DNA from: Acidimicrobiia bacterium
Lineage (GTDB): Bacteria > Actinomycetota > Acidimicrobiia > IMCC26256 > JAMXLJ01
Assembly (NCBI GenBank): GCA_036558745.1
Contig: DATBEZ010000003.1
Location: 196,352 to 260,351, forward strand
Direction: 5' to 3'
Length of the DNA: 64,000 bases
Part shown: piece by piece, positions 1-64,000 of the stretch
Layout: each line of letters opens with the position of its first letter
Numbering within the stretch: position 1 is the stretch's first letter
The notes under the pieces: generated by a model
What the model saw: only the letters and a program-made list of their open reading frames with translations
What the model was told of the DNA's origin: nothing
The model's database searches: none
Translations under genes and position numbers: made by a program

Positions 1-724
1 GCCGCTGCCGCTCGCGCTCGGCGTCGAGATGGGAACGGGTCGTGCCCGTGATCACCTGGGTGCCGCACACGAGCTCGAGGTCGCGCAGCTCGCGCTCCGC
101 CCGCGCGGCGCCGTTCATGAGGTTGGGCCGACACATCGTCTCGAGGTAGTGCGGGGTTGAGTTCGTCGGGTGGGTCACGAACCCCGCGGCGCGCTCCCCC
201 GCGAGCCGGCAGATCCCCACGTTCACACCGCCGAGGTAGGTCGGTGGCGGCACGGTGTCCGGGTCCGGTCCGGGATTGAAGTACGGCTGCATGCGCGTGA
301 CCCGGTAGTGACGGCCCTCGTGAGTCGGCGCGGTGCCTGTGCGAAAGGACGCGTACAACGCGTCGAGCACGTCGAGGTACTCGCGCATGTGGTCCACCGG
401 ATCGTGCCACGGCATGCCGTAGCGCTCCTCGATGTTCTGGCGGATCTGGGTGCCCAACCCGAGCTGGAACCGGCCGTGTGAGAACCGGGCGAGGTCCCAC
501 GCGGCGTACGCGGTCAAGGTCGGGCTGCGCGCGAACGCGAGCGTCACGCTCGTGCGGATCGTGATCCGCTCGGTGTGATCGGCGACGAGCAACGACACCG
601 CGAGCGAGTCGTGGACCGTCTCGGGGACGTGCAGCCCGTCGTAGCCCACGGCTTCGACGCGGCGCGCGTGCGCGATGCCGGCCGGAAGCGGGAGACGCGG
701 GTCCATCCCCGCGTAGACCTTCAT
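1..724 (-). CDS. LLM-class (luciferase-like) flavin/F420-dependent oxidoreductase, 3' end outside window
   Basis: Runs off the left edge, so it is absent from the ORF track. My minus-strand translation from ATG (comp. 722-724) reads MKVYAGMDPRLPLPAGIAHARRVEAVGYDGLHVPETVHDSLAVSLLVADHTERITIRTSVTLAFARSPTLTAYAAWDLARFSHGRFQLGLGTQIRQNIEERYGMPWHDPV..., a luciferase-like TIM-barrel N-terminus. GC3 is near saturation. Confidence 0.8.
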   Translation of the reverse strand, partial: MKVYAGMDPRLPLPAGIAHARRVEAVGYDGLHVPETVHDSLAVSLLVADHTERITIRTSVTLAFARSPTLTAYAAWDLARFSHGRFQLGLGTQIRQNIEERYGMPWHDPVDHMREYLDVLDALYASFRTGTAPTHEGRHYRVTRMQPYFNPGPDPDTVPPPTYLGGVNVGICRLAGERAAGFVTHPTNSTPHYLETMCRPNLMNGAARAERELRDLELVCGTQVITGTTRSHLDAERERQR

Positions 725-742
725 CGCGCGCCCGAACCAGCG

Positions 743-3700
743 CTACGTCGGACGCGACCGGTCGGCGCGCTGGGGGATCCGTCCGTACCCACCGGCGTGC
801 GCGGACGCGACGGCAGCGTCTGTGAGCGAACGGATGCGCGCGTCATCGTCGCGATCGCGACGGAGCGCGAGCGCACGGCCCAGGTCGAGACGGGCCTGCG
901 CGCTCCAGTACGGCGCACCGATACGCTCCGACAGCTCGACCGCCTGCGAGAGGTGCTCGATCGCGAGGTCGGCCTCCCCCTGCGCAGTGGCGAGGTTCCC
1001 GATCCAATGGTGTCCCGTGCCGAAGACCGCGCCGCCGACTCCGAACACGACCACGTGGTCCGCGCACGGCATGAGCAGCTCGGTCAGCAGCTGGTGCAAC
1101 CGGGTGTCGCACGCGTCGGCCACCGCACCCGCGAAGAGCGCGACCGCCGCGAGCCAGAAGACGTCGCGCGGCAGGCGGCTGCCGTCACGACCGAGGACCC
1201 GGTGGACGATGCGCGCGGCCTCGTCGGCGCGTCCGGTCTCGGCCGACGCCACCGCGGCGAGCGCGGCGCCGGCCCGGTACGCGGGCATCTCGTCGGCGGC
1301 TTTGCGCAGCGTCGGATGCATCTCCGCGAGACGTCCCTGCTGGTAGCGCACGACGAAGCGCTGCAGCATGTGCGCGCCCGGAGCCTGCTGGAGCTCCTGA
1401 CCGCGCAGCTCCGCCCCGCGCGCGAGCTGCTCCCCCGCGACCAGGTCACCGTGCAGGGTGGCCTGGGTCGCCCGCAACGCGGCGGACCAGTACATGTCGT
1501 GCGGGCTCCGGAGCTCGGTCGCCACCTGCTCGTAACGGTCGAGCCCCGCGTCGAAGTCGTCGATCCGCGCGTTCTCGAGCAGGTCGTTGAGGTGCAGTCG
1601 GCAGGCTCGCAGGTGCAGATCCGAGCGCTCGTCGCCCGTCGTCAGGCCCACCACCGCCTCCGACAGCGCGAGCCGTTCGCTCGACGCCTCCGGTCGGTGG
1701 GTCAGCCATCGGTGCAGCGCGAGTCGGCCCGCGGCGAGCGCGGCATCGTCGCCGAGCTGGTGCCCGAGCTCGAGCGCCTCCTCTGCGATGCGGCCTTCAC
1801 GGTCGGGGTCGACGTAGTAGAGCGCGGCGGCCAGACCGTTCAGCACCCGCGCCCGCCGGCCGAGGTCGCGATCACCGAGCGCGTCGAGCGCCTCGTCGAG
1901 CAGCTCGAGCACGACCGCCTGCGACGCGAATCCCGAGCTCCACGGACCCGCCGCAGCGACGGCGACGTCGGCCAGCAACGCCGGATCGCCCGCGTCCCGC
2001 GCGAGACGAGCGGCGGTCGTGTACGCGTCGCGCGCCCGCGCGAGCTGGCCGTCTCCCTCGTACGCGAGCGCGAGGCCGTACCAGAGGCCCGGGACGTCGT
2101 CGCAGCAGTCGGCCCCGAAGTGGATCGCGTGCTCGAACCAGCGGGCGGCCTCCGCGAACGCGAACCGCTCCGCCGCGTCCCGCCCCGCGTGGGCCGAGTA
2201 CCGGGCGGCCTTCGGCACCAGGTCCGGCCGCGACGCGGCCGCGACGAAGTGGTGCGCGAGCGCTGCGGGCGCACGTCCCACGTGCTGCATGGTCTCGAGC
2301 GCCTCACCGACGTGTCGGTGCAGCTCCACGCGTCGCGAGTCGGGGATCTGCGCGTACACGGCGTTGCGGACCATCGCGTGCGGGAACTGGAACCGGTCGA
2401 GATGATCGCCGTGCTCGACCAGCAACCGGGCCGCGAGGCACTCCTCCAACGCGTCCATGAGCTCGTCGCCGTCGAACGCGCACGCGGGCGCGAGCAGGTC
2501 GAGCGAGACGTCCATGCCGGAGATGGCGGCGACGTGGATCACGTCGCGCCCCCGTTCGGACAGACGTCCCATGCGACGCTCGACCAACGCGCGGACACCG
2601 GCGGGAGCGATGGTCGTGATGGTGCGCTCCAGCTCGGCGGTGTCGTCGAAGCGGCCCGACTCCTCGTCGAGCGAGCGCAGCAGCTCGCGGATGAAGAGCG
2701 GGTTGCCCGCCGTCACCTCCTGCACCGTCGGCACGAGCTCGACGAGTGATTCGACCGCCTCGGGCGCGGCGACCGCGCGCAGCAGCGCGCGCACCTCGTT
2801 GTGCCCGAACCCGCTCAGGTGCATCCGCTCGGTGGCCGCCGGCGGTGCGAGCGCGTCGAGCAGCTCGGCTGCCTCGCCGCCGATCTCGTCGTCGCGGAAC
2901 GTCACCACGACCATGACCCCGACCAACCCGCGGTGGCGCACCAGGTGACGCAACACCGCGAACGTCGGGCGATCGGCCCAGTGCGCGTCGTCGACGACGA
3001 GGACGAGCGGGCCGGCACCGGCCGCGGCGACGAGCGTCGCGACCGCCTCGTAGAGGCGGTACCGCTCCGACGCCGCGCCGAGACCACCGCCGGCCGGACG
3101 TGGCGCGCCGGGCGCGGGCAGGTCCGGCAGCAGCAGCTTGAGATCCGCGGGCAGCGACGCGCGCCCGGCCTCGTCGAGCCGGTCGACCAACGCGTGCAGG
3201 ATCTCCACCACGGACTCGTACTCCACGACCGGATCCGGGCGGCACCGTCCGATCACGACGGGCACGCCGCGCGTGACGGCGCGGTCCGAGAACTCCTCGA
3301 GCAACGTCGTCTTGCCGATGCCCTCCTGTCCCCCGATGAGCACGAGCCGGCGCTCGCCCGAGACGACCGCGTCGAGCGTCGCCAGCAACGTCGCCGTCTC
3401 CACCCGGCGGTCGATGAAGCGCGACGGCGCACCGCGCCGGCGTGGCGCGCTCGCGGCGACCGCCGGTCGCGGCGGCACGAAATCGAGCCCGGGGCGCTGG
3501 AGGAGGACGTCCTCCTCCAGGCTGCGCAGCGTTGCCGACGGCTCCACGCCCAGCGCCTCGTCGAGACGGCGGGCGTGCTCGGTGTACGCGCGCAACGCCT
3601 CCGCCTGCCGCCCGCACCGGTACAGCGCGCGCATCAGCTGCGCGGTGAACCGTTCGTGCAGCGGGAACTCCTCGATCGCGCCGCGGAGCACGTCGATCAC

Positions 3701-4243
3701 GAGCGCGTGGTCTCCGAGCGTCAGCCGGGCCTCGACCAGCTCCTCGAACGCGCGCGCCCGCAGCTCCTCGAGCCGGGCCCGCTCGGCCCGGGCCGCGCTG
3801 AGGTCGGCGATGTCGGCGAAGGCGCGGCCGTGCCACAGGTCGAGCGCGTCGGTGAGCCGGGCCGCCGCCGTACCGAAATCGCCGTCCCCGCTCGCGCTGC
3901 ATCCGTAGAGCACGAGCCGCTCGAACCGCTGCGCGTCCAGCTCGTCGGGCTCGACCCGCAGCAGGTAGCCGTACGGGCCGGCCGGAAGACGCCCGCTCGG
4001 CGCGTTCGCGTCGCGCTCGGGCTCGAGCACCTGACGGAGCCGCCCGACGTGCACCCGCAGCGCGGTCGCCGCGCTGGCCGGGGGCTCGCCCTCCCACAGC
4101 TCCTCGGTCAGCTGTTCGGCCGGGACGGAGCGATTGGGTCGTAGTGCGAGGAGTGCGAGGAGCTGGCGCGGCTTGACCCCGCGAAGCAGGAACGGCATCC
4201 CGTCGTGGCGAATCTCCAACGGCCCGAGTACCCGGAGCTCCAC
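743..4243 (-). CDS. AfsR/SARP-family transcriptional regulator (winged-helix + BTAD + P-loop NTPase + TPR-like C-terminus)
   Basis: ORF 743..4279 (1178 aa). Motifs: LRVLGPLEIRHDG...KPRQLLALLAL...ALRVHVGRLRQVL (OmpR-type wHTH); LDAQRFERLV...ALDLWHGRAFAD (BTAD); Walker A GGQEGIGKTTLL; Walker B LVLVVDDAHWAD; long helical repeat tail. Start moved to GTG 4243 (VELRVLGPLEI) because GGAGG lies 6 nt upstream. GTG 4279 is the longest alternative. Confidence 0.9.
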   Translation of the reverse strand: MELRVLGPLEIRHDGMPFLLRGVKPRQLLALLALRPNRSVPAEQLTEELWEGEPPASAATALRVHVGRLRQVLEPERDANAPSGRLPAGPYGYLLRVEPDELDAQRFERLVLYGCSASGDGDFGTAAARLTDALDLWHGRAFADIADLSAARAERARLEELRARAFEELVEARLTLGDHALVIDVLRGAIEEFPLHERFTAQLMRALYRCGRQAEALRAYTEHARRLDEALGVEPSATLRSLEEDVLLQRPGLDFVPPRPAVAASAPRRRGAPSRFIDRRVETATLLATLDAVVSGERRLVLIGGQEGIGKTTLLEEFSDRAVTRGVPVVIGRCRPDPVVEYESVVEILHALVDRLDEAGRASLPADLKLLLPDLPAPGAPRPAGGGLGAASERYRLYEAVATLVAAAGAGPLVLVVDDAHWADRPTFAVLRHLVRHRGLVGVMVVVTFRDDEIGGEAAELLDALAPPAATERMHLSGFGHNEVRALLRAVAAPEAVESLVELVPTVQEVTAGNPLFIRELLRSLDEESGRFDDTAELERTITTIAPAGVRALVERRMGRLSERGRDVIHVAAISGMDVSLDLLAPACAFDGDELMDALEECLAARLLVEHGDHLDRFQFPHAMVRNAVYAQIPDSRRVELHRHVGEALETMQHVGRAPAALAHHFVAAASRPDLVPKAARYSAHAGRDAAERFAFAEAARWFEHAIHFGADCCDDVPGLWYGLALAYEGDGQLARARDAYTTAARLARDAGDPALLADVAVAAAGPWSSGFASQAVVLELLDEALDALGDRDLGRRARVLNGLAAALYYVDPDREGRIAEEALELGHQLGDDAALAAGRLALHRWLTHRPEASSERLALSEAVVGLTTGDERSDLHLRACRLHLNDLLENARIDDFDAGLDRYEQVATELRSPHDMYWSAALRATQATLHGDLVAGEQLARGAELRGQELQQAPGAHMLQRFVVRYQQGRLAEMHPTLRKAADEMPAYRAGAALAAVASAETGRADEAARIVHRVLGRDGSRLPRDVFWLAAVALFAGAVADACDTRLHQLLTELLMPCADHVVVFGVGGAVFGTGHHWIGNLATAQGEADLAIEHLSQAVELSERIGAPYWSAQARLDLGRALALRRDRDDDARIRSLTDAAVASAHAGGYGRIPQRADRSRPT

Positions 4244-4312
4244 CCGGAACCTCCGTCTTCGAGGCGAGGGATCGGGCACGTTATACCGAGGTCAGCGCAT
4301 CGCGCGGGACTG

Positions 4313-4346
4313 CGTTTACGGCCCGTTTACGCCTCTCCGGTACCAC
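4313..4346 (+). promoter_or_regulatory. SARP-box promoter cassette A: CGTTTAC-n4-CGTTTAC-n10-TACCAC
   Basis: Heptamers at 4313-4319 and 4324-4330 (11-bp register), then 10 nt, then TACCAC at 4341-4346. About 200 nt upstream of the 140-aa gene and divergent from the SARP gene. Confidence 0.6.
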
Positions 4347-4545
4347 AGGACACCTCGGGGAGCGCCCGACCCGAGCGGTACGTCCGTCGCGTGGAGGGCA
4401 GCAGCGACGTCGGCGTCTGCGGCGGCCTCGACGGGTCGGCACGGATTCCGGCGGGGGCACGCTGTCGCCTTCCGCGCGACGGGCTCCGCCGCGCGTCGCG
4501 CACCACGAGCCCTCACCACGAACCATCGGAACGAGAGAGAGGACG

Positions 4546-4968
4546 ATGCCCCACCAGGAAGACCGGCACCAGGACGGCCAGCACCAGGGCAGGCAGGGAA
4601 CGCTCGTCGGCGACCCACTCAACGGGTTGGTCGTCGCGGGCAACCAGGGTTTGAAGGATCCGAACTTCCGCTCGAGCCTCCGAGACATGCACGAGAACAA
4701 CGTGCCGCTCGTGCAGATCGTGGAGAACCTCGGGCTCGACGGCGACATGAGCCCACAGGTGCGCCGGATCCTCGAGGACCTCGACCCCGCCGTGGTCGAC
4801 GGCATCCGCCAGGCGATGATCGACATGCTCGACCGTCAGGATCAGACGATGCCGCTTGCGTGCACCGTCACGCAGCAACAGCTGGACGCGGGAACACCGG
4901 TCGTCGTACAGGTCGTCACCACCGACAACAAGCGGACGGTCCAGGCCACACCTTCGAGCGGAACGTGA
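4546..4968 (+). CDS. hypothetical 140-aa protein (His/Gln/Asp/Arg-rich N-terminus), first gene of the SARP-box A unit
   Basis: ORF 4546..4968. ATG is preceded by GAGAGAGAGG. GC3 is high and the body has non-shadow composition (NVPLVQIVENLGLDGDMSPQVRRILEDLDPAVVDGIRQAMIDMLDRQDQ). No family recognised. Confidence 0.7.
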   Translation: MPHQEDRHQDGQHQGRQGTLVGDPLNGLVVAGNQGLKDPNFRSSLRDMHENNVPLVQIVENLGLDGDMSPQVRRILEDLDPAVVDGIRQAMIDMLDRQDQTMPLACTVTQQQLDAGTPVVVQVVTTDNKRTVQATPSSGT

Positions 4969-4993
4969 GCGGGCCCGCCGTGGTGCTGATGCT

Positions 4994-5767
4994 GTGACCG
5001 ACGCGGCGCACGACGCGCCGCGTCTGTTCGACCACCTCGACGTCAACGCGCTCGACGCACCGTCGCGCGAGTGCGACCAGGGTGCGCGCGTCGCCGCGGA
5101 CGGTTGGGGGCGGTTGCTGAACGACCGACTCCACACCTGCGCGTTCGCGGCGGCGGCGCACCTGGAACGGTGCTGGGGGTCGCAGACCGGCGCGGGCGCG
5201 GACCTCGACGACGGCGTGATCCTGCGCGCGTACGAGCTCGCGAGCGGCTACGACCGTGCGGGGCCCGCGACGCGCGACGTGGGCGTCACCGAGCTCGACG
5301 CGCTCGAGCACTGGCGGGTCCACGGGATCGGCACGAGTCGCATCGACGCGTATGCGACCGTCGCGCCCGTCACGCGCGTCGAGGTCGCGACCGCGATCGA
5401 GCACTTCGGGGGCTGCTACGCGGCGCTGGCCCTCCCCGTGTCCGCGCAAGCGCAGGACGTGTGGCGGGTGCCCGAGCGTGGACCCGAGGGGTGGCGCGCG
5501 CCGGGGTCCTGGCTCGCGCACGCGGTCGCGCTCGTCGCCTACGACGAGACGACGGTGACCGCGGTCGCGTGGGGCGCCCGAACGGCCATGACGTGGGAGT
5601 TCCTCGCCACCTACGGTGCCGCGACCTACGCCGTGGTCAGCACGCGGAGCTGGTTCGTCGCCGGGATCCCACCCGGCCTGGGCCTCGACCTCGAGGGCAT
5701 CCGCCGTGCCCTCGACCGGCGTCGCGGTGCTGCCTCGTTTTACCGGTCGTTTACGGGAGTCCCGTAG
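4994..5767 (+). CDS. putative papain-like (clan CA) cysteine peptidase, no signal peptide
   Basis: In frame of ORF 4856..5767. Start set to GTG 4994, 26 nt after the upstream stop. Candidate catalytic layout: Cys in NDRLHTCAFAAAAHLE (cf. papain QGxCGSCWAF); His in GSWLAHAVALVAYDE (cf. HAVxxVGY); then TAVAWGARTAMTW (cf. NSWGxxWG). Confidence 0.6.
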   Translation: MTDAAHDAPRLFDHLDVNALDAPSRECDQGARVAADGWGRLLNDRLHTCAFAAAAHLERCWGSQTGAGADLDDGVILRAYELASGYDRAGPATRDVGVTELDALEHWRVHGIGTSRIDAYATVAPVTRVEVATAIEHFGGCYAALALPVSAQAQDVWRVPERGPEGWRAPGSWLAHAVALVAYDETTVTAVAWGARTAMTWEFLATYGAATYAVVSTRSWFVAGIPPGLGLDLEGIRRALDRRRGAASFYRSFTGVP

Positions 5768-5770
5768 AAC
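5736..5770 (+). promoter_or_regulatory. SARP-box promoter cassette B: CGTTTTAC-n4-CGTTTAC-n10-TAGAAC
   Basis: Repeats at 5736-5743 and 5748-5754 (TTTAC cores 11 bp apart), then 10 nt, then TAGAAC at 5765-5770. The hexamer contains the peptidase stop codon (5765-5767). Confidence 0.5.
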
Positions 5771-5900
5771 GGCCACATCGTCCGCCGGTGCGGTGCAGCG
5801 CGCAGGGGCAGGACCGGTGCAGGCCGGAGCACGGCAGGAGCTGGTCATCGGGCCGGCGGGACGAACCGCACACCCGCGCACCGTGTGGGTGGTGCACCGC

Positions 5901-5940
5901 AGGCGGCGTGCCGGCTCCCCCCATTCCCGGCACGCCGCCT
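5901..5940. terminator. bidirectional stem-loop between convergent peptidase and SRPBCC genes
   Basis: AGGCGGCGTGCCGG-(12 nt)-CCGGCACGCCGCCT, a perfect 14-bp stem. Confidence 0.6.
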
Positions 5941-5950
5941 GCACGCGCCG

Positions 5951-6418
5951 TCAGCTCGTCGCGGTGACGAGCTCCTCGATCCGGACCAGGGTCTGCTCCA
6001 TGTTGCGGCGGGTCTTGTCGGGCGTCGGTCCGAGGCGCAGCAGCGCGCGCTGCTTGTCCTGTGAGAGGTCCCAGCTCTCGCGGACGCGGGTGCCGCCGTC
6101 GACGGGCTCGAGCTCGTAGCGCCAGATGCGCCCGGCCGAGATCCGCCCGGGCCAGCCCGGCGGGCGGGCCTGCCACGCGATCCGGCGGTTGTCCTCGTAC
6201 TCCACCACCGTGTTGACCATCGAGTACGGGATGCCGAGCTTCATCGACATCCCGAACGTCGCGCCGAGCGAGAGCCGCTCCGGCGCGCCGGCCTTGGCCT
6301 GCTTCACGGTCCCGGACCCGTCGATGTCCGGGTGACGCGACGCGTCGGCGAGCAGGGCGAAGATCGCGTCCGGCGGCGCCGGGATGACCCGCTCCACGGT
6401 CACCACGTCACCTTTCAT
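5951..6418 (-). CDS. SRPBCC-family (polyketide cyclase/dehydrase-like, START-fold) ligand-binding protein
   Basis: ORF 5951..6418. MKGDVVTVERVIPAPPDAIFALLADASRHPDIDGSG...RIWRYELEPVDGGTRVRESWDLS is a typical SRPBCC pattern. ATG is preceded by GGGGGAGG. Confidence 0.85.
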   Translation of the reverse strand: MKGDVVTVERVIPAPPDAIFALLADASRHPDIDGSGTVKQAKAGAPERLSLGATFGMSMKLGIPYSMVNTVVEYEDNRRIAWQARPPGWPGRISAGRIWRYELEPVDGGTRVRESWDLSQDKQRALLRLGPTPDKTRRNMEQTLVRIEELVTATS

Positions 6419-6509
6419 CGAAGCCTCCCCCGTTCGAGTGTCCCCGCGGGCGAGACCCTACGTGGCAGAGACGCGAGCGGCGAGCCTGCGAGCGCGAGGA
6501 AGGACGCCG

Positions 6510-6830
6510 TCAGCGGTCCGGCCTGATGCCGGCGCGGACGAGCACCTCGGCCGGCACCCCGAACTCGCGCCACGTCGCGTACTCGATGCCGTGGGCGACC
6601 GCGTACGTCCGCGCGTAGGCGACGAACCCGTGCTCGAGTCGTCGCACCTCGCGGTCCTCGGCGGAGGGCGACCGCTCGGCCGCGCCCGCCTCGCCGCCCG
6701 AGAGCGTCCGCGCCCGGTGCACGGCGCGGGCGTCGAGCGCCTCCAGGTAGCCGGCGACCGCGCCTGTCGACCGGCACCCGGTGCTCCGTCCCACTCGACG
6801 GTCGACCGACCGTCCCCGCGTCGTCAGCAT
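6510..6830 (-). CDS. hypothetical protein, first gene of the SARP-box C unit; start uncertain
   Basis: ORF 6510..6908 (GTG start). GC3 is saturated only from about AVAGYLEALDARAVHR onward, so ATG 6830 or GTG 6794 are more likely starts than 6908. The C-terminal half (EDREVRRLEHGFVAYARTYAVAHGIEYATWREFGVPAEVLVRAGI) looks like a real protein. No family recognised. Confidence 0.5.
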   Translation of the reverse strand: MLTTRGRSVDRRVGRSTGCRSTGAVAGYLEALDARAVHRARTLSGGEAGAAERSPSAEDREVRRLEHGFVAYARTYAVAHGIEYATWREFGVPAEVLVRAGIRPDR

Positions 6831-6995
6831 CGGCCGCCACCCCCGTGCCTCGTCAATCGGTCGCAATGCGACGCATCCGCTGTCGGAACCGCGCTCGTGT
6901 CGCTCCACGTCGGCGTCCTCGGCAGACCCGGTCCGTTCGTGGGCGCGCCCGCAACGCGCCCCAGCCCAGTCGACGGTCCGACGGTCCCGGGCCGT

Positions 6996-7029
6996 GTTCT
7001 AGGAGGGAGGTGTAAAGGGCCCGTAAACG
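6996..7029 (-). promoter_or_regulatory. SARP-box promoter cassette C (minus strand): CGTTTAC-n4-CCTTTAC-n10-TAGAAC
   Basis: Plus-strand GTAAACG at 7023-7029 and GTAAAGG at 7012-7018 (11-bp register), with GTTCTA at 6996-7001. Points toward the 6510-6908 and SRPBCC genes. Confidence 0.6.
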
Positions 7030-7109
7030 ACGGCCCGGCGAGCCCGTGGAGCGGTGCGGCAGACTCGCGCGCGCCGCCTCGCCGCGGCCCACGATCGCGG
7101 GAGAGCACA

Positions 7110-8345
7110 GTGACGACCACCGAGACGAACGCCCCGGCGACGCCCTTCTCACCAGGTCGGCTGGGACCGTTGACGCTGCGGAACCGCATCATCAAGGCGG
7201 CGACCTTCGAGGGCATGGCGCCCCGTCACGTCGTCACGGACTCGCTGATCGCCTACCACCGGGCCGTCGCCGCGGGTGGCGTCGCCATGACGACGCTGGC
7301 GTACTGCGCGGTCGGCGAGGACGGTCAGGGAGCACCGGGCGAGATCGTCATGCGGGAGGAGGCCGTGCCCGGGCTCCGGCGCTTCACCGAGGCGATCCAC
7401 GAGACCGGCGCGGCGGCGTCGATCCAGCTGGGCCATGCAGGGCCCGTCGCCGCGGGGACCGGACACCGCGGGCTGGCCCCGTCTCGGGTCTTCGCGCCGC
7501 AGGCGATGCGCTTCACCCAGGAGGTCACACCCGACGACATCACGCGCATCACGGGCGACTTCGCTCGCGCCGCGATGCTCGCGGTGGACGCGGGCTTCGA
7601 CGCGGTGGAGCTGCACTTCGGTCACGGGTACCTGCTGAGCGCGTTCATGAGCCCGCGCCTCAACAAGCGCACCGACCGCTTCGGCGGCTCGGTCGAGAAC
7701 CGCGCCCGGTTCGCACGCGACGTCGCGCTGGCGGTCCGCGACGCGGTCGGCCAGGGCGTCGCGGTGCTCGCCAAGCTGAACATGGCCGACGGGGTGCCCG
7801 GTGGGTTGTGGCTGGACGACAGCGTCGCCATCGCGCGCCTGCTCGAAGCCGACGGCGCCCTCGACGCGCTCGAGCTGACGGGCGGCAGCTCGTTCCAGAA
7901 CCCGATGTACCTCTTCCGCGGCGAAGCCCCGATCGCGGAGATGGCCCAGGCCTTTCCGCCGCCGCTGCGTCTCGGCTTCAAGCTGACCGCGAAGCGGTTC
8001 ATGCCCGAGTACCCGTTCGAGGAGGCGTTCTTCCTGCCGTACGCGCGCCAGTTCCGCGACGCGCTCGACATGCCGCTGATCCTCCTCGGCGGTGTCAACC
8101 GCGTCGACACGGTGCAGCGCGCGCTCGACGAAGGCTTCGCGTTCGTGGCGATGGGCCGCGCGCTCCTGCGCGAGCCGGATCTGGTGGAGCGCTGGCGCAA
8201 GGGCGACGTCGACGAGTCGTTGTGCGTCCACTGCAACAAGTGCATGCCGACGATCTACCGGGGCACGCACTGCGTGCTCGTCGCACCGGGCGAGCGCCCC
8301 GGGTTGGAGACCGGCCGCGTCCTCGCGTCCACGGCCGACGCCTGA
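7110..8345 (+). CDS. NADH:flavin oxidoreductase, Old Yellow Enzyme family
   Basis: In frame of ORF 6384..8345. Start set to GTG 7110 after GGGAGAG. LRNRIIKAATFEGM...IQLGHAG...FDAVELHFGHGYLLSAFMSPRLNKRTDRFGGSVENRARF is classic OYE. Confidence 0.9.
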   Translation: MTTTETNAPATPFSPGRLGPLTLRNRIIKAATFEGMAPRHVVTDSLIAYHRAVAAGGVAMTTLAYCAVGEDGQGAPGEIVMREEAVPGLRRFTEAIHETGAAASIQLGHAGPVAAGTGHRGLAPSRVFAPQAMRFTQEVTPDDITRITGDFARAAMLAVDAGFDAVELHFGHGYLLSAFMSPRLNKRTDRFGGSVENRARFARDVALAVRDAVGQGVAVLAKLNMADGVPGGLWLDDSVAIARLLEADGALDALELTGGSSFQNPMYLFRGEAPIAEMAQAFPPPLRLGFKLTAKRFMPEYPFEEAFFLPYARQFRDALDMPLILLGGVNRVDTVQRALDEGFAFVAMGRALLREPDLVERWRKGDVDESLCVHCNKCMPTIYRGTHCVLVAPGERPGLETGRVLASTADA

Positions 8346-8355
8346 GGCGAGATGC

Positions 8356-8898
8356 TCAGACGGGCTCGAGCGGGCGGTGGGGCTCGGGCGGCAGCTCGGC
8401 GACGACGGGATCGCCCGGTCGGACGTCACCGCCGTGCACGACGATCGCCATCACGCCCGCCTTGCGCACGACGTTGCCCTCGGCGTCGCGGTCGAGCACC
8501 GCGTCCATGAGCCCGGGCGCGACACCGTTGAGCTGCAGGCACGGGTTGCGCAGCCCGGTGAGCTCGACGACCGCGTCGGGACCGAGGCGCAGACGGGTCC
8601 CCACCGGCAGCTCCAGGAGCGGCAGGCCGCGGGTGGTCACGTTCTCACCCATCGCGCCGGCCGCGACCGTGAGGCCGTCGCGACGCAGCTCGTCGTGGAG
8701 CTCCGCGTGCACGAGGTGGACCTGGCGCAGGTTGGGCTGGGTCGGGTCGCGCCGCACCCGTGACCGGTGCTGCACCATCGCGCCGGCGTGCGCGTCACCC
8801 TCCACGCCGAGGCCCGCGACGAGCCTGATCATCTCGCGCGGCGGCTTGGTCATCGTGTGATCCGGGCTCGCGGCCACCGCTTCGATCGTCCCGCGCAC
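8356..8898 (-). CDS. MOSC domain-containing protein
   Basis: ORF 8356..8898. GLGVEGDAHAG...GAMGENVTTRGLPL...GTRLRLGPDAVVELTGLRNPC are MOSC beta-barrel motifs. Confidence 0.8.
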   Translation of the reverse strand: MRGTIEAVAASPDHTMTKPPREMIRLVAGLGVEGDAHAGAMVQHRSRVRRDPTQPNLRQVHLVHAELHDELRRDGLTVAAGAMGENVTTRGLPLLELPVGTRLRLGPDAVVELTGLRNPCLQLNGVAPGLMDAVLDRDAEGNVVRKAGVMAIVVHGGDVRPGDPVVAELPPEPHRPLEPV

Positions 8899-8962
8899 GG
8901 GTCCGGTCTATCTTGCTGGACGCCGCGGGCGCACGAGGTTTTCGCGTCGACATGGAGGACGC

Positions 8963-9439
8963 ATGGAGAGCCAGAAGGTCGAGCAGGTGTGGGAGACGCC
9001 CTCGCTCGAGGAGATCCCGGTGATCAGCAAGATGCACGTCGAGGCGATGGAGTCGTCCGACGACGACATGGTCTGGGTGCAGGCCGGGATGCACCACGTC
9101 GTCGTGCGCACGATCGGCCGCAAGTCGGGCAAGGAGCACAAGGTCGCGCTGCCCACGTGGCGCGATCCCCACGGCAACCGCATCGTGGTCGCGTCGTACG
9201 CCGGCGCGCCGCAGGATCCGTCGTGGTTCCTCAACCTGCGCGACCGCGACGCGAACCCCGAGGTGCTGTGTCGCGTGCAGGGCGGCGCATTCTGGTCGCG
9301 TCCGGAGATCCTCGAGGGTGACGACTACGACCGCACGTGGACCGGTCTCGTCGCCGACCGCGCGTGGTACACCGACTACCAAGCCAAGACCGAACGGCGG
9401 ATCCCGCTCGTCCGTCTCCCCGAGACGCGCCCGGCCTGA
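8963..9439 (+). CDS. nitroreductase-family deazaflavin (F420H2)-dependent oxidoreductase (DDN-like)
   Basis: ORF 8963..9439. RKSGKEHKVALPTWRDPHGNRIVVASYAGAPQDPSWFLNLRDRDANPEV...RIPLVRL matches the DDN/FDOR-A pattern. RBS GGAGGA upstream. Confidence 0.85.
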   Translation: MESQKVEQVWETPSLEEIPVISKMHVEAMESSDDDMVWVQAGMHHVVVRTIGRKSGKEHKVALPTWRDPHGNRIVVASYAGAPQDPSWFLNLRDRDANPEVLCRVQGGAFWSRPEILEGDDYDRTWTGLVADRAWYTDYQAKTERRIPLVRLPETRPA

Positions 9440-9468
9440 CGTTCCCCGATTCCGGTTCGGGGCGTCAG
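9436..9468. terminator. stem-loop spanning both stop codons of convergent DDN-like and TauD genes
   Basis: CTGACGttCCCCGA-ttccggt-TCGGGGCGTCAG (12 bp with a 2-nt bulge). Confidence 0.45.
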
Positions 9469-10448
9469 CTGAACGTCGCGCCGGCGAGCGCGAACGACTC
9501 CGAGCCGTCGGGCCCGACGGGCACGTCGCCCGCGAGGGTGATGCGCTGCATGGAGCGGCGCGCGCCGGACGGCACGTCCGTCGGGACGAGATGCGCGGTG
9601 GCGCGGTTGTCCCAGAACGCGATGCTGTCGGGCTGCCACCGGAAGCGGACCGTGAACTCCGGGTTGCTGAGGTGCTCGTAGAGCATGGCCAGGAGATGCC
9701 GTCCTTCCTGGCGCGAGAGCTCGACGATGTGACTGGTGAAGTTGGGGTTCACGAACAGGGCGCGCTCACCCGTCTCGGGATGGACACGCACGACGGGGTG
9801 TTGCGCGCGCAGGTCCTGCGCCTGGAACTGCTGCTGCAACTCCGGCGAGAGCTCACCACGAGACAACGGGAGCACGTTGTGGTGCACCGCGTGCAGCTCG
9901 TCGACGAGCGCGCGCACCGGCGCGGACAGGCGCTCGTACGCGACGACGAGGTTGGTCCACTGGGTGTCGCCGCCGTACTCGGGCACGATCACGCCCCGCA
10001 GGATCGAACCCATCGGCGGGTTGGGCACGAACGTCACGTCGGTGTGCCAACGGCTCTCGATCGACGGGCCGCCGCGGGCCCCTCCCGATGCCGCGTCGTC
10101 GCGGCCCTTGCGCTCCGCGCGCGCGAAGCGTTCGTTGTCGAGCAGCAGGATCTCGGGATGATCGGGGAACGCGGCCGGCAGCGTCGGGTGCGCCGGCGTC
10201 ACCTCGCCGAACGCGCGACCGAACGCGACGTGCTGGTCCTGGGTGACGTGCTGGTCGCGGAAGAAGACGACCTTCCAGCGCAGCAACGTGGCTCGGATCG
10301 CCTCGACCACCTCCGGCGCCAGCGGACGGGTCAGGTCGACGCCGTGGATCTCGGCGCCGATATGACCCGCCTGGGGCCGGACCTCCAGCCCCAGGGCGGC
10401 CGCCTCTGCCGGGTCGATTCCGTTGGCACCCCGCGTGCCCGTCGTCAT
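9465..10448 (-). CDS. TauD/TfdA-family Fe(II)/2-oxoglutarate dioxygenase
   Basis: In frame of ORF 9465..10502. ATG 10448 is preceded by GAGGAG. GAEIHGVDLTRPL...WHTDVTFVPNPPMGSILRGV...GGDTQWTN...AVHH. Confidence 0.85.
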   Translation of the reverse strand: MTTGTRGANGIDPAEAAALGLEVRPQAGHIGAEIHGVDLTRPLAPEVVEAIRATLLRWKVVFFRDQHVTQDQHVAFGRAFGEVTPAHPTLPAAFPDHPEILLLDNERFARAERKGRDDAASGGARGGPSIESRWHTDVTFVPNPPMGSILRGVIVPEYGGDTQWTNLVVAYERLSAPVRALVDELHAVHHNVLPLSRGELSPELQQQFQAQDLRAQHPVVRVHPETGERALFVNPNFTSHIVELSRQEGRHLLAMLYEHLSNPEFTVRFRWQPDSIAFWDNRATAHLVPTDVPSGARRSMQRITLAGDVPVGPDGSESFALAGATFS

Positions 10449-10740
10449 CCCGTCGCTCCTCACGCGCGTGACGGCGCGACGCGCCGCCCGATGGAGGCGC
10501 ATTCGAGCACGCGCCGGGCTCTCATGTCATCGAAAACGGCTGCCTTGTGCGCCGATGGTGGCGGTTCGCACCACCTGTTCCGGGCCCAAGGAATTTCCGA
10601 GGCACAATCGCTCCAAAATGCGTGCTTAACTGGCGCCGCGGTTGGTGCCGCGTGGTTCTGAGCCGGTCGGCCAGGCGGGGTCGGCGGTCCGGTCCCGCGG
10701 CACGCGACCGGGGGCCTGCACGTCGAGCCGCGAGGCGAGG

Positions 10741-11865
10741 ATGATCCGCGTTGCTACCGGAAACCACGATGCGCGTGGGTATCTCTCGTCGCGCACTCCC
10801 GACGAGGCGGCGCGCGAGTGGTTCGAGCTCACGGCCGCCATGTCACCCTTCGTCGTCGCGGTCGTCGACGCGGTCGACTTCCGGCTCGTGCACGCCAACG
10901 ACGCGTACGCGGCCGCGTTCGGCGAGGAGCTCGAGCAGCTGATCGGGCGATCCGTCGTCGACAACGCCCCCGCCGACGAGCTCCCCGAGATCCGCACCCG
11001 GATGCTCGCGGTGCTCCAGGGCAAGACCCCGCAGTTCGTGTTCACCCGGAAGTTCCGCCGGCGCGACGGCTCGACGTTCACGGCCGAGTGCGGTGTCGGC
11101 GGTCTGCGCGACGAGAGCGGTCGCGTGCGCTATCTCCTGGTGCAGGCGCGACCACTCGAGGATGTGCCCAAGATCGACCCCGACGGGACGAGCCGCACGC
11201 TCACCTTCCTCAAGCCGCTGCTGCGCCGCAGCGCCGACCTCGTGGTCGTGCTCGACGTCGCCGGCCGCACGGTGTGGGCCGGCAACTCGCTGCGCGACTG
11301 GCTCGGCGACGAGGCGGTCGCGCACGGATGCGACATCTTCGACGCCGTGGAGCGCGAGGACGCGACGCGGCTCGCCGCGTTCGTCGCCGCGGCGACCGCG
11401 AGCACCGACGTCACCGGGCCCTGCCGGGTGCGCATGGGCACGCCTACATCGACGCAGGACGTCGAGGTCTTCGCGTGCGGCCTGCCCGCCGACTCCACGC
11501 TCGTCTTCGCGCTCGTGCGCCGCTGCCTGTCGGCGGAGGAGCACGCGGCCACGCGGCACGAACGCGACCTCGAACGCTCGTTGCGCGAGATCATGCGCAG
11601 CGCGGCCGAGGTCCTCGGTGAGGCGGGCGAGGGCTTCTACGGGACGTTGCCGCCCGAGGTGGACTCGCTGACGACGCGTGAGCGCGAGATTCTCCTCCTG
11701 CTGCTGCGTGGGCACCGCGTGTCGACGATCGCGTCGCGCCTCTACCTCGCGCCCGGAACCATCCGGAACCACCTGTCGCGCATCTTCCAGAAGCTCGGGG
11801 TGCGCTCGCAGTCGGAGCTCCTCGACCGCCTGCACTCGTCGGCCGACGAGCTCGCGCCGCAGTAG
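10741..11865 (+). CDS. PAS-domain LuxR-family transcriptional regulator
   Basis: In frame of ORF 10642..11865. ATG 10741 follows GAGGCGAGG. PAS-like N-terminal halves are followed by a C-terminal LuxR HTH: TTREREILLLLLRGHRVSTIASRLYLAPGTIRNHLSRIFQKLGV. Confidence 0.8.
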   Translation: MIRVATGNHDARGYLSSRTPDEAAREWFELTAAMSPFVVAVVDAVDFRLVHANDAYAAAFGEELEQLIGRSVVDNAPADELPEIRTRMLAVLQGKTPQFVFTRKFRRRDGSTFTAECGVGGLRDESGRVRYLLVQARPLEDVPKIDPDGTSRTLTFLKPLLRRSADLVVVLDVAGRTVWAGNSLRDWLGDEAVAHGCDIFDAVEREDATRLAAFVAAATASTDVTGPCRVRMGTPTSTQDVEVFACGLPADSTLVFALVRRCLSAEEHAATRHERDLERSLREIMRSAAEVLGEAGEGFYGTLPPEVDSLTTREREILLLLLRGHRVSTIASRLYLAPGTIRNHLSRIFQKLGVRSQSELLDRLHSSADELAPQ

Positions 11866-11892
11866 TTCCGTCGCGTCCAAAGCGTCGCGCGC

Positions 11893-12798
11893 TCAGGCGG
11901 CCGCATCGAAGCGCACGCCGCCGGCCTCGGTCGTCCACGTGGACCCGTCGGCGCGCACCGTCAATGCAGCCGCGCCCAAGGACGCGACGAGATCGAGCCC
12001 GGCCTTCGCGCCGGCGACGAACGCGGCTTTGGCGAGCACCTCCGCCTGCCAGGCCTCGGCCGCGACCACGGTGACCGCGGGAGCGTCGGTCGCCGACGGC
12101 GCGCCCGTCCGCGGGTCGATGAGGTGGTGACGCGCGACGCCGTCATTCTTCCAACGCCGGCGGACGCGACTGCTCGTCGCGACACCGCCGTCGCGCAGAC
12201 CCACACGCGCGATCGGCGCGGGATCGAGCGGTCCCTCGACGTCGATGCACCACCCGAGCCCGGTCGGGCTCTCCCCCGCCACGCGCAGGTCGCCCCCGAC
12301 GTTCACCAGCGCGCCTGCGGCACCGGCGTCGAGCAGCTCTTCGGTGAGGAGATCCGCCGCGAGCCCCTTGCCCACGCCGCCGGGGTCGAAGCCGACCCCG
12401 CGCGGGAACCAGACCAATCCGTGCGGATCGACGGTCACATCCGCGGCGCCGCGCCGCATCGTCGAAGCCCCGGGGCCGGCGTCCTGCTCGAGCAACTCGA
12501 ACGAGCGGTCGTAGCCGGCCCGGATCACGTCGCCGAGGACCGTGGGGTCGAAGAGGCCGCCCGTCAGGCGCCACCCGTCGAGCGCGCGCTCGACGAGCAC
12601 GCGGGTGTCGCGGGACACGACGACAGGGTCACCCGCGTGCGCGTTCATGCGACTGACCTCGCTGCCGGGCAGGAAGCGGCTCCATCGGTGCTCGAGCTCG
12701 CCGACGCGCCGCCGGGCCCCGAGGAGCAGCTCCGGCTCGCCGACGACGACCACATGGACGTCGCTGCCCATCGCGCGCCAGGTCGCCTCAGCTGCCAT
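11893..12798 (-). CDS. apbE: FAD:protein FMN transferase (ApbE family)
   Basis: ORF 11893..12798. AMGSDVHVVV...RWSRFLPGSEVSRMN...GLFDPTVLGDVIRAGYDRSF...GVGKGLAAD matches ApbE. Confidence 0.85.
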   Translation of the reverse strand: MAAEATWRAMGSDVHVVVVGEPELLLGARRRVGELEHRWSRFLPGSEVSRMNAHAGDPVVVSRDTRVLVERALDGWRLTGGLFDPTVLGDVIRAGYDRSFELLEQDAGPGASTMRRGAADVTVDPHGLVWFPRGVGFDPGGVGKGLAADLLTEELLDAGAAGALVNVGGDLRVAGESPTGLGWCIDVEGPLDPAPIARVGLRDGGVATSSRVRRRWKNDGVARHHLIDPRTGAPSATDAPAVTVVAAEAWQAEVLAKAAFVAGAKAGLDLVASLGAAALTVRADGSTWTTEAGGVRFDAAA

Positions 12799-13117
12799 GG
12801 GTCGTGCTCTGTGACGAGGCGGAGGTCGCCGACTGCGACCCGGACGCGGAGACGGATCCGCTCGAGCTCGACGTGGTGGAGCTCGAGCTCGAGCTGCTCG
12901 CGGTCGTCGAGCTGGTCGAGCTGCCGGAGGTGCTCCCGTTGGTCGAGGTCGTCCCCGTCGCGTTGGTGGTCGCGCCGTTCTTGTGCGTCGCCGCGAGGCA
13001 ACCGCCGAGGCCGACGAAGCCGGTCACGCTCAACGCGGTGACGATGCGACGGGCCCGCCACGCCGGTGACCGGCGTGGGGTGCCCGTCCGTGTCGTGCGT
13101 GCTCGCGATGTGTCCAT
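12788..13117 (-). CDS. Ser/Thr-rich putative lipoprotein, overlaps the apbE start by 11 nt
   Basis: ORF 12788..13117. Basic N-terminus then hydrophobic stretch then lipobox (RRIVTALSVTGFVGLGGC), followed by about 70 aa of S/T/G low complexity. GC3 is high. Start/stop coupled to apbE. Confidence 0.5.
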   Translation of the reverse strand: MDTSRARTTRTGTPRRSPAWRARRIVTALSVTGFVGLGGCLAATHKNGATTNATGTTSTNGSTSGSSTSSTTASSSSSSSTTSSSSGSVSASGSQSATSASSQSTTHGS

Positions 13118-13207
13118 GCCGAGCAGCGTGAGCGAGACGCCTGTGGATCGGCTGTGGAGAGGCTGGACGACCTCGTAGAGCTCGCGAGCGCGATCAGCGA
13201 CCCGCGG

Positions 13208-14716
13208 TCACAGCCAGTCGGTGAGCGTCTTCGTGTCGAGCGTGCGCCAGACCTCGGGCCAGCGGCGGCGCAGGTCGTCCTGACGCGCGCGCATGACACC
13301 GGCGAGCTCGCCGGCCACGAACGCGAGCTGGGGACGGTCGGTGTCGCGGGCGGCGTCGGCGAGCCACGCGCGTGCGACGACGAGATCCTGATGCTCGCCG
13401 AGCACGTCCTGCAGCGCCGCGAGTCGCGACGCCATCCGGCGCGCGTGTGCACCGCTCACCGGCGCCACCGCCTCGGTCGCGTACCGGGCGCGCTTCGCCT
13501 TGATGCGGAGCTGGTGCAGCTCGGTGTCCGGCGCCTTCCGGTCCATCCGGCGTGCCTTCTTGCGGACGCGCTTCCACGGCGTGCGTACGAGCTCCGGCAA
13601 CGCGGCGGCCCCGCGTCGGTGCGCACGCGAGCGGCGCAGGCGTGGCGAGCGGGCCGCGTCGACGAGTCGGTTCAGCAGCCGCACGTAGCGGTCGGAGCGC
13701 ATGTCGGTGAGCAACACCTCGCGCGCCTCCTCGCGCTGGGCCGCGAGCCGGGCGAGGATCTCCTCGACCTCGGGAGCGTGGTCGGGTGGCAGCGCGCGGG
13801 CCTGGGTCCGCAGCAGGTCGCCGAGCACGTCCGCGTCGCGGACGGCACCGAGCGCACCGCCGATCCACTTGAGCTCGTCGCGCAGGGCGCCGGCCCATTC
13901 GTGGTCGAGGAGCGGGTCGAACGTCCGCAGGTCGGAGCGCAGACGCCGGGTCGCGACACGCGCCTGGTGCACGCCCTCCGGATCCGTGCCGATGCGTACG
14001 AGCGCGTCGTGCGCGAGCAGGCGTGCGACCGACGACGCGATGGCGGCGCGGACGACGCGACCGGACCGGGACCGCGGCCCGACGCGCGGCACGACGACGT
14101 CGGGCGGCGCGAGCGCGCGCCGCCCGATCGCCTTGGCGATCTTCGGGACCGGGCGAGCGCGTCCGGCACCGGCGTGCTGGAGGAACCGGACCAACCGCTT
14201 CGCGTCGCGGCGGCGGGCGTCCTCGGCCAGCTCGACCTCGAGCTCACGCCACTGCTTCGTCACCCGTTCGCGCTTGAGCACCGTCACGTGGTCGTCCACG
14301 ACCTCGGCCGCGTGATGACCGCTGTGATCCGCCAGCTCGTAGCGGTGACGCCGCGTCGCGATGCGGGCCACCACGTCGACGGGCACGGCGCGCGTGAACG
14401 CGATCACGAGATCGAGCACGTTCCGCGGCGGCGTGCCGGGCTCGCCGGCGAACGTGTGCTCGTGCCGGGTCAGCATCGCGTCGCTCTCGCCCTCCGGGAG
14501 CTTCACCGTCCACCCCTCGGGCTCGCGGTAGCGGAGACTCGCGCCCCAGCGGATCAGGCGCAGGTCACGGGTGTCGTAGTAGTCGGCGCGCAGGTCGATG
14601 ACCTCGGTCTTGACGACCTGCAGCCGGCGCACGGCGCGCCCCAGCTTCGGCATCCGGAATTTCCGCCGCACGTCGAGCTTCACTTCGCGCTCGCGCATCT
14701 CCCTACTGTGCCTCAC
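13208..14716 (-). CDS. CYTH + CHAD domain protein (triphosphate-tunnel / polyphosphate-granule-associated type)
   Basis: ORF 13208..14716. The N-terminus EREVKLDV...DTRDLRL...ASLRYRE is CYTH. The C-terminal half has CHAD helices (GVHQARVATRRLRSDLRTF..., LHQLRIKAKRARYATEAV). ATG 14698 is an alternative start. Confidence 0.85.
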   Translation of the reverse strand: MRHSREMREREVKLDVRRKFRMPKLGRAVRRLQVVKTEVIDLRADYYDTRDLRLIRWGASLRYREPEGWTVKLPEGESDAMLTRHEHTFAGEPGTPPRNVLDLVIAFTRAVPVDVVARIATRRHRYELADHSGHHAAEVVDDHVTVLKRERVTKQWRELEVELAEDARRRDAKRLVRFLQHAGAGRARPVPKIAKAIGRRALAPPDVVVPRVGPRSRSGRVVRAAIASSVARLLAHDALVRIGTDPEGVHQARVATRRLRSDLRTFDPLLDHEWAGALRDELKWIGGALGAVRDADVLGDLLRTQARALPPDHAPEVEEILARLAAQREEAREVLLTDMRSDRYVRLLNRLVDAARSPRLRRSRAHRRGAAALPELVRTPWKRVRKKARRMDRKAPDTELHQLRIKAKRARYATEAVAPVSGAHARRMASRLAALQDVLGEHQDLVVARAWLADAARDTDRPQLAFVAGELAGVMRARQDDLRRRWPEVWRTLDTKTLTDWL

Positions 14717-14817
14717 CGGGCGGCTCGGGAACTACTGCGGGTCTCCACCGCGCTTCGGCGTGACGCTCCCGTTACGGTTCCGGACCGCGACCTGTGCGCG
14801 TCGCCGTCGGAGGCTCT

Positions 14818-15864
14818 GTGACACTCGTGGCCCACCGTGACCCAACCGTGCTGCGCGACGGCCTGACCCGCTGGTTCGCGGCGCGCTGGGACCCCGTCGG
14901 AGCACGGATCGACGCGCTGGAGCACGCCGCCGTCGGCTACTCCAGCGAGACGATCCTCGTCGACGTCGTCTGGGACGGGCCCGACGGGCGGCGTTGCGAG
15001 TCCGTCGTCGTGCGCATGGCACCGGCGACGGTGGGGACGTTCGCCGACTACGACCTCACCGTCCAGGCCCGGGCCCACGAGCTCGCGGCGCGCGCCGGCG
15101 TGCCCGTCGCCACGCCGTTCGTCGTCGAGACCGACCCGACCTGGTTGGGCGATCCGTTCGCGGTGATGCCACGCGTCGAGGGGCACATCGCAGGGGAGTC
15201 GGCCGCGCACGACCGCTGGATCACGAGCCTCGAACCCGCGCGGCAACGCCGGCTCCACACCAATTTCGTCGACGCGCTGGCCCGGATCCACGACGCCGAC
15301 TGGTCCCACGGCGACGCCGATGGGCTCGTTCCCCGTCGCGACGTCGCGGCCGAGCTCGAGCGCTGGGCGCGTTACCTGGACTGGTCGTCGGATGGTGAGC
15401 CGCTGCCCGCGCTCGTCGACGCCTTGGCCTGGTGCCGGACGCACGCGCCCGACGACGAAGGCGCCGACGCTCGCGCCGCGTTGTTGTGGGGCGACGTGCG
15501 CCTGGGAAACGTCGTCTTCGGCGACGACCTCTCCGTGCGCGCCGTGCTCGACTGGGACATGACCTCAATCGGTCGGCCCGAGCACGACGTCGCGTGGCTG
15601 ACGACGCTCGAGTCGACGATGGCCGAGCTGACCGGTCGGCGCGTACCGGGCTTCCTCGATCGCTCCGGGGTGATCGAGCACTACGAGCGGGTGGCGGGCC
15701 GTACGTTGCACGACCTCGACTGGTACGAGGCGTTCGCGCTGGTGCGCAGCACCGCGATCATGGTGCGCATCGGGCTGCTGCGTCGCGAGGCCGGTGATCC
15801 CAGCCGCTCCCTCGTCGAGGAGAACCCGATCCTGCCGTTGCTGCTCCGACGGATACACGCATGA
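14818..15864 (+). CDS. phosphotransferase-family protein (APH/ChoK-like kinase fold)
   Basis: In frame of ORF 14794..15864. GTG 14818 is 4 nt after GGAGG. LLWGDVRLGNVVFGDDLSVRAVLDWDMTSIGRPEHDVAW is the catalytic loop/DxD region. Confidence 0.8.
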   Translation: MTLVAHRDPTVLRDGLTRWFAARWDPVGARIDALEHAAVGYSSETILVDVVWDGPDGRRCESVVVRMAPATVGTFADYDLTVQARAHELAARAGVPVATPFVVETDPTWLGDPFAVMPRVEGHIAGESAAHDRWITSLEPARQRRLHTNFVDALARIHDADWSHGDADGLVPRRDVAAELERWARYLDWSSDGEPLPALVDALAWCRTHAPDDEGADARAALLWGDVRLGNVVFGDDLSVRAVLDWDMTSIGRPEHDVAWLTTLESTMAELTGRRVPGFLDRSGVIEHYERVAGRTLHDLDWYEAFALVRSTAIMVRIGLLRREAGDPSRSLVEENPILPLLLRRIHA

Positions 15865-17531
15865 GCGCGTCACCCTCGCCGCATCCCGCGCCCGGAACAC
15901 TCGTCGACCTGCTCCGGATCCGAGCGGGCGACGACACGCCCGGGCTCGTCGCGGACGATCGGGTGTGGACGTGGCGTGAGCTCGTGCGCGCGTCGCAACG
16001 CCGGGCGCGCGAGCTCCAGGCGCTGCGGCGCGACGGACCGTTCCACGTCGGTGCGCTGCTCGAGAACACGCCCGACTACCTCGTCACGCTCTTCGGTGCC
16101 GCGCTCGCAGGTGCCGTGCTCGTCGGGATCAACTCGACCCGGCGCGGGGAGGAGCTCGCGCGCGACATCCGGCACACCGACTGCGCGATCGTCGTCACCG
16201 ACGTGAGCCAGCGTGCCCTCCTCGACGGTCTCGACCTCGCGGGTGCGCACGTCGTGGTCGCGCACGATCTCCGGTTGGACCCTTCCCCCGACACGACGCT
16301 GGTGGAGCGCGAAGCGCTGCCGGAGCCCGCGGCTTCGGACCTCCTGCTGCTGATCTTCACCTCGGGGTCGACCGGCGCACCCAAGGCGGTCCGGATGACG
16401 CACGGCCGCGCGACACGCGCCGCGCTGGGCTCGGTGTGGTTCACGAGCGACGACGTCCTCTACTGCGCCATGCCATTGTTCCACGGCAACGCGCTCAACG
16501 CGATCGTGCTGCCCGCACTCTCGACCGGCGCGACGATCGCGCTCCGCCACCGCTTCTCGGCGTCGCAGTTCGTGCCCGACCTCAGGCGCTACCACGCGAC
16601 GTTCTTCAGCACGGTGGGTCGCGCGCTCGCGTACATCCTGGCCACGCCGGCCCGCGACGACGATCGCGACCACCAGGTGAAGTACGCGCTCGCACCGGAG
16701 TCGTCGCCTGCCGACATGAAGGCGTTCACGAAGCGCTTCGGTATCCCGGTCGTCGCGGGCTACGGATCCAGCGAGAACGCGATCATCATGGTGCCGAAAC
16801 CCGGTATCCCGAAGGATGCGTTGGGCGTCCCGCAGGAGGGGCTCGACGCCGCGGTCGTCGACCCGGACACCGGTGAGGAACGACCGCGCGCGCGGTTCGG
16901 TCCCGATGGACGGCTGCTCAACGCGTCGGAAGCGATCGGCGAGATCGTCGGGCGCAACGTCGTGGACCGGTTCGAGGGCTATTACGCGAACCCCGACGCG
17001 GACGCAGCCCGGACGCGCAACGGCTGGTACTGGTCGGGCGATCTCGGCTACCGCGACGAACACGACGTGTTCTACTTCGCCGGCCGGAGCGGCGAGTGGC
17101 TGCGGGTCGACGGGGAGAACTTCGCAACCGCGCCGGTCGAGCGCATCCTCGGCCGCTTCCCCGGTGTGAGCGGCGTCGCGGTGTACCCGGTTCCCGACGA
17201 GCGCACCGCCGACGACCAGGTGATGGCGACGATCGAGATGCACGCGGGCGCGTCGTTCGACCCAGAGGCGTTCGACACGTTTCTCGCCGCGCAACCCGAT
17301 CTCGGGACGAAGTGGGCGCCACGCTATGTGCGGGTCGGCACGTTGCCGGTCGGCGCGACCAACAAGGTCGACAAGCGCCCGCTGCGCGCGCAACGTTGGT
17401 ACACGGACGACCCGATCTACTGGCGACCGGCACGCGAGGAGCCGTACCGGGCGTTCACGGTTGCGGATCGCGACGCGCTCGAGGCCCGCTTCTCCGAGTT
17501 CGGCCGCGCCGACGCGCTCACCCGCCCCTGA
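15861..17531 (+). CDS. AMP-dependent acyl-CoA synthetase/ligase (FadD-like)
   Basis: ORF 15861..17531. ATGA overlap with the upstream stop. AMP-binding motif LLLIFTSGSTGAPKAV, YGSSE, WYWSGDLGYRDE, KVDKRPLR. Confidence 0.9.
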   Translation: MSASPSPHPAPGTLVDLLRIRAGDDTPGLVADDRVWTWRELVRASQRRARELQALRRDGPFHVGALLENTPDYLVTLFGAALAGAVLVGINSTRRGEELARDIRHTDCAIVVTDVSQRALLDGLDLAGAHVVVAHDLRLDPSPDTTLVEREALPEPAASDLLLLIFTSGSTGAPKAVRMTHGRATRAALGSVWFTSDDVLYCAMPLFHGNALNAIVLPALSTGATIALRHRFSASQFVPDLRRYHATFFSTVGRALAYILATPARDDDRDHQVKYALAPESSPADMKAFTKRFGIPVVAGYGSSENAIIMVPKPGIPKDALGVPQEGLDAAVVDPDTGEERPRARFGPDGRLLNASEAIGEIVGRNVVDRFEGYYANPDADAARTRNGWYWSGDLGYRDEHDVFYFAGRSGEWLRVDGENFATAPVERILGRFPGVSGVAVYPVPDERTADDQVMATIEMHAGASFDPEAFDTFLAAQPDLGTKWAPRYVRVGTLPVGATNKVDKRPLRAQRWYTDDPIYWRPAREEPYRAFTVADRDALEARFSEFGRADALTRP

Positions 17532-17543
17532 CCCAGGTTCAGG

Positions 17544-18710
17544 TCACATCGGGGCGCCGGCATCGCTGAGGCCGATCTCGGGATGCGTGCCCGTCACGAT
17601 GCTCTGCAGGTCGCCGAACCCGACGCCGCCACCGACAGGATCGTCGACGCGCACGAGCGCCTGTCGGTGCTGGCGCACGCGCGCCACCGCGTCCGGCGCG
17701 GTGCAGTCGGCGATGTGCTCGCCCTCGACGTGCAGCCGCCCGCGCCACTGCCCGTGGGACCGGCCGTCGAACCCGCCGTACAGACCCGTCGCGAGGTGGA
17801 ACCCCGTCGCGGAGACCGGTGTGAGCGAGAGCCGACGCTCGCCGTCCGGGTCGGCCACCGTCACCGTCCCGCCGAGGAACCGCCGGGTCCGGTCGTCGAA
17901 GCGGAGGTCGGGGACCGCGTGACGGAACGGTCGGCGGCTCCCGTCCTCGTGCTCCATCGCGCCCTCGAACGTGCGCCGCTCGAACCCGGGTCCGGCGAAG
18001 CGCTGGTAGTAGAGGTGCAGCCCGTACGCGCTCCCGTCGGGCCGGGTGCAGAACGCGGGGAACCACAGCACGTAGCTCGTCACACCGGGCGGCATCGGGG
18101 TCGGCGCGACGTCGTCCACCGGCGCCCCGACGCCGTAGCGCACGCCCCACGAGCGGTCGCGGGTCGACACCCACGTCGACTCGTCGAGCTCGGTGCGCAC
18201 GCCGTCGAGCTCGAACCATCCGCGGGCGACACCGCTCTGGTGGAAGCGCAGGACGTCGGCGTCGAGCCGGTAGCGGTCGCGGCTGACGTGCACCTCGCGT
18301 TCTTCGAGCGCGGGCGGCACCGGCGACTCGAACACCCACTCGAACGCGATGGGCAGCACGTCGTTGCGGTCGAGCGCGAAGCGGATGCGGCGGCGGGGCG
18401 CGACGTCGAGGATCTCGTAGCGCAGCGGTCCCACCGTGGTGGTCTCGGGGTCGGGGGCGAGCTGCCGGCTCGCCCGCACCGTCCACTGCTCCACGCCGCG
18501 CGACATGCCCGCGTACGCGTCCATGACGTTGCGGTTCGTGTACTTGCCGATGCCGAACGACAGCTGCACGGACCCGTCGCGCGCCGCGGCCATCGCGCAG
18601 ACCTTCTCGGTCCACGCGCGGTCGGTTTGCGCGACGCGGGCCAAGGTGTCGACGGTCTGGTGGACGAAGTACTCGTCGGCACCCAGCAACGGTCCCGCAG
18701 GTGCGTGCAC
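17544..18710 (-). CDS. conserved hypothetical protein (actinobacterial lipid-metabolism-neighbourhood type)
   Basis: ORF 17544..18710 (388 aa). Mixed composition and high GC3. GADEYFVHQTVDTLARVAQTDRAWTEKV...STRDRSWGVRYGVG. No family name that I can assign with confidence. Confidence 0.7.
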   Translation of the reverse strand: MHAPAGPLLGADEYFVHQTVDTLARVAQTDRAWTEKVCAMAAARDGSVQLSFGIGKYTNRNVMDAYAGMSRGVEQWTVRASRQLAPDPETTTVGPLRYEILDVAPRRRIRFALDRNDVLPIAFEWVFESPVPPALEEREVHVSRDRYRLDADVLRFHQSGVARGWFELDGVRTELDESTWVSTRDRSWGVRYGVGAPVDDVAPTPMPPGVTSYVLWFPAFCTRPDGSAYGLHLYYQRFAGPGFERRTFEGAMEHEDGSRRPFRHAVPDLRFDDRTRRFLGGTVTVADPDGERRLSLTPVSATGFHLATGLYGGFDGRSHGQWRGRLHVEGEHIADCTAPDAVARVRQHRQALVRVDDPVGGGVGFGDLQSIVTGTHPEIGLSDAGAPM

Positions 18711-18800
18711 GGAGATCTCCCGGTCCGACCGCCGCGCCCTCCAGCGCGGCGCGCCGCACCCTACGCGGCGCGCGGTGCCGACGGGCTCTGCCGCTCCGGG

Positions 18801-18974
18801 TCAGTCCTCCGGGAGCACGTCGTGATGGTCCTCGCGAACCGCGCGGACCTCCTGGTCGACCTTCTCCTCGCCGGGATTGGGCTCGTCCTGCTCGGCGCGC
18901 CCCTCCGCCTCGACCTGGCGGTCACCGGTCACGGCACCGAGCACTTCCTTGACCGCGCCCTTGCGCTTGCCCAT
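18801..18974 (-). CDS. CsbD-family stress-response protein
   Basis: In frame of ORF 18801..18983. ATG 18974 is 8 nt after GGAGG. GKRKGAVKEVLGAVTGDRQVEAEGRAEQ is the CsbD signature. Confidence 0.75.
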   Translation of the reverse strand: MGKRKGAVKEVLGAVTGDRQVEAEGRAEQDEPNPGEEKVDQEVRAVREDHHDVLPED

Positions 18975-19037
18975 GGCTGTCACCTCCGGGTCGTCCGGTC
19001 GCGCCGCGGCTCGGGTCCGGGCGCCGGGATCGAGTTC

Positions 19038-19064
19038 ATACCCACACGCCGGGGTTCGGACACC
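19038..19064 (-). promoter_or_regulatory. SigF/SigB-type promoter candidate upstream of the CsbD gene
   Basis: The minus strand reads GGTGTC-n15-GGGTAT (plus strand GACACC 19059-19064 and ATACCC 19038-19043). Compare the mycobacterial SigF consensus GGTTTC-n15-17-GGGTAT as I recall it. Lies 64 nt upstream of ATG 18974. Confidence 0.4.
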
Positions 19065-19147
19065 GCGCCTGGTTGCGACGGCGCACGCGCTCTGGGAGTG
19101 TGCGCCGGGCGCAGGGACCCGACCGCGAAGCCGAGGAGACAGAGCTG

Positions 19148-19936
19148 ATGGACACGCTCCACGATCGGGTGGCCGTGGTCACCGGCGCGGCGGGTGGGAT
19201 CGGTCGCGGCATCGCGCTCGCGTGCGCGGCGGCGGGCATGCGGCTGGTGCTGGCCGACCTCGACGCGAAAGGCCTCGACGCCGTCGCCGAAGAGGTGAGC
19301 GGGCTCGGTGCACCCGTGCTCCCGGTCCCGACCGACGTGAGCGACGCGCGCTCGGTCGACGCGCTCGCCGACGCGACCCTCGCCGAGTACGGCGCGGTTC
19401 ACGTCGTGTGCAACAACGCCGGCGTCTCCACGGTCGGTGTGCAATGGGAGACGCCGCTCGCTGATTGGGAGTGGGTCGTGGGCGTCAACCTCTGGGGTGT
19501 GGTCAACGGCATTCGCAGCTTCGTGCCTCATCTGATCGAGCAGGACGAGGCCCACATCGTCAGCACGTCGTCGATGGGCGGGTTGATGACCGGTGCGCTG
19601 CTCGGTCCCTACACGGCGACCAAGCACGCGGTGGTCGGGCTCTCCAAGGGCTTGCGGGCGGAGCTCGCGTTCAAGGCACCGCACGTCGGCGTGTCGGTGA
19701 TCTGTCCCGGTGAGATCCACACGGAGATGATCGAGCGCATCAAGGTCGAGCCGAGCCCGGAGTCGGCCGCGATGCTGGACCGCCTGCGCGCCGTGATCGC
19801 GGAGGGATTGCCGCCGCTCGAGGTCGGCCGCATGGTCATCGAATCGATCAAGAGCCGGAAGTTCTGGATCCTGCCGAACGCGAAGCCCCATCTCGAGACG
19901 GTCCGCACCGAGATGGACGAGCTCTTCGGGAGTTGA
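19148..19936 (+). CDS. SDR-family oxidoreductase
   Basis: In frame of ORF 19073..19936. ATG 19148 follows GAGGAGA. VAVVTGAAGGIGRGIA, NNAG, Y..TKHAV (YxxxK). Confidence 0.9.
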   Translation: MDTLHDRVAVVTGAAGGIGRGIALACAAAGMRLVLADLDAKGLDAVAEEVSGLGAPVLPVPTDVSDARSVDALADATLAEYGAVHVVCNNAGVSTVGVQWETPLADWEWVVGVNLWGVVNGIRSFVPHLIEQDEAHIVSTSSMGGLMTGALLGPYTATKHAVVGLSKGLRAELAFKAPHVGVSVICPGEIHTEMIERIKVEPSPESAAMLDRLRAVIAEGLPPLEVGRMVIESIKSRKFWILPNAKPHLETVRTEMDELFGS

Positions 19937-19960
19937 GCCCGTCCCCGAGGCGGCGCGAGT

Positions 19961-20000
19961 TCCGACACGATGCGGCGCGCTGACGCCACATCGTGTCGGA
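19961..20000. terminator. stem-loop between convergent SDR and membrane-anchored protein genes
   Basis: TCCGACACGATG-(16 nt)-CATCGTGTCGGA, a perfect 12-bp stem. Confidence 0.5.
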
Positions 20001-21125
20001 TCACCCCGTCGTGGTCGCCGGCGATGTCGCGGCCGGCCGGGCCGGCGGCGCGACGACGCATCCCGGCGGCCCGGCCGGGCTGCCCCTTGAGCGTCCGGGA
20101 ACTGCGACCGCGCCCGCGCACCCGAACTGCGAGAACGTGTCCTCGGTCGTGATCGTGCCGCCGTCGCGAAACACCGCGACACTTCGCGTGTGACGGACGT
20201 ACCCCATGGGATCGATGCTGACGTCCTGCACCGTGTGCACGAATCCTTCGCCTGCCAGCACCGCGCGTGCGGCCGCGATCGCCGCGGCTTCGTCAGGAGA
20301 GACACCGGTCGGCGTCGCTGCGGGGTCGAGCGTGACGCGGAAGTTCGTCACCGGGATGCCGTCGAAGGTCGCCGTGCCGATCGGCTGAGCGGTTGCGATC
20401 GTGGCCTTCGTGATCGAGAGGTAGCCGTTCGGGCTGGCCATGCTCTGCATCGCGAGCGCACCTTCTCGGGGGCCGAGCGTGCCCTCGACCAGCCCGGCGA
20501 ACTGCGAGAAGGCAGCGCCCGGACCGGCGCTCACACCGTCGCTGCCGTAGTTCGCGCCGCCGAACTCCCAGACACTTGACTCGTCGGCGATGAGCGTGAC
20601 CGCGCCCAAGCTGCTCACGGTGGAGACCGCGCGCAACGCCTTGGGGTTCGTGTCGACGGTCGCCTCACCCGTCACGGTCACGTCATGCGGCGTGCACGCG
20701 GACGGCAGTGGTGACACCGTGCGCTCGCCGTCCGGACCCGGCACGCCCCGGCCGGCGCGCGCGAGTGCGTCCTGGCACGCGGTCGCGCTCGGCGACCCGG
20801 CCGCTTGCTCGCTCAACCGGTACATGACGTGGAAGCTGCCGATGCTCGTCGTCGTCTCGGCCGCGGCCGCGACGACCTGACGGGCGCGTGCGTCACCGCG
20901 GTCGGTGCTGATCCGCTCGGGCGCGGTCGTGACGGGCGTCTTGCGCGTCGAGCGGTGGGTCCGGCCCGAGGCGTGCACCGCCCACGCGACGAGCGCGGCC
21001 ACGACGACCACCGCGCCGGCCGCGATCAGTGGACGCCGTGCCGTGGCGCGCCGGGCGTGGTCCTTCGCGACGTCGAGGTCGAGCTCGATCGGTCCCGGGT
21101 CGTCCCTGCGAGCCACCTCGAGCAC
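20001..21125 (-). CDS. membrane-anchored exported hypothetical protein
   Basis: ORF 20001..21125. Single N-terminal TM (PLIAAGAVVVVAALVAWAV) followed by an approximately 300-aa mixed-composition ectodomain. A LolA/LppX-like fold is only a guess. Confidence 0.6.
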   Translation of the reverse strand: MLEVARRDDPGPIELDLDVAKDHARRATARRPLIAAGAVVVVAALVAWAVHASGRTHRSTRKTPVTTAPERISTDRGDARARQVVAAAAETTTSIGSFHVMYRLSEQAAGSPSATACQDALARAGRGVPGPDGERTVSPLPSACTPHDVTVTGEATVDTNPKALRAVSTVSSLGAVTLIADESSVWEFGGANYGSDGVSAGPGAAFSQFAGLVEGTLGPREGALAMQSMASPNGYLSITKATIATAQPIGTATFDGIPVTNFRVTLDPAATPTGVSPDEAAAIAAARAVLAGEGFVHTVQDVSIDPMGYVRHTRSVAVFRDGGTITTEDTFSQFGCAGAVAVPGRSRGSPAGPPGCVVAPPARPAATSPATTTG

Positions 21126-21290
21126 CCCCGCTCCTGCCGATAGCGCCGGCCCTCACCGCGCCGAGACCCGAAAGTGCTGGTCACCGAGCGCCTGGAAGAG
21201 TGCGCCATCGCGCCGGCGCCGTCAACGGCGAGGCGGTCCTACGCTGCCGCCACCCCGGGGTCGGGCCCGGATCGACAGGAGGAGATCGCG

Positions 21291-21953
21291 ATGCCGCGCC
21301 TCGCCCAGGTCCCGCGCGCCGACGACAACGCGCCGATCGTCACCGCGATGTACGACCTGCTCTTCGGCGAAGGGCGCGACCCCGTCTCGGAGCCGGGCAC
21401 CGACACGGGCTCGCCGGGCGACTGGTGGACCGTGTTCGCGCTCGTCCCCGACGTGTTGCAGCACGCGGTCGGCGGCTTCGCGCTCTACCAGAGTCCGAAA
21501 CGACTGCTGGACCCGAAGCTGCGCGAGCTGGGCCAGACCCGGGTCGGCTGGGCACGCGGAAGTCAGTTCGTGTTCTCGCAGCACTGCAAGTCGTGCCGGG
21601 CCGTCGGGCTCACGGAGGAGCAGATCGAGGCGATCCCGGCGTGGCCGGTCGCGACGTGCTTCGACGAGCGCGAGCGCGCGGTGCTCGCCTACACCGACGC
21701 GCTCGTCTACGACGGCGGTCGCGTCGCCGACGGCGTGTTCGACTCGCTGCGCCGGCACCTGAGCGATGCCGAGATCCTCGAGCTCACCTACATCACCGCG
21801 CTCTACGAGATGCACGCCGTCATGAGCCGCGCCCTGCGGACCGAGTTCGACGACCGCGACGAGCCGATCGTCGAGGTCGCAGGCCCGGAGAACGTGTCGG
21901 CGCTCGACGTGATCAGCGGCCACCGGGAAGGCCCGCAGCGCACCGACCGGTGA
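21291..21953 (+). CDS. carboxymuconolactone decarboxylase (CMD/AhpD-like) family protein
   Basis: In frame of ORF 21174..21953. ATG 21291 follows CAGGAGGAG. RELGQTRVGWARGSQFVFSQHCKSCRAVGLTEEQIEAI...ERERAVLAYTDAL. Confidence 0.8.
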   Translation: MPRLAQVPRADDNAPIVTAMYDLLFGEGRDPVSEPGTDTGSPGDWWTVFALVPDVLQHAVGGFALYQSPKRLLDPKLRELGQTRVGWARGSQFVFSQHCKSCRAVGLTEEQIEAIPAWPVATCFDERERAVLAYTDALVYDGGRVADGVFDSLRRHLSDAEILELTYITALYEMHAVMSRALRTEFDDRDEPIVEVAGPENVSALDVISGHREGPQRTDR

Positions 21954-21965
21954 CGCGCACGTCGG

Positions 21966-22346
21966 TTACGTGCCGTCGCCGAGGGCGCGGAGCATCCGCT
22001 TGAGCGCGACCTGTCGGTACGACGTGTCCATCAGCTCCGTGACCTCGCCCCAGTCGACACGCGCGGCGTCGAAGTCGAGCGCGAGCCAGCCCGACGGGCC
22101 GAAGTAGGGCGGCACGAAGAAGCGCTCGTCGGCGAGCAGCGCCGGACGCTCCTCCGCCTCGGGCTTGAACACGACGGAGTAGTGCTCTTCCTGTCCGCCC
22201 GTGAACACCGCGAACAGCTTCTTGCCGGCCCGGAACGTCGGCCGGCCCCACGCTTCCACCTCGGTCGACTCGGGGAACCGCAGGCAGATCCCGCGTAGCT
22301 CCGGTAGGTAGGGGTCGTCGTCCCGGTACATCCGGGGGTGGGCCAT
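21966..22346 (-). CDS. MmcQ/YjbR-family DNA-binding protein
   Basis: ORF 21966..22346. LRGICLRFPESTEVEAWGRPTFRAGKKLFAVF...PPYFGPSGWLALDF. Confidence 0.8.
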   Translation of the reverse strand: MAHPRMYRDDDPYLPELRGICLRFPESTEVEAWGRPTFRAGKKLFAVFTGGQEEHYSVVFKPEAEERPALLADERFFVPPYFGPSGWLALDFDAARVDWGEVTELMDTSYRQVALKRMLRALGDGT

Positions 22347-22568
22347 CGCGGCACGGTAGTTCGCGGTTGCCTTCAGATCTTCCGGCGCCCGCCGATCTGT
22401 CGACGTCGACTTCGGTCACGAGTGCCAGCGCGAAGCCCCGGCTCGCTGGCCGGCAACCCTCCTCCACGGTGGGGTGCCCCGGGTGAGGACCAGGCCGGTT
22501 CGCGCGTCGCGGCCGGCAAGCGTGGGCTCCGACGACTCCGGGGTCCCGAGAGAGGCCCGAGGTGTGTC

Positions 22569-23975
22569 ATGTCGGAACCGAGCAGAGGTGCACCACCGTG
22601 GACCGCGCTCCCCGTCGTCGGCGGCGACCTGCGCGTCCCGACCGTGCACGGCACCACCGTGCCCTACGCGAACCTCGACTACGCCGCGAGCGCGCCCTGC
22701 CTCGAGTCGGTGCGCGACACGATCGACGAGCTCCTCCCCTGGTACAGCAGCGTGCACCGCGGCGCGGGCTTCCCGTCGAGCGTCTGCACCGACCTCCTTG
22801 CGGCTGCGCGTGAGACCATTCGTCACTTCCTCGGTGGCCGGCCCGACGACGCGGTGGTCTTCACCCGCAACACCACGGATTCGCTGAACCTGCTCGCAGC
22901 CGCGCTCCCCCGCGACACGACCGTCGTGACCTTCGCGTCCGAGCACCACGCGAACCTGCTGCCGTGGCGGCGCCACGACGTCGTGCAGCTTCCGTTCCCC
23001 GCGACTCCGGAGCATGCCGTGGCCGCGGCCGACGCCGCGCTGCGCGCCGCCCGCGGCTCGCACCGCCTGCTCGCAGTGACGGGTGCGAGCAACGTGACCG
23101 GCGAGGTGTGGCCGGTCGCGGCGCTCGTCGAGGCGGCGCGCCGTCACGATGCCCGCGTCGTGCTCGACGCCGCGCAGCTCGCGCCGCACCGCGCGGTGGA
23201 CCTCACGGCCATCGACGTGGACTACGTCGCGCTCTCGGGTCACAAGCTCTACGCGCCGTTCGGTGCGGGTGTGCTGGTCGGCAGGTCGGACTGGCTCGAT
23301 CGCGCCGAGCCCTATCTGGCGGGCGGCGGCGCGGTCCGACGGGTCACGCTCGAAGACGCGGAGTGGGCGACGGGTGCGAGCCGCCACGAGGCCGGCACAC
23401 CGAACCTGGTCGGCGTCGTCGCGCTCGCTGCCGCGTGCGACACGCTCGACGCGGTCGGGATCGACGCTGTGGAGGCCACCGAGCGTGTGCTCGTCGGCGA
23501 GCTGGTCGACGGGCTTGCCGCGGTGCCGGGCCTCGAGCTGCTGTCGCTGTGGGGACCTGGTCACGAGCGCATCGGCGTCGCCGCGTTCACGCTCGACGGC
23601 TGGCACCACGGCCACCTTGCCGCGGTGCTGAGCGCGGAGTACGGCATCGGCGTGCGGGACGGCGCGTTCTGTGCACACCCGCTCGTCGGCTCACTGCTCG
23701 AACGCACGCCGAGGCATTCCGGTGGTGCGGTGCGCGCGAGCTTCGGGGTGGGCACGACACGTGACGAGATCGAGCGCCTCGTCACCTCCCTCCACGCGGT
23801 CGCGCGTCACGGCGCGCGGTGGTCCTATGCCGTCATCGACGGCCGCCATGTCCCCGACCCCGATCCCCGGCCGCGCCCGACCTTGCTCGGAAGGTTCGTG
23901 ATGACCGATTCGCCGGGCGCAGCGGGCACGGCACCGACCGAGCGGAGCTGCGCGGGCGTCGTCGCCGGGTCGTAA
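22569..23975 (+). CDS. class-V aminotransferase / cysteine-desulfurase-like PLP enzyme
   Basis: In frame of ORF 22338..23975, starting at ATG 22569. YANLDYAASAPCL...TRNTTDSLNLLA...ALSGHKLYAPFGAGVLVG (PLP lysine). Confidence 0.8.
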   Translation: MSEPSRGAPPWTALPVVGGDLRVPTVHGTTVPYANLDYAASAPCLESVRDTIDELLPWYSSVHRGAGFPSSVCTDLLAAARETIRHFLGGRPDDAVVFTRNTTDSLNLLAAALPRDTTVVTFASEHHANLLPWRRHDVVQLPFPATPEHAVAAADAALRAARGSHRLLAVTGASNVTGEVWPVAALVEAARRHDARVVLDAAQLAPHRAVDLTAIDVDYVALSGHKLYAPFGAGVLVGRSDWLDRAEPYLAGGGAVRRVTLEDAEWATGASRHEAGTPNLVGVVALAAACDTLDAVGIDAVEATERVLVGELVDGLAAVPGLELLSLWGPGHERIGVAAFTLDGWHHGHLAAVLSAEYGIGVRDGAFCAHPLVGSLLERTPRHSGGAVRASFGVGTTRDEIERLVTSLHAVARHGARWSYAVIDGRHVPDPDPRPRPTLLGRFVMTDSPGAAGTAPTERSCAGVVAGS

Positions 23976-24022
23976 CGCGGCAGCACGGCCGATCGCGCGC
24001 TGCCGGCGGATACCGTCGCGCC

Positions 24023-24799
24023 GTGACCCGAACGGCAGGGGAGATCGCGGCCGAGCGCGGAACCCGCGCCCGTCTCGTCGCCGCCTGGCTCTGCGCCCTC
24101 GTGGTGCCGATCGTCGTCGCGGTCGTCTGCGTACCGCTGCGGCCCCAGATCCCCGCCGCCGACCGTGCCCTGCTCCTCGCGGTCACCGTCCTCGTGGCCG
24201 CCGTGCTCGGTGGACGGCTCGTGGGTGCGGTCGCCGCGCTCGTCGCCGCGTTCGCGTTCGACTTCTTCCACACGCGCCCCTACTACTCCTTGCGGATCGA
24301 TCGGGCCGTCGACATCGAGACCGCGGTGCTGCTCCTCGTCGTCGGCATCGCGATCGGCGAGCTCGTGACGCGGAGCCGCTACTACCGCGCCCTCGCGGGC
24401 GCGTCCCGACAGGAGCTCGAGCGCGTCCGTCAACTGGCCGAGCTCGCCGCCGGTGGCGAGCCACCCGGACGGCTGATCCGGGTCGTGCGCAACCAGCTCG
24501 TCGAGCTGCTCGACCTCGAGGAGTGCGACTTCGAGGAGGCACCGTTCGTCGACTCGCTCCCGCGCCTTCGTCATACAGGCGTCACGTTGCCGGTCGCGCT
24601 CGAACGCGACGACGCGGCGATCGTGCGGGCCCACACCCAGATCGAGCTGCCGGTGTGGGGCGAGGGGCTCGAGCTCGGGCGGTTCGTGCTGACGATGCGC
24701 CCGGGTGCGACCGGCGTCGACTTCCCGGCCGACGCGCGCGCGTCCGCGCTCGCGCTCGCCGACCAGCTCGGCGTGATCCTCCTCGCCCACCGACGCTGA
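24023..24799 (+). CDS. DUF4118-type (KdpD-like membrane sensor domain) protein
   Basis: In frame of ORF 23819..24799, starting at GTG 24023. Three or four TM helices ending in AFAFDFFHTRPYYSLRI, followed by a soluble approximately 150-aa tail. Confidence 0.7.
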   Translation: MTRTAGEIAAERGTRARLVAAWLCALVVPIVVAVVCVPLRPQIPAADRALLLAVTVLVAAVLGGRLVGAVAALVAAFAFDFFHTRPYYSLRIDRAVDIETAVLLLVVGIAIGELVTRSRYYRALAGASRQELERVRQLAELAAGGEPPGRLIRVVRNQLVELLDLEECDFEEAPFVDSLPRLRHTGVTLPVALERDDAAIVRAHTQIELPVWGEGLELGRFVLTMRPGATGVDFPADARASALALADQLGVILLAHRR

Positions 24800-24844
24800 C
24801 CCGATGGCCAGCGCGCCACGGGGCGCGTTCCGTAGTCTGGCGCC

Positions 24845-27199
24845 ATGTCGATCGATCCGACGATCGGTGAGGATCAGGCGGTGCTCGACGCGGCCGAGCG
24901 GGACCTGGCGACACCGGCGGCACCTGCGCTCGGGCCCGACTCGCCGGTCGTGCCCGTCGTCCCGGAGAGCCGGCTCTACCGGGCAAAGATGCGGCTGCTC
25001 GGCCAGCCGCTGTCGACCGAGACGCTCGAGCACCAACGGCTCGGCAAACCGACCGCGCTCGCGGTCTTCGCGTCCGACAACCTGTCGTCGGCGGCGTACG
25101 GGACCGAGGAGATCCTCCGCGTCCTCGTTCCCGTCGTCGGCGTCGCCGCGTTCTCGCTCGTCATCCCGGTCACGACCGCGCTGCTCGTCGTCCTCGGCTT
25201 CCTGATCCTCTCCTATCGCCAGACGATCAAGGAGTACCCGTCGGCCGGCGGCGCCTACATCGTCACGAAGGACAACCTCGGCAAGGTCCCCTCCCTCGTG
25301 GCCGGCGTCTCGCTCCTCACCGACTACATCCTCACCGTCGCGGTGTCGGTCGCGGCGGGCACCGCGGCGCTCGCCTCGGCGGTCCCCGCGCTCGTCCACA
25401 TCGAGATCCCGCTGTCGATCCTGTTCGTGATGATCATCGCCTACGGGAACCTGCGGGGCGTGAAGGAATCGGGCCGCGTGTTCGCGATCCCGACGTACTT
25501 CTTCCTGTTCGACATGGCGATCCTCCTCGGCTGGGGTCTGTACCAACTCGCGGTCGGGCACCTCCCTGTGGAATCCCTCCATGCGCACGGGCTGGTCCCC
25601 GTCGGGACCGCGGGGGACGGGTTGCTCTACGGCGCCGCGCTGTTCGTCGTGCTCAGGGCGTTCGCATCCGGAGGTGCGGCCGTCACCGGGGTGGAGGCGA
25701 TCTCGAACGGGGTGCCCGCGTTCCGCGAGCCGGCGTGGAAGAACGCGCGCACGACGCTCGTGATCATGGGCACGACGCTCGGCGTCATGTTCCTCGGGCT
25801 CTCGACCCTCGCTGCGCAGATGCACGTCGCGCCGTACAAGGACGGGACGCCGACGGTGATCTCACAGGTCGGCAAGCTGGTCTACGGGACGAGCCCGCTC
25901 GGCCACACGCTGTTCTACCTGCTGCAGATCGGGACGCTCCTCATCCTGATCCTGGCCGCGAACACGAGCTTCGCCGACTTCCCGCGCCTCGCGAGCTTCG
26001 CGGCGGCCGACCACTTCATGCCGAGGCAGCTGACCAAGCGCGGGCACCGGCTCGTGTTCTCGAACGGCATCATCATGCTCGCCGGTACCGCCATCGTCGT
26101 GCTGCTCGCGACCGAGGCCAAGGTCTCCCGGCTCATCCCGCTCTACGCGATCGGCGTGTTCACGAGCTTCACCCTGTCCCAGGTCGGGATGGCGAAGCAC
26201 CACATCCGCAGGAAGGAGCCGGGCTGGCGTCGCGGCCTCTTCATCAACGGCACCGGCGCTGCGATGACGGCCGTCGTCACCGTGATCATCGCGGTCACGA
26301 AGTTCACCGAGGGCGGATGGGTGATCATCGTGGCGGTCCCGATCCTGGTGCTCGCGCTGCTGCGTCTGAACCGCGCGTACACGGCCGAGGGCGACGAGCT
26401 CCTCACCGACGCGAAACTCGCGGCGGAGGCGCCGATTCTGCGCCGTCACGTCGTGCTGGTGTTCCTCGGCTCGCTCGACCTGGCGGGAGCACGCGCGTTG
26501 CAGTACGCACGCGCGCTGACGCCCGACGAGATGCGTGCGGTGCACTTCGCCGTCGATATCCCGCGCGCGAACGCGCTGCGACTCGAGTGGCTCGAGCTCG
26601 GCCTGACCCGCATCCCCCTCGAGATCGTCGCCTGCGAGGACCGCCGGATCACGCGCGCCGCGGTCGAGACCGTCGCGGAGACGCTCGCCGACGGCAAGAC
26701 CGAGGTGACGATTCTCCTGCCGCGCATCGAGTACAACCGGCCGTGGCACCGGATCCTCCACGACCGGACGTCGCGTTCCATCGCGTCGGTGCTGTCCGAC
26801 CTTCCCCACGCGAACGTGACGTTCGTGCCCTACCAGCTCGGTCCGCGCCGCCGGCTCCACTTCGACGAGGCCACGCTCGCTGCGACGCAGCGTCTGGCCC
26901 AGGATCACGACGTTCCCACCGTCGCCGGCCCCGTCGCCCCCATCGACCATGCCGAGGCGCGCCACACCATCACGGTCGCGGGCAAGGTTCACTCGCTTCG
27001 GGTGCAGCCGCGGGCCGAGGTCGCGACGCTCGAATGCACGCTGCGCGACGAGACCGGCACGATCAACCTCGTCTTCCTCGGCCGCAAGCACGTGGCCGGC
27101 ATCGAGCCCGGCACCCGGCTCGTCGCGACCGGGATGGTCGGGCGCCGTCAGGGGCGGCTCGAGATCATCAACCCCGACTACGAGTTCCGTTCCGCCTGA
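24845..27199 (+). CDS. APC-superfamily permease fused to a cytoplasmic alpha/beta region and a C-terminal OB-fold domain
   Basis: ORF 24845..27199 (784 aa). N-terminal LGKPTALAVFASDNLSSAAYGTEEIL plus about 12 TM helices. C-terminal HTITVAGKVHSLRVQPRAEVATLECTLRDETGTINLVFLGRKHVAGIEPGTRLVATGMVGRRQGRLEIINPDYEF is an OB-fold (tRNA_anti-like) pattern. Confidence 0.85.
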   Translation: MSIDPTIGEDQAVLDAAERDLATPAAPALGPDSPVVPVVPESRLYRAKMRLLGQPLSTETLEHQRLGKPTALAVFASDNLSSAAYGTEEILRVLVPVVGVAAFSLVIPVTTALLVVLGFLILSYRQTIKEYPSAGGAYIVTKDNLGKVPSLVAGVSLLTDYILTVAVSVAAGTAALASAVPALVHIEIPLSILFVMIIAYGNLRGVKESGRVFAIPTYFFLFDMAILLGWGLYQLAVGHLPVESLHAHGLVPVGTAGDGLLYGAALFVVLRAFASGGAAVTGVEAISNGVPAFREPAWKNARTTLVIMGTTLGVMFLGLSTLAAQMHVAPYKDGTPTVISQVGKLVYGTSPLGHTLFYLLQIGTLLILILAANTSFADFPRLASFAAADHFMPRQLTKRGHRLVFSNGIIMLAGTAIVVLLATEAKVSRLIPLYAIGVFTSFTLSQVGMAKHHIRRKEPGWRRGLFINGTGAAMTAVVTVIIAVTKFTEGGWVIIVAVPILVLALLRLNRAYTAEGDELLTDAKLAAEAPILRRHVVLVFLGSLDLAGARALQYARALTPDEMRAVHFAVDIPRANALRLEWLELGLTRIPLEIVACEDRRITRAAVETVAETLADGKTEVTILLPRIEYNRPWHRILHDRTSRSIASVLSDLPHANVTFVPYQLGPRRRLHFDEATLAATQRLAQDHDVPTVAGPVAPIDHAEARHTITVAGKVHSLRVQPRAEVATLECTLRDETGTINLVFLGRKHVAGIEPGTRLVATGMVGRRQGRLEIINPDYEFRSA

Positions 27200-27299
27200 C
27201 GCGTACGCGCGCCGTCGAGGCGTGGCGCCCCGCGCTCGCGGGTAGTCCTCCGGCATCACGCGCGTGGTCTCGCCCGACCACGCCGGAGGAGGAACGACG

Positions 27300-27632
27300 A
27301 TGTGGTTCGCGGCGGTGATCCTGGCCCTCGTGGTGATCGCGGCGATCGCCGTGCTGATGGGCACGCGGCGGCGCGCGACACGGGCCGGTTCGACACGGCC
27401 GACGCCCGTACCGCCACCGATCCGTTCCGGGGGCGAGCCCACGCACCCGGAGACGTGGGCCGGCGCGATCGGCGACGACGACGCGCGCCGTCACGCCGAG
27501 GCGGTGGGCATGCAGGGAGTGGACGACGCCGATTCGCGCGAGATCGTCGAGCGGCTCCACGAGGAGCAGCCCAGCCGGCGGCTCCCGGCCCGCGCGGCTG
27601 ACGAAGGCGCAGGCGGTCGGGGCGGCGCGTAG
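27300..27632 (+). CDS. small single-pass membrane protein, hypothetical
   Basis: In frame of ORF 27264..27632. ATG 27300 follows GGAGGAGGAA. MWFAAVILALVVIAAIAVLMG is the TM segment, followed by a charged tail. Confidence 0.55.
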   Translation: MWFAAVILALVVIAAIAVLMGTRRRATRAGSTRPTPVPPPIRSGGEPTHPETWAGAIGDDDARRHAEAVGMQGVDDADSREIVERLHEEQPSRRLPARAADEGAGGRGGA

Positions 27633-27659
27633 GCCGGACGCGTCGGCGCACTCCTCGCG

Positions 27660-28508
27660 TCAGGGTCGCGCGAACCGCTGCACGAACGCGAGCGCGGTAT
27701 CGGCCACCTCACGCCACCCGTGATCGATCGTCAGCGCGTGCGCGCGATCGGCCATCTCCACGATCTCGGTGACACCCGGGTTCCGACGCTCCCGCTTGTA
27801 CGACGCGCGTGCGATCGCGGGCGGCACGGTGTGGTCCTTCTGGCCGTACACGACGAGCAGCGGCCCACGGTCGGGGTTCTTGGTCTTGACCTTCACCTCG
27901 GTCCACGGGTTCAGGTTCGCCGTCGCCGCTTGGAACAGCGGCGCGCCTGCGGCGGGCACCGCGTACGTCGCGTAGAGCTCCTTCGCCTCGTCCTCCGTCA
28001 CCGCGTTGGCGAACGCGTAACGAAACTGCTCGTACGTGAGCGGCACCGCACGTCCGTGATTCGCGGGGTTGCCGAGGACGGGTGAGGCGGAACGGAGCGC
28101 GGAGATGGGCAACGGCAAGACGCCGCGGAACGGCGCCGGCGAGATCGCGACGGTCACAGCGGACATGTCGCGGCCCGCGAGGATCTCCGCGAGCAGTCCG
28201 CCGAACGAGTGCCCGACGATCGCGGGCTTGCGGTCGAGCTTGCCGATCACGTCCTCGAAGTGGTCGGCGACCTCACCGACGGTCTTGTGGGCGAACACCT
28301 CGGGGTGACGCTTTGCGTCCTCGACGGTGTTGGGGTCGTCGGGCCAGCCCGGCGCGAGCGTCGTGTAGCCCGCGTCCTCGAACACCGTGCGCCACCGATC
28401 CCAGCTGCTCGGAAGGAGCCACAGCCCGTGGATGAAGACGACGGGCTCGCGGCCCGACGCGTTCGCGTGATCGATCTGCTGCTGCTCGTAGTCGGTGATG
28501 ACGGCCAC
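27660..28508 (-). CDS. alpha/beta hydrolase
   Basis: ORF 27660..28508. VVFIHGLWLLPSSW... and nucleophile elbow VGHSFGG. Confidence 0.85.
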   Translation of the reverse strand: MAVITDYEQQQIDHANASGREPVVFIHGLWLLPSSWDRWRTVFEDAGYTTLAPGWPDDPNTVEDAKRHPEVFAHKTVGEVADHFEDVIGKLDRKPAIVGHSFGGLLAEILAGRDMSAVTVAISPAPFRGVLPLPISALRSASPVLGNPANHGRAVPLTYEQFRYAFANAVTEDEAKELYATYAVPAAGAPLFQAATANLNPWTEVKVKTKNPDRGPLLVVYGQKDHTVPPAIARASYKRERRNPGVTEIVEMADRAHALTIDHGWREVADTALAFVQRFARP

Positions 28509-28552
28509 TGCTCCTCCTCGCGCGCGTCGGTGTCGCGCGGTCGAGTATGGCA

Positions 28553-28589
28553 GTCGGCTCCGCGCCCGTTGCCCGGGCGCGGAGCCGAC
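28553..28589 (-). terminator. stem-loop between the two tandem hydrolase genes
   Basis: GTCGGCTCCGCGCCCG-ttgcc-CGGGCGCGGAGCCGAC, a perfect 16-bp stem, 38 nt downstream of the 28627 stop. Confidence 0.6.
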
Positions 28590-28626
28590 GTCGTCATCGT
28601 ACGTTCAGCTCTCGTTGTCGACGCGG

Positions 28627-29508
28627 TCAGCTCGCGACGCGCTCGCTCGACGCGCCGGCCCAGTGCCGACGCAGGTGCGGCACCAGCTCGCCCGCGCGCT
28701 CGTCGGGGAAGAACAGCTTCGCTCCCTCGATCTCGACGACCTCGCGGGCACCCGGGATCAGGTCCCGCAGCCAGTAGGCCCACTTGACGTCGAAGAATTC
28801 GTCGGCCGTGCCCCACACGACGAGCGTCGGCACCTCGAGCCGGGCCAGCGCGGGCTCGACCGCGAGGAGGTAACGCGGCTCCATCGCGGCGAGCAGCTCC
28901 TCGAAGCGACGAGCCCGCTCCGGTGCACCGATGACGGGCTCGAGGAACGCGCGCACGATTTCGAGGTCGAGCTGCTCGGGATGCTCGTACCCCGTGCCGA
29001 ACACCGCGGTGCGGGCCGCACCGAGATCCGCGAGCAACGCCGGCGCGCTCGGGGCGAGCGCGCCCGCCTTCGCGAGCTCGACCGTCGGCGCGAACGCCTC
29101 CGGCGGCACGTTGTCGTGCACGTCGCAGTTCGTGAGCGTGAACGTGCGCAACCGCTCGGGACGACGCGCCGCGACGATCTGCGCGACCGCACCACCGGTG
29201 TCGTGCGCGACGAGGTCGATGTTGACGAGCCCGTCGGCCTCGCAGAACGCGTCCACCGCGTCGGCGAGACCGTCGAGGGTCAGGTCCTGATCGGGCGTCG
29301 CGGGACTGTGCCCGTGCAGGGGCAGGTCCAGCGCAATGCAGCGCCGCTCCGCCGCGAGGCGGTCGAGCACGTTGCGCCACAGGTACGCGTTGGTGCCGAC
29401 ACCGTGGACGAAGAGGGCGGGCGGACCCTCGCCGACGTCGATGCAGCTCACGTCGCCGGTCCGGGTGCCGACGGTCCTGCGGTGGCTCTCGAGGGTGTGC
29501 AGATCCAT
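28627..29508 (-). CDS. alpha/beta hydrolase (haloalkane-dehalogenase/epoxide-hydrolase-like)
   Basis: In frame of ORF 28627..29631, starting at ATG 29508. PALFVHGVGTNAYLWRNV...LVAHDTGGAVAQ. Confidence 0.85.
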   Translation of the reverse strand: MDLHTLESHRRTVGTRTGDVSCIDVGEGPPALFVHGVGTNAYLWRNVLDRLAAERRCIALDLPLHGHSPATPDQDLTLDGLADAVDAFCEADGLVNIDLVAHDTGGAVAQIVAARRPERLRTFTLTNCDVHDNVPPEAFAPTVELAKAGALAPSAPALLADLGAARTAVFGTGYEHPEQLDLEIVRAFLEPVIGAPERARRFEELLAAMEPRYLLAVEPALARLEVPTLVVWGTADEFFDVKWAYWLRDLIPGAREVVEIEGAKLFFPDERAGELVPHLRRHWAGASSERVAS

Positions 29509-29632
29509 GGCGCGACCTCGCTTTCGGGCGTGGGTGGCCCGGTCGGGACGCTGATCGGCGCATTGCCCGATGAGCGTCCCAACCGGGCGGGGGGACGGGC
29601 CGCCCGGTCCTCCGTGGGCTACGGTTGGCACC

Positions 29633-29670
29633 GACCGACTGTCGGTCTAGTATCCATACCGACAGTCGGT
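29633..29670. promoter_or_regulatory. twin palindromic operator candidates between the hydrolase and TetR genes
   Basis: GACCGACtGTCGGTC at 29633-29647 and ACCGACaGTCGGT at 29658-29670, centres 24 bp apart. Located in the divergent gap 29509-29723. Confidence 0.65.
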
Positions 29671-29723
29671 TTGTCAATGCGTTCTCGCAGGAATGTCGTG
29701 CTCGACGGGAAGGAGCGAGGTCG

Positions 29724-30326
29724 GTGGACCGGCGGGCCGAGCAGGGTCGGGCCACGCGCGAGCATCTGGTCGAGGTGGCCACGCGCCTGTTCGCCGAGCA
29801 CGGCTACGAGGGCACCTCGATCGAGTCGGTGCTCGAGGCGGCCGGTGTCAGCCGGGGCTCGCTGTACCACCACTTCAAGGGCAAGGACGCGCTCTTCGAC
29901 GAGGTGCTCGAGGCCGTCGAGACCCGCATCGGGGAGGAGACCCTCGCCGCGATCGTGGCCGAGACCGATCCGGCCGACCCCGATCCCGTCGTCGCGCTCC
30001 GCGCCGGCTCCCGCGCCTGGATCCGTCTCGCCGGTGATCCCGTCGTACGCCGCATCCTGCTCGTCGACGCGCCCGCGGTCCTCGGTTGGGAGCGGTGGCG
30101 CGAGATCGAGGAAGAGCACGCGCTCGGCGGGGTGAAGCTCACGATGCAGGCCGCCGCCGACCGCGGCCTCGTGCGTCCGGAGATGGTCGACCTCTTCGCG
30201 CACATGCTGCTCGCCGGGGTCAACGAGATCGCGCTCGTGCTCGCGCGCTCACCCGACGACCCTGACGCGAGACGCACCGCGGAAGCCGCGGTCGACGACT
30301 TCGTCGCGCGCCTGCTCGGGAGCTGA
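29724..30326 (+). CDS. TetR-family transcriptional regulator
   Basis: In frame of ORF 29625..30326. GTG 29724 follows GAAGGAGCGAGG and lies downstream of the operator palindromes. HTH: TREHLVEVATRLFAEHGYEGTSIESVLEAAGVSRGSLYHHFKGKDAL. Confidence 0.85.
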   Translation: MDRRAEQGRATREHLVEVATRLFAEHGYEGTSIESVLEAAGVSRGSLYHHFKGKDALFDEVLEAVETRIGEETLAAIVAETDPADPDPVVALRAGSRAWIRLAGDPVVRRILLVDAPAVLGWERWREIEEEHALGGVKLTMQAAADRGLVRPEMVDLFAHMLLAGVNEIALVLARSPDDPDARRTAEAAVDDFVARLLGS

Positions 30327-30417
30327 GCGCGCCGCCGGGCGCGAGTGGGCGTCGGCGGCCGCCGGTTGTCACAATGCCGGGGGAGCCCGACCGGACCGGG
30401 ACGCGTCGGGGCGGGAC

Positions 30418-31620
30418 ATGCGACTGGGACCCACGCTGATCGTCGCCGGCGTCGTGACGGGGCTCGCGGCAACCGGGGCCAGCGCGGCGGCGTGGACACG
30501 CGCGCGTCCACCCGGCTCGGCGCGTCTCGTCGGATCGGTCGCCACCCTGCCGACCGTTCCTGCTCCCCCACCCCCGCCCACCGCGACCACGGCGCACGCC
30601 GCGCGTCCGGTCACGACGACCACGACCGCGCCGCCGGATCCGATCTCCTCGCGCGCGCCGGCGGAGATCATCACGCCTCCGGGTCAGGACGTCGCCAACC
30701 CGTTCGTGCTCGTCGAGCCCGACCGCTACTGGTTGTACTCGAGCAACGGGCCGGCCGCGTCGGTGTGGACCGGACTGATCGCGCTCGCGAACGTGCCCGT
30801 GCGCACCTCGACCGATCTCCGCCACTGGCAGGTCGCGGCGGACGCGCTGCCCGCGCTGCCCGACTGGGCCCAACCCGGTGCGACGTGGGCGCCGGACGTC
30901 CGCAAGGTCGCGCCGGGCCGGTACGTCCTCTACTTCACCGCGCGCGTGCGCGGCGTGCGGCCCGACACGGAGTGCATCGGGGTGGGAACGTCGACCGTGG
31001 CGTGGGGTCCGTTCGCGCCCGCGCCGGCACCGCTCGTGTGCCAGCTCGACCATCACGGTTCGATCGACGCGCGCGCGGTCGGCCTCGGCACCGGACCGGG
31101 CGGCAGCGCGGGCGCGGACGCGGCGCCCGCAGTGCTGGTGTGGAAGGCGGACGACAACGCCAATCCGCAGCTCGGCGCGCGCGGCTACACGAGCATCTGG
31201 TCGCAGCCACTCACCCCCGACGGCACCCGACTCACGGGGTTGGCGACTCGCATCCTGGTCCCGTACGGACCCGCGCAGGCACGGATCGTCGAGGCGCCGC
31301 AGCTCATCCGCGACCAGGCCGGTCGCTGGTGGCTGCTCGCATCCGGCGGTTGGTACAACCAGTCGACGTACCACATGTTCTGGGCCCAGTGCGCGACGCC
31401 ACAGGGATCGTGCTTCGACACCGGCATCCCGTGGCTCCGTTCGAACGCACAGGGCACGGGTCCCGGTGAGGGCTCGCTGTTCGTCGATCGCGACGGCACG
31501 ACCTATCTCGTGTACTCGCCACACAACGTGTCCGGGCGCCGCGCGACGCCGCGTCCCGTCGCGATGGCGCGCGTCGCGTTCGGGCCCGACGGTCCGTACT
31601 TCGGCGCGCTGCCGCGCTGA
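30418..31620 (+). CDS. secreted glycoside hydrolase, family 43-like five-bladed propeller
   Basis: ORF 30418..31620. Signal/TM then a Pro/Thr linker. DVANPFVL...TWAPDVRKVAPGRYVLYFTA...IVEAPQLIRDQAGRWWLLAS. Confidence 0.75.
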   Translation: MRLGPTLIVAGVVTGLAATGASAAAWTRARPPGSARLVGSVATLPTVPAPPPPPTATTAHAARPVTTTTTAPPDPISSRAPAEIITPPGQDVANPFVLVEPDRYWLYSSNGPAASVWTGLIALANVPVRTSTDLRHWQVAADALPALPDWAQPGATWAPDVRKVAPGRYVLYFTARVRGVRPDTECIGVGTSTVAWGPFAPAPAPLVCQLDHHGSIDARAVGLGTGPGGSAGADAAPAVLVWKADDNANPQLGARGYTSIWSQPLTPDGTRLTGLATRILVPYGPAQARIVEAPQLIRDQAGRWWLLASGGWYNQSTYHMFWAQCATPQGSCFDTGIPWLRSNAQGTGPGEGSLFVDRDGTTYLVYSPHNVSGRRATPRPVAMARVAFGPDGPYFGALPR

Positions 31621-31632
31621 ACACAGCGCGGC

Positions 31633-33099
31633 CTACGCGGCCGCGGCCGCGCCGAACCAGGCCGTGAGCGCTCGTGGCAGCTCAGGCTCCGTGAGCTCAC
31701 CCGCAAAGACGACGTGACCGTCGGGTCGGATCAACACGGCTGCGGGAGCCGCGACCTCGCCGAGGACCGGAAGCTCCCACACCCCGTCGCACCTCGCGTC
31801 GACCACGCGGACCCGACCCGCCCATGGCGAGACGTCGAGACCGCCGGGCTCACCGAGGTTCAGGAGCACGGGACGAGCGTCGTGCAGCAGGCTGAACACG
31901 CGCGTGGGCCCCTCCGCGGTGTGCACGTCGAGGTCGGGCATGCGCCGCCCGAGCAGCGGGTGTCCGTCTCCGAGGTCGTAGTGGATGTCGAGCGCGGCGA
32001 GCATCGCGGCGATGCGCCGGCGCGGCTCGTCCATACTGAGCAGTTCGGTCATGGTGTCGCGAAGGGCCCCGTGACGGTCGTCGGGCGTGCCGAGCGCGAC
32101 GATCGCCATGGTCGTGTGCAGCACCCGCGCACCGACGGGGTGCCGTTCCGCGTGGTACGTGTCGAGGAGGCCCTCGGGTGATGTCCCGTTGACCACCTGG
32201 GCCAGCTTCCATCCCAGGTTCACGGCATCCTGCACACCGGTGTTCAGCCCCTGGCCGCCGTTCGGAGGATGCACGTGTGCCGCGTCTCCGGCCAGCAACA
32301 CACGCCCGTCGCGATACGACGCGGCCTGGCGCGTCATGTCCGTGAACCGCGAGATCCAGCCCGCGCTGCGAAGCCCGTAGTCCGTGCCGTACACGGTGAC
32401 GAGCGCGTCGCGAAGCTCGCCCATGTCGGGGTCGCCGGTGTGGTCCGGGTGTCGTTCCGTGAGGACGACCCGGATCGGTTCCCCGGCTTCCCTCCGATTG
32501 AGGGCATGCGTGCCGGCGCTGTCGCGCCGGATGCCGAACTCCGGCTCCTCGTCCATCTCGACGTCGGCGATGATCCAGCTCGTCGTCGGATCCAACCCGG
32601 GGAAGTCGATCCCGGCCGCCTTGCGGATCACGCTTCGTCCTCCATCGCAGCCGACGAGGTACTCCGCTCGCAGCGACAGGTCACCGGATACTTCGACGTC
32701 GACACCGCGGCCGTCTTGCGCGAAGCCCGTCACCTCGCGACGACGAAGGATCGGAACGCCGAGCTCCGCGACCCAGCCGGCCAGGATGCGCTCGAAGTGG
32801 CTCTGCCAGAGCGCGAGCACGTAGTTGTGCCGGCTGGGGAAGTCGCCGACGTCCATCGGGATCAGCGAGAACGTCTGCACCTGGCCGACCCTCCCCGCCG
32901 AGATGAAACGTTGCGCGATGCCACGCTGGTCGAGCACCTCGATGGTGCGCGAGAAGAGACCTCCGGCTCGCGATCCGTCGAGCTCCTGATTGGCGCGTCG
33001 TTCGACGACAACGACGTCGACACCCGCCAACGCGAGCTCGCCCGCCAACATCAGCCCCGTCGGGCCGCCGCCTGCGATCACCACCGCATGCTCGGTCAT
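31633..33099 (-). CDS. FAD-dependent aromatic-ring monooxygenase (PheA/TfdB-type)
   Basis: ORF 31633..33099. VVIAGGGPTGLMLAGELALAGVDVVVVER, LLAGDAAHVHPPNGGQGLNTGVQDAVNLGWKLA. Confidence 0.9.
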   Translation of the reverse strand: MTEHAVVIAGGGPTGLMLAGELALAGVDVVVVERRANQELDGSRAGGLFSRTIEVLDQRGIAQRFISAGRVGQVQTFSLIPMDVGDFPSRHNYVLALWQSHFERILAGWVAELGVPILRRREVTGFAQDGRGVDVEVSGDLSLRAEYLVGCDGGRSVIRKAAGIDFPGLDPTTSWIIADVEMDEEPEFGIRRDSAGTHALNRREAGEPIRVVLTERHPDHTGDPDMGELRDALVTVYGTDYGLRSAGWISRFTDMTRQAASYRDGRVLLAGDAAHVHPPNGGQGLNTGVQDAVNLGWKLAQVVNGTSPEGLLDTYHAERHPVGARVLHTTMAIVALGTPDDRHGALRDTMTELLSMDEPRRRIAAMLAALDIHYDLGDGHPLLGRRMPDLDVHTAEGPTRVFSLLHDARPVLLNLGEPGGLDVSPWAGRVRVVDARCDGVWELPVLGEVAAPAAVLIRPDGHVVFAGELTEPELPRALTAWFGAAAAA

Positions 33100-33220
33100 C
33101 GCGCCTCCTCGCGAGCTGACTCAATGGAGGACGCATGGTGAGCACGTTCGGGTCGCTTGCGGCAAGCCCCGTCGCTCGCGTTATCGTTCGTATGGCAGCG
33201 CGTGTCCCTGCCCGGACGGT

Positions 33221-33264
33221 TCAGATCTCGGACGCTCAGATCTCGGACGCTCAGACCTCGACGG
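33221..33264. repeat. 15-bp tandem repeat (about 2.9 copies) that reiterates the MBL gene stop codon
   Basis: TCAGATCTCGGACGC | TCAGATCTCGGACGC | TCAGACCTCGACGG. The third, diverged copy carries the real stop (comp. 33251-33253). Confidence 0.85.
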
Positions 33265-34072
33265 TCGTGAGGTCGTCGCCCACGACGATCCTGCCGTCGA
33301 AGTGCTCGGCAGCCAGCGCACGCCACTCGTCCTCGTTCCCACGGGGAAGGCCGGGGATGTAGTGCGTCAGCACGAGCGTGCCGACACCTGCGCGCGCCGC
33401 GGTGTCGGCGGCCTCCTCGACACTCGAGTGGTAGTCGAGGATGTCCTGCAGTCGCGGGTTCGGCACGTTGCGCACGAGGTCGGCGCGGAGGACCGTCTGC
33501 ACGTACGCGTCCGCGCCTGCACACACCGCGTCGAGAGTCGCGCAGGGCACGCCGTCACCCGCGAGCACGACCGCGCGTCCGTCGTCCTCCACGCGGTACG
33601 CGACGCTGGGCTCCACCGGGCGATGGTCGGTCGCGGCGACGCGCACGGTGGCGCTGCCGAGGGTGAGCACGTCGCCCACTTGCACCTCGGTGACCTCGAC
33701 CTGCGGGCGCCATGTCAGGTCCTCGTGGTGCGCGAGCCGGTACTCCATGTCGGGCGCGAGCGCAGCCAGCGTCGCGTCCACGACCTCGCGGGTGCGCGCC
33801 GGGCCGTAGACGCGCAACGGCGTCGGCGCGGTGGTCATCACCCAGTGCGTGGTGATGACGTCGTTCAGGTCGGTGAGGTGGTCGCTGTGGAGGTGGGTCA
33901 GCAGCACGCCGTCGAGCATCAACGGCAGCACGCCCGCGGCGACGAGGCGCATGAGCACGCCCCGCCCGCAGTCGACGAGCGCCACCGCGCCGCCGGTCTG
34001 CACGAGCGTCGCGGGGCCGGCGCGGGCTGCGTCCGGGATCGGGCTCCCCGTGCCGAGCAGCGTGATCCTCAT
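33251..34072 (-). CDS. MBL-fold metallo-hydrolase (RNase Z-like)
   Basis: In frame of ORF 33251..34168. ATG 34072 follows GGGAGGA. MRITLLGTGSPIPD...VLLTHLHSDHLTDL. Confidence 0.85.
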   Translation of the reverse strand: MRITLLGTGSPIPDAARAGPATLVQTGGAVALVDCGRGVLMRLVAAGVLPLMLDGVLLTHLHSDHLTDLNDVITTHWVMTTAPTPLRVYGPARTREVVDATLAALAPDMEYRLAHHEDLTWRPQVEVTEVQVGDVLTLGSATVRVAATDHRPVEPSVAYRVEDDGRAVVLAGDGVPCATLDAVCAGADAYVQTVLRADLVRNVPNPRLQDILDYHSSVEEAADTAARAGVGTLVLTHYIPGLPRGNEDEWRALAAEHFDGRIVVGDDLTTVEV

Positions 34073-34129
34073 GCGCCGTCCTCCCGTCGATCGCCCGGAT
34101 GCGAGCGCCCTTGTCCGGCGTCCGGGAAG

Positions 34130-34139
34130 AACTGTACAG
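34130..34139. promoter_or_regulatory. short palindrome ACTGTACAGT in the AT-richer MBL/TetR divergent gap
   Basis: Context is GGGAAGAACTGTACAGTATGTAAACTTCATG. It is the only AT-rich patch in the 79-bp gap and a possible TetR operator or -10 region. Confidence 0.3.
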
Positions 34140-34151
34140 TATGTAAACTTC

Positions 34152-34784
34152 ATGGCCACGGCGACCACACCCGCGCGGAACCCCGATCGGCCCCGCCCGT
34201 ACCTCCGGGCCGAGGACCGGCGCCGGCACCTCCTCGACGCGGCGGCGCGCCTCTTCGTACGCGAGGGCTACGCGGGAATGACGATGGTGGCGCTCGCGGC
34301 CGAGGCCGGCGTCAGCCGGCGCCTGGTGTACGACCACTTCCCCGACCTCGCCGCGCTCTACGGCGCGTTCTTCGAGGACCGCGCGTCGCGCTACCTCGCG
34401 TCGATCGACCGCGCGATCACCGACGGCCACGGCGACCCCGTCGCCTCGTTCACCGGTGCGTTCGGACACCTGCTCGCGGTGCCGGCCGACGACCAGCGCG
34501 CGATCCGTCTCGTCGTGGCCGACTCCGGCCTGCCCGAGCTCGAACCGGTGCGCGCCGCCTTTCGCGCGCGCGTGGAAGCCCGGTGGCTGCCGTTCTTCAA
34601 CGAGCACATCGACCGCGACTCCGCACGCGCGCTGCTGTGGACGCTCGCGAGCGGCCTCCTCGCGCTCGCTGATCTCGTGGCGCGCGGCGAGATCACGACG
34701 GACGTGGCCATGACACTCGCCCGGGCGCTCGTCGAACAGCTCCCCGGCGTCATCACCGGCGTGAACGCGGCGACCGGCACGTGA
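34152..34784 (+). CDS. TetR-family transcriptional regulator
   Basis: In frame of ORF 33831..34784, starting at ATG 34152. RRRHLLDAAARLFVREGYAGMTMVALAAEAGVSRRLVYDHFPDLAAL. Confidence 0.8.
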   Translation: MATATTPARNPDRPRPYLRAEDRRRHLLDAAARLFVREGYAGMTMVALAAEAGVSRRLVYDHFPDLAALYGAFFEDRASRYLASIDRAITDGHGDPVASFTGAFGHLLAVPADDQRAIRLVVADSGLPELEPVRAAFRARVEARWLPFFNEHIDRDSARALLWTLASGLLALADLVARGEITTDVAMTLARALVEQLPGVITGVNAATGT

Positions 34785-34815
34785 ACTGCTGCACCGCACG
34801 ATCGACAGGAGGACG

Positions 34816-35223
34816 ATGGCGACCTGGCCGACACCCGAGCAGATCGAGGAGTTCCTCGCGGGCCCGCCCGACGAGCCGGTCGTGATGCTGAACATGCTGA
34901 AGTTCAAGGCCGAGGCCGAACCGTCGCACACCGGGATGACCGGCGCCGAGGCCGTGCGCCTCTACTCGGTGCAGATGAAGGAGTTCGTCGAGGCGCGCGG
35001 CGGCACGTTCGTGCTCGCGGCGAACATCGACTCGCAGCTGATCGGCGAGGGTGGTGAGGACTTCGAGTTCGTCGGGATCATGCGCTACCCGTCACGGCGC
35101 CGCTATCTCGAGCTCGCCGGCGATCCCGAGGTCGCGCGCACGATCGGTAGGCATCGCGAGGCCGGGCTCGAGAGTCAGTGGCTGTTCGCGATGACCGAGG
35201 TGACCTCGGAGGTGACGGCATGA
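34816..35223 (+). CDS. DUF1330 domain protein
   Basis: ORF 34816..35223. PVVMLNMLKFKAEA...YSVQMKEFVEARGGTFVLA...FEFVGIMRYPSRRRYLEL. Confidence 0.8.
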   Translation: MATWPTPEQIEEFLAGPPDEPVVMLNMLKFKAEAEPSHTGMTGAEAVRLYSVQMKEFVEARGGTFVLAANIDSQLIGEGGEDFEFVGIMRYPSRRRYLELAGDPEVARTIGRHREAGLESQWLFAMTEVTSEVTA

Positions 35224-35732
35224 GCAGCGCGTGCGACGTCCCGACCGCGCACACGCCTCCCGGCGGGTACGGCGAGGTGATGCCCCCGCCGGTGCTCTCC
35301 GGTTGCGACGAACCGCTCGCCGAGTCGGCACCCGATCTCCGCGGCCTCTGGCGCGCCGTCGACGTGCAGACCGAGGCCGCACCGCTCCCCGCCGACCATC
35401 GGCTGCGGGATCACATCGAGCGCATCGAGCAGGCCGGGAACCGCGTCGTGGTCACCGCGGGCGGCGTCGTGCACGACATGGTCGCCGACGGCACGTTCGA
35501 GAACGGTGTGAACGACGTGATGGCCGCGGACTTCGTCACACCGATCAGCGTCGCGGCGACGTTCGAGCACGAGGCGTTGGTGTTGCGGCCGCGAGGCATG
35601 CCGGGCGTCGAGGTGCGTCGTTGGCGAGAGGGCGAGCAGCTGCTCTGGCGCTACGACACGCAGTTCACGATGCGCATGGAGCGCGTCGACGACGGGGTCC
35701 GGTCCGCGTCGCCCGGGCTCACGACCGACTGA
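35220..35732 (+). CDS. hypothetical protein, ATGA-coupled to the DUF1330 gene
   Basis: In frame of ORF 35178..35732. ATG 35220 overlaps the upstream TGA. Mixed composition (LRGLWRAVDVQTE...VVVTAGGVVHDMVADGTFENGVNDVMA). Confidence 0.6.
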   Translation: MSSACDVPTAHTPPGGYGEVMPPPVLSGCDEPLAESAPDLRGLWRAVDVQTEAAPLPADHRLRDHIERIEQAGNRVVVTAGGVVHDMVADGTFENGVNDVMAADFVTPISVAATFEHEALVLRPRGMPGVEVRRWREGEQLLWRYDTQFTMRMERVDDGVRSASPGLTTD

Positions 35733-35768
35733 GGTCGCGGCGCACAGCCCCCACGCTGAACGGGTCGT

Positions 35769-35951
35769 TCAGCGCTCCGACTCGGACGCGTCGTCGCGCG
35801 CGCCCTCTTCCACGCCCCGCTTGAACTCCTTCGACGCCGCGCCGAGCGACCGGGCCAGCTTCGGGATCTGTGAGCCGCCGAAGAGCAGCGCGACCACGGC
35901 CAGGACGATCAGCAAATCGGGACCGATGATCTCGGCCAGCACGGGATGCAT
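35769..35951 (-). CDS. tatA: twin-arginine translocase subunit TatA/E
   Basis: C-terminal 60 aa of ORF 35769..36314, from ATG 35951: MHPVLAEIIGPDLLIVLAVVALLFGGSQIPKLARSLGAASKEFKRGVEEG is the canonical TatA TM plus amphipathic helix. Confidence 0.85.
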   Translation of the reverse strand: MHPVLAEIIGPDLLIVLAVVALLFGGSQIPKLARSLGAASKEFKRGVEEGARDDASESER

Positions 35952-36133
35952 CTCGATCGGTCTCCCTTGTCCGTGCCGCCGCCGCTCGGCCCTTCCTTTG
36001 TAGCCGCCCACGGGCCGCGGCGGTGCTCGGAGCGGCCAGATTCCTCGGCATTTCCAGGTCCGGGCCCGATCGGGAGCGGGCTCACCCCGCCGTGTCGTCC
36101 GGGCCGGCGAGGGCCTGACCTTCGACGGACGCG

Positions 36134-36415
36134 CTACGAGGTGGCGTCGAGCGAGCTCAAGCCCTGCCGCGCCGCGCGCTCCATGGACGCGACGTCGGTC
36201 GTGGGCGGCAGGCACGACGCGCACATGCAGCCGTCGCCGTCGGTGTGCACACCGGAGAGCGCGAGCTCGACGCCGTTCGACCACGTCGCCAGACAGTTCC
36301 CGGTGACGCACCATTCCTCACGGTCGTCGGGCCCGAACTCCTCCACGTACGCGTAGCGGCGACGCTGCCAGCGACCGCAGCGGGAACAGTGGCCGATGTC
36401 GTCGGGGTGTGCCAT
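36134..36415 (-). CDS. Cys-rich small protein (putative zinc-binding), hypothetical
   Basis: In frame of ORF 36134..36466. ATG 36415 lies 1 nt after the STAS gene stop. Seven Cys, including HCSRC (CxxC), CVTGNC and CMCASC. Confidence 0.55.
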   Translation of the reverse strand: MAHPDDIGHCSRCGRWQRRRYAYVEEFGPDDREEWCVTGNCLATWSNGVELALSGVHTDGDGCMCASCLPPTTDVASMERAARQGLSSLDATS

Positions 36416-36416
36416 C

Positions 36417-36815
36417 TCACGCACTCCATCCCGGACGTCCGATCGCGCTGCGTGGCGCTCGCCCATCGGAGTCGCCCGGCTCGATCAGGTACTGCAACCT
36501 CGTGATCTCGAGCAGGCTCCGCATCGCCGGCGGCGGCGATCGCAACACGATTCGGACTCCGTGCTCTTCCGCCGCGTGATGGGAACGGACCAGCACCGCG
36601 AGACCGCTCGAGTCGCAGAACTCCAGGTCGGTCACGTCGAGCACGACCGTGTCGACGCCCGGGTCGTGGAGCCCGTCCACCACGCCGGCCAGCAGCGGTG
36701 CCGTCGCGAGGTCGAGCTCACCGGCCACAGCGACGACGGTTTCACCATCGGCGCTCGCCACGTCGCAGGAGAGGCCATGGGAGTCCACGTTCGACGGGAA
36801 CCCGACGATCCGCAT
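36417..36815 (-). CDS. STAS-domain anti-sigma-factor antagonist
   Basis: In frame of ORF 36417..36911. ATG 36815 follows GAGGAGG. VVAVAGELDLATAPLL...VVLDVTDLEFCDSSGLAVLV. Confidence 0.8.
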   Translation of the reverse strand: MRIVGFPSNVDSHGLSCDVASADGETVVAVAGELDLATAPLLAGVVDGLHDPGVDTVVLDVTDLEFCDSSGLAVLVRSHHAAEEHGVRIVLRSPPPAMRSLLEITRLQYLIEPGDSDGRAPRSAIGRPGWSA

Positions 36816-36972
36816 CCCCCACCTCCTCGCGGACTGGGCATCGACGCCGGTGACCTCCAGGTCAACACTAGACCTGCCCCGGCCAGGCCAACCAACGGAC
36901 AACGACCGCACAGCGTTTGAAGTGGTCGGAAATTGGCAGGCATGTCGTTGCGCGATCGAACGGGGCGTCGTG

Positions 36973-37791
36973 CTACACGCGGCGGAACCGCATCACCGCG
37001 AGCGCGCCGAAGACGACGACGAGCGCGGCGCTCCACACGATCGCTGAGACCACGTCGTACCCGGGTCCGTGACCGAGCACTTCGTGGGCCCGCCCACCCA
37101 GACACAGGCCGCGAACCGCGTCGACCATCGGGGTGATCGGTTGGTGCTCGGCGAATGCCTGCATCCAACCCGGCATGGTGCGCACCTGCACGTACGCGCT
37201 GGACACGAACGTGAGCGGAAAGACGAGCAACGACATCCCCTGTGCCGCTTGCGCGTTCCCCGCGACGAGACCCAACAGGATGAACAACCACGTGAACGCG
37301 AAGCCGAACAACGCGCACAACGCGAAGGCGGCGATACCGGCCGCGACGCTGCCGTGCAAGCGGAACCCTACGGCGAAGCCGATCGCGACCGTGATCGCGA
37401 GGTTCCAGACGAGCATCTGGCTGTCGGCCAGCGCGCGGCCGGCGAGCACGGCGGCACGCGGGATGGGAAGGCTCCGCAACCGGTCCACGAAGCCCTGCTC
37501 GAGATCCTCGGCGATGCCGGCCGCGGTCGACATGCCGACGAAGAGCACCGACGTGGTCACGAAGCCGGGCACGAGGAAGTCGACGTAGGGCACACCGCCG
37601 CCGTTGATCGCTCCGCCGAAGACGTAGCGGAAGATCAACAGGAACATCGCGCCCTGGATGGTGCCCACGACGACGAGCTGGGGCGTGCGCAAGAACTTGC
37701 GGGTCGTGCGTCGCGCCACCGAGCGTGTCGCCCGCAACATCGACGCACCGCGAGCGGCGCCGCGTGTGACGGGAGTGGTGATCGCGGTCAT
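36973..37791 (-). CDS. ABC-2 type transporter permease (DrrB-like)
   Basis: ORF 36973..37791. FLRTPQLVVVGTIQGAMFLLIFRYVFGGAI plus six TM helices. ATGA overlap with the ATPase gene. Confidence 0.85.
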   Translation of the reverse strand: MTAITTPVTRGAARGASMLRATRSVARRTTRKFLRTPQLVVVGTIQGAMFLLIFRYVFGGAINGGGVPYVDFLVPGFVTTSVLFVGMSTAAGIAEDLEQGFVDRLRSLPIPRAAVLAGRALADSQMLVWNLAITVAIGFAVGFRLHGSVAAGIAAFALCALFGFAFTWLFILLGLVAGNAQAAQGMSLLVFPLTFVSSAYVQVRTMPGWMQAFAEHQPITPMVDAVRGLCLGGRAHEVLGHGPGYDVVSAIVWSAALVVVFGALAVMRFRRV

Positions 37792-38846
37792 GCCGAGGTC
37801 CTTTCGAGCGACGTGACGGCGGAGCCGTCGTGATCGGTGGACGCGACGGCGGAGTCGTCGTGATCGGTGGACGCGACGACGGAGTCGTCGGGATCGTCCC
37901 GGTCGCGGTCGAGCACGCGGCCGGTGAGGGCGAGGAACACCTCGTCGAGCGTGGGCCGGCGCAGACTGATGTCGTCGATGGTCACGCGCTCCTCCTCCAG
38001 CGAACGGGCCGCCGCGGTGAGCCGCTCCGTCCCGGCGTCGACCGGCAACGAGACCCGCCGGGTCGGCGCGTCGACGGTCGGCTCGTCGGCGCCGACGCGC
38101 GCGAGCGCGCGTGCAGCTGCCTCCAGATCCGCGGCGTCGCGCGTGTGCACCTCGATCACGTCTCGGCCGGCGCGGGCCTTGAGCTCACCCGGTGTCCCGT
38201 CCGCGACGACGCGGCCGTGATCGACGATCACGATGCGCGCTGCCAGCTGGTCGGCCTCGTCCAGGTACTGCGTCGTCAGCAGCACGTCAGTCCCGCCCGC
38301 GGCCAGGTCGCGGATCGCATCCCAGAGCTCGAGACGACTACGCGGGTCGAGACCCGTGGTCGGCTCGTCGAGCAGGAGCAGACGCGGCGCGCCGGCGAGG
38401 CTCGCGCCGAGGTCGAGACGTCGCCGCTGCCCACCCGAGTAGGTGCGCGCGAGCCGGTCGGCGACGGCATGCAGGCTCAGTTGCTCGATGACCTGCGCAG
38501 CCCGCGCTCGGGACTGCCGGCGGTCGAGCCCGTAGAGGGTCGCGACCATCTCGAGGTTCTCCCGTCCCGTCATCGCGTCCTCGACCGCGGCGTGCTGCCC
38601 GGCCAGGCCGATGAGCGCACGGACCCGCGGCGCCTCGCGCACGACGTCGCGACCGTCGACGAGCACGGTGCCCGAGTCGGGCCGGAGCAGCGTCGCGAGC
38701 GTGCGCACCAGGGTCGTCTTGCCCGCGCCGTTGGGACCGAGGAGGGCGACGACCTGCCCCGGCTCGATCACGAGGTCGAGGCCGGCCAGGGCTTCGACCT
38801 TCCCGAAGCGCTTGGTCACACCCCGGGCGTCGACGATTGCCGTCAT
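37788..38846 (-). CDS. ABC transporter ATP-binding protein (DrrA/daunorubicin-resistance-like) with a repeat-bearing acidic C-terminal tail
   Basis: ORF 37788..38846. Walker A GPNGAGKTT, signature YSGGQRRRLDL, Walker B LLLLDEPTTGLD. The tail is DDSVVASTDHDDSAVASTDHDGSAV. Confidence 0.9.
   Translation of the reverse strand: MTAIVDARGVTKRFGKVEALAGLDLVIEPGQVVALLGPNGAGKTTLVRTLATLLRPDSGTVLVDGRDVVREAPRVRALIGLAGQHAAVEDAMTGRENLEMVATLYGLDRRQSRARAAQVIEQLSLHAVADRLARTYSGGQRRRLDLGASLAGAPRLLLLDEPTTGLDPRSRLELWDAIRDLAAGGTDVLLTTQYLDEADQLAARIVIVDHGRVVADGTPGELKARAGRDVIEVHTRDAADLEAAARALARVGADEPTVDAPTRRVSLPVDAGTERLTAAARSLEEERVTIDDISLRRPTLDEVFLALTGRVLDRDRDDPDDSVVASTDHDDSAVASTDHDGSAVTSLERTSA
37815..37896. repeat. 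30-bp in-frame tandem repeat (2 full copies plus 1 degenerate) in the 3' end of the ABC ATPase gene
   Basis: GACGGCGGAG(C/T)CGTCGTGATCGGTGGACGC at 37815-37844 and 37845-37874 differ by 1 nt. A degenerate third copy follows. They encode ASTDHD(D/G)SAV decapeptides. Confidence 0.85.
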
Positions 38847-38883
38847 GGTTCCTCCCGATCGAGCGCCGTTCGACTTAGATCAT

Positions 38884-38916
38884 TGCTCGCTCTCGATCAT
38901 TGATCGAGAGCGAGCA
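38884..38916. promoter_or_regulatory. 33-bp perfect palindrome, TetR operator candidate for the DrrAB-like pump
   Basis: TGCTCGCTCTCGATCA-T-TGATCGAGAGCGAGCA (16-bp arms). Lies 38 nt upstream of the ABC ATPase start (38846) and 41 nt upstream of TetR GTG 38957. Confidence 0.7.
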
Positions 38917-38956
38917 CCGTTTTACAATCGCGAGGCACAATCGGTCAAGGGATTTC

Positions 38957-39739
38957 GTGGACGAGGAGCCGACGGTGACGGACGACACTCCGAGCGCGGT
39001 GGTCGAGCCGCCGTGGTGGCGTCCGTCGCGCGCGACGGGTCGCCGTCGGCAGCCGCTGTCGCGCGAGCTCATCATCGAGGCCGCTGTGCGCATCCTCGAC
39101 GCCGAGGGCGCCGACGCGCTGACCGTGCGACGGCTCGGCGAGGAGCTGGACACCGGGTCCGCCACCCTCTACTGGTACGTCGGCAGCAAGGACGAGCTCG
39201 GCGAGCTCGTGTACGACCACGTGATGGGCGAGGTCGAGCTCCCCGAGCCGGACCCCGACCGATGGCAGGACCAGATCAAGCAGCTCGGGCGTCAGGCGTA
39301 CCGCGTGATGCTCCGGCACAACGACGCGGTGCGCCTGTCACTCGGTCGTGTCCCGGTCGGGCCGAACATGCTACGGATCATGGAGTGGAGCCTCGAGCTG
39401 TTCCGCCGCGCGGGCATCGACGAGCGCGCGGCGAGCTTCTTCGGCGACATCTTCGGCCGGTATCTCGACGCGTCCGTGCTCGAGGTGACCGCGCACGGAG
39501 GTCCGCCCGTCGAGCAAGTGGGCGCGTACTTCCAGTCGCTGCCGCCCGACCGCTTTCCGAACGTGGCCGCCTTGGCCGCGACGATGACGGGTGGGGACGA
39601 CGACGAGCGCTTCGAGTTCGGGCTCGATCTGCTCGTGCGCGGGCTCGAGACCTACGTCAGCGAGGAACGGAAGAGCCGGGACGCATCCCCGCGCACCCGC
39701 ACGCGACGATCCTCCGGCCGCGCCGGGTCAGGGCGGTGA
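38957..39739 (+). CDS. TetR-family transcriptional regulator
   Basis: In frame of ORF 38900..39739. TTG 38900 sits inside the operator palindrome, so GTG 38957 is preferred. LSRELIIEAAVRILDAEGADALTVRRLGEELDTGSATLYWYVGSKDEL. Confidence 0.8.
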   Translation: MDEEPTVTDDTPSAVVEPPWWRPSRATGRRRQPLSRELIIEAAVRILDAEGADALTVRRLGEELDTGSATLYWYVGSKDELGELVYDHVMGEVELPEPDPDRWQDQIKQLGRQAYRVMLRHNDAVRLSLGRVPVGPNMLRIMEWSLELFRRAGIDERAASFFGDIFGRYLDASVLEVTAHGGPPVEQVGAYFQSLPPDRFPNVAALAATMTGGDDDERFEFGLDLLVRGLETYVSEERKSRDASPRTRTRRSSGRAGSGR

Positions 39740-39934
39740 CTCGCTCACGCACTGCACGTCGACGAGGAGCAGACCCAGATCCCGGATCTTCTCGAGCGCG
39801 CGATGCAGCGTCGCCTGGTCCTGCACCTGGGCCCGCAACACCGTCTCGGTCGAGACCTCGAACCCGTCGAACGCCTGCGCGAGCCGGTCACCGATGTGAC
39901 CCTTGATGCGGATCTCGTACGCAGCGCCGGTCAT
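39728..39934 (-). CDS. small (68 aa) hypothetical protein, paralog 2 of a tandem pair
   Basis: In frame of ORF 39728..40009. ATG 39934 overlaps the upstream TGA (ATGA). MTGAAYEIRIKGHIGDRLAQAFDGFEVSTETVLRAQVQDQATLHRALEKIRDLGLLLVDV. Confidence 0.65.
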   Translation of the reverse strand: MTGAAYEIRIKGHIGDRLAQAFDGFEVSTETVLRAQVQDQATLHRALEKIRDLGLLLVDVQCVSESPP

Positions 39935-40152
39935 GGCGCACCGTCCGCAGGCGACGCGATCCCCGCACGGCGGACGTCGAGCAGCTCGAAGCCGTGCTCG
40001 TCGATCCACGCGAGGAGGCCGTGCAACGCGGCCTGATCGGCCAGCACGGCTCGAACGACGCTCTCGGTCCGCACGCTCGCGCCGTCGAAGAGATCCTCGA
40101 TCGGAGCGGGAACCGAACCCTTGACACGAACTTCGTACACGGCGCCGGGCAT
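39931..40152 (-). CDS. small (73 aa) hypothetical protein, paralog 1 of a tandem pair
   Basis: ORF 39931..40152. MPGAVYEVRVKGSVPAPIEDLFDGASVRTESVVRAVLADQAALHGLLAWIDEHGFELLDV. Aligns with the 68-aa neighbour along its whole length (YE[IV]R[IV]KG...FDG..V.TE.V.RA...DQA.LH..L..I...G..L.DV). Confidence 0.65.
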   Translation of the reverse strand: MPGAVYEVRVKGSVPAPIEDLFDGASVRTESVVRAVLADQAALHGLLAWIDEHGFELLDVRRAGIASPADGAP

Positions 40153-40187
40153 CTCGATCGCGACCCCTCGATCAGCCGAACCATCTG

Positions 40188-40754
40188 TCAGGATCGGCGG
40201 GAGAGGCGTGTGAGGTCGTCACCTCCATCGGATGATCCGACGGTGATGCGGGGTGATTCTTGCGTGACGAAACGACTCTCGAGCTCGACCCCGTGGACCC
40301 GCCAGTCGTAGACGACCCTGGTTCGGGCGAGCATGTCCGCCCAGCCCCGCCGCTTCGGGTCGAGCGCGACCCAGAGGAACCCGAGCCCGAAGGCCGCGGT
40401 CGAGAGTCCGTAGCCGACCAGGCGGACGAGGGCCCGCGCCCAGCCGACCCGCCCGCCGCTGCGGGCGACGACCCGGAGCCCGAGCACGGCCTTGCCGACG
40501 GTCTTCCCGAACCACCACCACGCGATCCAGAAGTAGAGGAGCGTCCAGGCTCCCAGCAGGATCGGCACGAGCCACGTCGGGATGGCGGCGACGTCGAGCT
40601 GACGGACGCGCAGCACCTGCACCGTCAGCGTTCCGAGCGCGAGCCCGCCATAGAAGGTCGCCGCGATCGCGAGCACATCGATCGTCATCGCGGCCGCCCG
40701 ACTGACGAAACCTGCCGTCGCGCCGGGGCCGCCCGGTGCAACCGGTGACCTCAC
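40188..40754 (-). CDS. RDD-family membrane protein
   Basis: C-terminal part of ORF 40188..41468. GTG 40754 overlaps the upstream TGA (GTGA). AGFVSRAAAMTIDVLAIA...WWWFGKTVGKAVLGLRVV...DPKRRGWADMLARTRVV is the RDD pattern. Confidence 0.8.
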   Translation of the reverse strand: MRSPVAPGGPGATAGFVSRAAAMTIDVLAIAATFYGGLALGTLTVQVLRVRQLDVAAIPTWLVPILLGAWTLLYFWIAWWWFGKTVGKAVLGLRVVARSGGRVGWARALVRLVGYGLSTAAFGLGFLWVALDPKRRGWADMLARTRVVYDWRVHGVELESRFVTQESPRITVGSSDGGDDLTRLSRRS

Positions 40755-41449
40755 CCGGGGGCCGCCGGCACGATCGCGGCACCGTCGGGCGGAACGCGAC
40801 GCTGGGCGCCGCGTCGGCGGAGCGGTGCGAGGATCCGGTCGACGAGCGTGTCGGCGTCGGCGGCGCGGGAACGCGCGACGTCGAGCACCCGGCCCGTCAC
40901 CGTCTCGGTCGACGAGACGATGATGTCGGTGAGCTCGAGACTGGCGATGATGTCGTCGAGCGGCAGCTGCTCGACGACATGGCCCACGTCGAAGCGGTCG
41001 ACGATCACGTCCGTCATCAGGGTCATCGCGTTCACGAGCGTCGCCGCCGCCACGGCCTGACTCCGCTCGCGCTCCGCGGCACCGGCGGCGCGCCACGCCG
41101 CGACCCGCCGGGATACCGGCGCGCGGACGATGACGGGCGTCACCGCGACGATGGTGGTCGGGACGCGCGCGACGGCGCCGGCCGCGGTGCGCGCGACGGT
41201 CGTGAGCGCGCCCGACGGGGGCCGGGCCGCGCCGTCGGTCGGGGGCGCGCCGCCTGTCGTCCCGTCGGGCGCGCCGACGGCCGCGGCACCGTCGAGCAGG
41301 CGCCCCAGGCCGCTTCCCGCGAGGAGGACCGTCCCGAGCGCGACGCGGGTCGCCGCGACGAGGCGCGCGCCGGTCCCGCTCGTCGGCGTCGTATCGGCGG
41401 CGCCGTCCCCTGTGGACAGCGCTTCCCGCGGAGGCCCGTCGGGCTGCAC
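40751..41449 (-). CDS. hypothetical protein with an Ala/Gly/Thr-rich N-terminal half and a conserved-looking acidic C-terminal half
   Basis: ORF 40751..41449 (GTG start). C-terminal VNAMTLMTDVIVDRFDVGHVVEQLPLDDIIASLELTDIIVSSTETVTGRVLDVARSRA looks like real protein. The N-terminal extent is uncertain. Confidence 0.55.
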   Translation of the reverse strand: MQPDGPPREALSTGDGAADTTPTSGTGARLVAATRVALGTVLLAGSGLGRLLDGAAAVGAPDGTTGGAPPTDGAARPPSGALTTVARTAAGAVARVPTTIVAVTPVIVRAPVSRRVAAWRAAGAAERERSQAVAAATLVNAMTLMTDVIVDRFDVGHVVEQLPLDDIIASLELTDIIVSSTETVTGRVLDVARSRAADADTLVDRILAPLRRRGAQRRVPPDGAAIVPAAPG

Positions 41450-41483
41450 GGGCAGAGCATCCCGCCACCCGCTCAGGGGCGCC

Positions 41484-41500
41484 TCACCCGTTCCGGGTGA
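41484..41500. promoter_or_regulatory. palindrome copy 1: TCACCCgttccGGGTGA
   Basis: Perfect 6+6 arms. Lies 33 nt after the LAL-1 stop and 35 nt upstream of the 232-aa/RDD/small-paralog operon start. Confidence 0.6.
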
Positions 41501-41532
41501 TGCCGCGACCCGCCTCGGGGACCGGCACCGGC

Positions 41533-44076
41533 TCAGAGCAGTCCGAGCCGGCGCGCGCTGGCGACCGCCTCCTCGCGCGACCCGACGCCGAGCTTGCGGT
41601 AGATGGCCTTGACGTGCGACTTGAGCGTGTTGCGCGAGATGAAGAGCTCGCTCGCGATCTGGGCGCTGTTCCCCGCACCGCCGAGATGTCGGAGCACGAC
41701 GAGCTCACGCTCGCTGAGGGCCGCCGGTGCCGGCGGCGCGGGCCGGATCGTCACGGACGGAGCCCGTTCCTCCCAGAACACGGACGCGTACCGCTCCGGT
41801 TCGGCCAAGCGCACGGCCCGCTCGAGATGGCCCGCCGAGTCCGCCTCGCCCCTCGCGGCGCGGGCGAGGAGCAGCTCCCTGACGATCCGGTCGCGCGTGC
41901 CTTCGGGACGCGTCGCGTCGAGACGGGCCCGCGCCGACGCGGGATCGGCGGCCAGCTCCGCGCGCGCCTGGAGCAGCTCGCGCTCGACGGAAGGCGGGAG
42001 TGTCGCGATGAGCACGGCGGCCCGTTGGAGGTCACCCGTCCTGACGCGGATACGGGCCTCCAGCGCGTCCGCGCGACGGGCGAGCGCGGTCCCTTCCGAA
42101 CGCGCCCCATACGAACGCGCTCGGCCGAGTCGCCACGCGACGTCCTCGAGGTCGTCGCGTCGCCAGGCGAGTTCCGCATGTGCGAGCTCCGCGTGGGTGA
42201 GATGCATGACCGAGTCGAGATCCGCCGCGCGCGCCTCCAACTCCGTGAGCGCGGCTTCGGCGGCAGGTCGCTCGTCGCGCTCGAGGAGGACCCGGACGAG
42301 CGCGAGTTGAGCGTCGAGGACGCCGAAGTGGCCCGCAGGCGCGCTCGGCGCGTGACGGAGCGCGTCGCGTGCGAGCGCCTCCGCGTCCCGCAGCCGATCG
42401 TCTGCCGCCGCGACGTTGGCTCGGATCGCGGGAAGCACGACGAGCGACGCGACGTCCGAGAGCCGATCGCGCTCGCGGAGCAGATCGACCATCGCCTTCG
42501 CGTCCGGAAGTTGGCCGAGGATCAGGTACGAGCGGGCCAGGTTCACCGGCAACCGCTCGAACACGACGTCGTCCCACTCGCGCTCGTCGATGGGAAGCAT
42601 CGGGGCCCCGAGCTCCACCGCGCGTGCGGCATCCCCGCGCAAGGCCGCCAGCTGTGCCCGCATCGCGGCGAGCCGTCGCTCGAGCCCCGGTGCGGCGCCG
42701 TCCTCGACCACGGCCTGGGCCCGTTCGAGCCAGATGAGGGCGTCGGTGAAGCTCGATTGCATGACCAGCGCGACGACCAACCTCGCGATGCGCTGCGGCT
42801 CCGCGCCGACGTAGTCGGGCGGCAGCAGGTCGAGCCAGTCGCTCTGTCCCGAGCGCGTCGAGCGCCCGCGCGGTGCTTCCTCGATCGCGAGGGTGAACGC
42901 GCCGTCGGTGTCTCCTGCGTCGAGCAGATGGCTCACCGCGAGGCGTACGTCGCCCTCGTCACGGAACCACGCGGCCGCGACGGCATGGAGGCGGCGGAGG
43001 CGGTCCGGATCCCGGGCCTCGAGGTCGTTGCACAGGAAGTCGCGGAAGAACTGGTGGTAGCGGAACGATCGGCGGTGCGCGTCGAGGGGGACGAGGAACA
43101 GGCGGCGGTCCTCGATCGTCCGCAGCATCTCCTGCGTGTCGTCCCGCCCCGTCAACGCGCGGCAGAGCTCGACGTCGAACCTCTCGACGACGCAGGTGTC
43201 GCCCAGGAACTCGCGAACCGCGGTCGACTGGAGGCTCAGGACCTCGCGGACGAGGAGATCGGCGACCGCTTCCCGCCCGGTCGACGCATCCGCGTCCGCG
43301 TGCTCCGGACCGCGACGATGCGTCCCGCTCGACGCGAGCGCGGCGAGCTGCAGCCCGGCAACCCATCCCTCTGCTTCGTCCACCAGCGTCGCGAGATCCT
43401 CGTCCGCGAGCTCGACACCCTCGAACGAGGCGAGCAGCGCAGCCGCCTCGTCGCGCCGGAACGCGAGCGCCGACTCCGACACCTCGCCGACGAGGCCCCG
43501 GGCCCGCCACCGCGCGAGTGGGAGCGGCGGGTGCTGCCGCGTGATGAGCACGAACCGGAGCAGCGGCGGCGCGTGCTCGAGGAGCTGCTCGAGCGACCGG
43601 AGGACCCGGCGGTCGTGCACGACGTGCAGGTCGTCGAGCACGAGGACCAGTCGCCGTCGCGCCCGGGCCACGTCGGTGACGAGCGCGCCGACGAAGGCGT
43701 CGTCCGATGCGCCGGACTCGGTCAGCGCGTCGATGGCGCGCCTCGCCACCCCGGGCAGCGCGGCGTCGACGGCGGACAGGACGTCGTACCAGAAGCGCAT
43801 CGGGTGGTCGTCGCTGCGGTCGAACGTGAGCCACGCGACGCGCGAGCCGGCACGCTCGACCCAGTCCCGGACCGCAACCGTCTTTCCCCATCCCGTCTGC
43901 GCGATGACGAGGGTGATGTTCGGTCCCTCGGGTGGGGCCACGAGCGCGTCGAGCCGCGGACGGGCCACGTGGTGCGCGGCGCGCGGAGGCAGCCCGACCG
44001 TGCTCGTGACGCCGCCGGCCGACGCGTGCCCTGCATCGACGTCCATGACGCGCCCGCCGCCGTCGGCTGCGTTCAT
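41533..44076 (-). CDS. LAL-family (large ATP-binding LuxR / MalT-like STAND) transcriptional regulator, copy 1
   Basis: 3' part of the composite ORF 41533..46821. ATG 44076 overlaps the K+ channel stop (ATGA). Walker A AQTGWGKT, Walker B LVLVLDDLHVV, EGWVAGLQLAAL, long TPR-like region. C-terminal LuxR HTH: LSERELVVLRHLGGAGNSAQIASELFISRNTLKSHVKAIYRKLGV. Confidence 0.9.
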   Translation of the reverse strand: MNAADGGGRVMDVDAGHASAGGVTSTVGLPPRAAHHVARPRLDALVAPPEGPNITLVIAQTGWGKTVAVRDWVERAGSRVAWLTFDRSDDHPMRFWYDVLSAVDAALPGVARRAIDALTESGASDDAFVGALVTDVARARRRLVLVLDDLHVVHDRRVLRSLEQLLEHAPPLLRFVLITRQHPPLPLARWRARGLVGEVSESALAFRRDEAAALLASFEGVELADEDLATLVDEAEGWVAGLQLAALASSGTHRRGPEHADADASTGREAVADLLVREVLSLQSTAVREFLGDTCVVERFDVELCRALTGRDDTQEMLRTIEDRRLFLVPLDAHRRSFRYHQFFRDFLCNDLEARDPDRLRRLHAVAAAWFRDEGDVRLAVSHLLDAGDTDGAFTLAIEEAPRGRSTRSGQSDWLDLLPPDYVGAEPQRIARLVVALVMQSSFTDALIWLERAQAVVEDGAAPGLERRLAAMRAQLAALRGDAARAVELGAPMLPIDEREWDDVVFERLPVNLARSYLILGQLPDAKAMVDLLRERDRLSDVASLVVLPAIRANVAAADDRLRDAEALARDALRHAPSAPAGHFGVLDAQLALVRVLLERDERPAAEAALTELEARAADLDSVMHLTHAELAHAELAWRRDDLEDVAWRLGRARSYGARSEGTALARRADALEARIRVRTGDLQRAAVLIATLPPSVERELLQARAELAADPASARARLDATRPEGTRDRIVRELLLARAARGEADSAGHLERAVRLAEPERYASVFWEERAPSVTIRPAPPAPAALSERELVVLRHLGGAGNSAQIASELFISRNTLKSHVKAIYRKLGVGSREEAVASARRLGLL

Positions 44077-44819
44077 GCCGGCCCGCTGCCGCGTACGGTG
44101 TCCTCCGCTGCCGGCGACGGGGTGGCGAGACGTCGATGACCGATCGCGCCGACGAGCACGGCAACGACGGTCACGAGATAGATCTGGCCGAGCAGCGCCT
44201 CCATCACCGCGGACGCACGACCGAATCCGCCCGCAGCGGTGAGGTCGCCGTACCCGACCGTGGTCAGTGTGATGAAGCTGAAGTACAGGTAGTCCGAGAT
44301 CGTCGCGTGGTTCACCTGTGCGAAGAACGGGTTGCTGCCCAGGGTGCCGATCGCCGCGTAGACGAACGCGAACAGCATGCCGATGAGAACGTAGACGCAC
44401 AGCGCGCCGAGCACGGTGCGCACGTCGATGACCGCTCGCCGGATCAGGCCGCGGACGATCATGACGGGCGCCACGCCGACGAGCAACGCGCTCACGAGGA
44501 AATAGGCACCCCTCAGCGCGTCGCTCCCCTCGCCCCACGGCAAGGCGGCGATGAGCAGCAACGTGAACACGGCCATCACCACGCCGACGATGCGCACCGT
44601 GCGGGCATGGACGCGGGACGCACCCATCGCGACGAGGAGGGTCAGCTCCTGGAGCACGATGACCACGAGTCGCGCCCAGGCCTGGGTCGGCGCCGCCACC
44701 GAGACCACGTACGTCACCATCAGGAGCAGGAGCACGAGGCCGTAGCGGTACCCGGGAAGGCGACCCTCGAGGCTGCGAAGGCGCGGGTCCGACACTGGTC
44801 GCGTGACGTCCGTCGTCAT
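44073..44819 (-). CDS. potassium channel protein (TVGYGD selectivity filter)
   Basis: C-terminal 248 aa of ORF 44073..45374, from ATG 44819. Multiple TM helices. Pore region: ISDYLYFSFITLTTVGYGDLTA. Confidence 0.85.
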   Translation of the reverse strand: MTTDVTRPVSDPRLRSLEGRLPGYRYGLVLLLLMVTYVVSVAAPTQAWARLVVIVLQELTLLVAMGASRVHARTVRIVGVVMAVFTLLLIAALPWGEGSDALRGAYFLVSALLVGVAPVMIVRGLIRRAVIDVRTVLGALCVYVLIGMLFAFVYAAIGTLGSNPFFAQVNHATISDYLYFSFITLTTVGYGDLTAAGGFGRASAVMEALLGQIYLVTVVAVLVGAIGHRRLATPSPAAEDTVRGSGPA

Positions 44820-44929
44820 CCCTCGACCGGCGGGCAGCCGCCCACGGCGCTCCTCCTCGACCGCAGCGCCTGCGGATGGGAACCGTTCCCTGCGCCACCC
44901 GAGGCTGCCCGAGCCTCTGCACAGGGGCA

Positions 44930-44946
44930 TCACCCGCGACGGGTGA
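44930..44946. promoter_or_regulatory. palindrome copy 2: TCACCCgcgacGGGTGA
   Basis: Perfect arms. Sits in the 271-bp divergent gap between K+ channel/LAL-1 (start 44819) and LAL-2 (start 45091). Confidence 0.6.
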
Positions 44947-45090
44947 ACAGATCGCGAGCCCGAGCCGTGATCGGAATCGACGAAGGTTCCGCGGCGGTCT
45001 TGTTGCGAACTCGACTGCGCACCCCCACCCGTGGTGCGTCCGTTGTGATGTCGCGTCGGTGCTTGACAGAAGGTGGGATCCACGCCGACC

Positions 45091-47733
45091 ATGAACAACT
45101 TGGTCCCAACACGCCGAGCGGGCGCACCGGGCGCCGCGATCGAACTGAAGCTGGCTCCACCGCCGCCCCCTCGGCACCACGTCACACGTCCGCGGGTGAC
45201 CGCGCGCTTCCCGGCGGCCGACGGCGGCCGGCTCACGCTCGTCACGGGGCCCCCCGGGGCGGGGAAGACGACGGCGGTCCAGGAGTGGCTGCACGCGACC
45301 GGCCGTCGCGCCGCGTGGCTGACGCTCGACATCGACGACAACGCCGCGCCGGCGTTCTGGCGCGACGTGCTCACGGCGGTGCGACAGGTGACGCGCGCAT
45401 CGCCGGCCCGCGCATCGCCGCGCGACGTCGTGCCCCGGCACGCGTCGTTGGATCACGTCCTCACGGAGCTGGACGCGCTGGACGACGAGCTGGTGCTGGT
45501 CCTCGACGACTTCCACGTCGTGCACGCGCGTGCGGTCCATGGAGACGTCCGGTCGCTCCTCGAGCGCAAGCCACCTGCGCTTCACGTCGTGCTCGTCAGC
45601 CGGTCCGATCCCGCGTTGCCTCTCGCGCGCTGGCGCGTGCGCGACGAGCTCGTGGAGATCCGCGAGGCCGACCTCCGGTTCGACGCGGAAGAGGCGGGCG
45701 CGTACCTGGGCGCATTCGAAGATCTGCAGCTCGACGACCGCGCGGTGTCGACGCTCGCGCGGCGGACCGAGGGCTGGATCGCCGGGCTGCAGCTCGCGGT
45801 CATCTCGCTCCGCGCGAGCGACGACCGGGACACCTTCATCGAGAGCTTCGGTGGCACGGACCGCTTCATCGCGGATTTCCTGCTCGACGAGGTTCTCGGC
45901 GGCCAGCCGGACGACATCCGCGAGTTCCTGCTGCTGACTTCGGTGCTCCCCCGGTTCGACGCGCAGCTCTGCGAGGCGGTGACCGGACGGTCCGACGCGG
46001 ACGCCCAGCTTCGCCGCCTCGAGGCCGCGAACCTCTTCCTGGTACGCGCCGACTCGGCCGGAACCTCGTTCCGGTACCACAGCCTCTTCCGTGACCTCTT
46101 GCGCTCGGAGCTCGAGACTCGTGACCCGGAACGCGCGCGGGCGGCGCGCGCCGAGGCCGCGTGGCAGCTGGCCCGCGCCGACGACACGCTTGCCGCAGTC
46201 GAGCTCCTCGTCGCGGCGGGAAAGCACGAGGAGGCCTTCGCGCTCGCGCTCCCTCGTCAGGCCGAGCTCACCCCGGCGGCCCGCGTCACGACGAGCAGTT
46301 GCCTCGATCTGCTGCCCGCCTCGTTCGTCGCGCGTGACCGCGAGCGTTCGCTCCTCTACGCCGACGCGTTGCGCAAGATCGGTCGCCAGGACGACGCCGC
46401 GGTGTGGCTCGAGCGCGCGTCGCTGGCCATCGAACCCGACGGCACCGACGCCGCTGAGCAGAACCGGACCGAGGCGCTCTGGATCGCGTGGTATGCCGCG
46501 GAGGGAGACGCGCACGCGTCGGTCAACCACGCCCATCGGGCGAGACGCGTCGCCGCCGGCGCGGGTTCTTCGGCGGTTCGAGACCGCATCGCCGACGGCG
46601 TCCAGCTGGATCTTGCACGCGCGTGGCTCCTCCTGGGCAACTTCGACCGCGCGCGGCGATCGTTGGCCAGGGTGTCGCGTGACGTGGACCCTGTCGTCGA
46701 CGAGGTCGCGGTACCCGCGGTGCTCGCTCGCGTGCAGGCCGGCGAGGGACGGCTCCGCGACGCGGAGGTGAGCGCCGAACGGGCGCTGCGCATGGCCGCC
46801 GCGCTGGACGTCGGCGGTCATCCGGCGACGATGGACGCGCTCCTCGCTCGGGCCGCGCTCGGGCGCGAGCGCGACGACCTCATCGGGGCCACGCGCGACG
46901 TGGACGAGGCGTTCGCGCTCGCGGAGGACCTCGCGTCACCGCCGTACCGGGTCCTGACGCGGCTCGAGCACGTGCGGAACGTGGAGGCGGTGGCCGGTCC
47001 GCACGACGCGCTCGAGCACCTGCGCGCGGTGCGCGCCGCGTTCGGCGACCCCCGTCCACCGGCGCTCCTCGACGCCACGAACCGGGTCGACGTCAGGCTG
47101 TCGATGCGTTGCGGCGATCTCTCCCGCGCCGCGCTCGTCGCCGGGACGCTCCCCGTCGGCTTCGGCCGCGAGCTGCTCCTGGCCGGGATCGAGGTCGGCG
47201 AGGGCCGCAGCGGCCGCGCGCGTCGACGGCTCGCCGCGCTCCAGCCCGTGTACCTCGGGGACCGGATCCGCCACGAGCTGCTCCGCGGCACCGCGGCGGA
47301 GCGCCTCGACGAGCTCCGGCGCCACGTCAGCCGTGCGGCCGAGCTCGCGGCGCCGGAAGGGTTCCGGCGGACGTTCATCGAGTGCGGCCCGGGCGTGTCA
47401 CGCGCGCTGCGCTCGCTCGCCTCCTCCCCGCGGCTGCACCCGATGACGATCGACCTCGTGCGCGCGGTGGTGGACCTCCCCGCGCTCCGTGCCGGCCGGA
47501 CCCTCCTCGAGCCGCTGAGCGAGCGCGAAGAGTCGGTGCTCAGGTACTTCCCGACGACGCTGAGCTACCACGACATCGCGACCGAGCTGCTGATCTCGGT
47601 CAACACGCTGAAGACCCACGTGCGCAGCATCCACCGCAAGCTGGGCGTGTCCTCGCGCGCCGAGGCGATCCGCCAGGCCGAAGCGCTGGGGATGTTGAGC
47701 CGCACCGGGGGCACTCGCCGCGCGACGGGATGA
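45091..47733 (+). CDS. LAL-family (MalT-like STAND + LuxR HTH) transcriptional regulator, copy 2
   Basis: ORF 45073..47733 (GTG 45073 or ATG 45091). Walker A GPPGAGKT, Walker B LVLVLDDFHVV, EGWIAGLQLAVI. HTH: LSEREESVLRYFPTTLSYHDIATELLISVNTLKTHVRSIHRKLGV. Clearly paralogous to copy 1. Confidence 0.9.
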   Translation: MNNLVPTRRAGAPGAAIELKLAPPPPPRHHVTRPRVTARFPAADGGRLTLVTGPPGAGKTTAVQEWLHATGRRAAWLTLDIDDNAAPAFWRDVLTAVRQVTRASPARASPRDVVPRHASLDHVLTELDALDDELVLVLDDFHVVHARAVHGDVRSLLERKPPALHVVLVSRSDPALPLARWRVRDELVEIREADLRFDAEEAGAYLGAFEDLQLDDRAVSTLARRTEGWIAGLQLAVISLRASDDRDTFIESFGGTDRFIADFLLDEVLGGQPDDIREFLLLTSVLPRFDAQLCEAVTGRSDADAQLRRLEAANLFLVRADSAGTSFRYHSLFRDLLRSELETRDPERARAARAEAAWQLARADDTLAAVELLVAAGKHEEAFALALPRQAELTPAARVTTSSCLDLLPASFVARDRERSLLYADALRKIGRQDDAAVWLERASLAIEPDGTDAAEQNRTEALWIAWYAAEGDAHASVNHAHRARRVAAGAGSSAVRDRIADGVQLDLARAWLLLGNFDRARRSLARVSRDVDPVVDEVAVPAVLARVQAGEGRLRDAEVSAERALRMAAALDVGGHPATMDALLARAALGRERDDLIGATRDVDEAFALAEDLASPPYRVLTRLEHVRNVEAVAGPHDALEHLRAVRAAFGDPRPPALLDATNRVDVRLSMRCGDLSRAALVAGTLPVGFGRELLLAGIEVGEGRSGRARRRLAALQPVYLGDRIRHELLRGTAAERLDELRRHVSRAAELAAPEGFRRTFIECGPGVSRALRSLASSPRLHPMTIDLVRAVVDLPALRAGRTLLEPLSEREESVLRYFPTTLSYHDIATELLISVNTLKTHVRSIHRKLGVSSRAEAIRQAEALGMLSRTGGTRRATG

Positions 47734-47746
47734 GCGCGGCAAACGA

Positions 47747-47763
47747 TCACCCCGCGTGGGTGA
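47747..47763. promoter_or_regulatory. palindrome copy 3: TCACCCcgcgtGGGTGA
   Basis: Perfect arms (extendable to ATCACCC/GGGTGAT). Lies 14 nt after the LAL-2 stop and 79 nt upstream of the 84-aa gene. A second hairpin, TGATGTGGgagaCCACATCA, follows immediately at 47761-47780. Confidence 0.55.
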
Positions 47764-47841
47764 TGTGGGAGACCACATCACGGCCGGATTCTCACGGGGG
47801 CGGGCACACGATGCACCACGTCGGCCGGTGGGAGGCACGAC

Positions 47842-48096
47842 ATGCAGGACGCTCGGGACCTGATCGACGTCGCACGACCGACCGTGCCGGCCGACGACCG
47901 TGAGGCGCTGCGGGTCACGCAGACCGTCGGAAGGCTGGTCGACCGCTTCGGCGACATGGTCGCGCCCGAGTTCCTCGAAGCGCGGGTGCGCGCGCTCTAT
48001 GCCACGTTCGACCGCGCGCAGGTGCGCGAGTTCGTCCCCATCCTCGTGGAGCGCGAGGTCATGAGGGAGCTTGCCGCGCTCCGTCGGCGTCCGTAG
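47842..48096 (+). CDS. small three-helix-bundle-type protein (resembles the dimerisation domain found N-terminal to some actinobacterial LMW phosphatases/ArsC)
   Basis: ORF 47842..48096. ATG follows GGGAGG. VGRLVDRFGDMVAPEFLEARVRALYATFDRAQVREFVPILVEREVMRELA. The family call is from memory of the ...FVP.LVER..R..L pattern. Confidence 0.6.
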   Translation: MQDARDLIDVARPTVPADDREALRVTQTVGRLVDRFGDMVAPEFLEARVRALYATFDRAQVREFVPILVEREVMRELAALRRRP

Positions 48097-49456
48097 CACC
48101 TGCCGCCGCGTGCCCGTTCGTGCCGTCGGGTGCGCCCCCACGCACGAGATCCCACAGCGCGGCGAACGTCGCCCCGTCGAGACGGACGTCCGGCGCTCGC
48201 GGATTCGCCCCCGGCGCGCTCGGCGCGAGCCAGACCCGCAGCGCGCCCGGCCGCATCCGGAAGCGGATCGGGGGATCGAGACGGACGGACTCTCCGTCGA
48301 TGCCGGCAGGCACGGGTCCGTCGGCGTCGACCTCGAACTCCTCGGTCGCCCACATGGCGCAACCCGGGAAGTCGCGTGCACGACCGGCGAGCTGCAGGGC
48401 GGTGAAGCGTGCCGCGTCCGCCGCGTCGGCGACGGCGACGCTGACGACGCCGAGCCTCCCCGTGTCGAGTCGCGGGCGCTTCCCGAACCCTCCGATGCCG
48501 CTGAGCTCGTAGGGGTTGTTGGAGACGAGCACGAGATCGCGCGTCGATCGGGGCGACCCGTCGGGGCCGCGGAAGCGCAGCTCGGCCGCGGTCGCCTCCG
48601 GCCCGATCAGATCGGGCAACATCGCGGCCGCCGTCTGCACCTTCGCGTCGCGGTACTCGTCCGACTGCACGATCTCGCCGTACACCCCGAACGACACGTT
48701 GTTGACGAACACGCGGTCGTCGACGAGGCCGACGTCGACCCGGTGCTCGGGGCCCTCCGCGAACGCGTCGAGCGAGCCGACGACGTCGTTCCGGTCGACG
48801 CCGAGGTCGAGCGCCAGGTGGTTGCGGGTACCCGCCGGAATGCAGACGAACGGCAACCCGTGCTCGATCGCGATCGACGCGACGATGGCCTGGGAGCCGT
48901 CGCCGCCGGCGACGCCGAGCGCGTCGGCGCCGCGCGCGATCGCCGCGAGCACGAGCGTCCGCAGGTCGTCACCCCGCTCCAGGAGGATCGCCTCGATCCC
49001 CCGCCGCCGTGCCTCCTCGACCAGGTTGAACCGTCCGACCTTGCCGCCGCCCGACTTCGGGTTCATGAACACGACCGGATGCCCGGCGGTGCGGCGCATC
49101 GTTGCGGCGGTCGGCAACGCGACCCGACGCGGGCTGAGCGCGAACCGACCGAGCAAGAGCGCGACGACGAGGAGAACCGCGATGAGCACCACATCGCGGA
49201 GCGCGCGGGTCGACGGGAGCACCACGAAGAACGCCGCGACAACAGTGAGCGCGGCGAGCGCCGCGACGATCGCCCCTGCGAGGCGTGTTGCCCCGCGACG
49301 CGTGATCGCGAGCCATCCGGCCGCGCTCATCACGACGAGCGCCACGACCGTGACGAGGAGCAGCACCAGATGCGTCACCGCGAACACGATCGCGAGCACC
49401 GGCGCGACGACGAGAGCGAACAGGGCCGCGGCCGCGGCCACCCGTCGGAGCATCAC
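48059..49456 (-). CDS. diacylglycerol-kinase-family lipid kinase with an N-terminal multi-TM domain
   Basis: ORF 48059..49456. About 4 TM helices, then VVFMNPKSGGGK...GVAGGDGSQAIVASIAIEHGLPFVCIPAGTRNHLALDLG (DAGK catalytic domain). Confidence 0.85.
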   Translation of the reverse strand: MMLRRVAAAAALFALVVAPVLAIVFAVTHLVLLLVTVVALVVMSAAGWLAITRRGATRLAGAIVAALAALTVVAAFFVVLPSTRALRDVVLIAVLLVVALLLGRFALSPRRVALPTAATMRRTAGHPVVFMNPKSGGGKVGRFNLVEEARRRGIEAILLERGDDLRTLVLAAIARGADALGVAGGDGSQAIVASIAIEHGLPFVCIPAGTRNHLALDLGVDRNDVVGSLDAFAEGPEHRVDVGLVDDRVFVNNVSFGVYGEIVQSDEYRDAKVQTAAAMLPDLIGPEATAAELRFRGPDGSPRSTRDLVLVSNNPYELSGIGGFGKRPRLDTGRLGVVSVAVADAADAARFTALQLAGRARDFPGCAMWATEEFEVDADGPVPAGIDGESVRLDPPIRFRMRPGALRVWLAPSAPGANPRAPDVRLDGATFAALWDLVRGGAPDGTNGHAAAGATDADGARQAPS

Positions 49457-49510
49457 CGCGATCGTGCAGCGAGCGCGCTCGGGTGACGTCCTCCCGAGCG
49501 GGTGAAAGCG

Positions 49511-49693
49511 TCAGATGCCGATGGCCGAAGCGAGTCGCGTCGCGGAACGCTGCACCAACGGCACGACGACGATGCCGGCCAGCGCGCCGACCAGCCGGTT
49601 CGTCCGCCGCGCGACGTAGGCGCCGACCGCGGCGCCGACCGCCACGCCGATGATCTCGGCGGCGAGACTGGCCTCGTCGGTCGTCGTGCTCAT
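49511..49693 (-). CDS. small (60 aa) membrane protein, hypothetical
   Basis: ORF 49511..49693. GC3 is near saturation. Two hydrophobic stretches (IIGVAVGAAVGAYVA, LVGALAGIVVVPLV). Confidence 0.5.
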   Translation of the reverse strand: MSTTTDEASLAAEIIGVAVGAAVGAYVARRTNRLVGALAGIVVVPLVQRSATRLASAIGI

Positions 49694-49756
49694 CGCCGCT
49701 CCCCCACTGACCCGGTCAGAAGCAATGCCCCGGAGCGAGGTGCGGCTCCGGCAGCG

Positions 49757-49957
49757 TCAGTCCATCCTCGCGCGCAGGCGGCGCCAGACATGACCTGCCT
49801 CGAGCAGCATCCAGAGACCGATGACGACGACCCAGGCCACGGCGATGGCGAGGCGCACGGCCCGGGACCGCGAAGCCGCCTGGTGGGCGGCGGCCGACGT
49901 GCGCGCGCCCGCCGCCTGGGGTCGGGCGGGACGTTCGGCGGTGACGACGGGACCCAT
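49757..49957 (-). CDS. small (66 aa) membrane protein, hypothetical
   Basis: ORF 49757..49957. High GC3. One TM (LAIAVAWVVVIGLWMLL). Lies 64 nt downstream of palindrome copy 50021-50037. Confidence 0.45.
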   Translation of the reverse strand: MGPVVTAERPARPQAAGARTSAAAHQAASRSRAVRLAIAVAWVVVIGLWMLLEAGHVWRRLRARMD

Positions 49958-50020
49958 GCCCAGCCTCCTCTGTCGCGGGCTCGGACACTCGGAGGGTGCG
50001 GGAGCGCGGTGGTCACGTCG

Positions 50021-50037
50021 TCACCCGGCAGGGATGA
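50021..50037. promoter_or_regulatory. palindrome copy 4 (1 mismatch): TCACCCggcagGGATGA
   Basis: Lies between the MFS stop (50052) and the start of the small-TM/small-TM/DAGK gene string (49957). Confidence 0.45.
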
Positions 50038-50051
50038 TCCGCCGCGAGCGG

Positions 50052-51506
50052 TCAGGCCGGCTCCGGCGTCCTGATCTGCTCACGGGGCAGACGGAGCGCG
50101 GCGACGAGACCGGCGAGCGTGATGACCATCATGACGACGAGGGCCGCGGCGAAGTGCTTGTTGATCACCGTGGACACGAGCACCGAGCCGACGAGCGCGG
50201 TGCCGAGCGACGATCCGAGATTCGAGATGCTCCGCGAGAGACCGGAGATCTCGCCCTGGTCCTTCTCGGGGAACGCCGACTGCACGACGTTGACCGACGC
50301 CGTGAGCATGATCCCGATCGCGAGCCCGATCACCAGCAGCCCCGGCACGAACGCGAGGATGTTCGAGTGAGCGCGCGCGAACAGCAGCAGGAGGCCCATT
50401 CCGGCCGCGTTCCCGGCGAAGCCGACCCAGATGAGCGTGCGCTGCGGGCGGCGCTGCGCCAGCCGTCCCGCGGCCGCGGACGACACGAGCAGCCCGATCG
50501 TCGAGGGGGTGAGCGCCAGCCCAGTCTCGATCGCGCTGAACCCCCGCACGGTCTGCAGGAACACCGAGACGACGAACGAGGTGCCCTGGAGCGTGAGCCA
50601 CTGGATCAGCTGGGTCGTCAGCCCGAGATTCGCGACGTGGTTGCGGAACAGGCGCGTCGAGAGGAGCGGCTCGCGCCCCTTGCGTTCGTCGGAACGGATG
50701 TGCACGAAGAACCACGCGAGGAGGACCGCTCCGGCCACGACGAAGACCCAGACCGGCGAGACGCCGCCCTCGTGGATCAGGACCGTGTCGCCGACCTTCC
50801 AGTCCGCACGCGACTTCAGCCAGCCGAACGTGCGACTCTCCAGCACACCGATCACGATCAGCACCAGGCCGGCGGCCGAGAGGATCGTCCCCATCACGTC
50901 GAAGCGCGAGGGCGTCGGGGCCGGGTGATCGTCGGGCACGCGTCGAGCGAGGTAGATCACCGCGAGCACGATCGCGATCTGGAGTCCGAACGACGCGCGC
51001 CAGCTGATGGCCGTCGTGATCAGGCCCCCGATGAGCGGGCCCGCTGCGGCGCCGATCCCCGCTGCGCCGCTGACCGCGCCGAAGTACTTCGCCCGGCTCT
51101 TCACGTCGGGGAACATGACCGTGACGAGGATGTAGATCGGCGGGATGAGCAAGGCCGACCCGATCCCCTCGAGGAGCGAGTAGCCGACGACGAGGACGCC
51201 GATGCCCTGCGCGAGCGCCGCGATCAGTGCTCCCGCCCCGTATACGACGAGACCGATGAGGAAGCAACGCTTGCGACCCCATCGGTCGGTCAGCTTGCTG
51301 CCCGGGATCATCAGCGCGGCCATCGTCAGCGTGAACAACGTGATCGCGGTCTGAACACCGCTGACGTCGGTGCCGATGTCCTTCGCGATGCTGTTGATCG
51401 CGACGTTCATGTTCGTGCACGCGTAGCTCGCGACGAACTGCGCGAGCGCGAGCGGAAAGACCGCGGCCCACGGTGAGAACGTCGTCCTCTGCTCGGATGT
51501 CGCCAT
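50052..51506 (-). CDS. MFS transporter (DHA2/EmrB-QacA-like, 14-TM type)
   Basis: ORF 50052..51506. LTDRWGRKRCFLIGLVVYGAGALIAALA and many TM helices. Confidence 0.9.
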   Translation of the reverse strand: MATSEQRTTFSPWAAVFPLALAQFVASYACTNMNVAINSIAKDIGTDVSGVQTAITLFTLTMAALMIPGSKLTDRWGRKRCFLIGLVVYGAGALIAALAQGIGVLVVGYSLLEGIGSALLIPPIYILVTVMFPDVKSRAKYFGAVSGAAGIGAAAGPLIGGLITTAISWRASFGLQIAIVLAVIYLARRVPDDHPAPTPSRFDVMGTILSAAGLVLIVIGVLESRTFGWLKSRADWKVGDTVLIHEGGVSPVWVFVVAGAVLLAWFFVHIRSDERKGREPLLSTRLFRNHVANLGLTTQLIQWLTLQGTSFVVSVFLQTVRGFSAIETGLALTPSTIGLLVSSAAAGRLAQRRPQRTLIWVGFAGNAAGMGLLLLFARAHSNILAFVPGLLVIGLAIGIMLTASVNVVQSAFPEKDQGEISGLSRSISNLGSSLGTALVGSVLVSTVINKHFAAALVVMMVITLAGLVAALRLPREQIRTPEPA

Positions 51507-51537
51507 CGCCGCGACCTCGCTCGGCGTGGAGCCCCGT

Positions 51538-53382
51538 TCAGCCCGCCTCGACGACCCTGACCCGCCCCGACCCGTGGTCGAGCTGGTAGTCGAGGTTCAC
51601 GGCCGCGTTGATCAGCGCGAGGTGCGTGAACGCCTGGGGAAAGTTCCCGAGCTGCTCACCGCTCAGGCCGATCTCCTCCGCGAAGAGTCCGACGTGGTTC
51701 GCGTACGTCAACATCTTCTCGAACGTCAGCCGGGCGTCGTCGAGCCGGCCCGAACGCGCGAGCGCGTCCACGTAGTGGAACGTGCACAGCGAGAACGTGC
51801 CCTCCGACCCGCGCAGCCCGTCGGGCGAAGCGGCCGGGTCGTAGCGGTACACGAGGCTGTCCGACACGAGGACCTTGTCCATGGCCCGCAGCGTCGATTG
51901 CCACTTGTCGTCGGCGGGCGCGATGAAGCCGACGAGCGGCATCAGGAGCAGCGACGCGTCGAGCACGTCGCTGCCCTCGTACTGCACGAACGCCTGCATC
52001 GACTCGTTCCATCCGCGCGTCATGACCGCGCGGTAGACGTCGTCGCGCCCGCGGATCCACCGGTCGAGCGCGGCCGGACGGCCGTGGTCCACGGCCATCC
52101 GGATGGCCCGGTCGAACGCGACCCACGTCATGACGCGGCCGTACGTGAACGGCTTGCGCCCGCCGCGTGTCTCCCAGATCCCCTCATCGGGCTGGTCCCA
52201 GTTGTCGCACAACCAATCGATCAGCCGCACGATGTCGTTCCACGCGTCATCCGTCACGCCGGCCGCCGGCAGGGTCACGTCGGCCAACCGGACGGAATCC
52301 ATCGCCTCGCCGAAGATGTCGAGCTGGAGCTGGGTCGCAGCGCCGTTGCCGATGCGCACGGGCCGCGAGCCGCGGTATCCCTCGAAGTGGTCGAGGGTCT
52401 CCTCCTCGAGGTCCGGGCTGCCGTCGATGCGGTACATGATGTTGAGCGGGATGTCGCCCTGCGTCGCGGCGTTCGCCTCCGCGGTGCGCCGCAACCACTT
52501 CCCGAACGCGGCCGCCTCGTCGATGTATCCGAGACCGAGCAGCGCGTAGACGGAGAACGACGCGTCGCGCACCCACGTGTAGCGATAGTCCCAGTTCCGT
52601 TCGCCGCCAACCTGCTCGGGGAGACCGGCGGTCGGCGCGGCGACCAACCCGCCGGTCGGCGCGTACGTCATGAGCTTGAGCGTGATGGCCGAGCGCTGGA
52701 CCGCTTCGCGCCAGCGACCCGCGTAGCGGCTCTTCGCCACCCAGTCCTTCCAGAACCCGATCGTGTCCGCGAAGAGGGCCAGCATCTCGCCGTGCCCGAT
52801 CGTCTGGGGCGTGGTGAGCTCGCCGGATTCGAGGACGAAGCCGAACAGGTCGCCCGGCTTGACCGTGAACCGCGCGCTGACGTCGTCGCCGTCGTGCTTG
52901 AGGGGCATCGTTGCCGTGAGGTTGAGCGTCAGCCCGGGCGACTCGAACACGGCGGTCGGGCCGTCCACATGAGTCTTGTGGGATTGGCGCGCGTAGTCGA
53001 AGCGCGGCCGGATGCACGCGTCGAACTCGACCTCGCCGCGGATACCTCGGATACCGCGCACGAGCCGGTGATGGTCGGTCACGACCTCCGGATCCTCGAT
53101 GGGCATGAAGTCGATCACCTCGGCGACGCCGGCCGGCGACAGCGACCGGGTGACGACGACCGCGGTGTCGGGCAGGTACATCTGCTTCGTCACGTGGTCG
53201 GTGCTCGTCGGGCAGAGGTCGAAGCTGCCGCCCTTCTCCTGGTCGAGCAACGACGCGAACACGGCCGGCGAGTCGAAGCGCGGGCAACAGAACCAGTCGA
53301 CGGAGCCACCCGTGGTCACGAGCGCCGCCGTCTGCAGGTCACCGATGAGGGCGTGGTCGGCGATGGCCGGGTACTCGGACAT
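51538..53382 (-). CDS. glycoside hydrolase family 15 (glucoamylase/trehalase-type)
   Basis: In frame of ORF 51538..53469, starting at ATG 53382. IADHALIGDLQTAALVTTGGSVDWFCCPRFDSPAVFASLLD...WDYRYTWVRDASF...FTHLALINAA. Confidence 0.9.
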   Translation of the reverse strand: MSEYPAIADHALIGDLQTAALVTTGGSVDWFCCPRFDSPAVFASLLDQEKGGSFDLCPTSTDHVTKQMYLPDTAVVVTRSLSPAGVAEVIDFMPIEDPEVVTDHHRLVRGIRGIRGEVEFDACIRPRFDYARQSHKTHVDGPTAVFESPGLTLNLTATMPLKHDGDDVSARFTVKPGDLFGFVLESGELTTPQTIGHGEMLALFADTIGFWKDWVAKSRYAGRWREAVQRSAITLKLMTYAPTGGLVAAPTAGLPEQVGGERNWDYRYTWVRDASFSVYALLGLGYIDEAAAFGKWLRRTAEANAATQGDIPLNIMYRIDGSPDLEEETLDHFEGYRGSRPVRIGNGAATQLQLDIFGEAMDSVRLADVTLPAAGVTDDAWNDIVRLIDWLCDNWDQPDEGIWETRGGRKPFTYGRVMTWVAFDRAIRMAVDHGRPAALDRWIRGRDDVYRAVMTRGWNESMQAFVQYEGSDVLDASLLLMPLVGFIAPADDKWQSTLRAMDKVLVSDSLVYRYDPAASPDGLRGSEGTFSLCTFHYVDALARSGRLDDARLTFEKMLTYANHVGLFAEEIGLSGEQLGNFPQAFTHLALINAAVNLDYQLDHGSGRVRVVEAG

Positions 53383-53465
53383 GGCCACTCCTCGTGTCGC
53401 GTCGAGAGGGGATCGCGCAGACAACCGAACGTGCTCGACGCTCGCAGACTCCGAGCGTCGCCCCA

Positions 53466-53482
53466 TCATCCCGGCGGGGTGA
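53466..53482. promoter_or_regulatory. palindrome copy 5 (1 mismatch): TCATCCcggcgGGGTGA
   Basis: Sits in the divergent gap between GH15-MFS (start 53382) and the PLDc_N-SHOCT gene (start 53643). Confidence 0.45.
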
Positions 53483-53642
53483 AAGCGCTCGCACCGTCCG
53501 CCCGACGGGTGCCCGCCGACGCGCGAATCGCCCGCTGTGGGGGATGGCCGCGATGAGGAAACCGATCACCCTGGCTGCGGTACGAGGTGGAGCGGGACTT
53601 ATCCGGTTCCCCCGATGAGGGGACGAGTTGGAGGAAGCAGTC

Positions 53643-54047
53643 GTGACGCTTGCAGCAGATTGGGGATCCGGCCAGGTCCTGTTGTCGATGCTGTGGTTCT
53701 TCCTGTTCTTCGTGTGGATCTGGCTCTTGATCGTCGTCTTCGCGGACATCTTCCGCAGCCCCGACATGGGCGGGTGGGCGAAGGCACTGTGGACGATCTT
53801 CGTCATCGTGATGCCGTACCTGGGCGTGTTCATCTACTTGATCGCCCGCGGCCACAAGATGGGTGAGCACGCGGCGCAGCAGGCACAGGCCCAGGACGCG
53901 GCGTTTCGCGCCTACGTGAAGGACGCGGCCGGCAACGGCTCGAGCAGCCCGGCGGCCGAGCTCGACCGGCTCGCCGACCTCAAGGCGCGCGGCGTGATCG
54001 ACGACGCCGAGTTCACGCGCCTGAAGGCAAAGGTCGTCAGCGCCTGA
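53643..54047 (+). CDS. PLD-nuclease-N-terminal-type (PLDc_N) membrane domain + SHOCT domain protein
   Basis: In frame of ORF 53628..54047 (TTG). GTG 53643 is 7 nt after GGAGGA. LWFFLFFVWIWLLIVVFADIFRSPDMGGWAKALWTIFVIVMPYLGVFIYLIARG, then C-terminal ELDRLADLKARGVIDDAEFTRLKAKV (SHOCT). Confidence 0.8.
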   Translation: MTLAADWGSGQVLLSMLWFFLFFVWIWLLIVVFADIFRSPDMGGWAKALWTIFVIVMPYLGVFIYLIARGHKMGEHAAQQAQAQDAAFRAYVKDAAGNGSSSPAAELDRLADLKARGVIDDAEFTRLKAKVVSA

Positions 54048-54072
54048 TCCCTCTGGGGCGTTGACCAAGGCG

Positions 54073-54114
54073 CCCGGCGCGATGTGGTGAGTCCCGCTCC
54101 CACATCGCGCCGGG
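54073..54114. terminator. stem-loop between convergent PLDc_N-SHOCT and PPK2 genes
   Basis: CCCGGCGCGATGTGG-(12 nt)-CCACATCGCGCCGGG, a perfect 15-bp stem. Confidence 0.6.
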
Positions 54115-54166
54115 TTCGTCGCGCGCATCACCCGGTTCGGTCGATAGGCGCGCGCGGCGACCGGCG

Positions 54167-55165
54167 TTACGCGTGCTGCTCCGCCTTCTTGCCGTTCCGG
54201 CTCCCGAGCTCCGTCGCGATCGGGTCGGGGGCCGCACCCGGTGGTGCCTCCGCCTCGAGCTGGGTCTTCACGGCCGCCAGCTCCTCGAGCTTCTCGGGTC
54301 CGACCTTCGGGTACTCCGGTCCGATCTCGATGAGGGTGTGGGCCAGGATCGCGGACACGCAGAGGCGCGCGAACCACTTCCGGTCCGCGGGGACCACGTA
54401 CCACGGGGCCCACGGCGTGCTCGTCGCCGACAGCATCTCGGAGAACGCGTCCTGGTAGTCGTCCCAGTACGCGCGTTCGCGCACGTCGTTGGGCGAGAAC
54501 TTCCAGTTCTTCTCGGGCACGTCGATGCGCGCGAGGAAGCGGCAGCGCTGCTCCTCCTTCGACAGGTTGAGGAACAGCTTCACGACCGTGATGCCGTTCT
54601 CCGTGAGGTAGCGCTCCCAGTCGTTGATCTGGCGGTAGCGACGGCGCCAGATCCCCTTGTCCTTGGCCTTGGGCGGCAGCTTCTGACGGTCGAGGTTCTC
54701 GGGATGCACGCGCACAACGAGGACCTCCTCGTAGTGTGAGCGGTTGAAGATGCCGATCTCGCCGCGCGCCGGGAGTCGTCGCGCGTACCGCCAGAGGTAG
54801 TCGTGGTCGAGCTCCTCCGAGGAGGGAACCTTGAAGCTCGTCACGTGGACGCCCTGCGGGTTCACCCCGCTCATGACATGGCGGATCGCGCCGTCCTTGC
54901 CGCCCGCGTCGAGCGCCTGCAGGCACACGAGAACGCCACGCTTGTCCTGCGCCGCGAGACGCGACTGGTACTCCGACAGCAGCGTCACGCCCGTCTGGAG
55001 CATGCCGGCGCCGTCCTTCTTCTTGACGAAGTCCGCCTTGTAGCGCGGGTCGAAGTCCCGCGCGAGGTGGACGCTCGAGCCGGGCTTCACACGCAACGGC
55101 TTGATGGCCTCGGCGATGCGCGTCGCTCTGTCGTCCGCCACACCGACTCCTTTCGGGTCACTCAC
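54167..55165 (-). CDS. ppk2: polyphosphate kinase 2 family protein (polyP:nucleotide phosphotransferase)
   Basis: ORF 54167..55165. GTG 55165 overlaps the upstream stop. GTG 55141, 5 nt after AAGGAG, is an alternative start. VLVCLQALDAGGKDGAIRHV...EELDHDYLWRYARRLPARGEIGIFNRSHYEEVLVVRV. Confidence 0.9.
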   Translation of the reverse strand: MSDPKGVGVADDRATRIAEAIKPLRVKPGSSVHLARDFDPRYKADFVKKKDGAGMLQTGVTLLSEYQSRLAAQDKRGVLVCLQALDAGGKDGAIRHVMSGVNPQGVHVTSFKVPSSEELDHDYLWRYARRLPARGEIGIFNRSHYEEVLVVRVHPENLDRQKLPPKAKDKGIWRRRYRQINDWERYLTENGITVVKLFLNLSKEEQRCRFLARIDVPEKNWKFSPNDVRERAYWDDYQDAFSEMLSATSTPWAPWYVVPADRKWFARLCVSAILAHTLIEIGPEYPKVGPEKLEELAAVKTQLEAEAPPGAAPDPIATELGSRNGKKAEQHA

Positions 55166-55626
55166 GCCGGGTCGCGCCGACGGCGTGCTTCGTCGCCCGA
55201 GAGCAGACCGAGTCCCTGCATGAACGCGACCTCGTCCCAGTACTGGCGAAACGCCTTGATCCGCGACCCCCGGAATTCGGCGACCGTGACACCGCGCAGC
55301 TCAAGCCTTCGCCCGGTCGCATCGACGACCATCTCGTCGTCGAGGACCAATGGTCCGCTGTGAGTCGCTGTCACCGACCACTCTGCATAGCCGTGATCGT
55401 CGGCGATGTCGATGGGCCGCACGGTGATGTCGACGTCGGTGAAGGCGCCGACGCGCTGCTCGAGCTCGACCGCGAGCTCGTCGCGTGAGCACACGACGAG
55501 CGCCGGAGACCAACCCTTGACGTCGTCGGTGTACAGGTCGGGAAGGAGCGCGGTGTCGCCCGCGATGCTCACCTCCAACGCGAGGCGGAGGTTCGCGGCC
55601 CGCTCCTCCTCGAGCGGCGTCGTCAT
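55162..55626 (-). CDS. NTF2-like / SnoaL-like (ester-cyclase type) protein
   Basis: In frame of ORF 55162..55650. ATG 55626 is 5 nt after GAGGAG. ANLRLALEVSIAGD...LYTDDVKGWSP...RGVTVAEFRGSRIKAFRQYWDEVA. Confidence 0.7.
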   Translation of the reverse strand: MTTPLEEERAANLRLALEVSIAGDTALLPDLYTDDVKGWSPALVVCSRDELAVELEQRVGAFTDVDITVRPIDIADDHGYAEWSVTATHSGPLVLDDEMVVDATGRRLELRGVTVAEFRGSRIKAFRQYWDEVAFMQGLGLLSGDEARRRRDPA

Positions 55627-55646
55627 GATGGCTCCTCGTCGTCCGG

Positions 55647-55931
55647 TCACACGCCGAGCACCTGCGCCTTCGCCGTGCCGAACTCCGCGTCGGTCAGAGC
55701 GCCCGCATCGTGGAGCCGTGCGAGGCGCTCGAGCTGACCGGTGCGATCGGCCGACGCCACGACGGCGGGCGGCGAGGAGGACGAGCGGTAGGCGGATGGA
55801 GGCGGCGGATTGCCCATGGCGTGCCCGCCGCCGGCACGGCCGCGGGTGCCGGCGCGACCGGAAGCCTTCCCGGTCGCGTCACCGGCTGCGAGTCGGAGGA
55901 GTGACCGGCTCGGTCGCATGAGCAGCGCCAT
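55647..55931 (-). CDS. SHOCT-domain protein with a disordered Gly/Arg/Pro-rich N-terminus
   Basis: In frame of ORF 55647..55997, starting at ATG 55931. C-terminal GQLERLARLHDAGALTDAEFGTAKAQVLGV is a SHOCT motif. Confidence 0.6.
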   Translation of the reverse strand: MALLMRPSRSLLRLAAGDATGKASGRAGTRGRAGGGHAMGNPPPPSAYRSSSSPPAVVASADRTGQLERLARLHDAGALTDAEFGTAKAQVLGV

Positions 55932-56024
55932 GGACACCCCACTCCTTCGGCGGCCTCGACGACGGGCACGAGAGTCCCACTCGTGCACGGTGTGCATCGC
56001 ATCGCGCGCGCGACGGGTGCGACA

Positions 56025-56041
56025 TCACCCAGCCGGGGTGA
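56025..56041. promoter_or_regulatory. palindrome copy 6: TCACCCagccgGGGTGA
   Basis: Perfect arms. Sits in the divergent gap between SHOCT-NTF2-PPK2 (start 55931) and lipoprotein-DUF2252 (start 56138). Confidence 0.6.
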
Positions 56042-56058
56042 ACCTCCGGTTCGGGCGT

Positions 56059-56075
56059 TCACCCCGTCCGGGTGA
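56059..56075. promoter_or_regulatory. palindrome copy 7: TCACCCcgtccGGGTGA
   Basis: Perfect arms. Centre is 34 bp from copy 6. Its flank, GGGTGATGCC, is identical to that of copy 1. Confidence 0.6.
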
Positions 56076-56137
56076 TGCCCGGCCCCGCCCGTCCGCGGTG
56101 CGATGCACGAGGTCCGGCGATCGACGGGAGGTCCCCC

Positions 56138-56659
56138 ATGGGCACTCGCGCGCGGCTCTCGATCGCGCTCCTTCTGCTCGCGCTCCTCGGCGCGAGCGCG
56201 TGCTCGAGCTCCGGGTCGAGCTCGAAGAGCACATCGAATTCGAAATCGACGTCGACCACCACGAAGACGTACTCGATCTCGACGAGCGAGGGTGAGGCGT
56301 CGGTCTCACTCGACGGCAAGCTGCCCGCGGGATGGCCGCAGGGCTTCCCGGTCCCGTCCGGCGCGGACGCGGCGGGCTCCGGATCCGTCGCGGGCAAGTC
56401 CGAGGGTGTGATGGTCGGCGTGTACACGTTGTCGGGCTCCGCGCAGGACGCGTACAACTTCTACAAGAGCAACAGCCAGCTGACCGTCACGAGCTCGTCG
56501 TCCGTCGGCTCGAACAAGGCCTTCGTCGGCATGGTGAGCTTCAAGGGCTCCTACGACGGCTCCGTCACCATCGGTGCGGTCGGTGATACCAACGGACTGG
56601 TCGTCGTGCTGAACACGGGCGGTACGACGGGTTCGTCGTCGAGCACGACCGCTGCGTGA
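56138..56659 (+). CDS. putative lipoprotein, hypothetical
   Basis: In frame of ORF 56072..56659. ATG 56138 follows GGGAGG. Signal peptide plus lipobox: MGTRARLSIALLLLALLGASAC. Ser/Thr linker then a mixed-composition domain. Confidence 0.7.
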   Translation: MGTRARLSIALLLLALLGASACSSSGSSSKSTSNSKSTSTTTKTYSISTSEGEASVSLDGKLPAGWPQGFPVPSGADAAGSGSVAGKSEGVMVGVYTLSGSAQDAYNFYKSNSQLTVTSSSSVGSNKAFVGMVSFKGSYDGSVTIGAVGDTNGLVVVLNTGGTTGSSSSTTAA

Positions 56660-56675
56660 CCGACGGGAGGTTGCC

Positions 56676-58121
56676 ATGACGGTGGACGTGCAGGCGCCGT
56701 CGGAAACGGCCGTCCGGCGCATCGACCATCCCAGCGCGGACGAACGAGCCGCGCGCGGCCGCGAGGCGCGCCGTCTCGTCCCGCGCTCGTCGCACGCGGG
56801 GTGGAAGCCCGCCGACGACCGATCCGACCCCGTCGCCCTCCTGCAGGAGCAGGACCGCACTCGCGAGCCTGATCTCGTGCCGGTGCGTCACGGACGGATG
56901 ATGGCTTCGCCGTTCACGTTCTATCGCGGCGCGGCGAAGGTCATGGCCGCCGACCTCGAGGGCACACCCCGCGCCGGGCTCGAGGTGCAGCTCTGTGGCG
57001 ACGCGCACCTCTCGAACTTCGGCGTCTTCGCGTCACCCGAGCGCACACTGCTCTTCGATCTCAACGACTTCGACGAGACGCTGCCAGGCCCGTTCGAGTA
57101 CGACGTGGCGCGACTCGCTGCCAGCTTCGCCATCGCTGCACGCAACAACGGCTTCGCGGGCGCGGACGTCGCCGAAGCCGCGACGGCGACGGTGCGCTCG
57201 TACCGGAATGCCATCGCGGAGTTCGCCGAGATGGGAAACCTCGCGATCTGGTATTCGCGCCTTCCTGCCGACGACGTCCTCGATCTGATCCGTCGATCTG
57301 CGACCTCGAAGAAGGAACGGGTCGGCACCGCCCGGGCGGAGAAGCTCGTCGCGCAGGCGCGTACGCGCGACAGCGTGCAGGCGCTCGCGAAGCTGGGTGA
57401 GCTCGTCGACGGCCAGTACCGCATCGTGAGCCAGCCACCGCTCATCGTCCCCTTGCGCGACGTGGCCCTGCACTACGGGCTCGACCCCAAGGAGACGGAG
57501 GACGGGATCCGCGTCCTGTTGCGTCAGTACCGCGCGACGCTCGAGGACGATCGCCGCCACCTCCTGGACGGCTTCCAGGTCGTCGACGTCGCCCGAAAGG
57601 TCGTCGGCGTCGGCAGTGTCGGCACACGCGCCTTCATCGCGCTGCTCCAAGGCCGCGACGAAGCGGACCCGCTGTTCCTCCAGGTGAAGGAGGCGACGAC
57701 CTCGGTCCTGGAAGACCACCTGCCGAAGAGTCGATACGCGAACCACGGTGAGCGCGTCGTGCGGGGCCAACGCATGATGCAGGCCGCGAGCGACATCTTC
57801 CTCGGGTGGACGAGGGGCCTCGACGTCGACCGCCACTATTATTGGCGCCAGCTTCGCGACATGAAGGGTTCGGCGGCGGTCGAGACGATGTCGCCCCTCG
57901 CGATGAGCGTCTACGCGGGAATGTGCGGTTGGACGCTGGCCCGCGCGCACGCACGATCCGGTGACCCGATCGCGATCAACGCCTACCTCGGTCGCCGCGA
58001 CAGCTTCGACCGCGCCATGACCGACTTCGCGTGCCGGTACGCGGATCAGAACGAACGCGATTACGAACGGTTCGTCGACGCGATCCACGACGGAGCGCTC
58101 GAAGCCGAGGAGGGCGTCTGA
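56676..58121 (+). CDS. DUF2252 domain protein
   Basis: ORF 56676..58121. RHGRMMASPFTFYRGAAKVMAADL...CGDAHLSNFGVFASPERTLLFDLNDFDETLPGPFEYDVARLAASF is the DUF2252 signature. Confidence 0.85.
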   Translation: MTVDVQAPSETAVRRIDHPSADERAARGREARRLVPRSSHAGWKPADDRSDPVALLQEQDRTREPDLVPVRHGRMMASPFTFYRGAAKVMAADLEGTPRAGLEVQLCGDAHLSNFGVFASPERTLLFDLNDFDETLPGPFEYDVARLAASFAIAARNNGFAGADVAEAATATVRSYRNAIAEFAEMGNLAIWYSRLPADDVLDLIRRSATSKKERVGTARAEKLVAQARTRDSVQALAKLGELVDGQYRIVSQPPLIVPLRDVALHYGLDPKETEDGIRVLLRQYRATLEDDRRHLLDGFQVVDVARKVVGVGSVGTRAFIALLQGRDEADPLFLQVKEATTSVLEDHLPKSRYANHGERVVRGQRMMQAASDIFLGWTRGLDVDRHYYWRQLRDMKGSAAVETMSPLAMSVYAGMCGWTLARAHARSGDPIAINAYLGRRDSFDRAMTDFACRYADQNERDYERFVDAIHDGALEAEEGV

Positions 58122-58216
58122 GCGAGAGCGTCGAGGCACGCTTCGGTCCGGACGCGAATTCCGTGTTCAACCGACGCGGATCAGGGAAACGACTGAAGGA
58201 CCGAATCTCCCCGGGG

Positions 58217-58429
58217 ATGCAGACGATGACCGCTGGCGACACGGCTCGGAGTGGTGCCCTCCACCCTGCGATCGCGGCCGAGATGGCGACCCTGCTGCGC
58301 GAATCCGCCGACACCGTCGAAGAGCTGGCCGGGTGCGGCGACGCCCGGGCCCGGCTCGCGCTCTGGCAGCAGCTCGCGTCGCACATGGCGAGGTTCGACA
58401 CGCTGCTCCCCGAGGAGCTGCCTCTCTGA
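58217..58429 (+). CDS. small (70 aa) hypothetical protein
   Basis: 3' part of ORF 58031..58429, from ATG 58217 (or 58226). GC3 is high. HPAIAAEMATLLRESADTVEELAGCGDARARLALWQQLASHMARFDTLL. Followed by the hairpin GGGGGA-N6-TCCCCC. Confidence 0.45.
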   Translation: MQTMTAGDTARSGALHPAIAAEMATLLRESADTVEELAGCGDARARLALWQQLASHMARFDTLLPEELPL

Positions 58430-58569
58430 GCGCAGCCGCCTGGGGCATCGAGGGCCGCCGGGGGACGTTCATCCCCCTCGGATGACGACCGTTCGGGCGA
58501 CCGGACGCGAGAGTGCCGGCACACGCGCACTCCAGCGCGGTCCGAGTCGTCGAGCCGGAGGCGGTTGTG

Positions 58570-59946
58570 ATGGCAGACGGCACTGGTACCGAGCCGCGGC
58601 GAGACACCGAGGTCGAGACCCTCCAAGCGGAGCTGGACGCCGAGCGGAAGCACGCCGCCGACCTCGAGGCCCGCAACGCCGCCCTCCAAGGCCGCGACCC
58701 CGCGAAGAACGGCAGCGACGGGACCAAGCGGGCTCGGCGAGGCCACCGCTGGTTGGTCGCCCTCCTCCTCGTGCTGGGCTTCATCCTCACCCCGATCACG
58801 ATCGTGGTGCTCTTCGCGCACACCGAGCTCACGGACACCGGGCGCTATGTCTCGACGATCAAGCCGCTTGCGAGCGACCCGGCGGTCCAGGCCTACGCCG
58901 CCGATCAGATCACGACGAACCTCTTCGACCAGGTCGATGTCAACGCGTACGTCAAGGACGCGTTGCCGGACCGGGCCCAGGCGCTCGCCGGCCCGCTCAC
59001 GAGCGCGCTCCGGAGCTTCACCCACGAAGCCGCGCTGCGGCTGCTGGAGAGCAAGGAGTTCCAGACCCTCTGGGTCGAGGCGAACCGGGCCGCGCACAGC
59101 CAGATCAACGACATCCTGAGCGGCAGGAAGGGCGGTGGCGCCATCAGCGCCAACACCAACGGCGCCATCACCCTCGACCTCTCCAAGCTCGCGCAGCGGG
59201 TCAAGCAGCGGCTGGAGGACACGGGCATCGGCGTGTTCTCCAAGATCCCGGCCGACAAGGTCTCGGGCAAGATAACGATCTTCCAGGCGCGGAACCTCTA
59301 CAAGGCCCGCCGCGGCCTTCAGGCCCTGAACCGGCTCGCGTTCGTGTTGCCCTTCCTGGTGTTCGCGTGCTTCGGCGGCGCCATCTTCCTGTCCCGGAAC
59401 CGCCGCCGCGGCTTCATTAAAGCCGCCGTCGTGTTCACGCTGGGTGCCGCGCTTCTCGCGGTGGTCCTCGCCATCACGCGGGGCCTCTACTTGGACAGTG
59501 CCGTCAACAATGGCATCCCCCACGACGCGGCCGCGTCGGTCTACGACAACTTGATCCGGCTGTTGCAGACCTCGATGCGCAGCATCCTTGCGTTCAGCAT
59601 CGTGGTCGTCGTGGTGGCCGTGCTCGCCGGGCCGTCACGGCTGGCCGTGTGGTTCCGGGCCGAGATGCGCGCCGCCGCGAGCTGGTTGGGCCGACAGAGC
59701 GACGCCGCAGGCTGGAGCGCGTTGGGCCCCAGCGGGTTCGTCGTCGCCCACAAGGCCGGCATGCGGATCGCGGTCGCCGTCATCGGCTTCGCCGTCCTGT
59801 TCCTCTGGAACCGGCCGACCCCCATGGTCGTCGTGTGGCTCGGGGTGCTGGCGTTGCTGGCGCTCGCGCTGATCGAGTTCTTCGGACGTGAGCGCAGCGC
59901 GCCTGCGGTGGGCACCGCCCCACCCGCCGTCAGCGCCCCCGCCTAG
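58570..59946 (+). CDS. integral membrane protein, hypothetical (coiled N-terminus, large loop, multi-TM C-terminal half)
   Basis: In frame of ORF 58513..59946. ATG 58570 follows GGAGG. WLVALLLVLGFILTPITIVVLFA and several later TM helices. Confidence 0.7.
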   Translation: MADGTGTEPRRDTEVETLQAELDAERKHAADLEARNAALQGRDPAKNGSDGTKRARRGHRWLVALLLVLGFILTPITIVVLFAHTELTDTGRYVSTIKPLASDPAVQAYAADQITTNLFDQVDVNAYVKDALPDRAQALAGPLTSALRSFTHEAALRLLESKEFQTLWVEANRAAHSQINDILSGRKGGGAISANTNGAITLDLSKLAQRVKQRLEDTGIGVFSKIPADKVSGKITIFQARNLYKARRGLQALNRLAFVLPFLVFACFGGAIFLSRNRRRGFIKAAVVFTLGAALLAVVLAITRGLYLDSAVNNGIPHDAAASVYDNLIRLLQTSMRSILAFSIVVVVVAVLAGPSRLAVWFRAEMRAAASWLGRQSDAAGWSALGPSGFVVAHKAGMRIAVAVIGFAVLFLWNRPTPMVVVWLGVLALLALALIEFFGRERSAPAVGTAPPAVSAPA

Positions 59947-60001
59947 CTCGAGCCCCGCTCGGCCGACCGCGGTTCGCGTTCGCGGAAGCTCCCCTCGTCA
60001 C

Positions 60002-60019
60002 TCACCCACAGTGGGGTGA
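60002..60019. promoter_or_regulatory. palindrome copy 8: TCACCCacagtgGGGTGA (6-nt spacer)
   Basis: Arms are extendable to CTCACCC/GGGTGAG. Lies 95 nt upstream of the LAL-3/SulP unit and 56 nt after the upstream membrane-protein stop. Confidence 0.55.
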
Positions 60020-60113
60020 GGCGGGATCACCCTGACCCGGCGCATGCTGCGGACGGGAGCGGTGAAGGGGCGCGGGGCACCGTGTCCCGGCGGCGAACGA
60101 AAGGCGGACCGGG

Positions 60114-62327
60114 GTGGTGACGGTCGTACCAGATCGCTTCCGTGCAGGCACGGCGCGGCAGCCTTGGAAGACGTCCCGGGCGGAGGTCCCGCGATCTCTG
60201 CTCATCGAGCGGCTCGTCGCCGCCGGCGACCGTCTCGTCGCGGTCGCCGCTCCCGCGGGCTACGGGAAGACGACGCTGCTCCGGCAGTGGGCCGAGGCCG
60301 ACGAACGGCCCTTCGCGTGGGTCGCGGCCGACGGCACGAGCAACGACCCGCGCGCATTGCTCCTCGCGATCATGCGCGCGCTCGATGACCTCGACCCGTT
60401 CGGACACCATGCGGTGTCGTCGCTCGATGGCGCGGAGACCCAGACCGTCGCGTCGGTCCTCCACATGGGCGCGGTCCTCGCGACCCTCGGCACGCCGTGC
60501 GTGCTGGTCATCGACGACGTTCACCATCTCGTGTCACCTCACGCGCTGCTCGTCGTCTCCGAGGTGTCGCGTGCGCTGCCGTCGGGCAGCCGTCTCGTGC
60601 TGAGCGGGCGCTGCGACGCGACGCTCGATCTGGAGTTGCTCCCGGGCCATGTCTTCGCGCGACCGCTCCGCGTCGGCGCGTCGGATCTCGCGTTCGACGC
60701 GACGGAGGGTGAGCTGTTGCTCGGCGCGACGGGTGTTCTGCTGGACGCGGGCGAGCTCGAGACCGTCATGAGGCGCACCGAGGGATGGCCGACCGCTCTC
60801 GCGATCGCCGCGATGTCGCTCGACGACGACAACAGCGTCGACGACTTCGACGGCGGCGACCGTCGCATCGTCGACTACGTCGATCGTGCCGTGCTCGATC
60901 AGCTCGAGCCGACCATCGTCGACTTCCTGCTCCAGACCGCCGTGCTCGAGGAGCTCACGCCGTCGTTGTGCGACGCGGTGAGCGAGCGTGACGACTCCGC
61001 CCAGTTGTTGGAGCGTCTGCATCGGGCCAACCTGTTCGTCGTCCCTCTCGACTCCCGGGCCGAGCGCTTCCGCTACCACCGCTTGTTCCGAGAGGCGCTG
61101 CAGCACGAGCTGCACCGTCGGGATCCGCTCGCCGAGCAACCTCTGCACCGGCGCGCGAGCGGCTGGTACACGGCGCACGGGCGGCTGGAGCCCGCGATCC
61201 GGCACTCGATCGCCGCGTCCGACGACGAGCATGCGGCCTGGTTGGTCTGGCAGAACGCGCCGACGTGCATCACGCGCGGTCAGGTTGCGACGTTGCAGCA
61301 CTGGTTGGACGCGTTCGGCGAGGACCAGACCGCCGGCCACCCGTTGCTGGCCCTGACCGCCGCATCGGTCGACGCGGTCGAGGGCCGTGCCGACGAGGCG
61401 ACGCACTGGTTGTGGGTGGCACAGCACTCGGCGTCGGCCGTCGACTACGCGACCGACGAGGACGTCGAGGCCCATGCGCTCCTGCTGAGGTCGTTGCTGT
61501 CCGAGCACGGTCTCGCGGCGATGCAGGCGGACGCGACCCGCGCCTTCGAGCTGGATCGCGACGCCAGTCCGTGGCGCGCGCTCGCCGGGCTGTACCTCGG
61601 CGTCACGCACCACCTCGCCGGGGACGACGACGCGGCGCGGCGCGCGCTCGAAGACGCGCTCGTCCGCTCTGCCGTCCTGTGGCCGAGCGTGCACGCGAAC
61701 TGCCTCGCGGAGCTCGCATTGCTCGACGCCGAGAGCGGCGCCTGGGAGCGCGCCGCGGAACGGGCCGATCTCGCGCAGCAGTGCGTCGCGAAGCGGCGGC
61801 TCGACGACCACGCGCCGGTGGCGATCGTTCCCGCGGTGGCGGCCCTGACGCTCGTGCACCGGCGCGAGGCCCGCAGCGCGCGGGAGTGCTTGGGTCACGG
61901 CCAGCGACTGGTGAGATCGCTTGGTCGCGTCGCGCCCGCGCTGCGGGCCGAGACGCTCACGGTGCTCGCGCGCGCCGCGCTCCTGTCGGGCGACACGGCG
62001 ATGACGAAGGAATTGCTGCGAGAGCTCCGTCCCCTCGTCGCGGCGATGCCGGAAGCCGTCGCGCTGCGCACGCGCGTCGACGAGCTCGACGTCGACCTGG
62101 AAGTGGTCGCAGACACGATCGTGGGGCCGCTCGCGCTCACGGCCGCCGAGCTGCGCGTGCTCGGGTACCTCCCGATGCACCTGTCGATGGCCGAGATCGC
62201 CGAGAAGCTCTACGTCTCGCGCAACACCGTGAAGTCGCAGGCGATCGCGATCTACCGCAAGCTCGCGGTCTCGTCACGCGGGGCCGCGGTCAGCCGGGCA
62301 CGCGAGCTCGGCCTCCTCGACACCTGA
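60114..62327 (+). CDS. LAL-family (MalT-like STAND + LuxR HTH) transcriptional regulator, copy 3
   Basis: ORF 60114..62327 (GTG). Walker A APAGYGKTT, Walker B CVLVIDDVHHL, EGWPTALAIAAM. HTH: LTAAELRVLGYLPMHLSMAEIAEKLYVSRNTVKSQAIAIYRKLAV. Confidence 0.9.
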   Translation: MVTVVPDRFRAGTARQPWKTSRAEVPRSLLIERLVAAGDRLVAVAAPAGYGKTTLLRQWAEADERPFAWVAADGTSNDPRALLLAIMRALDDLDPFGHHAVSSLDGAETQTVASVLHMGAVLATLGTPCVLVIDDVHHLVSPHALLVVSEVSRALPSGSRLVLSGRCDATLDLELLPGHVFARPLRVGASDLAFDATEGELLLGATGVLLDAGELETVMRRTEGWPTALAIAAMSLDDDNSVDDFDGGDRRIVDYVDRAVLDQLEPTIVDFLLQTAVLEELTPSLCDAVSERDDSAQLLERLHRANLFVVPLDSRAERFRYHRLFREALQHELHRRDPLAEQPLHRRASGWYTAHGRLEPAIRHSIAASDDEHAAWLVWQNAPTCITRGQVATLQHWLDAFGEDQTAGHPLLALTAASVDAVEGRADEATHWLWVAQHSASAVDYATDEDVEAHALLLRSLLSEHGLAAMQADATRAFELDRDASPWRALAGLYLGVTHHLAGDDDAARRALEDALVRSAVLWPSVHANCLAELALLDAESGAWERAAERADLAQQCVAKRRLDDHAPVAIVPAVAALTLVHRREARSARECLGHGQRLVRSLGRVAPALRAETLTVLARAALLSGDTAMTKELLRELRPLVAAMPEAVALRTRVDELDVDLEVVADTIVGPLALTAAELRVLGYLPMHLSMAEIAEKLYVSRNTVKSQAIAIYRKLAVSSRGAAVSRARELGLLDT

Positions 62328-62330
62328 GCC

Positions 62331-64000
62331 GTGGCCGAACCCGTCCGCGGGATCGAGCGCTGGATCCCGGGCGTCACGAGCCTCGCGACGTACCGGCGCG
62401 GGTGGCTCCGGTCCGACGTCGTCGCCGGGATCGTGCTCGCCGCGATCCTCATCCCGCAGGGGATGGCCTACGCGGAGCTCGCGGGGCTCCCGGCAGTCAC
62501 CGGGTTGTACACGACGGTCGCCTGTCTCGTCGGCTACGCGCTGTTCGGCCCGTCGCGGGTGCTCGTGCTCGGCCCGGACTCCTCCGTGGGACCGCTGATC
62601 CTCGTCGCGATCACACCGTTGCTCGTCACCAACGATCCGAAGAGCGCGGTCGCGCTCGCGGGCGTGCTCGCGCTGCTGGTCGGGCTCATCGAGATCGGCC
62701 TCGGCGTCGCCAAGCTCGGGTTCGTCGCCGACCTCCTCTCGATCGAGATCCAGGTCGGCTACATGAACGGCCTCGCGATCACGATCATCGTCGGGCAGCT
62801 CCCGAAGCTGTTCGGGTTCTCGACCGATGCCACGTCGTTTCTCGGCGACGTCCGCGCGTTCTTCGGCTCGCTCGACGAGACGTCCGCGGTCACGCTCACG
62901 GTCGGCCTCGCGGTGCTGGCAACGTTGCTGGTGCTGCCCCACTTCACGCGGCGGGTTCCGGCGGTGCTCGTCGCGGTCGTCGGTGCAACCGTCGTGTCGG
63001 CGGTGTTCGACCTTGCGGCGCACGGCGTCGCCACGGTCGGATCGCTGCCCAGCGGCCTGCCCCGGCCCTCCTTCCCGTGGACGAACGCGAAGGACGCCCT
63101 CGAGCTGCTCGCGGCTGCGGCCGGGATCACGCTCGTCTCGCTGACCGACACGATCGCGACGGCGGCCAGCTTCGCGGCGCGTCGTGGGGAGGAGGTTCAC
63201 CCGAACCAGGAGATGATCGGCATCGGCGCCGCCAACATCGCAGCCTCGTTCTTCCAGGGCTTCGCGGTGTCGACGAGCGGATCGCGCACGGCCGTCGCGG
63301 AGCAGTCGGGTGCGAAGAGTCAGGTCACCGGTCTGGTCGGGGCGGGACTGGTGGTGATCCTGCTGCTCTTCCTCAATTCACTGCTCGCCGACCTTCCCCA
63401 GACCGTGCTCGCCGCGGTCGTCATCGCCGCCGCCCTCTCCCTGGCCAACCTCGCCGCGATACGGAGGTACTACGCCGTCCGCAAGAGCGCGTTCGTGCTC
63501 TCGCTCGTCGCGACGCTGGGCGTCGTGCTCTTCGGTGTGCTCGAAGGGATCGGCATCGCGGTCGGGCTCGCCGTGCTGCTGGTGTTCCAACGGAATTGGC
63601 GTGCGCACAGTGCCGTCCTCGGCCAGGTTGAAGGGATCGAGGGCTGGCACGACGTCGAGCGCTTCCCGCATGCGGCGCAACCGCCGCGCATCGTGGTGTA
63701 CCGGTGGGAGGCACCACTGTTCTTCGCCAACGCCGGTGCGTTCCGGGAGGAGGTGTTGAGCATCGCTCGCGAGCGCAAGCCCGACTGGGTCGTCGTCCAC
63801 TGCGAGGCCGTGACCGACGTGGACGTGACCGCGGCGGAGATGCTCGAAGACCTCGACAAGGACCTCAACGCCAACGGGATCCACATGGCCTTCGCAGGCA
63901 TGCGGACGCGTCTCCAGGATCTCATCGTGCGCTACGGCCTGTTCGAGACGCTCGATCGCGACCACTTCTACCCGACGCTGGACGCGGCGCTCGACGCGAT
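62331..64000 (+). CDS. SulP-family anion transporter with a C-terminal STAS domain, 3' end outside window
   Basis: Absent from the ORF track because there is no stop in the window. My translation from GTG 62331, 3 nt after the LAL-3 stop, reads VAEPVRGIERWIPGVTSLATYRRGWLRSDVVAGIVLAAILIPQGMAYAELAGLPAVTGLYTT...VGYMNGLAITIIVGQLPKLFG...; late VVYRWEAPLFFANAGAFRE is STAS. Confidence 0.85.
   Translation, partial: MAEPVRGIERWIPGVTSLATYRRGWLRSDVVAGIVLAAILIPQGMAYAELAGLPAVTGLYTTVACLVGYALFGPSRVLVLGPDSSVGPLILVAITPLLVTNDPKSAVALAGVLALLVGLIEIGLGVAKLGFVADLLSIEIQVGYMNGLAITIIVGQLPKLFGFSTDATSFLGDVRAFFGSLDETSAVTLTVGLAVLATLLVLPHFTRRVPAVLVAVVGATVVSAVFDLAAHGVATVGSLPSGLPRPSFPWTNAKDALELLAAAAGITLVSLTDTIATAASFAARRGEEVHPNQEMIGIGAANIAASFFQGFAVSTSGSRTAVAEQSGAKSQVTGLVGAGLVVILLLFLNSLLADLPQTVLAAVVIAAALSLANLAAIRRYYAVRKSAFVLSLVATLGVVLFGVLEGIGIAVGLAVLLVFQRNWRAHSAVLGQVEGIEGWHDVERFPHAAQPPRIVVYRWEAPLFFANAGAFREEVLSIARERKPDWVVVHCEAVTDVDVTAAEMLEDLDKDLNANGIHMAFAGMRTRLQDLIVRYGLFETLDRDHFYPTLDAALDA

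Follow-up and report, generated by a model that had tools for sequence, protein, structure and literature searches.

In an Acidimicrobiia-like genome, a K+ channel gene flanked by two large regulator genes of the LAL type is probably itself a target of the LAL regulon, with one of the two regulators (LAL-1) riding on the channel transcript as an autoregulatory loop. The 6.2-kb stretch that holds the three genes is best viewed, with better than even confidence, as the regulatory core of a MalT-type (LAL) regulon island in this high-GC host. Within the window (the whole stretch of 64,000 nucleotides that was analysed), the channel gene (44073-44819, minus strand; 248 amino acids with a TVGYGD signature, recognised by translation and Pfam) is followed directly by LAL-1 (41533-44076, minus strand), which encodes an 847-residue MalT-like STAND regulator with an AQTGWGKT Walker A motif, an LVLVLDD Walker B motif and a GerE helix-turn-helix. 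On the other side of the channel lies LAL-2 (45091-47733, plus strand), encoding an 880-residue MalT-like STAND regulator with a GPPGAGKT Walker A motif and a GerE helix-turn-helix. Reading back the sequence bore out the earlier note's description of LAL-2 as divergent from the channel across a 271-bp gap (44820-45090) that contains a palindrome at 44930-44946. The same is true of the overlap between the channel stop codon (TGA, 44075-44073) and the LAL-1 start codon (ATG, 44076-44074), which appears as 'tcat' at 44073-44076, or ATGA on the minus strand; this ATG is in frame with the LAL-1 reading frame ending at 41533, and LAL-1 has no intergenic space of its own before its start. The layout of a single operon with a stop/start overlap is therefore present, and this gene layout suggests that the channel and LAL-1 are co-transcribed.

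E. coli MalT is the archetype of the STAND/LAL transcription activators, and both regulators resemble it in domain order, with a P-loop NOD, a winged-helix arm, a TPR-like sensor and a LuxR-type helix-turn-helix. A P-loop NTPase was recognised in both through Pfam AAA_22 and AAA_16 matches and by reading the Walker A and B motifs, the GWGKT form in LAL-1 being like the GYGKT of MalT, and GerE scored 47.4 and 47.6 bits in LAL-1 and LAL-2 (cut-off 23.5). The WHD_MalT and TPR_MalT assignments come from precomputed matches on identical or orthologous proteins, TPR_MalT reaching 37.3 bits in a direct profile search, under its 45-bit cut-off. Residues 18-358 match the MalT structure 8bob in the PDB (LAL-2 match; E = 1.8e-42), and LAL-2 aligns over its full length with E. 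coli MalT at 26% identity (E = 4e-48). The recognition helices are near-identical (TIKTHIRNLYQKLGV in MalT, TLKTHVRSIHRKLGV in LAL-2 and TLKSHVKAIYRKLGV in LAL-1). True orthology to MalT was considered and rejected: the NCBIfam MalT equivalog model, whose cut-off is 537 bits, gave 294.5 and 291.1, matching the N-terminal half only, and these scores together with the 26% identity indicate that LAL-1 and LAL-2 are not MalT orthologs. No mal genes were found by Pfam annotation among the neighbours in the window. An anti-phage STAND (Avs-like) assignment was likewise discarded, as PADLOC returned nothing for LAL-1 and the channel and a marginal match confined to the helix-turn-helix region for LAL-2.

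The two regulators are 37% identical end to end (E = 3e-117), and each is the closest relative of the other once their own orthologs are set aside. The paralogy proposed in the earlier note thus stands, and LVLVLDD is common to both proteins, but of the blocks it listed as shared, ALPLARWR is exact in LAL-2 only, LAL-1 having PLPLARWR. Other large ATP-binding LuxR-family regulators, such as PikD, RapH and NysRI, also lie inside the gene sets that they control and are often paired; these control secondary-metabolite clusters, whereas the LALs described here are found among membrane, ion and stress genes with a defined MalT-type operator.

The palindrome in the gap (TCACCCGCGACGGGTGA, 44930-44946) lies upstream of both ATG codons, at 111 nt from that of the channel and 145 nt from that of LAL-2, and it belongs to a repeated 17-bp element with the consensus TCAYCC-N5-GGRTGA. 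The pattern occurs three times in the window against 0.04 expected, and a scan that allowed at most one mismatch found seven copies with the 5-nt spacer, all at 41.4-56.1 kb; a looser scan (any spacer of 4-7 nt) of shuffled sequence gave a mean of 1.3 sites. With the addition of a related copy with a 6-nt spacer at 60002, at least eight copies precede transcription units between 41 and 60 kb, and every site in the window is upstream of a high-GC3 ORF. The palindrome family is bigger than had been implied earlier. Relatives have an even higher density of perfect sites, with nine in 16.9 kb of L088 and five in L087, where base composition predicts about 0.004 per 17 kb.

Beyond the gap, the copies are distributed over both flanks of the LAL genes. 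To the left, TCACCCGTTCCGGGTGA (41484-41500) follows the LAL-1 stop codon at a distance of 33 nt and precedes a 232-aa ORF (40751..41449, minus strand; GC3 0.92) that has no family match and whose GTG start is 35 nt from the operator; downstream of it is a gene for an RDD-family membrane protein (40188..40688, minus strand; Pfam RDD, E = 8.5e-19), and homologs of the 232-aa ORF adjoin RDD genes in L095, L088 and L001. The RDD gene is also called on a near-identical contig (L081). To the right, TCACCCCGCGTGGGTGA (47747-47763) comes 14 nt after the LAL-2 stop codon and precedes a conserved 84-aa ORF (47842..48096, plus strand; GC3 0.88), homologs of which occupy the equivalent position in L095, L086 and L088. 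It is followed by a diacylglycerol-kinase-like gene (DAGK_cat; 48059..49456, minus strand), the operator TCACCCGGCAGGGATGA (50021-50037) and a GH15/TREH_N glycosidase gene that is succeeded by an MFS transporter gene (together 50052..53565, minus strand). The operator TCATCCCGGCGGGGTGA (53466-53482) lies between the GH15 gene and the gene for a small PLDc_N/SHOCT membrane protein (53619..54047, plus strand), and GH15 translation probably begins at 53424 or a lower position, so that the operator at 53466 is upstream of the gene. A polyphosphate kinase 2 (PPK2) gene (54167..55300, minus strand) precedes a pair of operators (56025-56041 and 56059-56075) placed between a SHOCT ORF (55647-55997, minus strand) and a 173-aa ORF (56138-56659, plus strand) that leads into a DUF2252 gene (56676-58121, plus strand). 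Finally, the copy with the 6-nt spacer, TCACCCACAGTGGGGTGA (60002-60019), is upstream of LAL-3 (60066..62327, plus strand), a third AAA plus GerE regulator, and a SulP/STAS permease gene begins 3 nt after the LAL-3 stop. The units preceded by operators between 41 and 60 kb thus include SHOCT, DUF2252, diacylglycerol kinase, MFS, GH15, PPK2 and RDD proteins.

This palindrome matches the published operator motif of a MalT-like regulator of Actinoplanes sp. SE50/110, where TCATCC-5nt-GGATGA overlaps the -35 region of 17 promoters (Droste et al. 2020, PMC7567727), and plain transcriptional control of the channel by LALs is therefore the simpler reading of the locus. In Actinoplanes the distance from motif to transcription start is 34.4 +/- 1 nt, and deletion and overexpression of the MalT-like LAL gene ACSP50_3915 affected 40 of 51 island genes (PMC7567727). 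ORF starts 35-37 nt from a site, as expected of leaderless genes, were found for the 232-aa ORF (35 nt) and for LAL genes in L007, L018 and L051; judged from its spacing, the 232-aa ORF is probably a leaderless member of the regulon with its GTG as the predicted transcription start. Under the same 34-nt rule the channel and LAL-2 would need 5' untranslated regions of about 77 nt and 111 nt, respectively. A single gap site must, under the regulon reading, serve two divergent promoters. Among 18 other LAL genes surveyed, only three have a perfect site within 260 nt upstream.

The likeness to the Actinoplanes island (MRLGR, the MalT regulon island of PMC7567727) extends beyond the repetition of the operator upstream of island genes. 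The order ACSP50_3915, ACSP50_3916 ('membrane protein') and ACSP50_3917 can be compared with LAL-1, channel and LAL-2, many small membrane proteins are present, and a comparison of Pfam matches in the window and its relatives with Tables S3 and S4 of the Actinoplanes study (PMC7567727) revealed shared families, at the level of Pfam or annotation, in SHOCT, DUF2252, diacylglycerol kinase, MFS, glucosidase, DUF308 and PPK2 (in relatives). The earlier view that such a pairing lacks precedent does not hold up, since two MalT-like LALs flank a membrane-protein gene in Actinoplanes, albeit one not annotated as a channel. There are also differences: the Actinoplanes island belongs to the Micromonosporaceae and the present one to an Acidimicrobiia-like class, the half-sites here are mostly TCACCC/GGGTGA, the protein encoded between the LALs is a TVGYGD K+ channel and not the unnamed ACSP50_3916, and here one LAL is joined to the channel operon by a stop/start overlap. 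With respect to E. coli, the MalT-box core GGA(T/G)GA corresponds to one half-site of the palindrome (PMC7567727), but MalT boxes are direct repeats and the targets here are other than maltose-utilisation genes.

These comparisons suggest a mechanism in which the gap palindrome would be the operator for the LuxR-type helix-turn-helix of LAL-1, LAL-2 or both. A LAL switched on by ATP and an inducer, by analogy with MalT, would bind it and drive transcription of the channel and LAL-1 in one direction and, probably, of LAL-2 in the opposite direction, and through the remaining sites would also activate the 232-aa/RDD, 84-aa ORF, GH15-MFS, two SHOCT and 173-aa/DUF2252 units, and possibly LAL-3. 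As no intergenic space precedes LAL-1, its synthesis would depend entirely on production and translation of the channel message, a positive feedback loop would result, and the K+ channel would be regulon cargo among membrane and stress proteins rather than a sensor. The identity of the palindrome binder is here transferred from a different actinobacterial class, and we infer the direction of regulation, the inducer and the physiological role. That the channel is found among a GH15 trehalase-like enzyme, PPK2 and diacylglycerol kinase hints at a role in ion handling, osmotic balance or membrane stress rather than in the use of maltose, and the relatives add an aquaporin, a CLC channel and a lysyl-phosphatidylglycerol-synthase-like gene to the island. 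The same operator and largely the same cargo point to an old, conserved LAL-controlled programme, and the only experimentally studied actinobacterial MalT-type regulon, that of Actinoplanes, is thereby extended to a distant, uncultured class, in whose MAGs the operator can be used for predicting regulon members and leaderless starts.

In the relatives whose upstream region was read (L083/84, L086, L087/96, L088, L090 and L095, together with L091 and L001, where no LAL is adjacent), the gap operator precedes the channel at a similar distance, and it is kept about 100-137 nt upstream of the channel even where no LAL is a neighbour. Such a channel with an upstream operator occurs in L091 and L001 and in seven of 78 species-representative loci (L001 among them), against about 0.8 expected from site density. 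In L091 and L001, operators precede the channel and many of its neighbours and no LAL is present within 8-10 kb (in L091 the immediate upstream neighbour of the channel is the DAGK_cat gene), so in these genomes either the gene for the binder lies elsewhere or another protein takes its place. One might extend this to the window and propose that the protein on the palindrome is a LAL from another locus or a member of another family, that LAL-1 and LAL-2 are regulon members with targets of their own, and that the channel-LAL linkage reflects shared regulon membership and not LAL control of the channel. The presence of three LAL paralogs in the window does make the assignment of sites to proteins ambiguous, and in Actinoplanes a strong effect was seen from just one of the two island LALs (PMC7567727). 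Nevertheless, we consider this proposal unlikely, given that the recognition helices of LAL-1 and LAL-2 are close to that of E. coli MalT, whose box core is GGA(T/G)GA, that the Actinoplanes motif precedes genes shown by deletion and overexpression to depend on a MalT-like LAL (PMC7567727), and that palindromes bracket LAL genes in several unrelated loci and are denser in LAL-bearing loci than in LAL-free ones (1.38 versus 0.48 per 10 kb).

Six lineages beyond this genome retain the adjacency of channel and LAL-1, at identities of 62-79% for the channel and 49-78% for LAL-1. LAL-1 orthologs lie directly downstream of the channel with an [A/G]TGA overlap in all five protein-database clusters (P0121-P0125), and in the sixth lineage a partial ortholog on a cut contig (L090) has the same position; the junction is ATGA or GTGA in the window, L083/85/97, L095, L087/96, L088/89 and L090. 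A LAL-2 ortholog is found on the far side of the channel wherever the contig extends that far, and is divergent from it in L086, L087, L088, L095, L096 and L099. An accidental origin, in which abundant LAL genes landed beside the channel with no functional link, would draw on the commonness of LALs, homologs of which occur within 10 kb of the channel, in varied position and orientation, at 19 of 80 surveyed loci. It is highly improbable in view of the retention of the three-gene layout and the 4-nt junction in six lineages, down to 62% channel and 49% LAL-1 identity, and of the shared gap operator in the relatives read.

The overlapping LAL-1 start is upheld, for L087/L096 have no other usable start and L090 has almost none; an alternative start at +30 is limited to the closest relatives, and the LAL-1 N-terminus lacks conservation before about residue 30. 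Overlaps of 4 nt are common in these genomes (in L087 and L088, two annotated relatives, they join about three of the 9-10 pairs of neighbouring genes on one strand), so the stoichiometric pairing of channel and regulator claimed in the earlier note does not follow from what is a routine operon junction. Conservation of the overlap at the channel-LAL-1 junction, unlike the overlap itself, exceeds chance.

The channel matches Pfam Ion_trans_2 (41.9 bits, cut-off 22.5), and its filter reads TLTTVGYGD, with TVGYGD invariant in the 28 homologs compared. An AF2 model (pLDDT 78.5, pTM 0.72) places helices at 24-42, 47-67, 72-95, 100-126 and 133-160, a pore helix at 174-186 and a last helix at 199-231, and as modelled the protein is a 6TM channel with four helices followed by S5, the pore helix and S6. 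Foldseek's best matches to the model are the 6TM channels Slo1, hERG and AKT1, with probabilities of 0.99-1.0 but E = 0.01-0.06 and TM scores of 0.38-0.47. Helix 4 terminates in VRGLIRRAVIDVR, with few charges. Sequence inspection and Pfam revealed no RCK, CNBD or other ligand-binding domain, the channel has no cytoplasmic domain, the tails at its two termini are short and differ between homologs, and in the 28-homolog comparison no tail motif restricted to LAL-linked channels was found.

It is against this background that the earlier suggestion, a regulator that takes its input or its gating from channel state or K+, has to be weighed. LAL-1 would then be dedicated to the channel, its activity set by contact with the channel or by a K+ or membrane-potential state that the channel reports, and translational coupling would place it beside the nascent channel. 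The idea gains from the LAL-1 orthogroup, which occurs only directly after the channel and with the overlap conserved, from the sharp fall in identity to LAL-1 outside this orthogroup (from 50% to 38%), and from the channel's having no ligand-binding domain of its own. The nearest precedent is in E. coli, where MalT is sequestered by the resting MalFGK2 transporter through MalK (PMC6906923), a case of a membrane transport protein controlling a MalT-family regulator; MalK, though, is an ABC ATPase subunit in the cytoplasm whose interface has been mapped, whereas the minimal 6TM channel has almost no cytoplasmic mass. We regard channel-set activity of LAL-1 as quite unlikely, as no interaction surface is evident on the short channel tails, the start of LAL-1 is poorly conserved, the close relative L086 retains the channel and LAL-2 without LAL-1, channel homologs in other lineages with no LAL beside them carry the same upstream palindrome, and most channel homologs lack a neighbouring LAL, none of the 80 species-representative loci having one directly downstream. 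Exclusive linkage is equally explained by LAL-1 having no promoter of its own, and 4-nt overlaps being routine also detracts from the idea. If channel gating were true, an ion channel would be the input device of a STAND regulon switch, parallel to MalK gating of MalT, and the strict linkage makes this locus a cheap, concrete case for asking whether an ion channel feeds a STAND regulator.

A fuller version, in which LAL-1 represents a small orthogroup of STAND transcription factors that are obligate partners of the minimal 6TM channel and gated by it or by the K+ or voltage conditions that it reports, and in which a three-step translational relay from an upstream ORF through the channel to LAL-1 sets how much of each is made relative to the other, is similarly doubtful. 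The candidate upstream ORF has nine codons (GTG...TGA; 44816..44845, minus strand), with a ribosome-binding site, GAGGAGGAG, 5' of it, and its TGA overlaps the channel ATG; the predicted arrangement recurs in L083, L086, L087/L096 and L091/L001. As a separate observation, the exclusive tie of the LAL-1 orthogroup to the channel goes beyond what simple co-regulation would call for.

The window has a G+C content of 69-74% throughout, and true reading frames are clear from third-position GC. The channel gene (44073-44819, minus strand) encodes a protein of 248 amino acids that contains TLTTVGYGD and matches Pfam Ion_trans_2 at 41.9 bits (cut-off 22.5). Its AlphaFold2 model (pLDDT 78.5, pTM 0.72, 28 homologs in the alignment) has four transmembrane helices followed by S5, a pore helix and S6, with short tails, and its top Foldseek neighbours are the 6TM K+ channels Slo1, hERG and AKT1 (probability 0.99-1.0, with weak E-values of 0.01-0.06 and TM-scores of 0.38-0.47). 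As the earlier note had claimed, the channel TGA (44075-44073) overlaps an ATG (44076-44074), and this ATG opens an 847-amino-acid ORF, that of the MalT-like regulator LAL-1, which runs to 41533.

The overlap belongs to a conserved layout. The first impression was that adjacency is not conserved: of 80 species-representative loci fetched via alignment of channel homologs, none has a LAL immediately downstream of the channel, and 19 have LALs at varying places within 10 kb. That panel contained no channel above 59% identity, and the impression was overturned by closer relatives obtained through exact-protein look-ups. The layout, with a LAL on either side of the channel, is kept in metagenome contigs with a channel identity of 79% (L083-85) and 65% (L090), and in the MAGs GCA_035651955.1 (L087, 66%) and GCA_024281095.1 (L088/L089, 62%); in each, the LAL that follows the channel starts 4 nt before the channel stop. 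All relatives compared are metagenomic contigs or MAGs. LAL-1 orthologs form only five clusters in 5.8 billion proteins (100, 78, 76, 50 and 50% identity), the next match being down to 38%, and the neighbourhood check proposed earlier places all five directly after the channel with an overlap. A sixth, partial ortholog lies on the cut contig L090, and the junction is ATGA or GTGA in all cases. A metagenome scan with LAL-1 returned only three loci, distant or irrelevant. That the channel and LAL-1 adjoin by coincidence is contradicted by this conservation of layout and is highly improbable.

The rival start at ATG 44046, 30 nt into the LAL-1 frame, is real in the window and in its closest relatives and is absent elsewhere: in L087/L096 no in-frame start but the overlapping GTG precedes the conserved ARPRLD block, and in L090 the only alternative start is at +69. 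For this genome, 44076 is kept over 44046 as the putative LAL-1 start.

A candidate upstream ORF (44816-44845, minus strand), GAGGAGGAG-N4-GTG GGC GGC TGC CCG CCG GTC GAG GGA TGA, precedes the channel and ends in a TGA that forms ATGA with the channel start codon; that start codon itself lacks a well-spaced ribosome-binding site. This arrangement of a good ribosome-binding site, 8-18 codons and a TGA over the channel ATG recurs in L083, L086, L087/L096 and L091/L001, so that five lineages share it, some with LALs and some without. The peptide is not conserved, and the L083 version differs by a frame-preserving 3-nt indel. This arrangement suggests a relay of coupled translation that may run from the upstream ORF through the channel to LAL-1.

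LAL-2 (45091-47733, plus strand, 880 amino acids) is transcribed divergently across a gap of 271 bp that bears the palindrome TCACCCGCGACGGGTGA at 44930-44946, in agreement with the earlier description, and an ortholog lies divergent from the channel in L086, L087, L088, L095, L096 and L099. In L086 (channel 69%, LAL-2 60%) there is no LAL-1 and another gene follows the channel. Two loci with channels of 59-60% identity, L091 and L001, have no LAL within 8-10 kb; in L091, where genes were called, a diacylglycerol-kinase gene lies directly upstream of the channel. Since the kinase adjoins the channel in a locus that lacks LALs, and in the window lies just past LAL-2 (48059-49456), the LALs look inserted around an older kinase-channel neighbourhood. 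On the short contig L098 (231-3219), a LAL-2-like gene (48% identity) follows, in the same orientation, the C-terminal part of another ORF, which contains GerE and is probably a second, tandem LAL. The contig has neither channel nor operator, which shows that a LAL-2-like gene need not adjoin a channel.

The proposed paralogy of the two regulators is borne out by an identity of 37% from end to end, and both contain a P-loop ATPase, a MalT-type arm and TPR region, and a GerE helix-turn-helix. Escherichia coli MalT aligns with LAL-2 over the whole length (26% identity, E = 4e-48), and LAL-2 also matches the solved MalT fragment 8bob (E = 1.8e-42). LAL-1 and LAL-2 score about 293 bits against the NCBIfam MalT equivalog, below its cut-off of 537, and are therefore MalT-like LALs, members of the family yet not MalT orthologs. 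Identities of 43-78% within the LAL-1 orthogroup, 48-85% within the LAL-2 orthogroup and 34-39% between them separate the two cleanly, each being the nearest relative of the other, a pattern that fits a putative old duplication beside the channel. The recognition helix is nearly identical in E. coli MalT (TIKTHIRNLYQKLGV), LAL-2 (TLKTHVRSIHRKLGV) and LAL-1 (TLKSHVKAIYRKLGV); that of LAL-3, the third regulator of the window, is different (TVKSQAIAIYRKLAV). A role in anti-phage defence, as a STAND protein with a membrane effector, was rejected, as PADLOC gave no support and both LALs carry a helix-turn-helix.

The palindrome pattern occurs three times in the window against 0.04 expected, and a tolerant scan found seven copies with a 5-nt spacer (41484, 44930, 47747, 50021, 53466, 56025 and 56059) and one with a 6-nt spacer (60002). 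The copies are confined to 41-60 kb, with none in the first 41 kb; their consensus is TCA[C/T]CC-N5-GG[G/A]TGA, and a high-GC3 ORF lies downstream of each. Perfect sites number nine in 16.9 kb of L088 and five in L087. An operator stands about 74-137 nt upstream of the channel, in constant orientation, in L083, L086, L090 and L096, the relatives in which this region was read, and L091 and L001, which have no adjacent LAL, carry one there as well. An operator precedes the channel in 7 of 78 species-representative loci, L001 included, against about 0.8 expected from site density. A scan for sigma-70 consensus promoters and for terminators was uninformative at a GC content of 71%. The reading of the palindrome as a terminator or REP-like hairpin was rejected, for it lacks a T-run, and distant lineages conserve the sequence of its arms and not only their pairing, in positions before genes; CRP, BldD and DosR-type sites do not fit in half-site orientation and spacing, the MalT-type motif being an exact match.

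The operator and this type of island are already known from Actinoplanes sp. SE50/110 (Droste et al. 2020, PMC7567727). There, 17 promoters of an island of 51 genes have 5'-TCATCC-5nt-GGATGA-3' overlapping their -35 region, and the 3' end of the motif is 34.4 +/- 1.0 nt away from where transcription starts. Expression of that island is dependent on ACSP50_3915, a MalT-like LAL, and the half-site has been linked to the E. coli MalT-box core GGA(T/G)GA (PMC7567727). Given this 34-nt rule, the spacing of 35-37 nt between operator and start in LAL genes of three other loci (L007, L018 and L051) is that expected of leaderless transcripts. That a different regulator binds the palindrome is unlikely; the operators of L091 and L001, with no LAL nearby, speak for it, and against it stand the Actinoplanes genetics and the match of the LAL-1 and LAL-2 recognition helix to that of MalT.

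We consider it fairly probable, reading from sequence, that a MalT-type LAL regulon is controlled from this stretch, with the channel as one target and with LAL-1 providing feedback. An active LAL would bind the operators and switch on mostly membrane or stress genes, the K+ channel among them; LAL-1, made from the channel message, would close a positive feedback loop, and LAL-2 would be driven from the same gap as the channel. Around the observed sequence-level facts, we infer in this model the operator binder, the sign of regulation, co-transcription, the inducer and the physiological role. The earlier proposal that the channel sets LAL-1 activity could draw on the exclusive link of the LAL-1 orthogroup to the channel and on the MalK-MalT precedent (PMC6906923), but no evident interaction surface was seen, LAL-1 is missing from the L086 locus, and stop/start overlaps are ordinary between genes of these genomes; we regard it as very unlikely.

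In the Actinoplanes island the MalT-like LALs 3915 and 3917 flank a 'membrane protein' gene, 3916 (PMC7567727). Both the annotation and the homologs of ACSP50_3916 ('hypothetical' or 'membrane protein') speak against a K+ channel, whereas the gene between the two LALs of the window is a TVGYGD K+ channel, to which a LAL orthogroup is joined by a conserved overlap, in a different actinobacterial class. What is new here is a K+ channel between LALs, a channel-dedicated LAL orthogroup with a conserved overlap, and the occurrence of the system in another class; a literature search found no paper describing a channel-LAL operon or pairing.

At the level of annotation or Pfam, the cargo can be compared as well. 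The Actinoplanes island also has SHOCT, DUF1269, DUF308, diacylglycerol-kinase, MFS and glucosidase genes, and in its relatives DUF2252 and one or two copies of ppk2 are present in addition (PMC7567727). Besides its kinase, the window encodes an RDD protein (40188-40688), an MFS transporter (50052-51596), a GH15/TREH_N glycosidase (51538-53565), a PLDc_N/SHOCT protein (53619-54047), PPK2 (54167-55300), a second SHOCT protein (55647-55997) and a DUF2252 protein (56676-58121), and L087, L088 and L091 add DUF308, an LPG-synthase-like gene, an aquaporin and a CLC channel. This neighbourhood (48059-58121 in the window; L088 and L091) recurs across lineages with operators before most transcription units, and its content hints at an ion, osmotic or membrane-stress programme.

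A 232-amino-acid ORF (40751-41500 region, GC3 0.92) has no family match, and its GTG start at 41449 is exactly 35 nt from the operator at 41484-41500; its transcript is likely leaderless and LAL-dependent, and may run on into the RDD gene. Operators often occur at both ends of LAL genes (L007, L018 and L051, ~14,700-17,040; L025, 7176; window, 41484 and 47747), one copy 35-37 nt before the start and a second, probably used by the gene that follows, within some tens of nt past the stop. A small ORF of 84-92 amino acids always follows LAL-2 on the same strand with its own operator copy between (window 47747-48096, operator included; L095 486-740; L086 489-767; L088 ~4735-4896; L099 3499-3762), and has no Pfam match.

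Just outside the operator-bearing region, a DrrA-like ABC-transporter ATPase gene (37788-38879, minus strand) is divergent from a TetR-family regulator gene (38879-39739, plus strand). A second LAL-plus-transporter operon occupies 60002-63998, where LAL-3 (60066-62327, plus strand; AAA and GerE) is preceded by a related palindrome with a 6-nt spacer (60002-60019) and followed, 3 nt after its TGA (62325-62327), by the GTG (62331) of a SulP/STAS anion permease gene.
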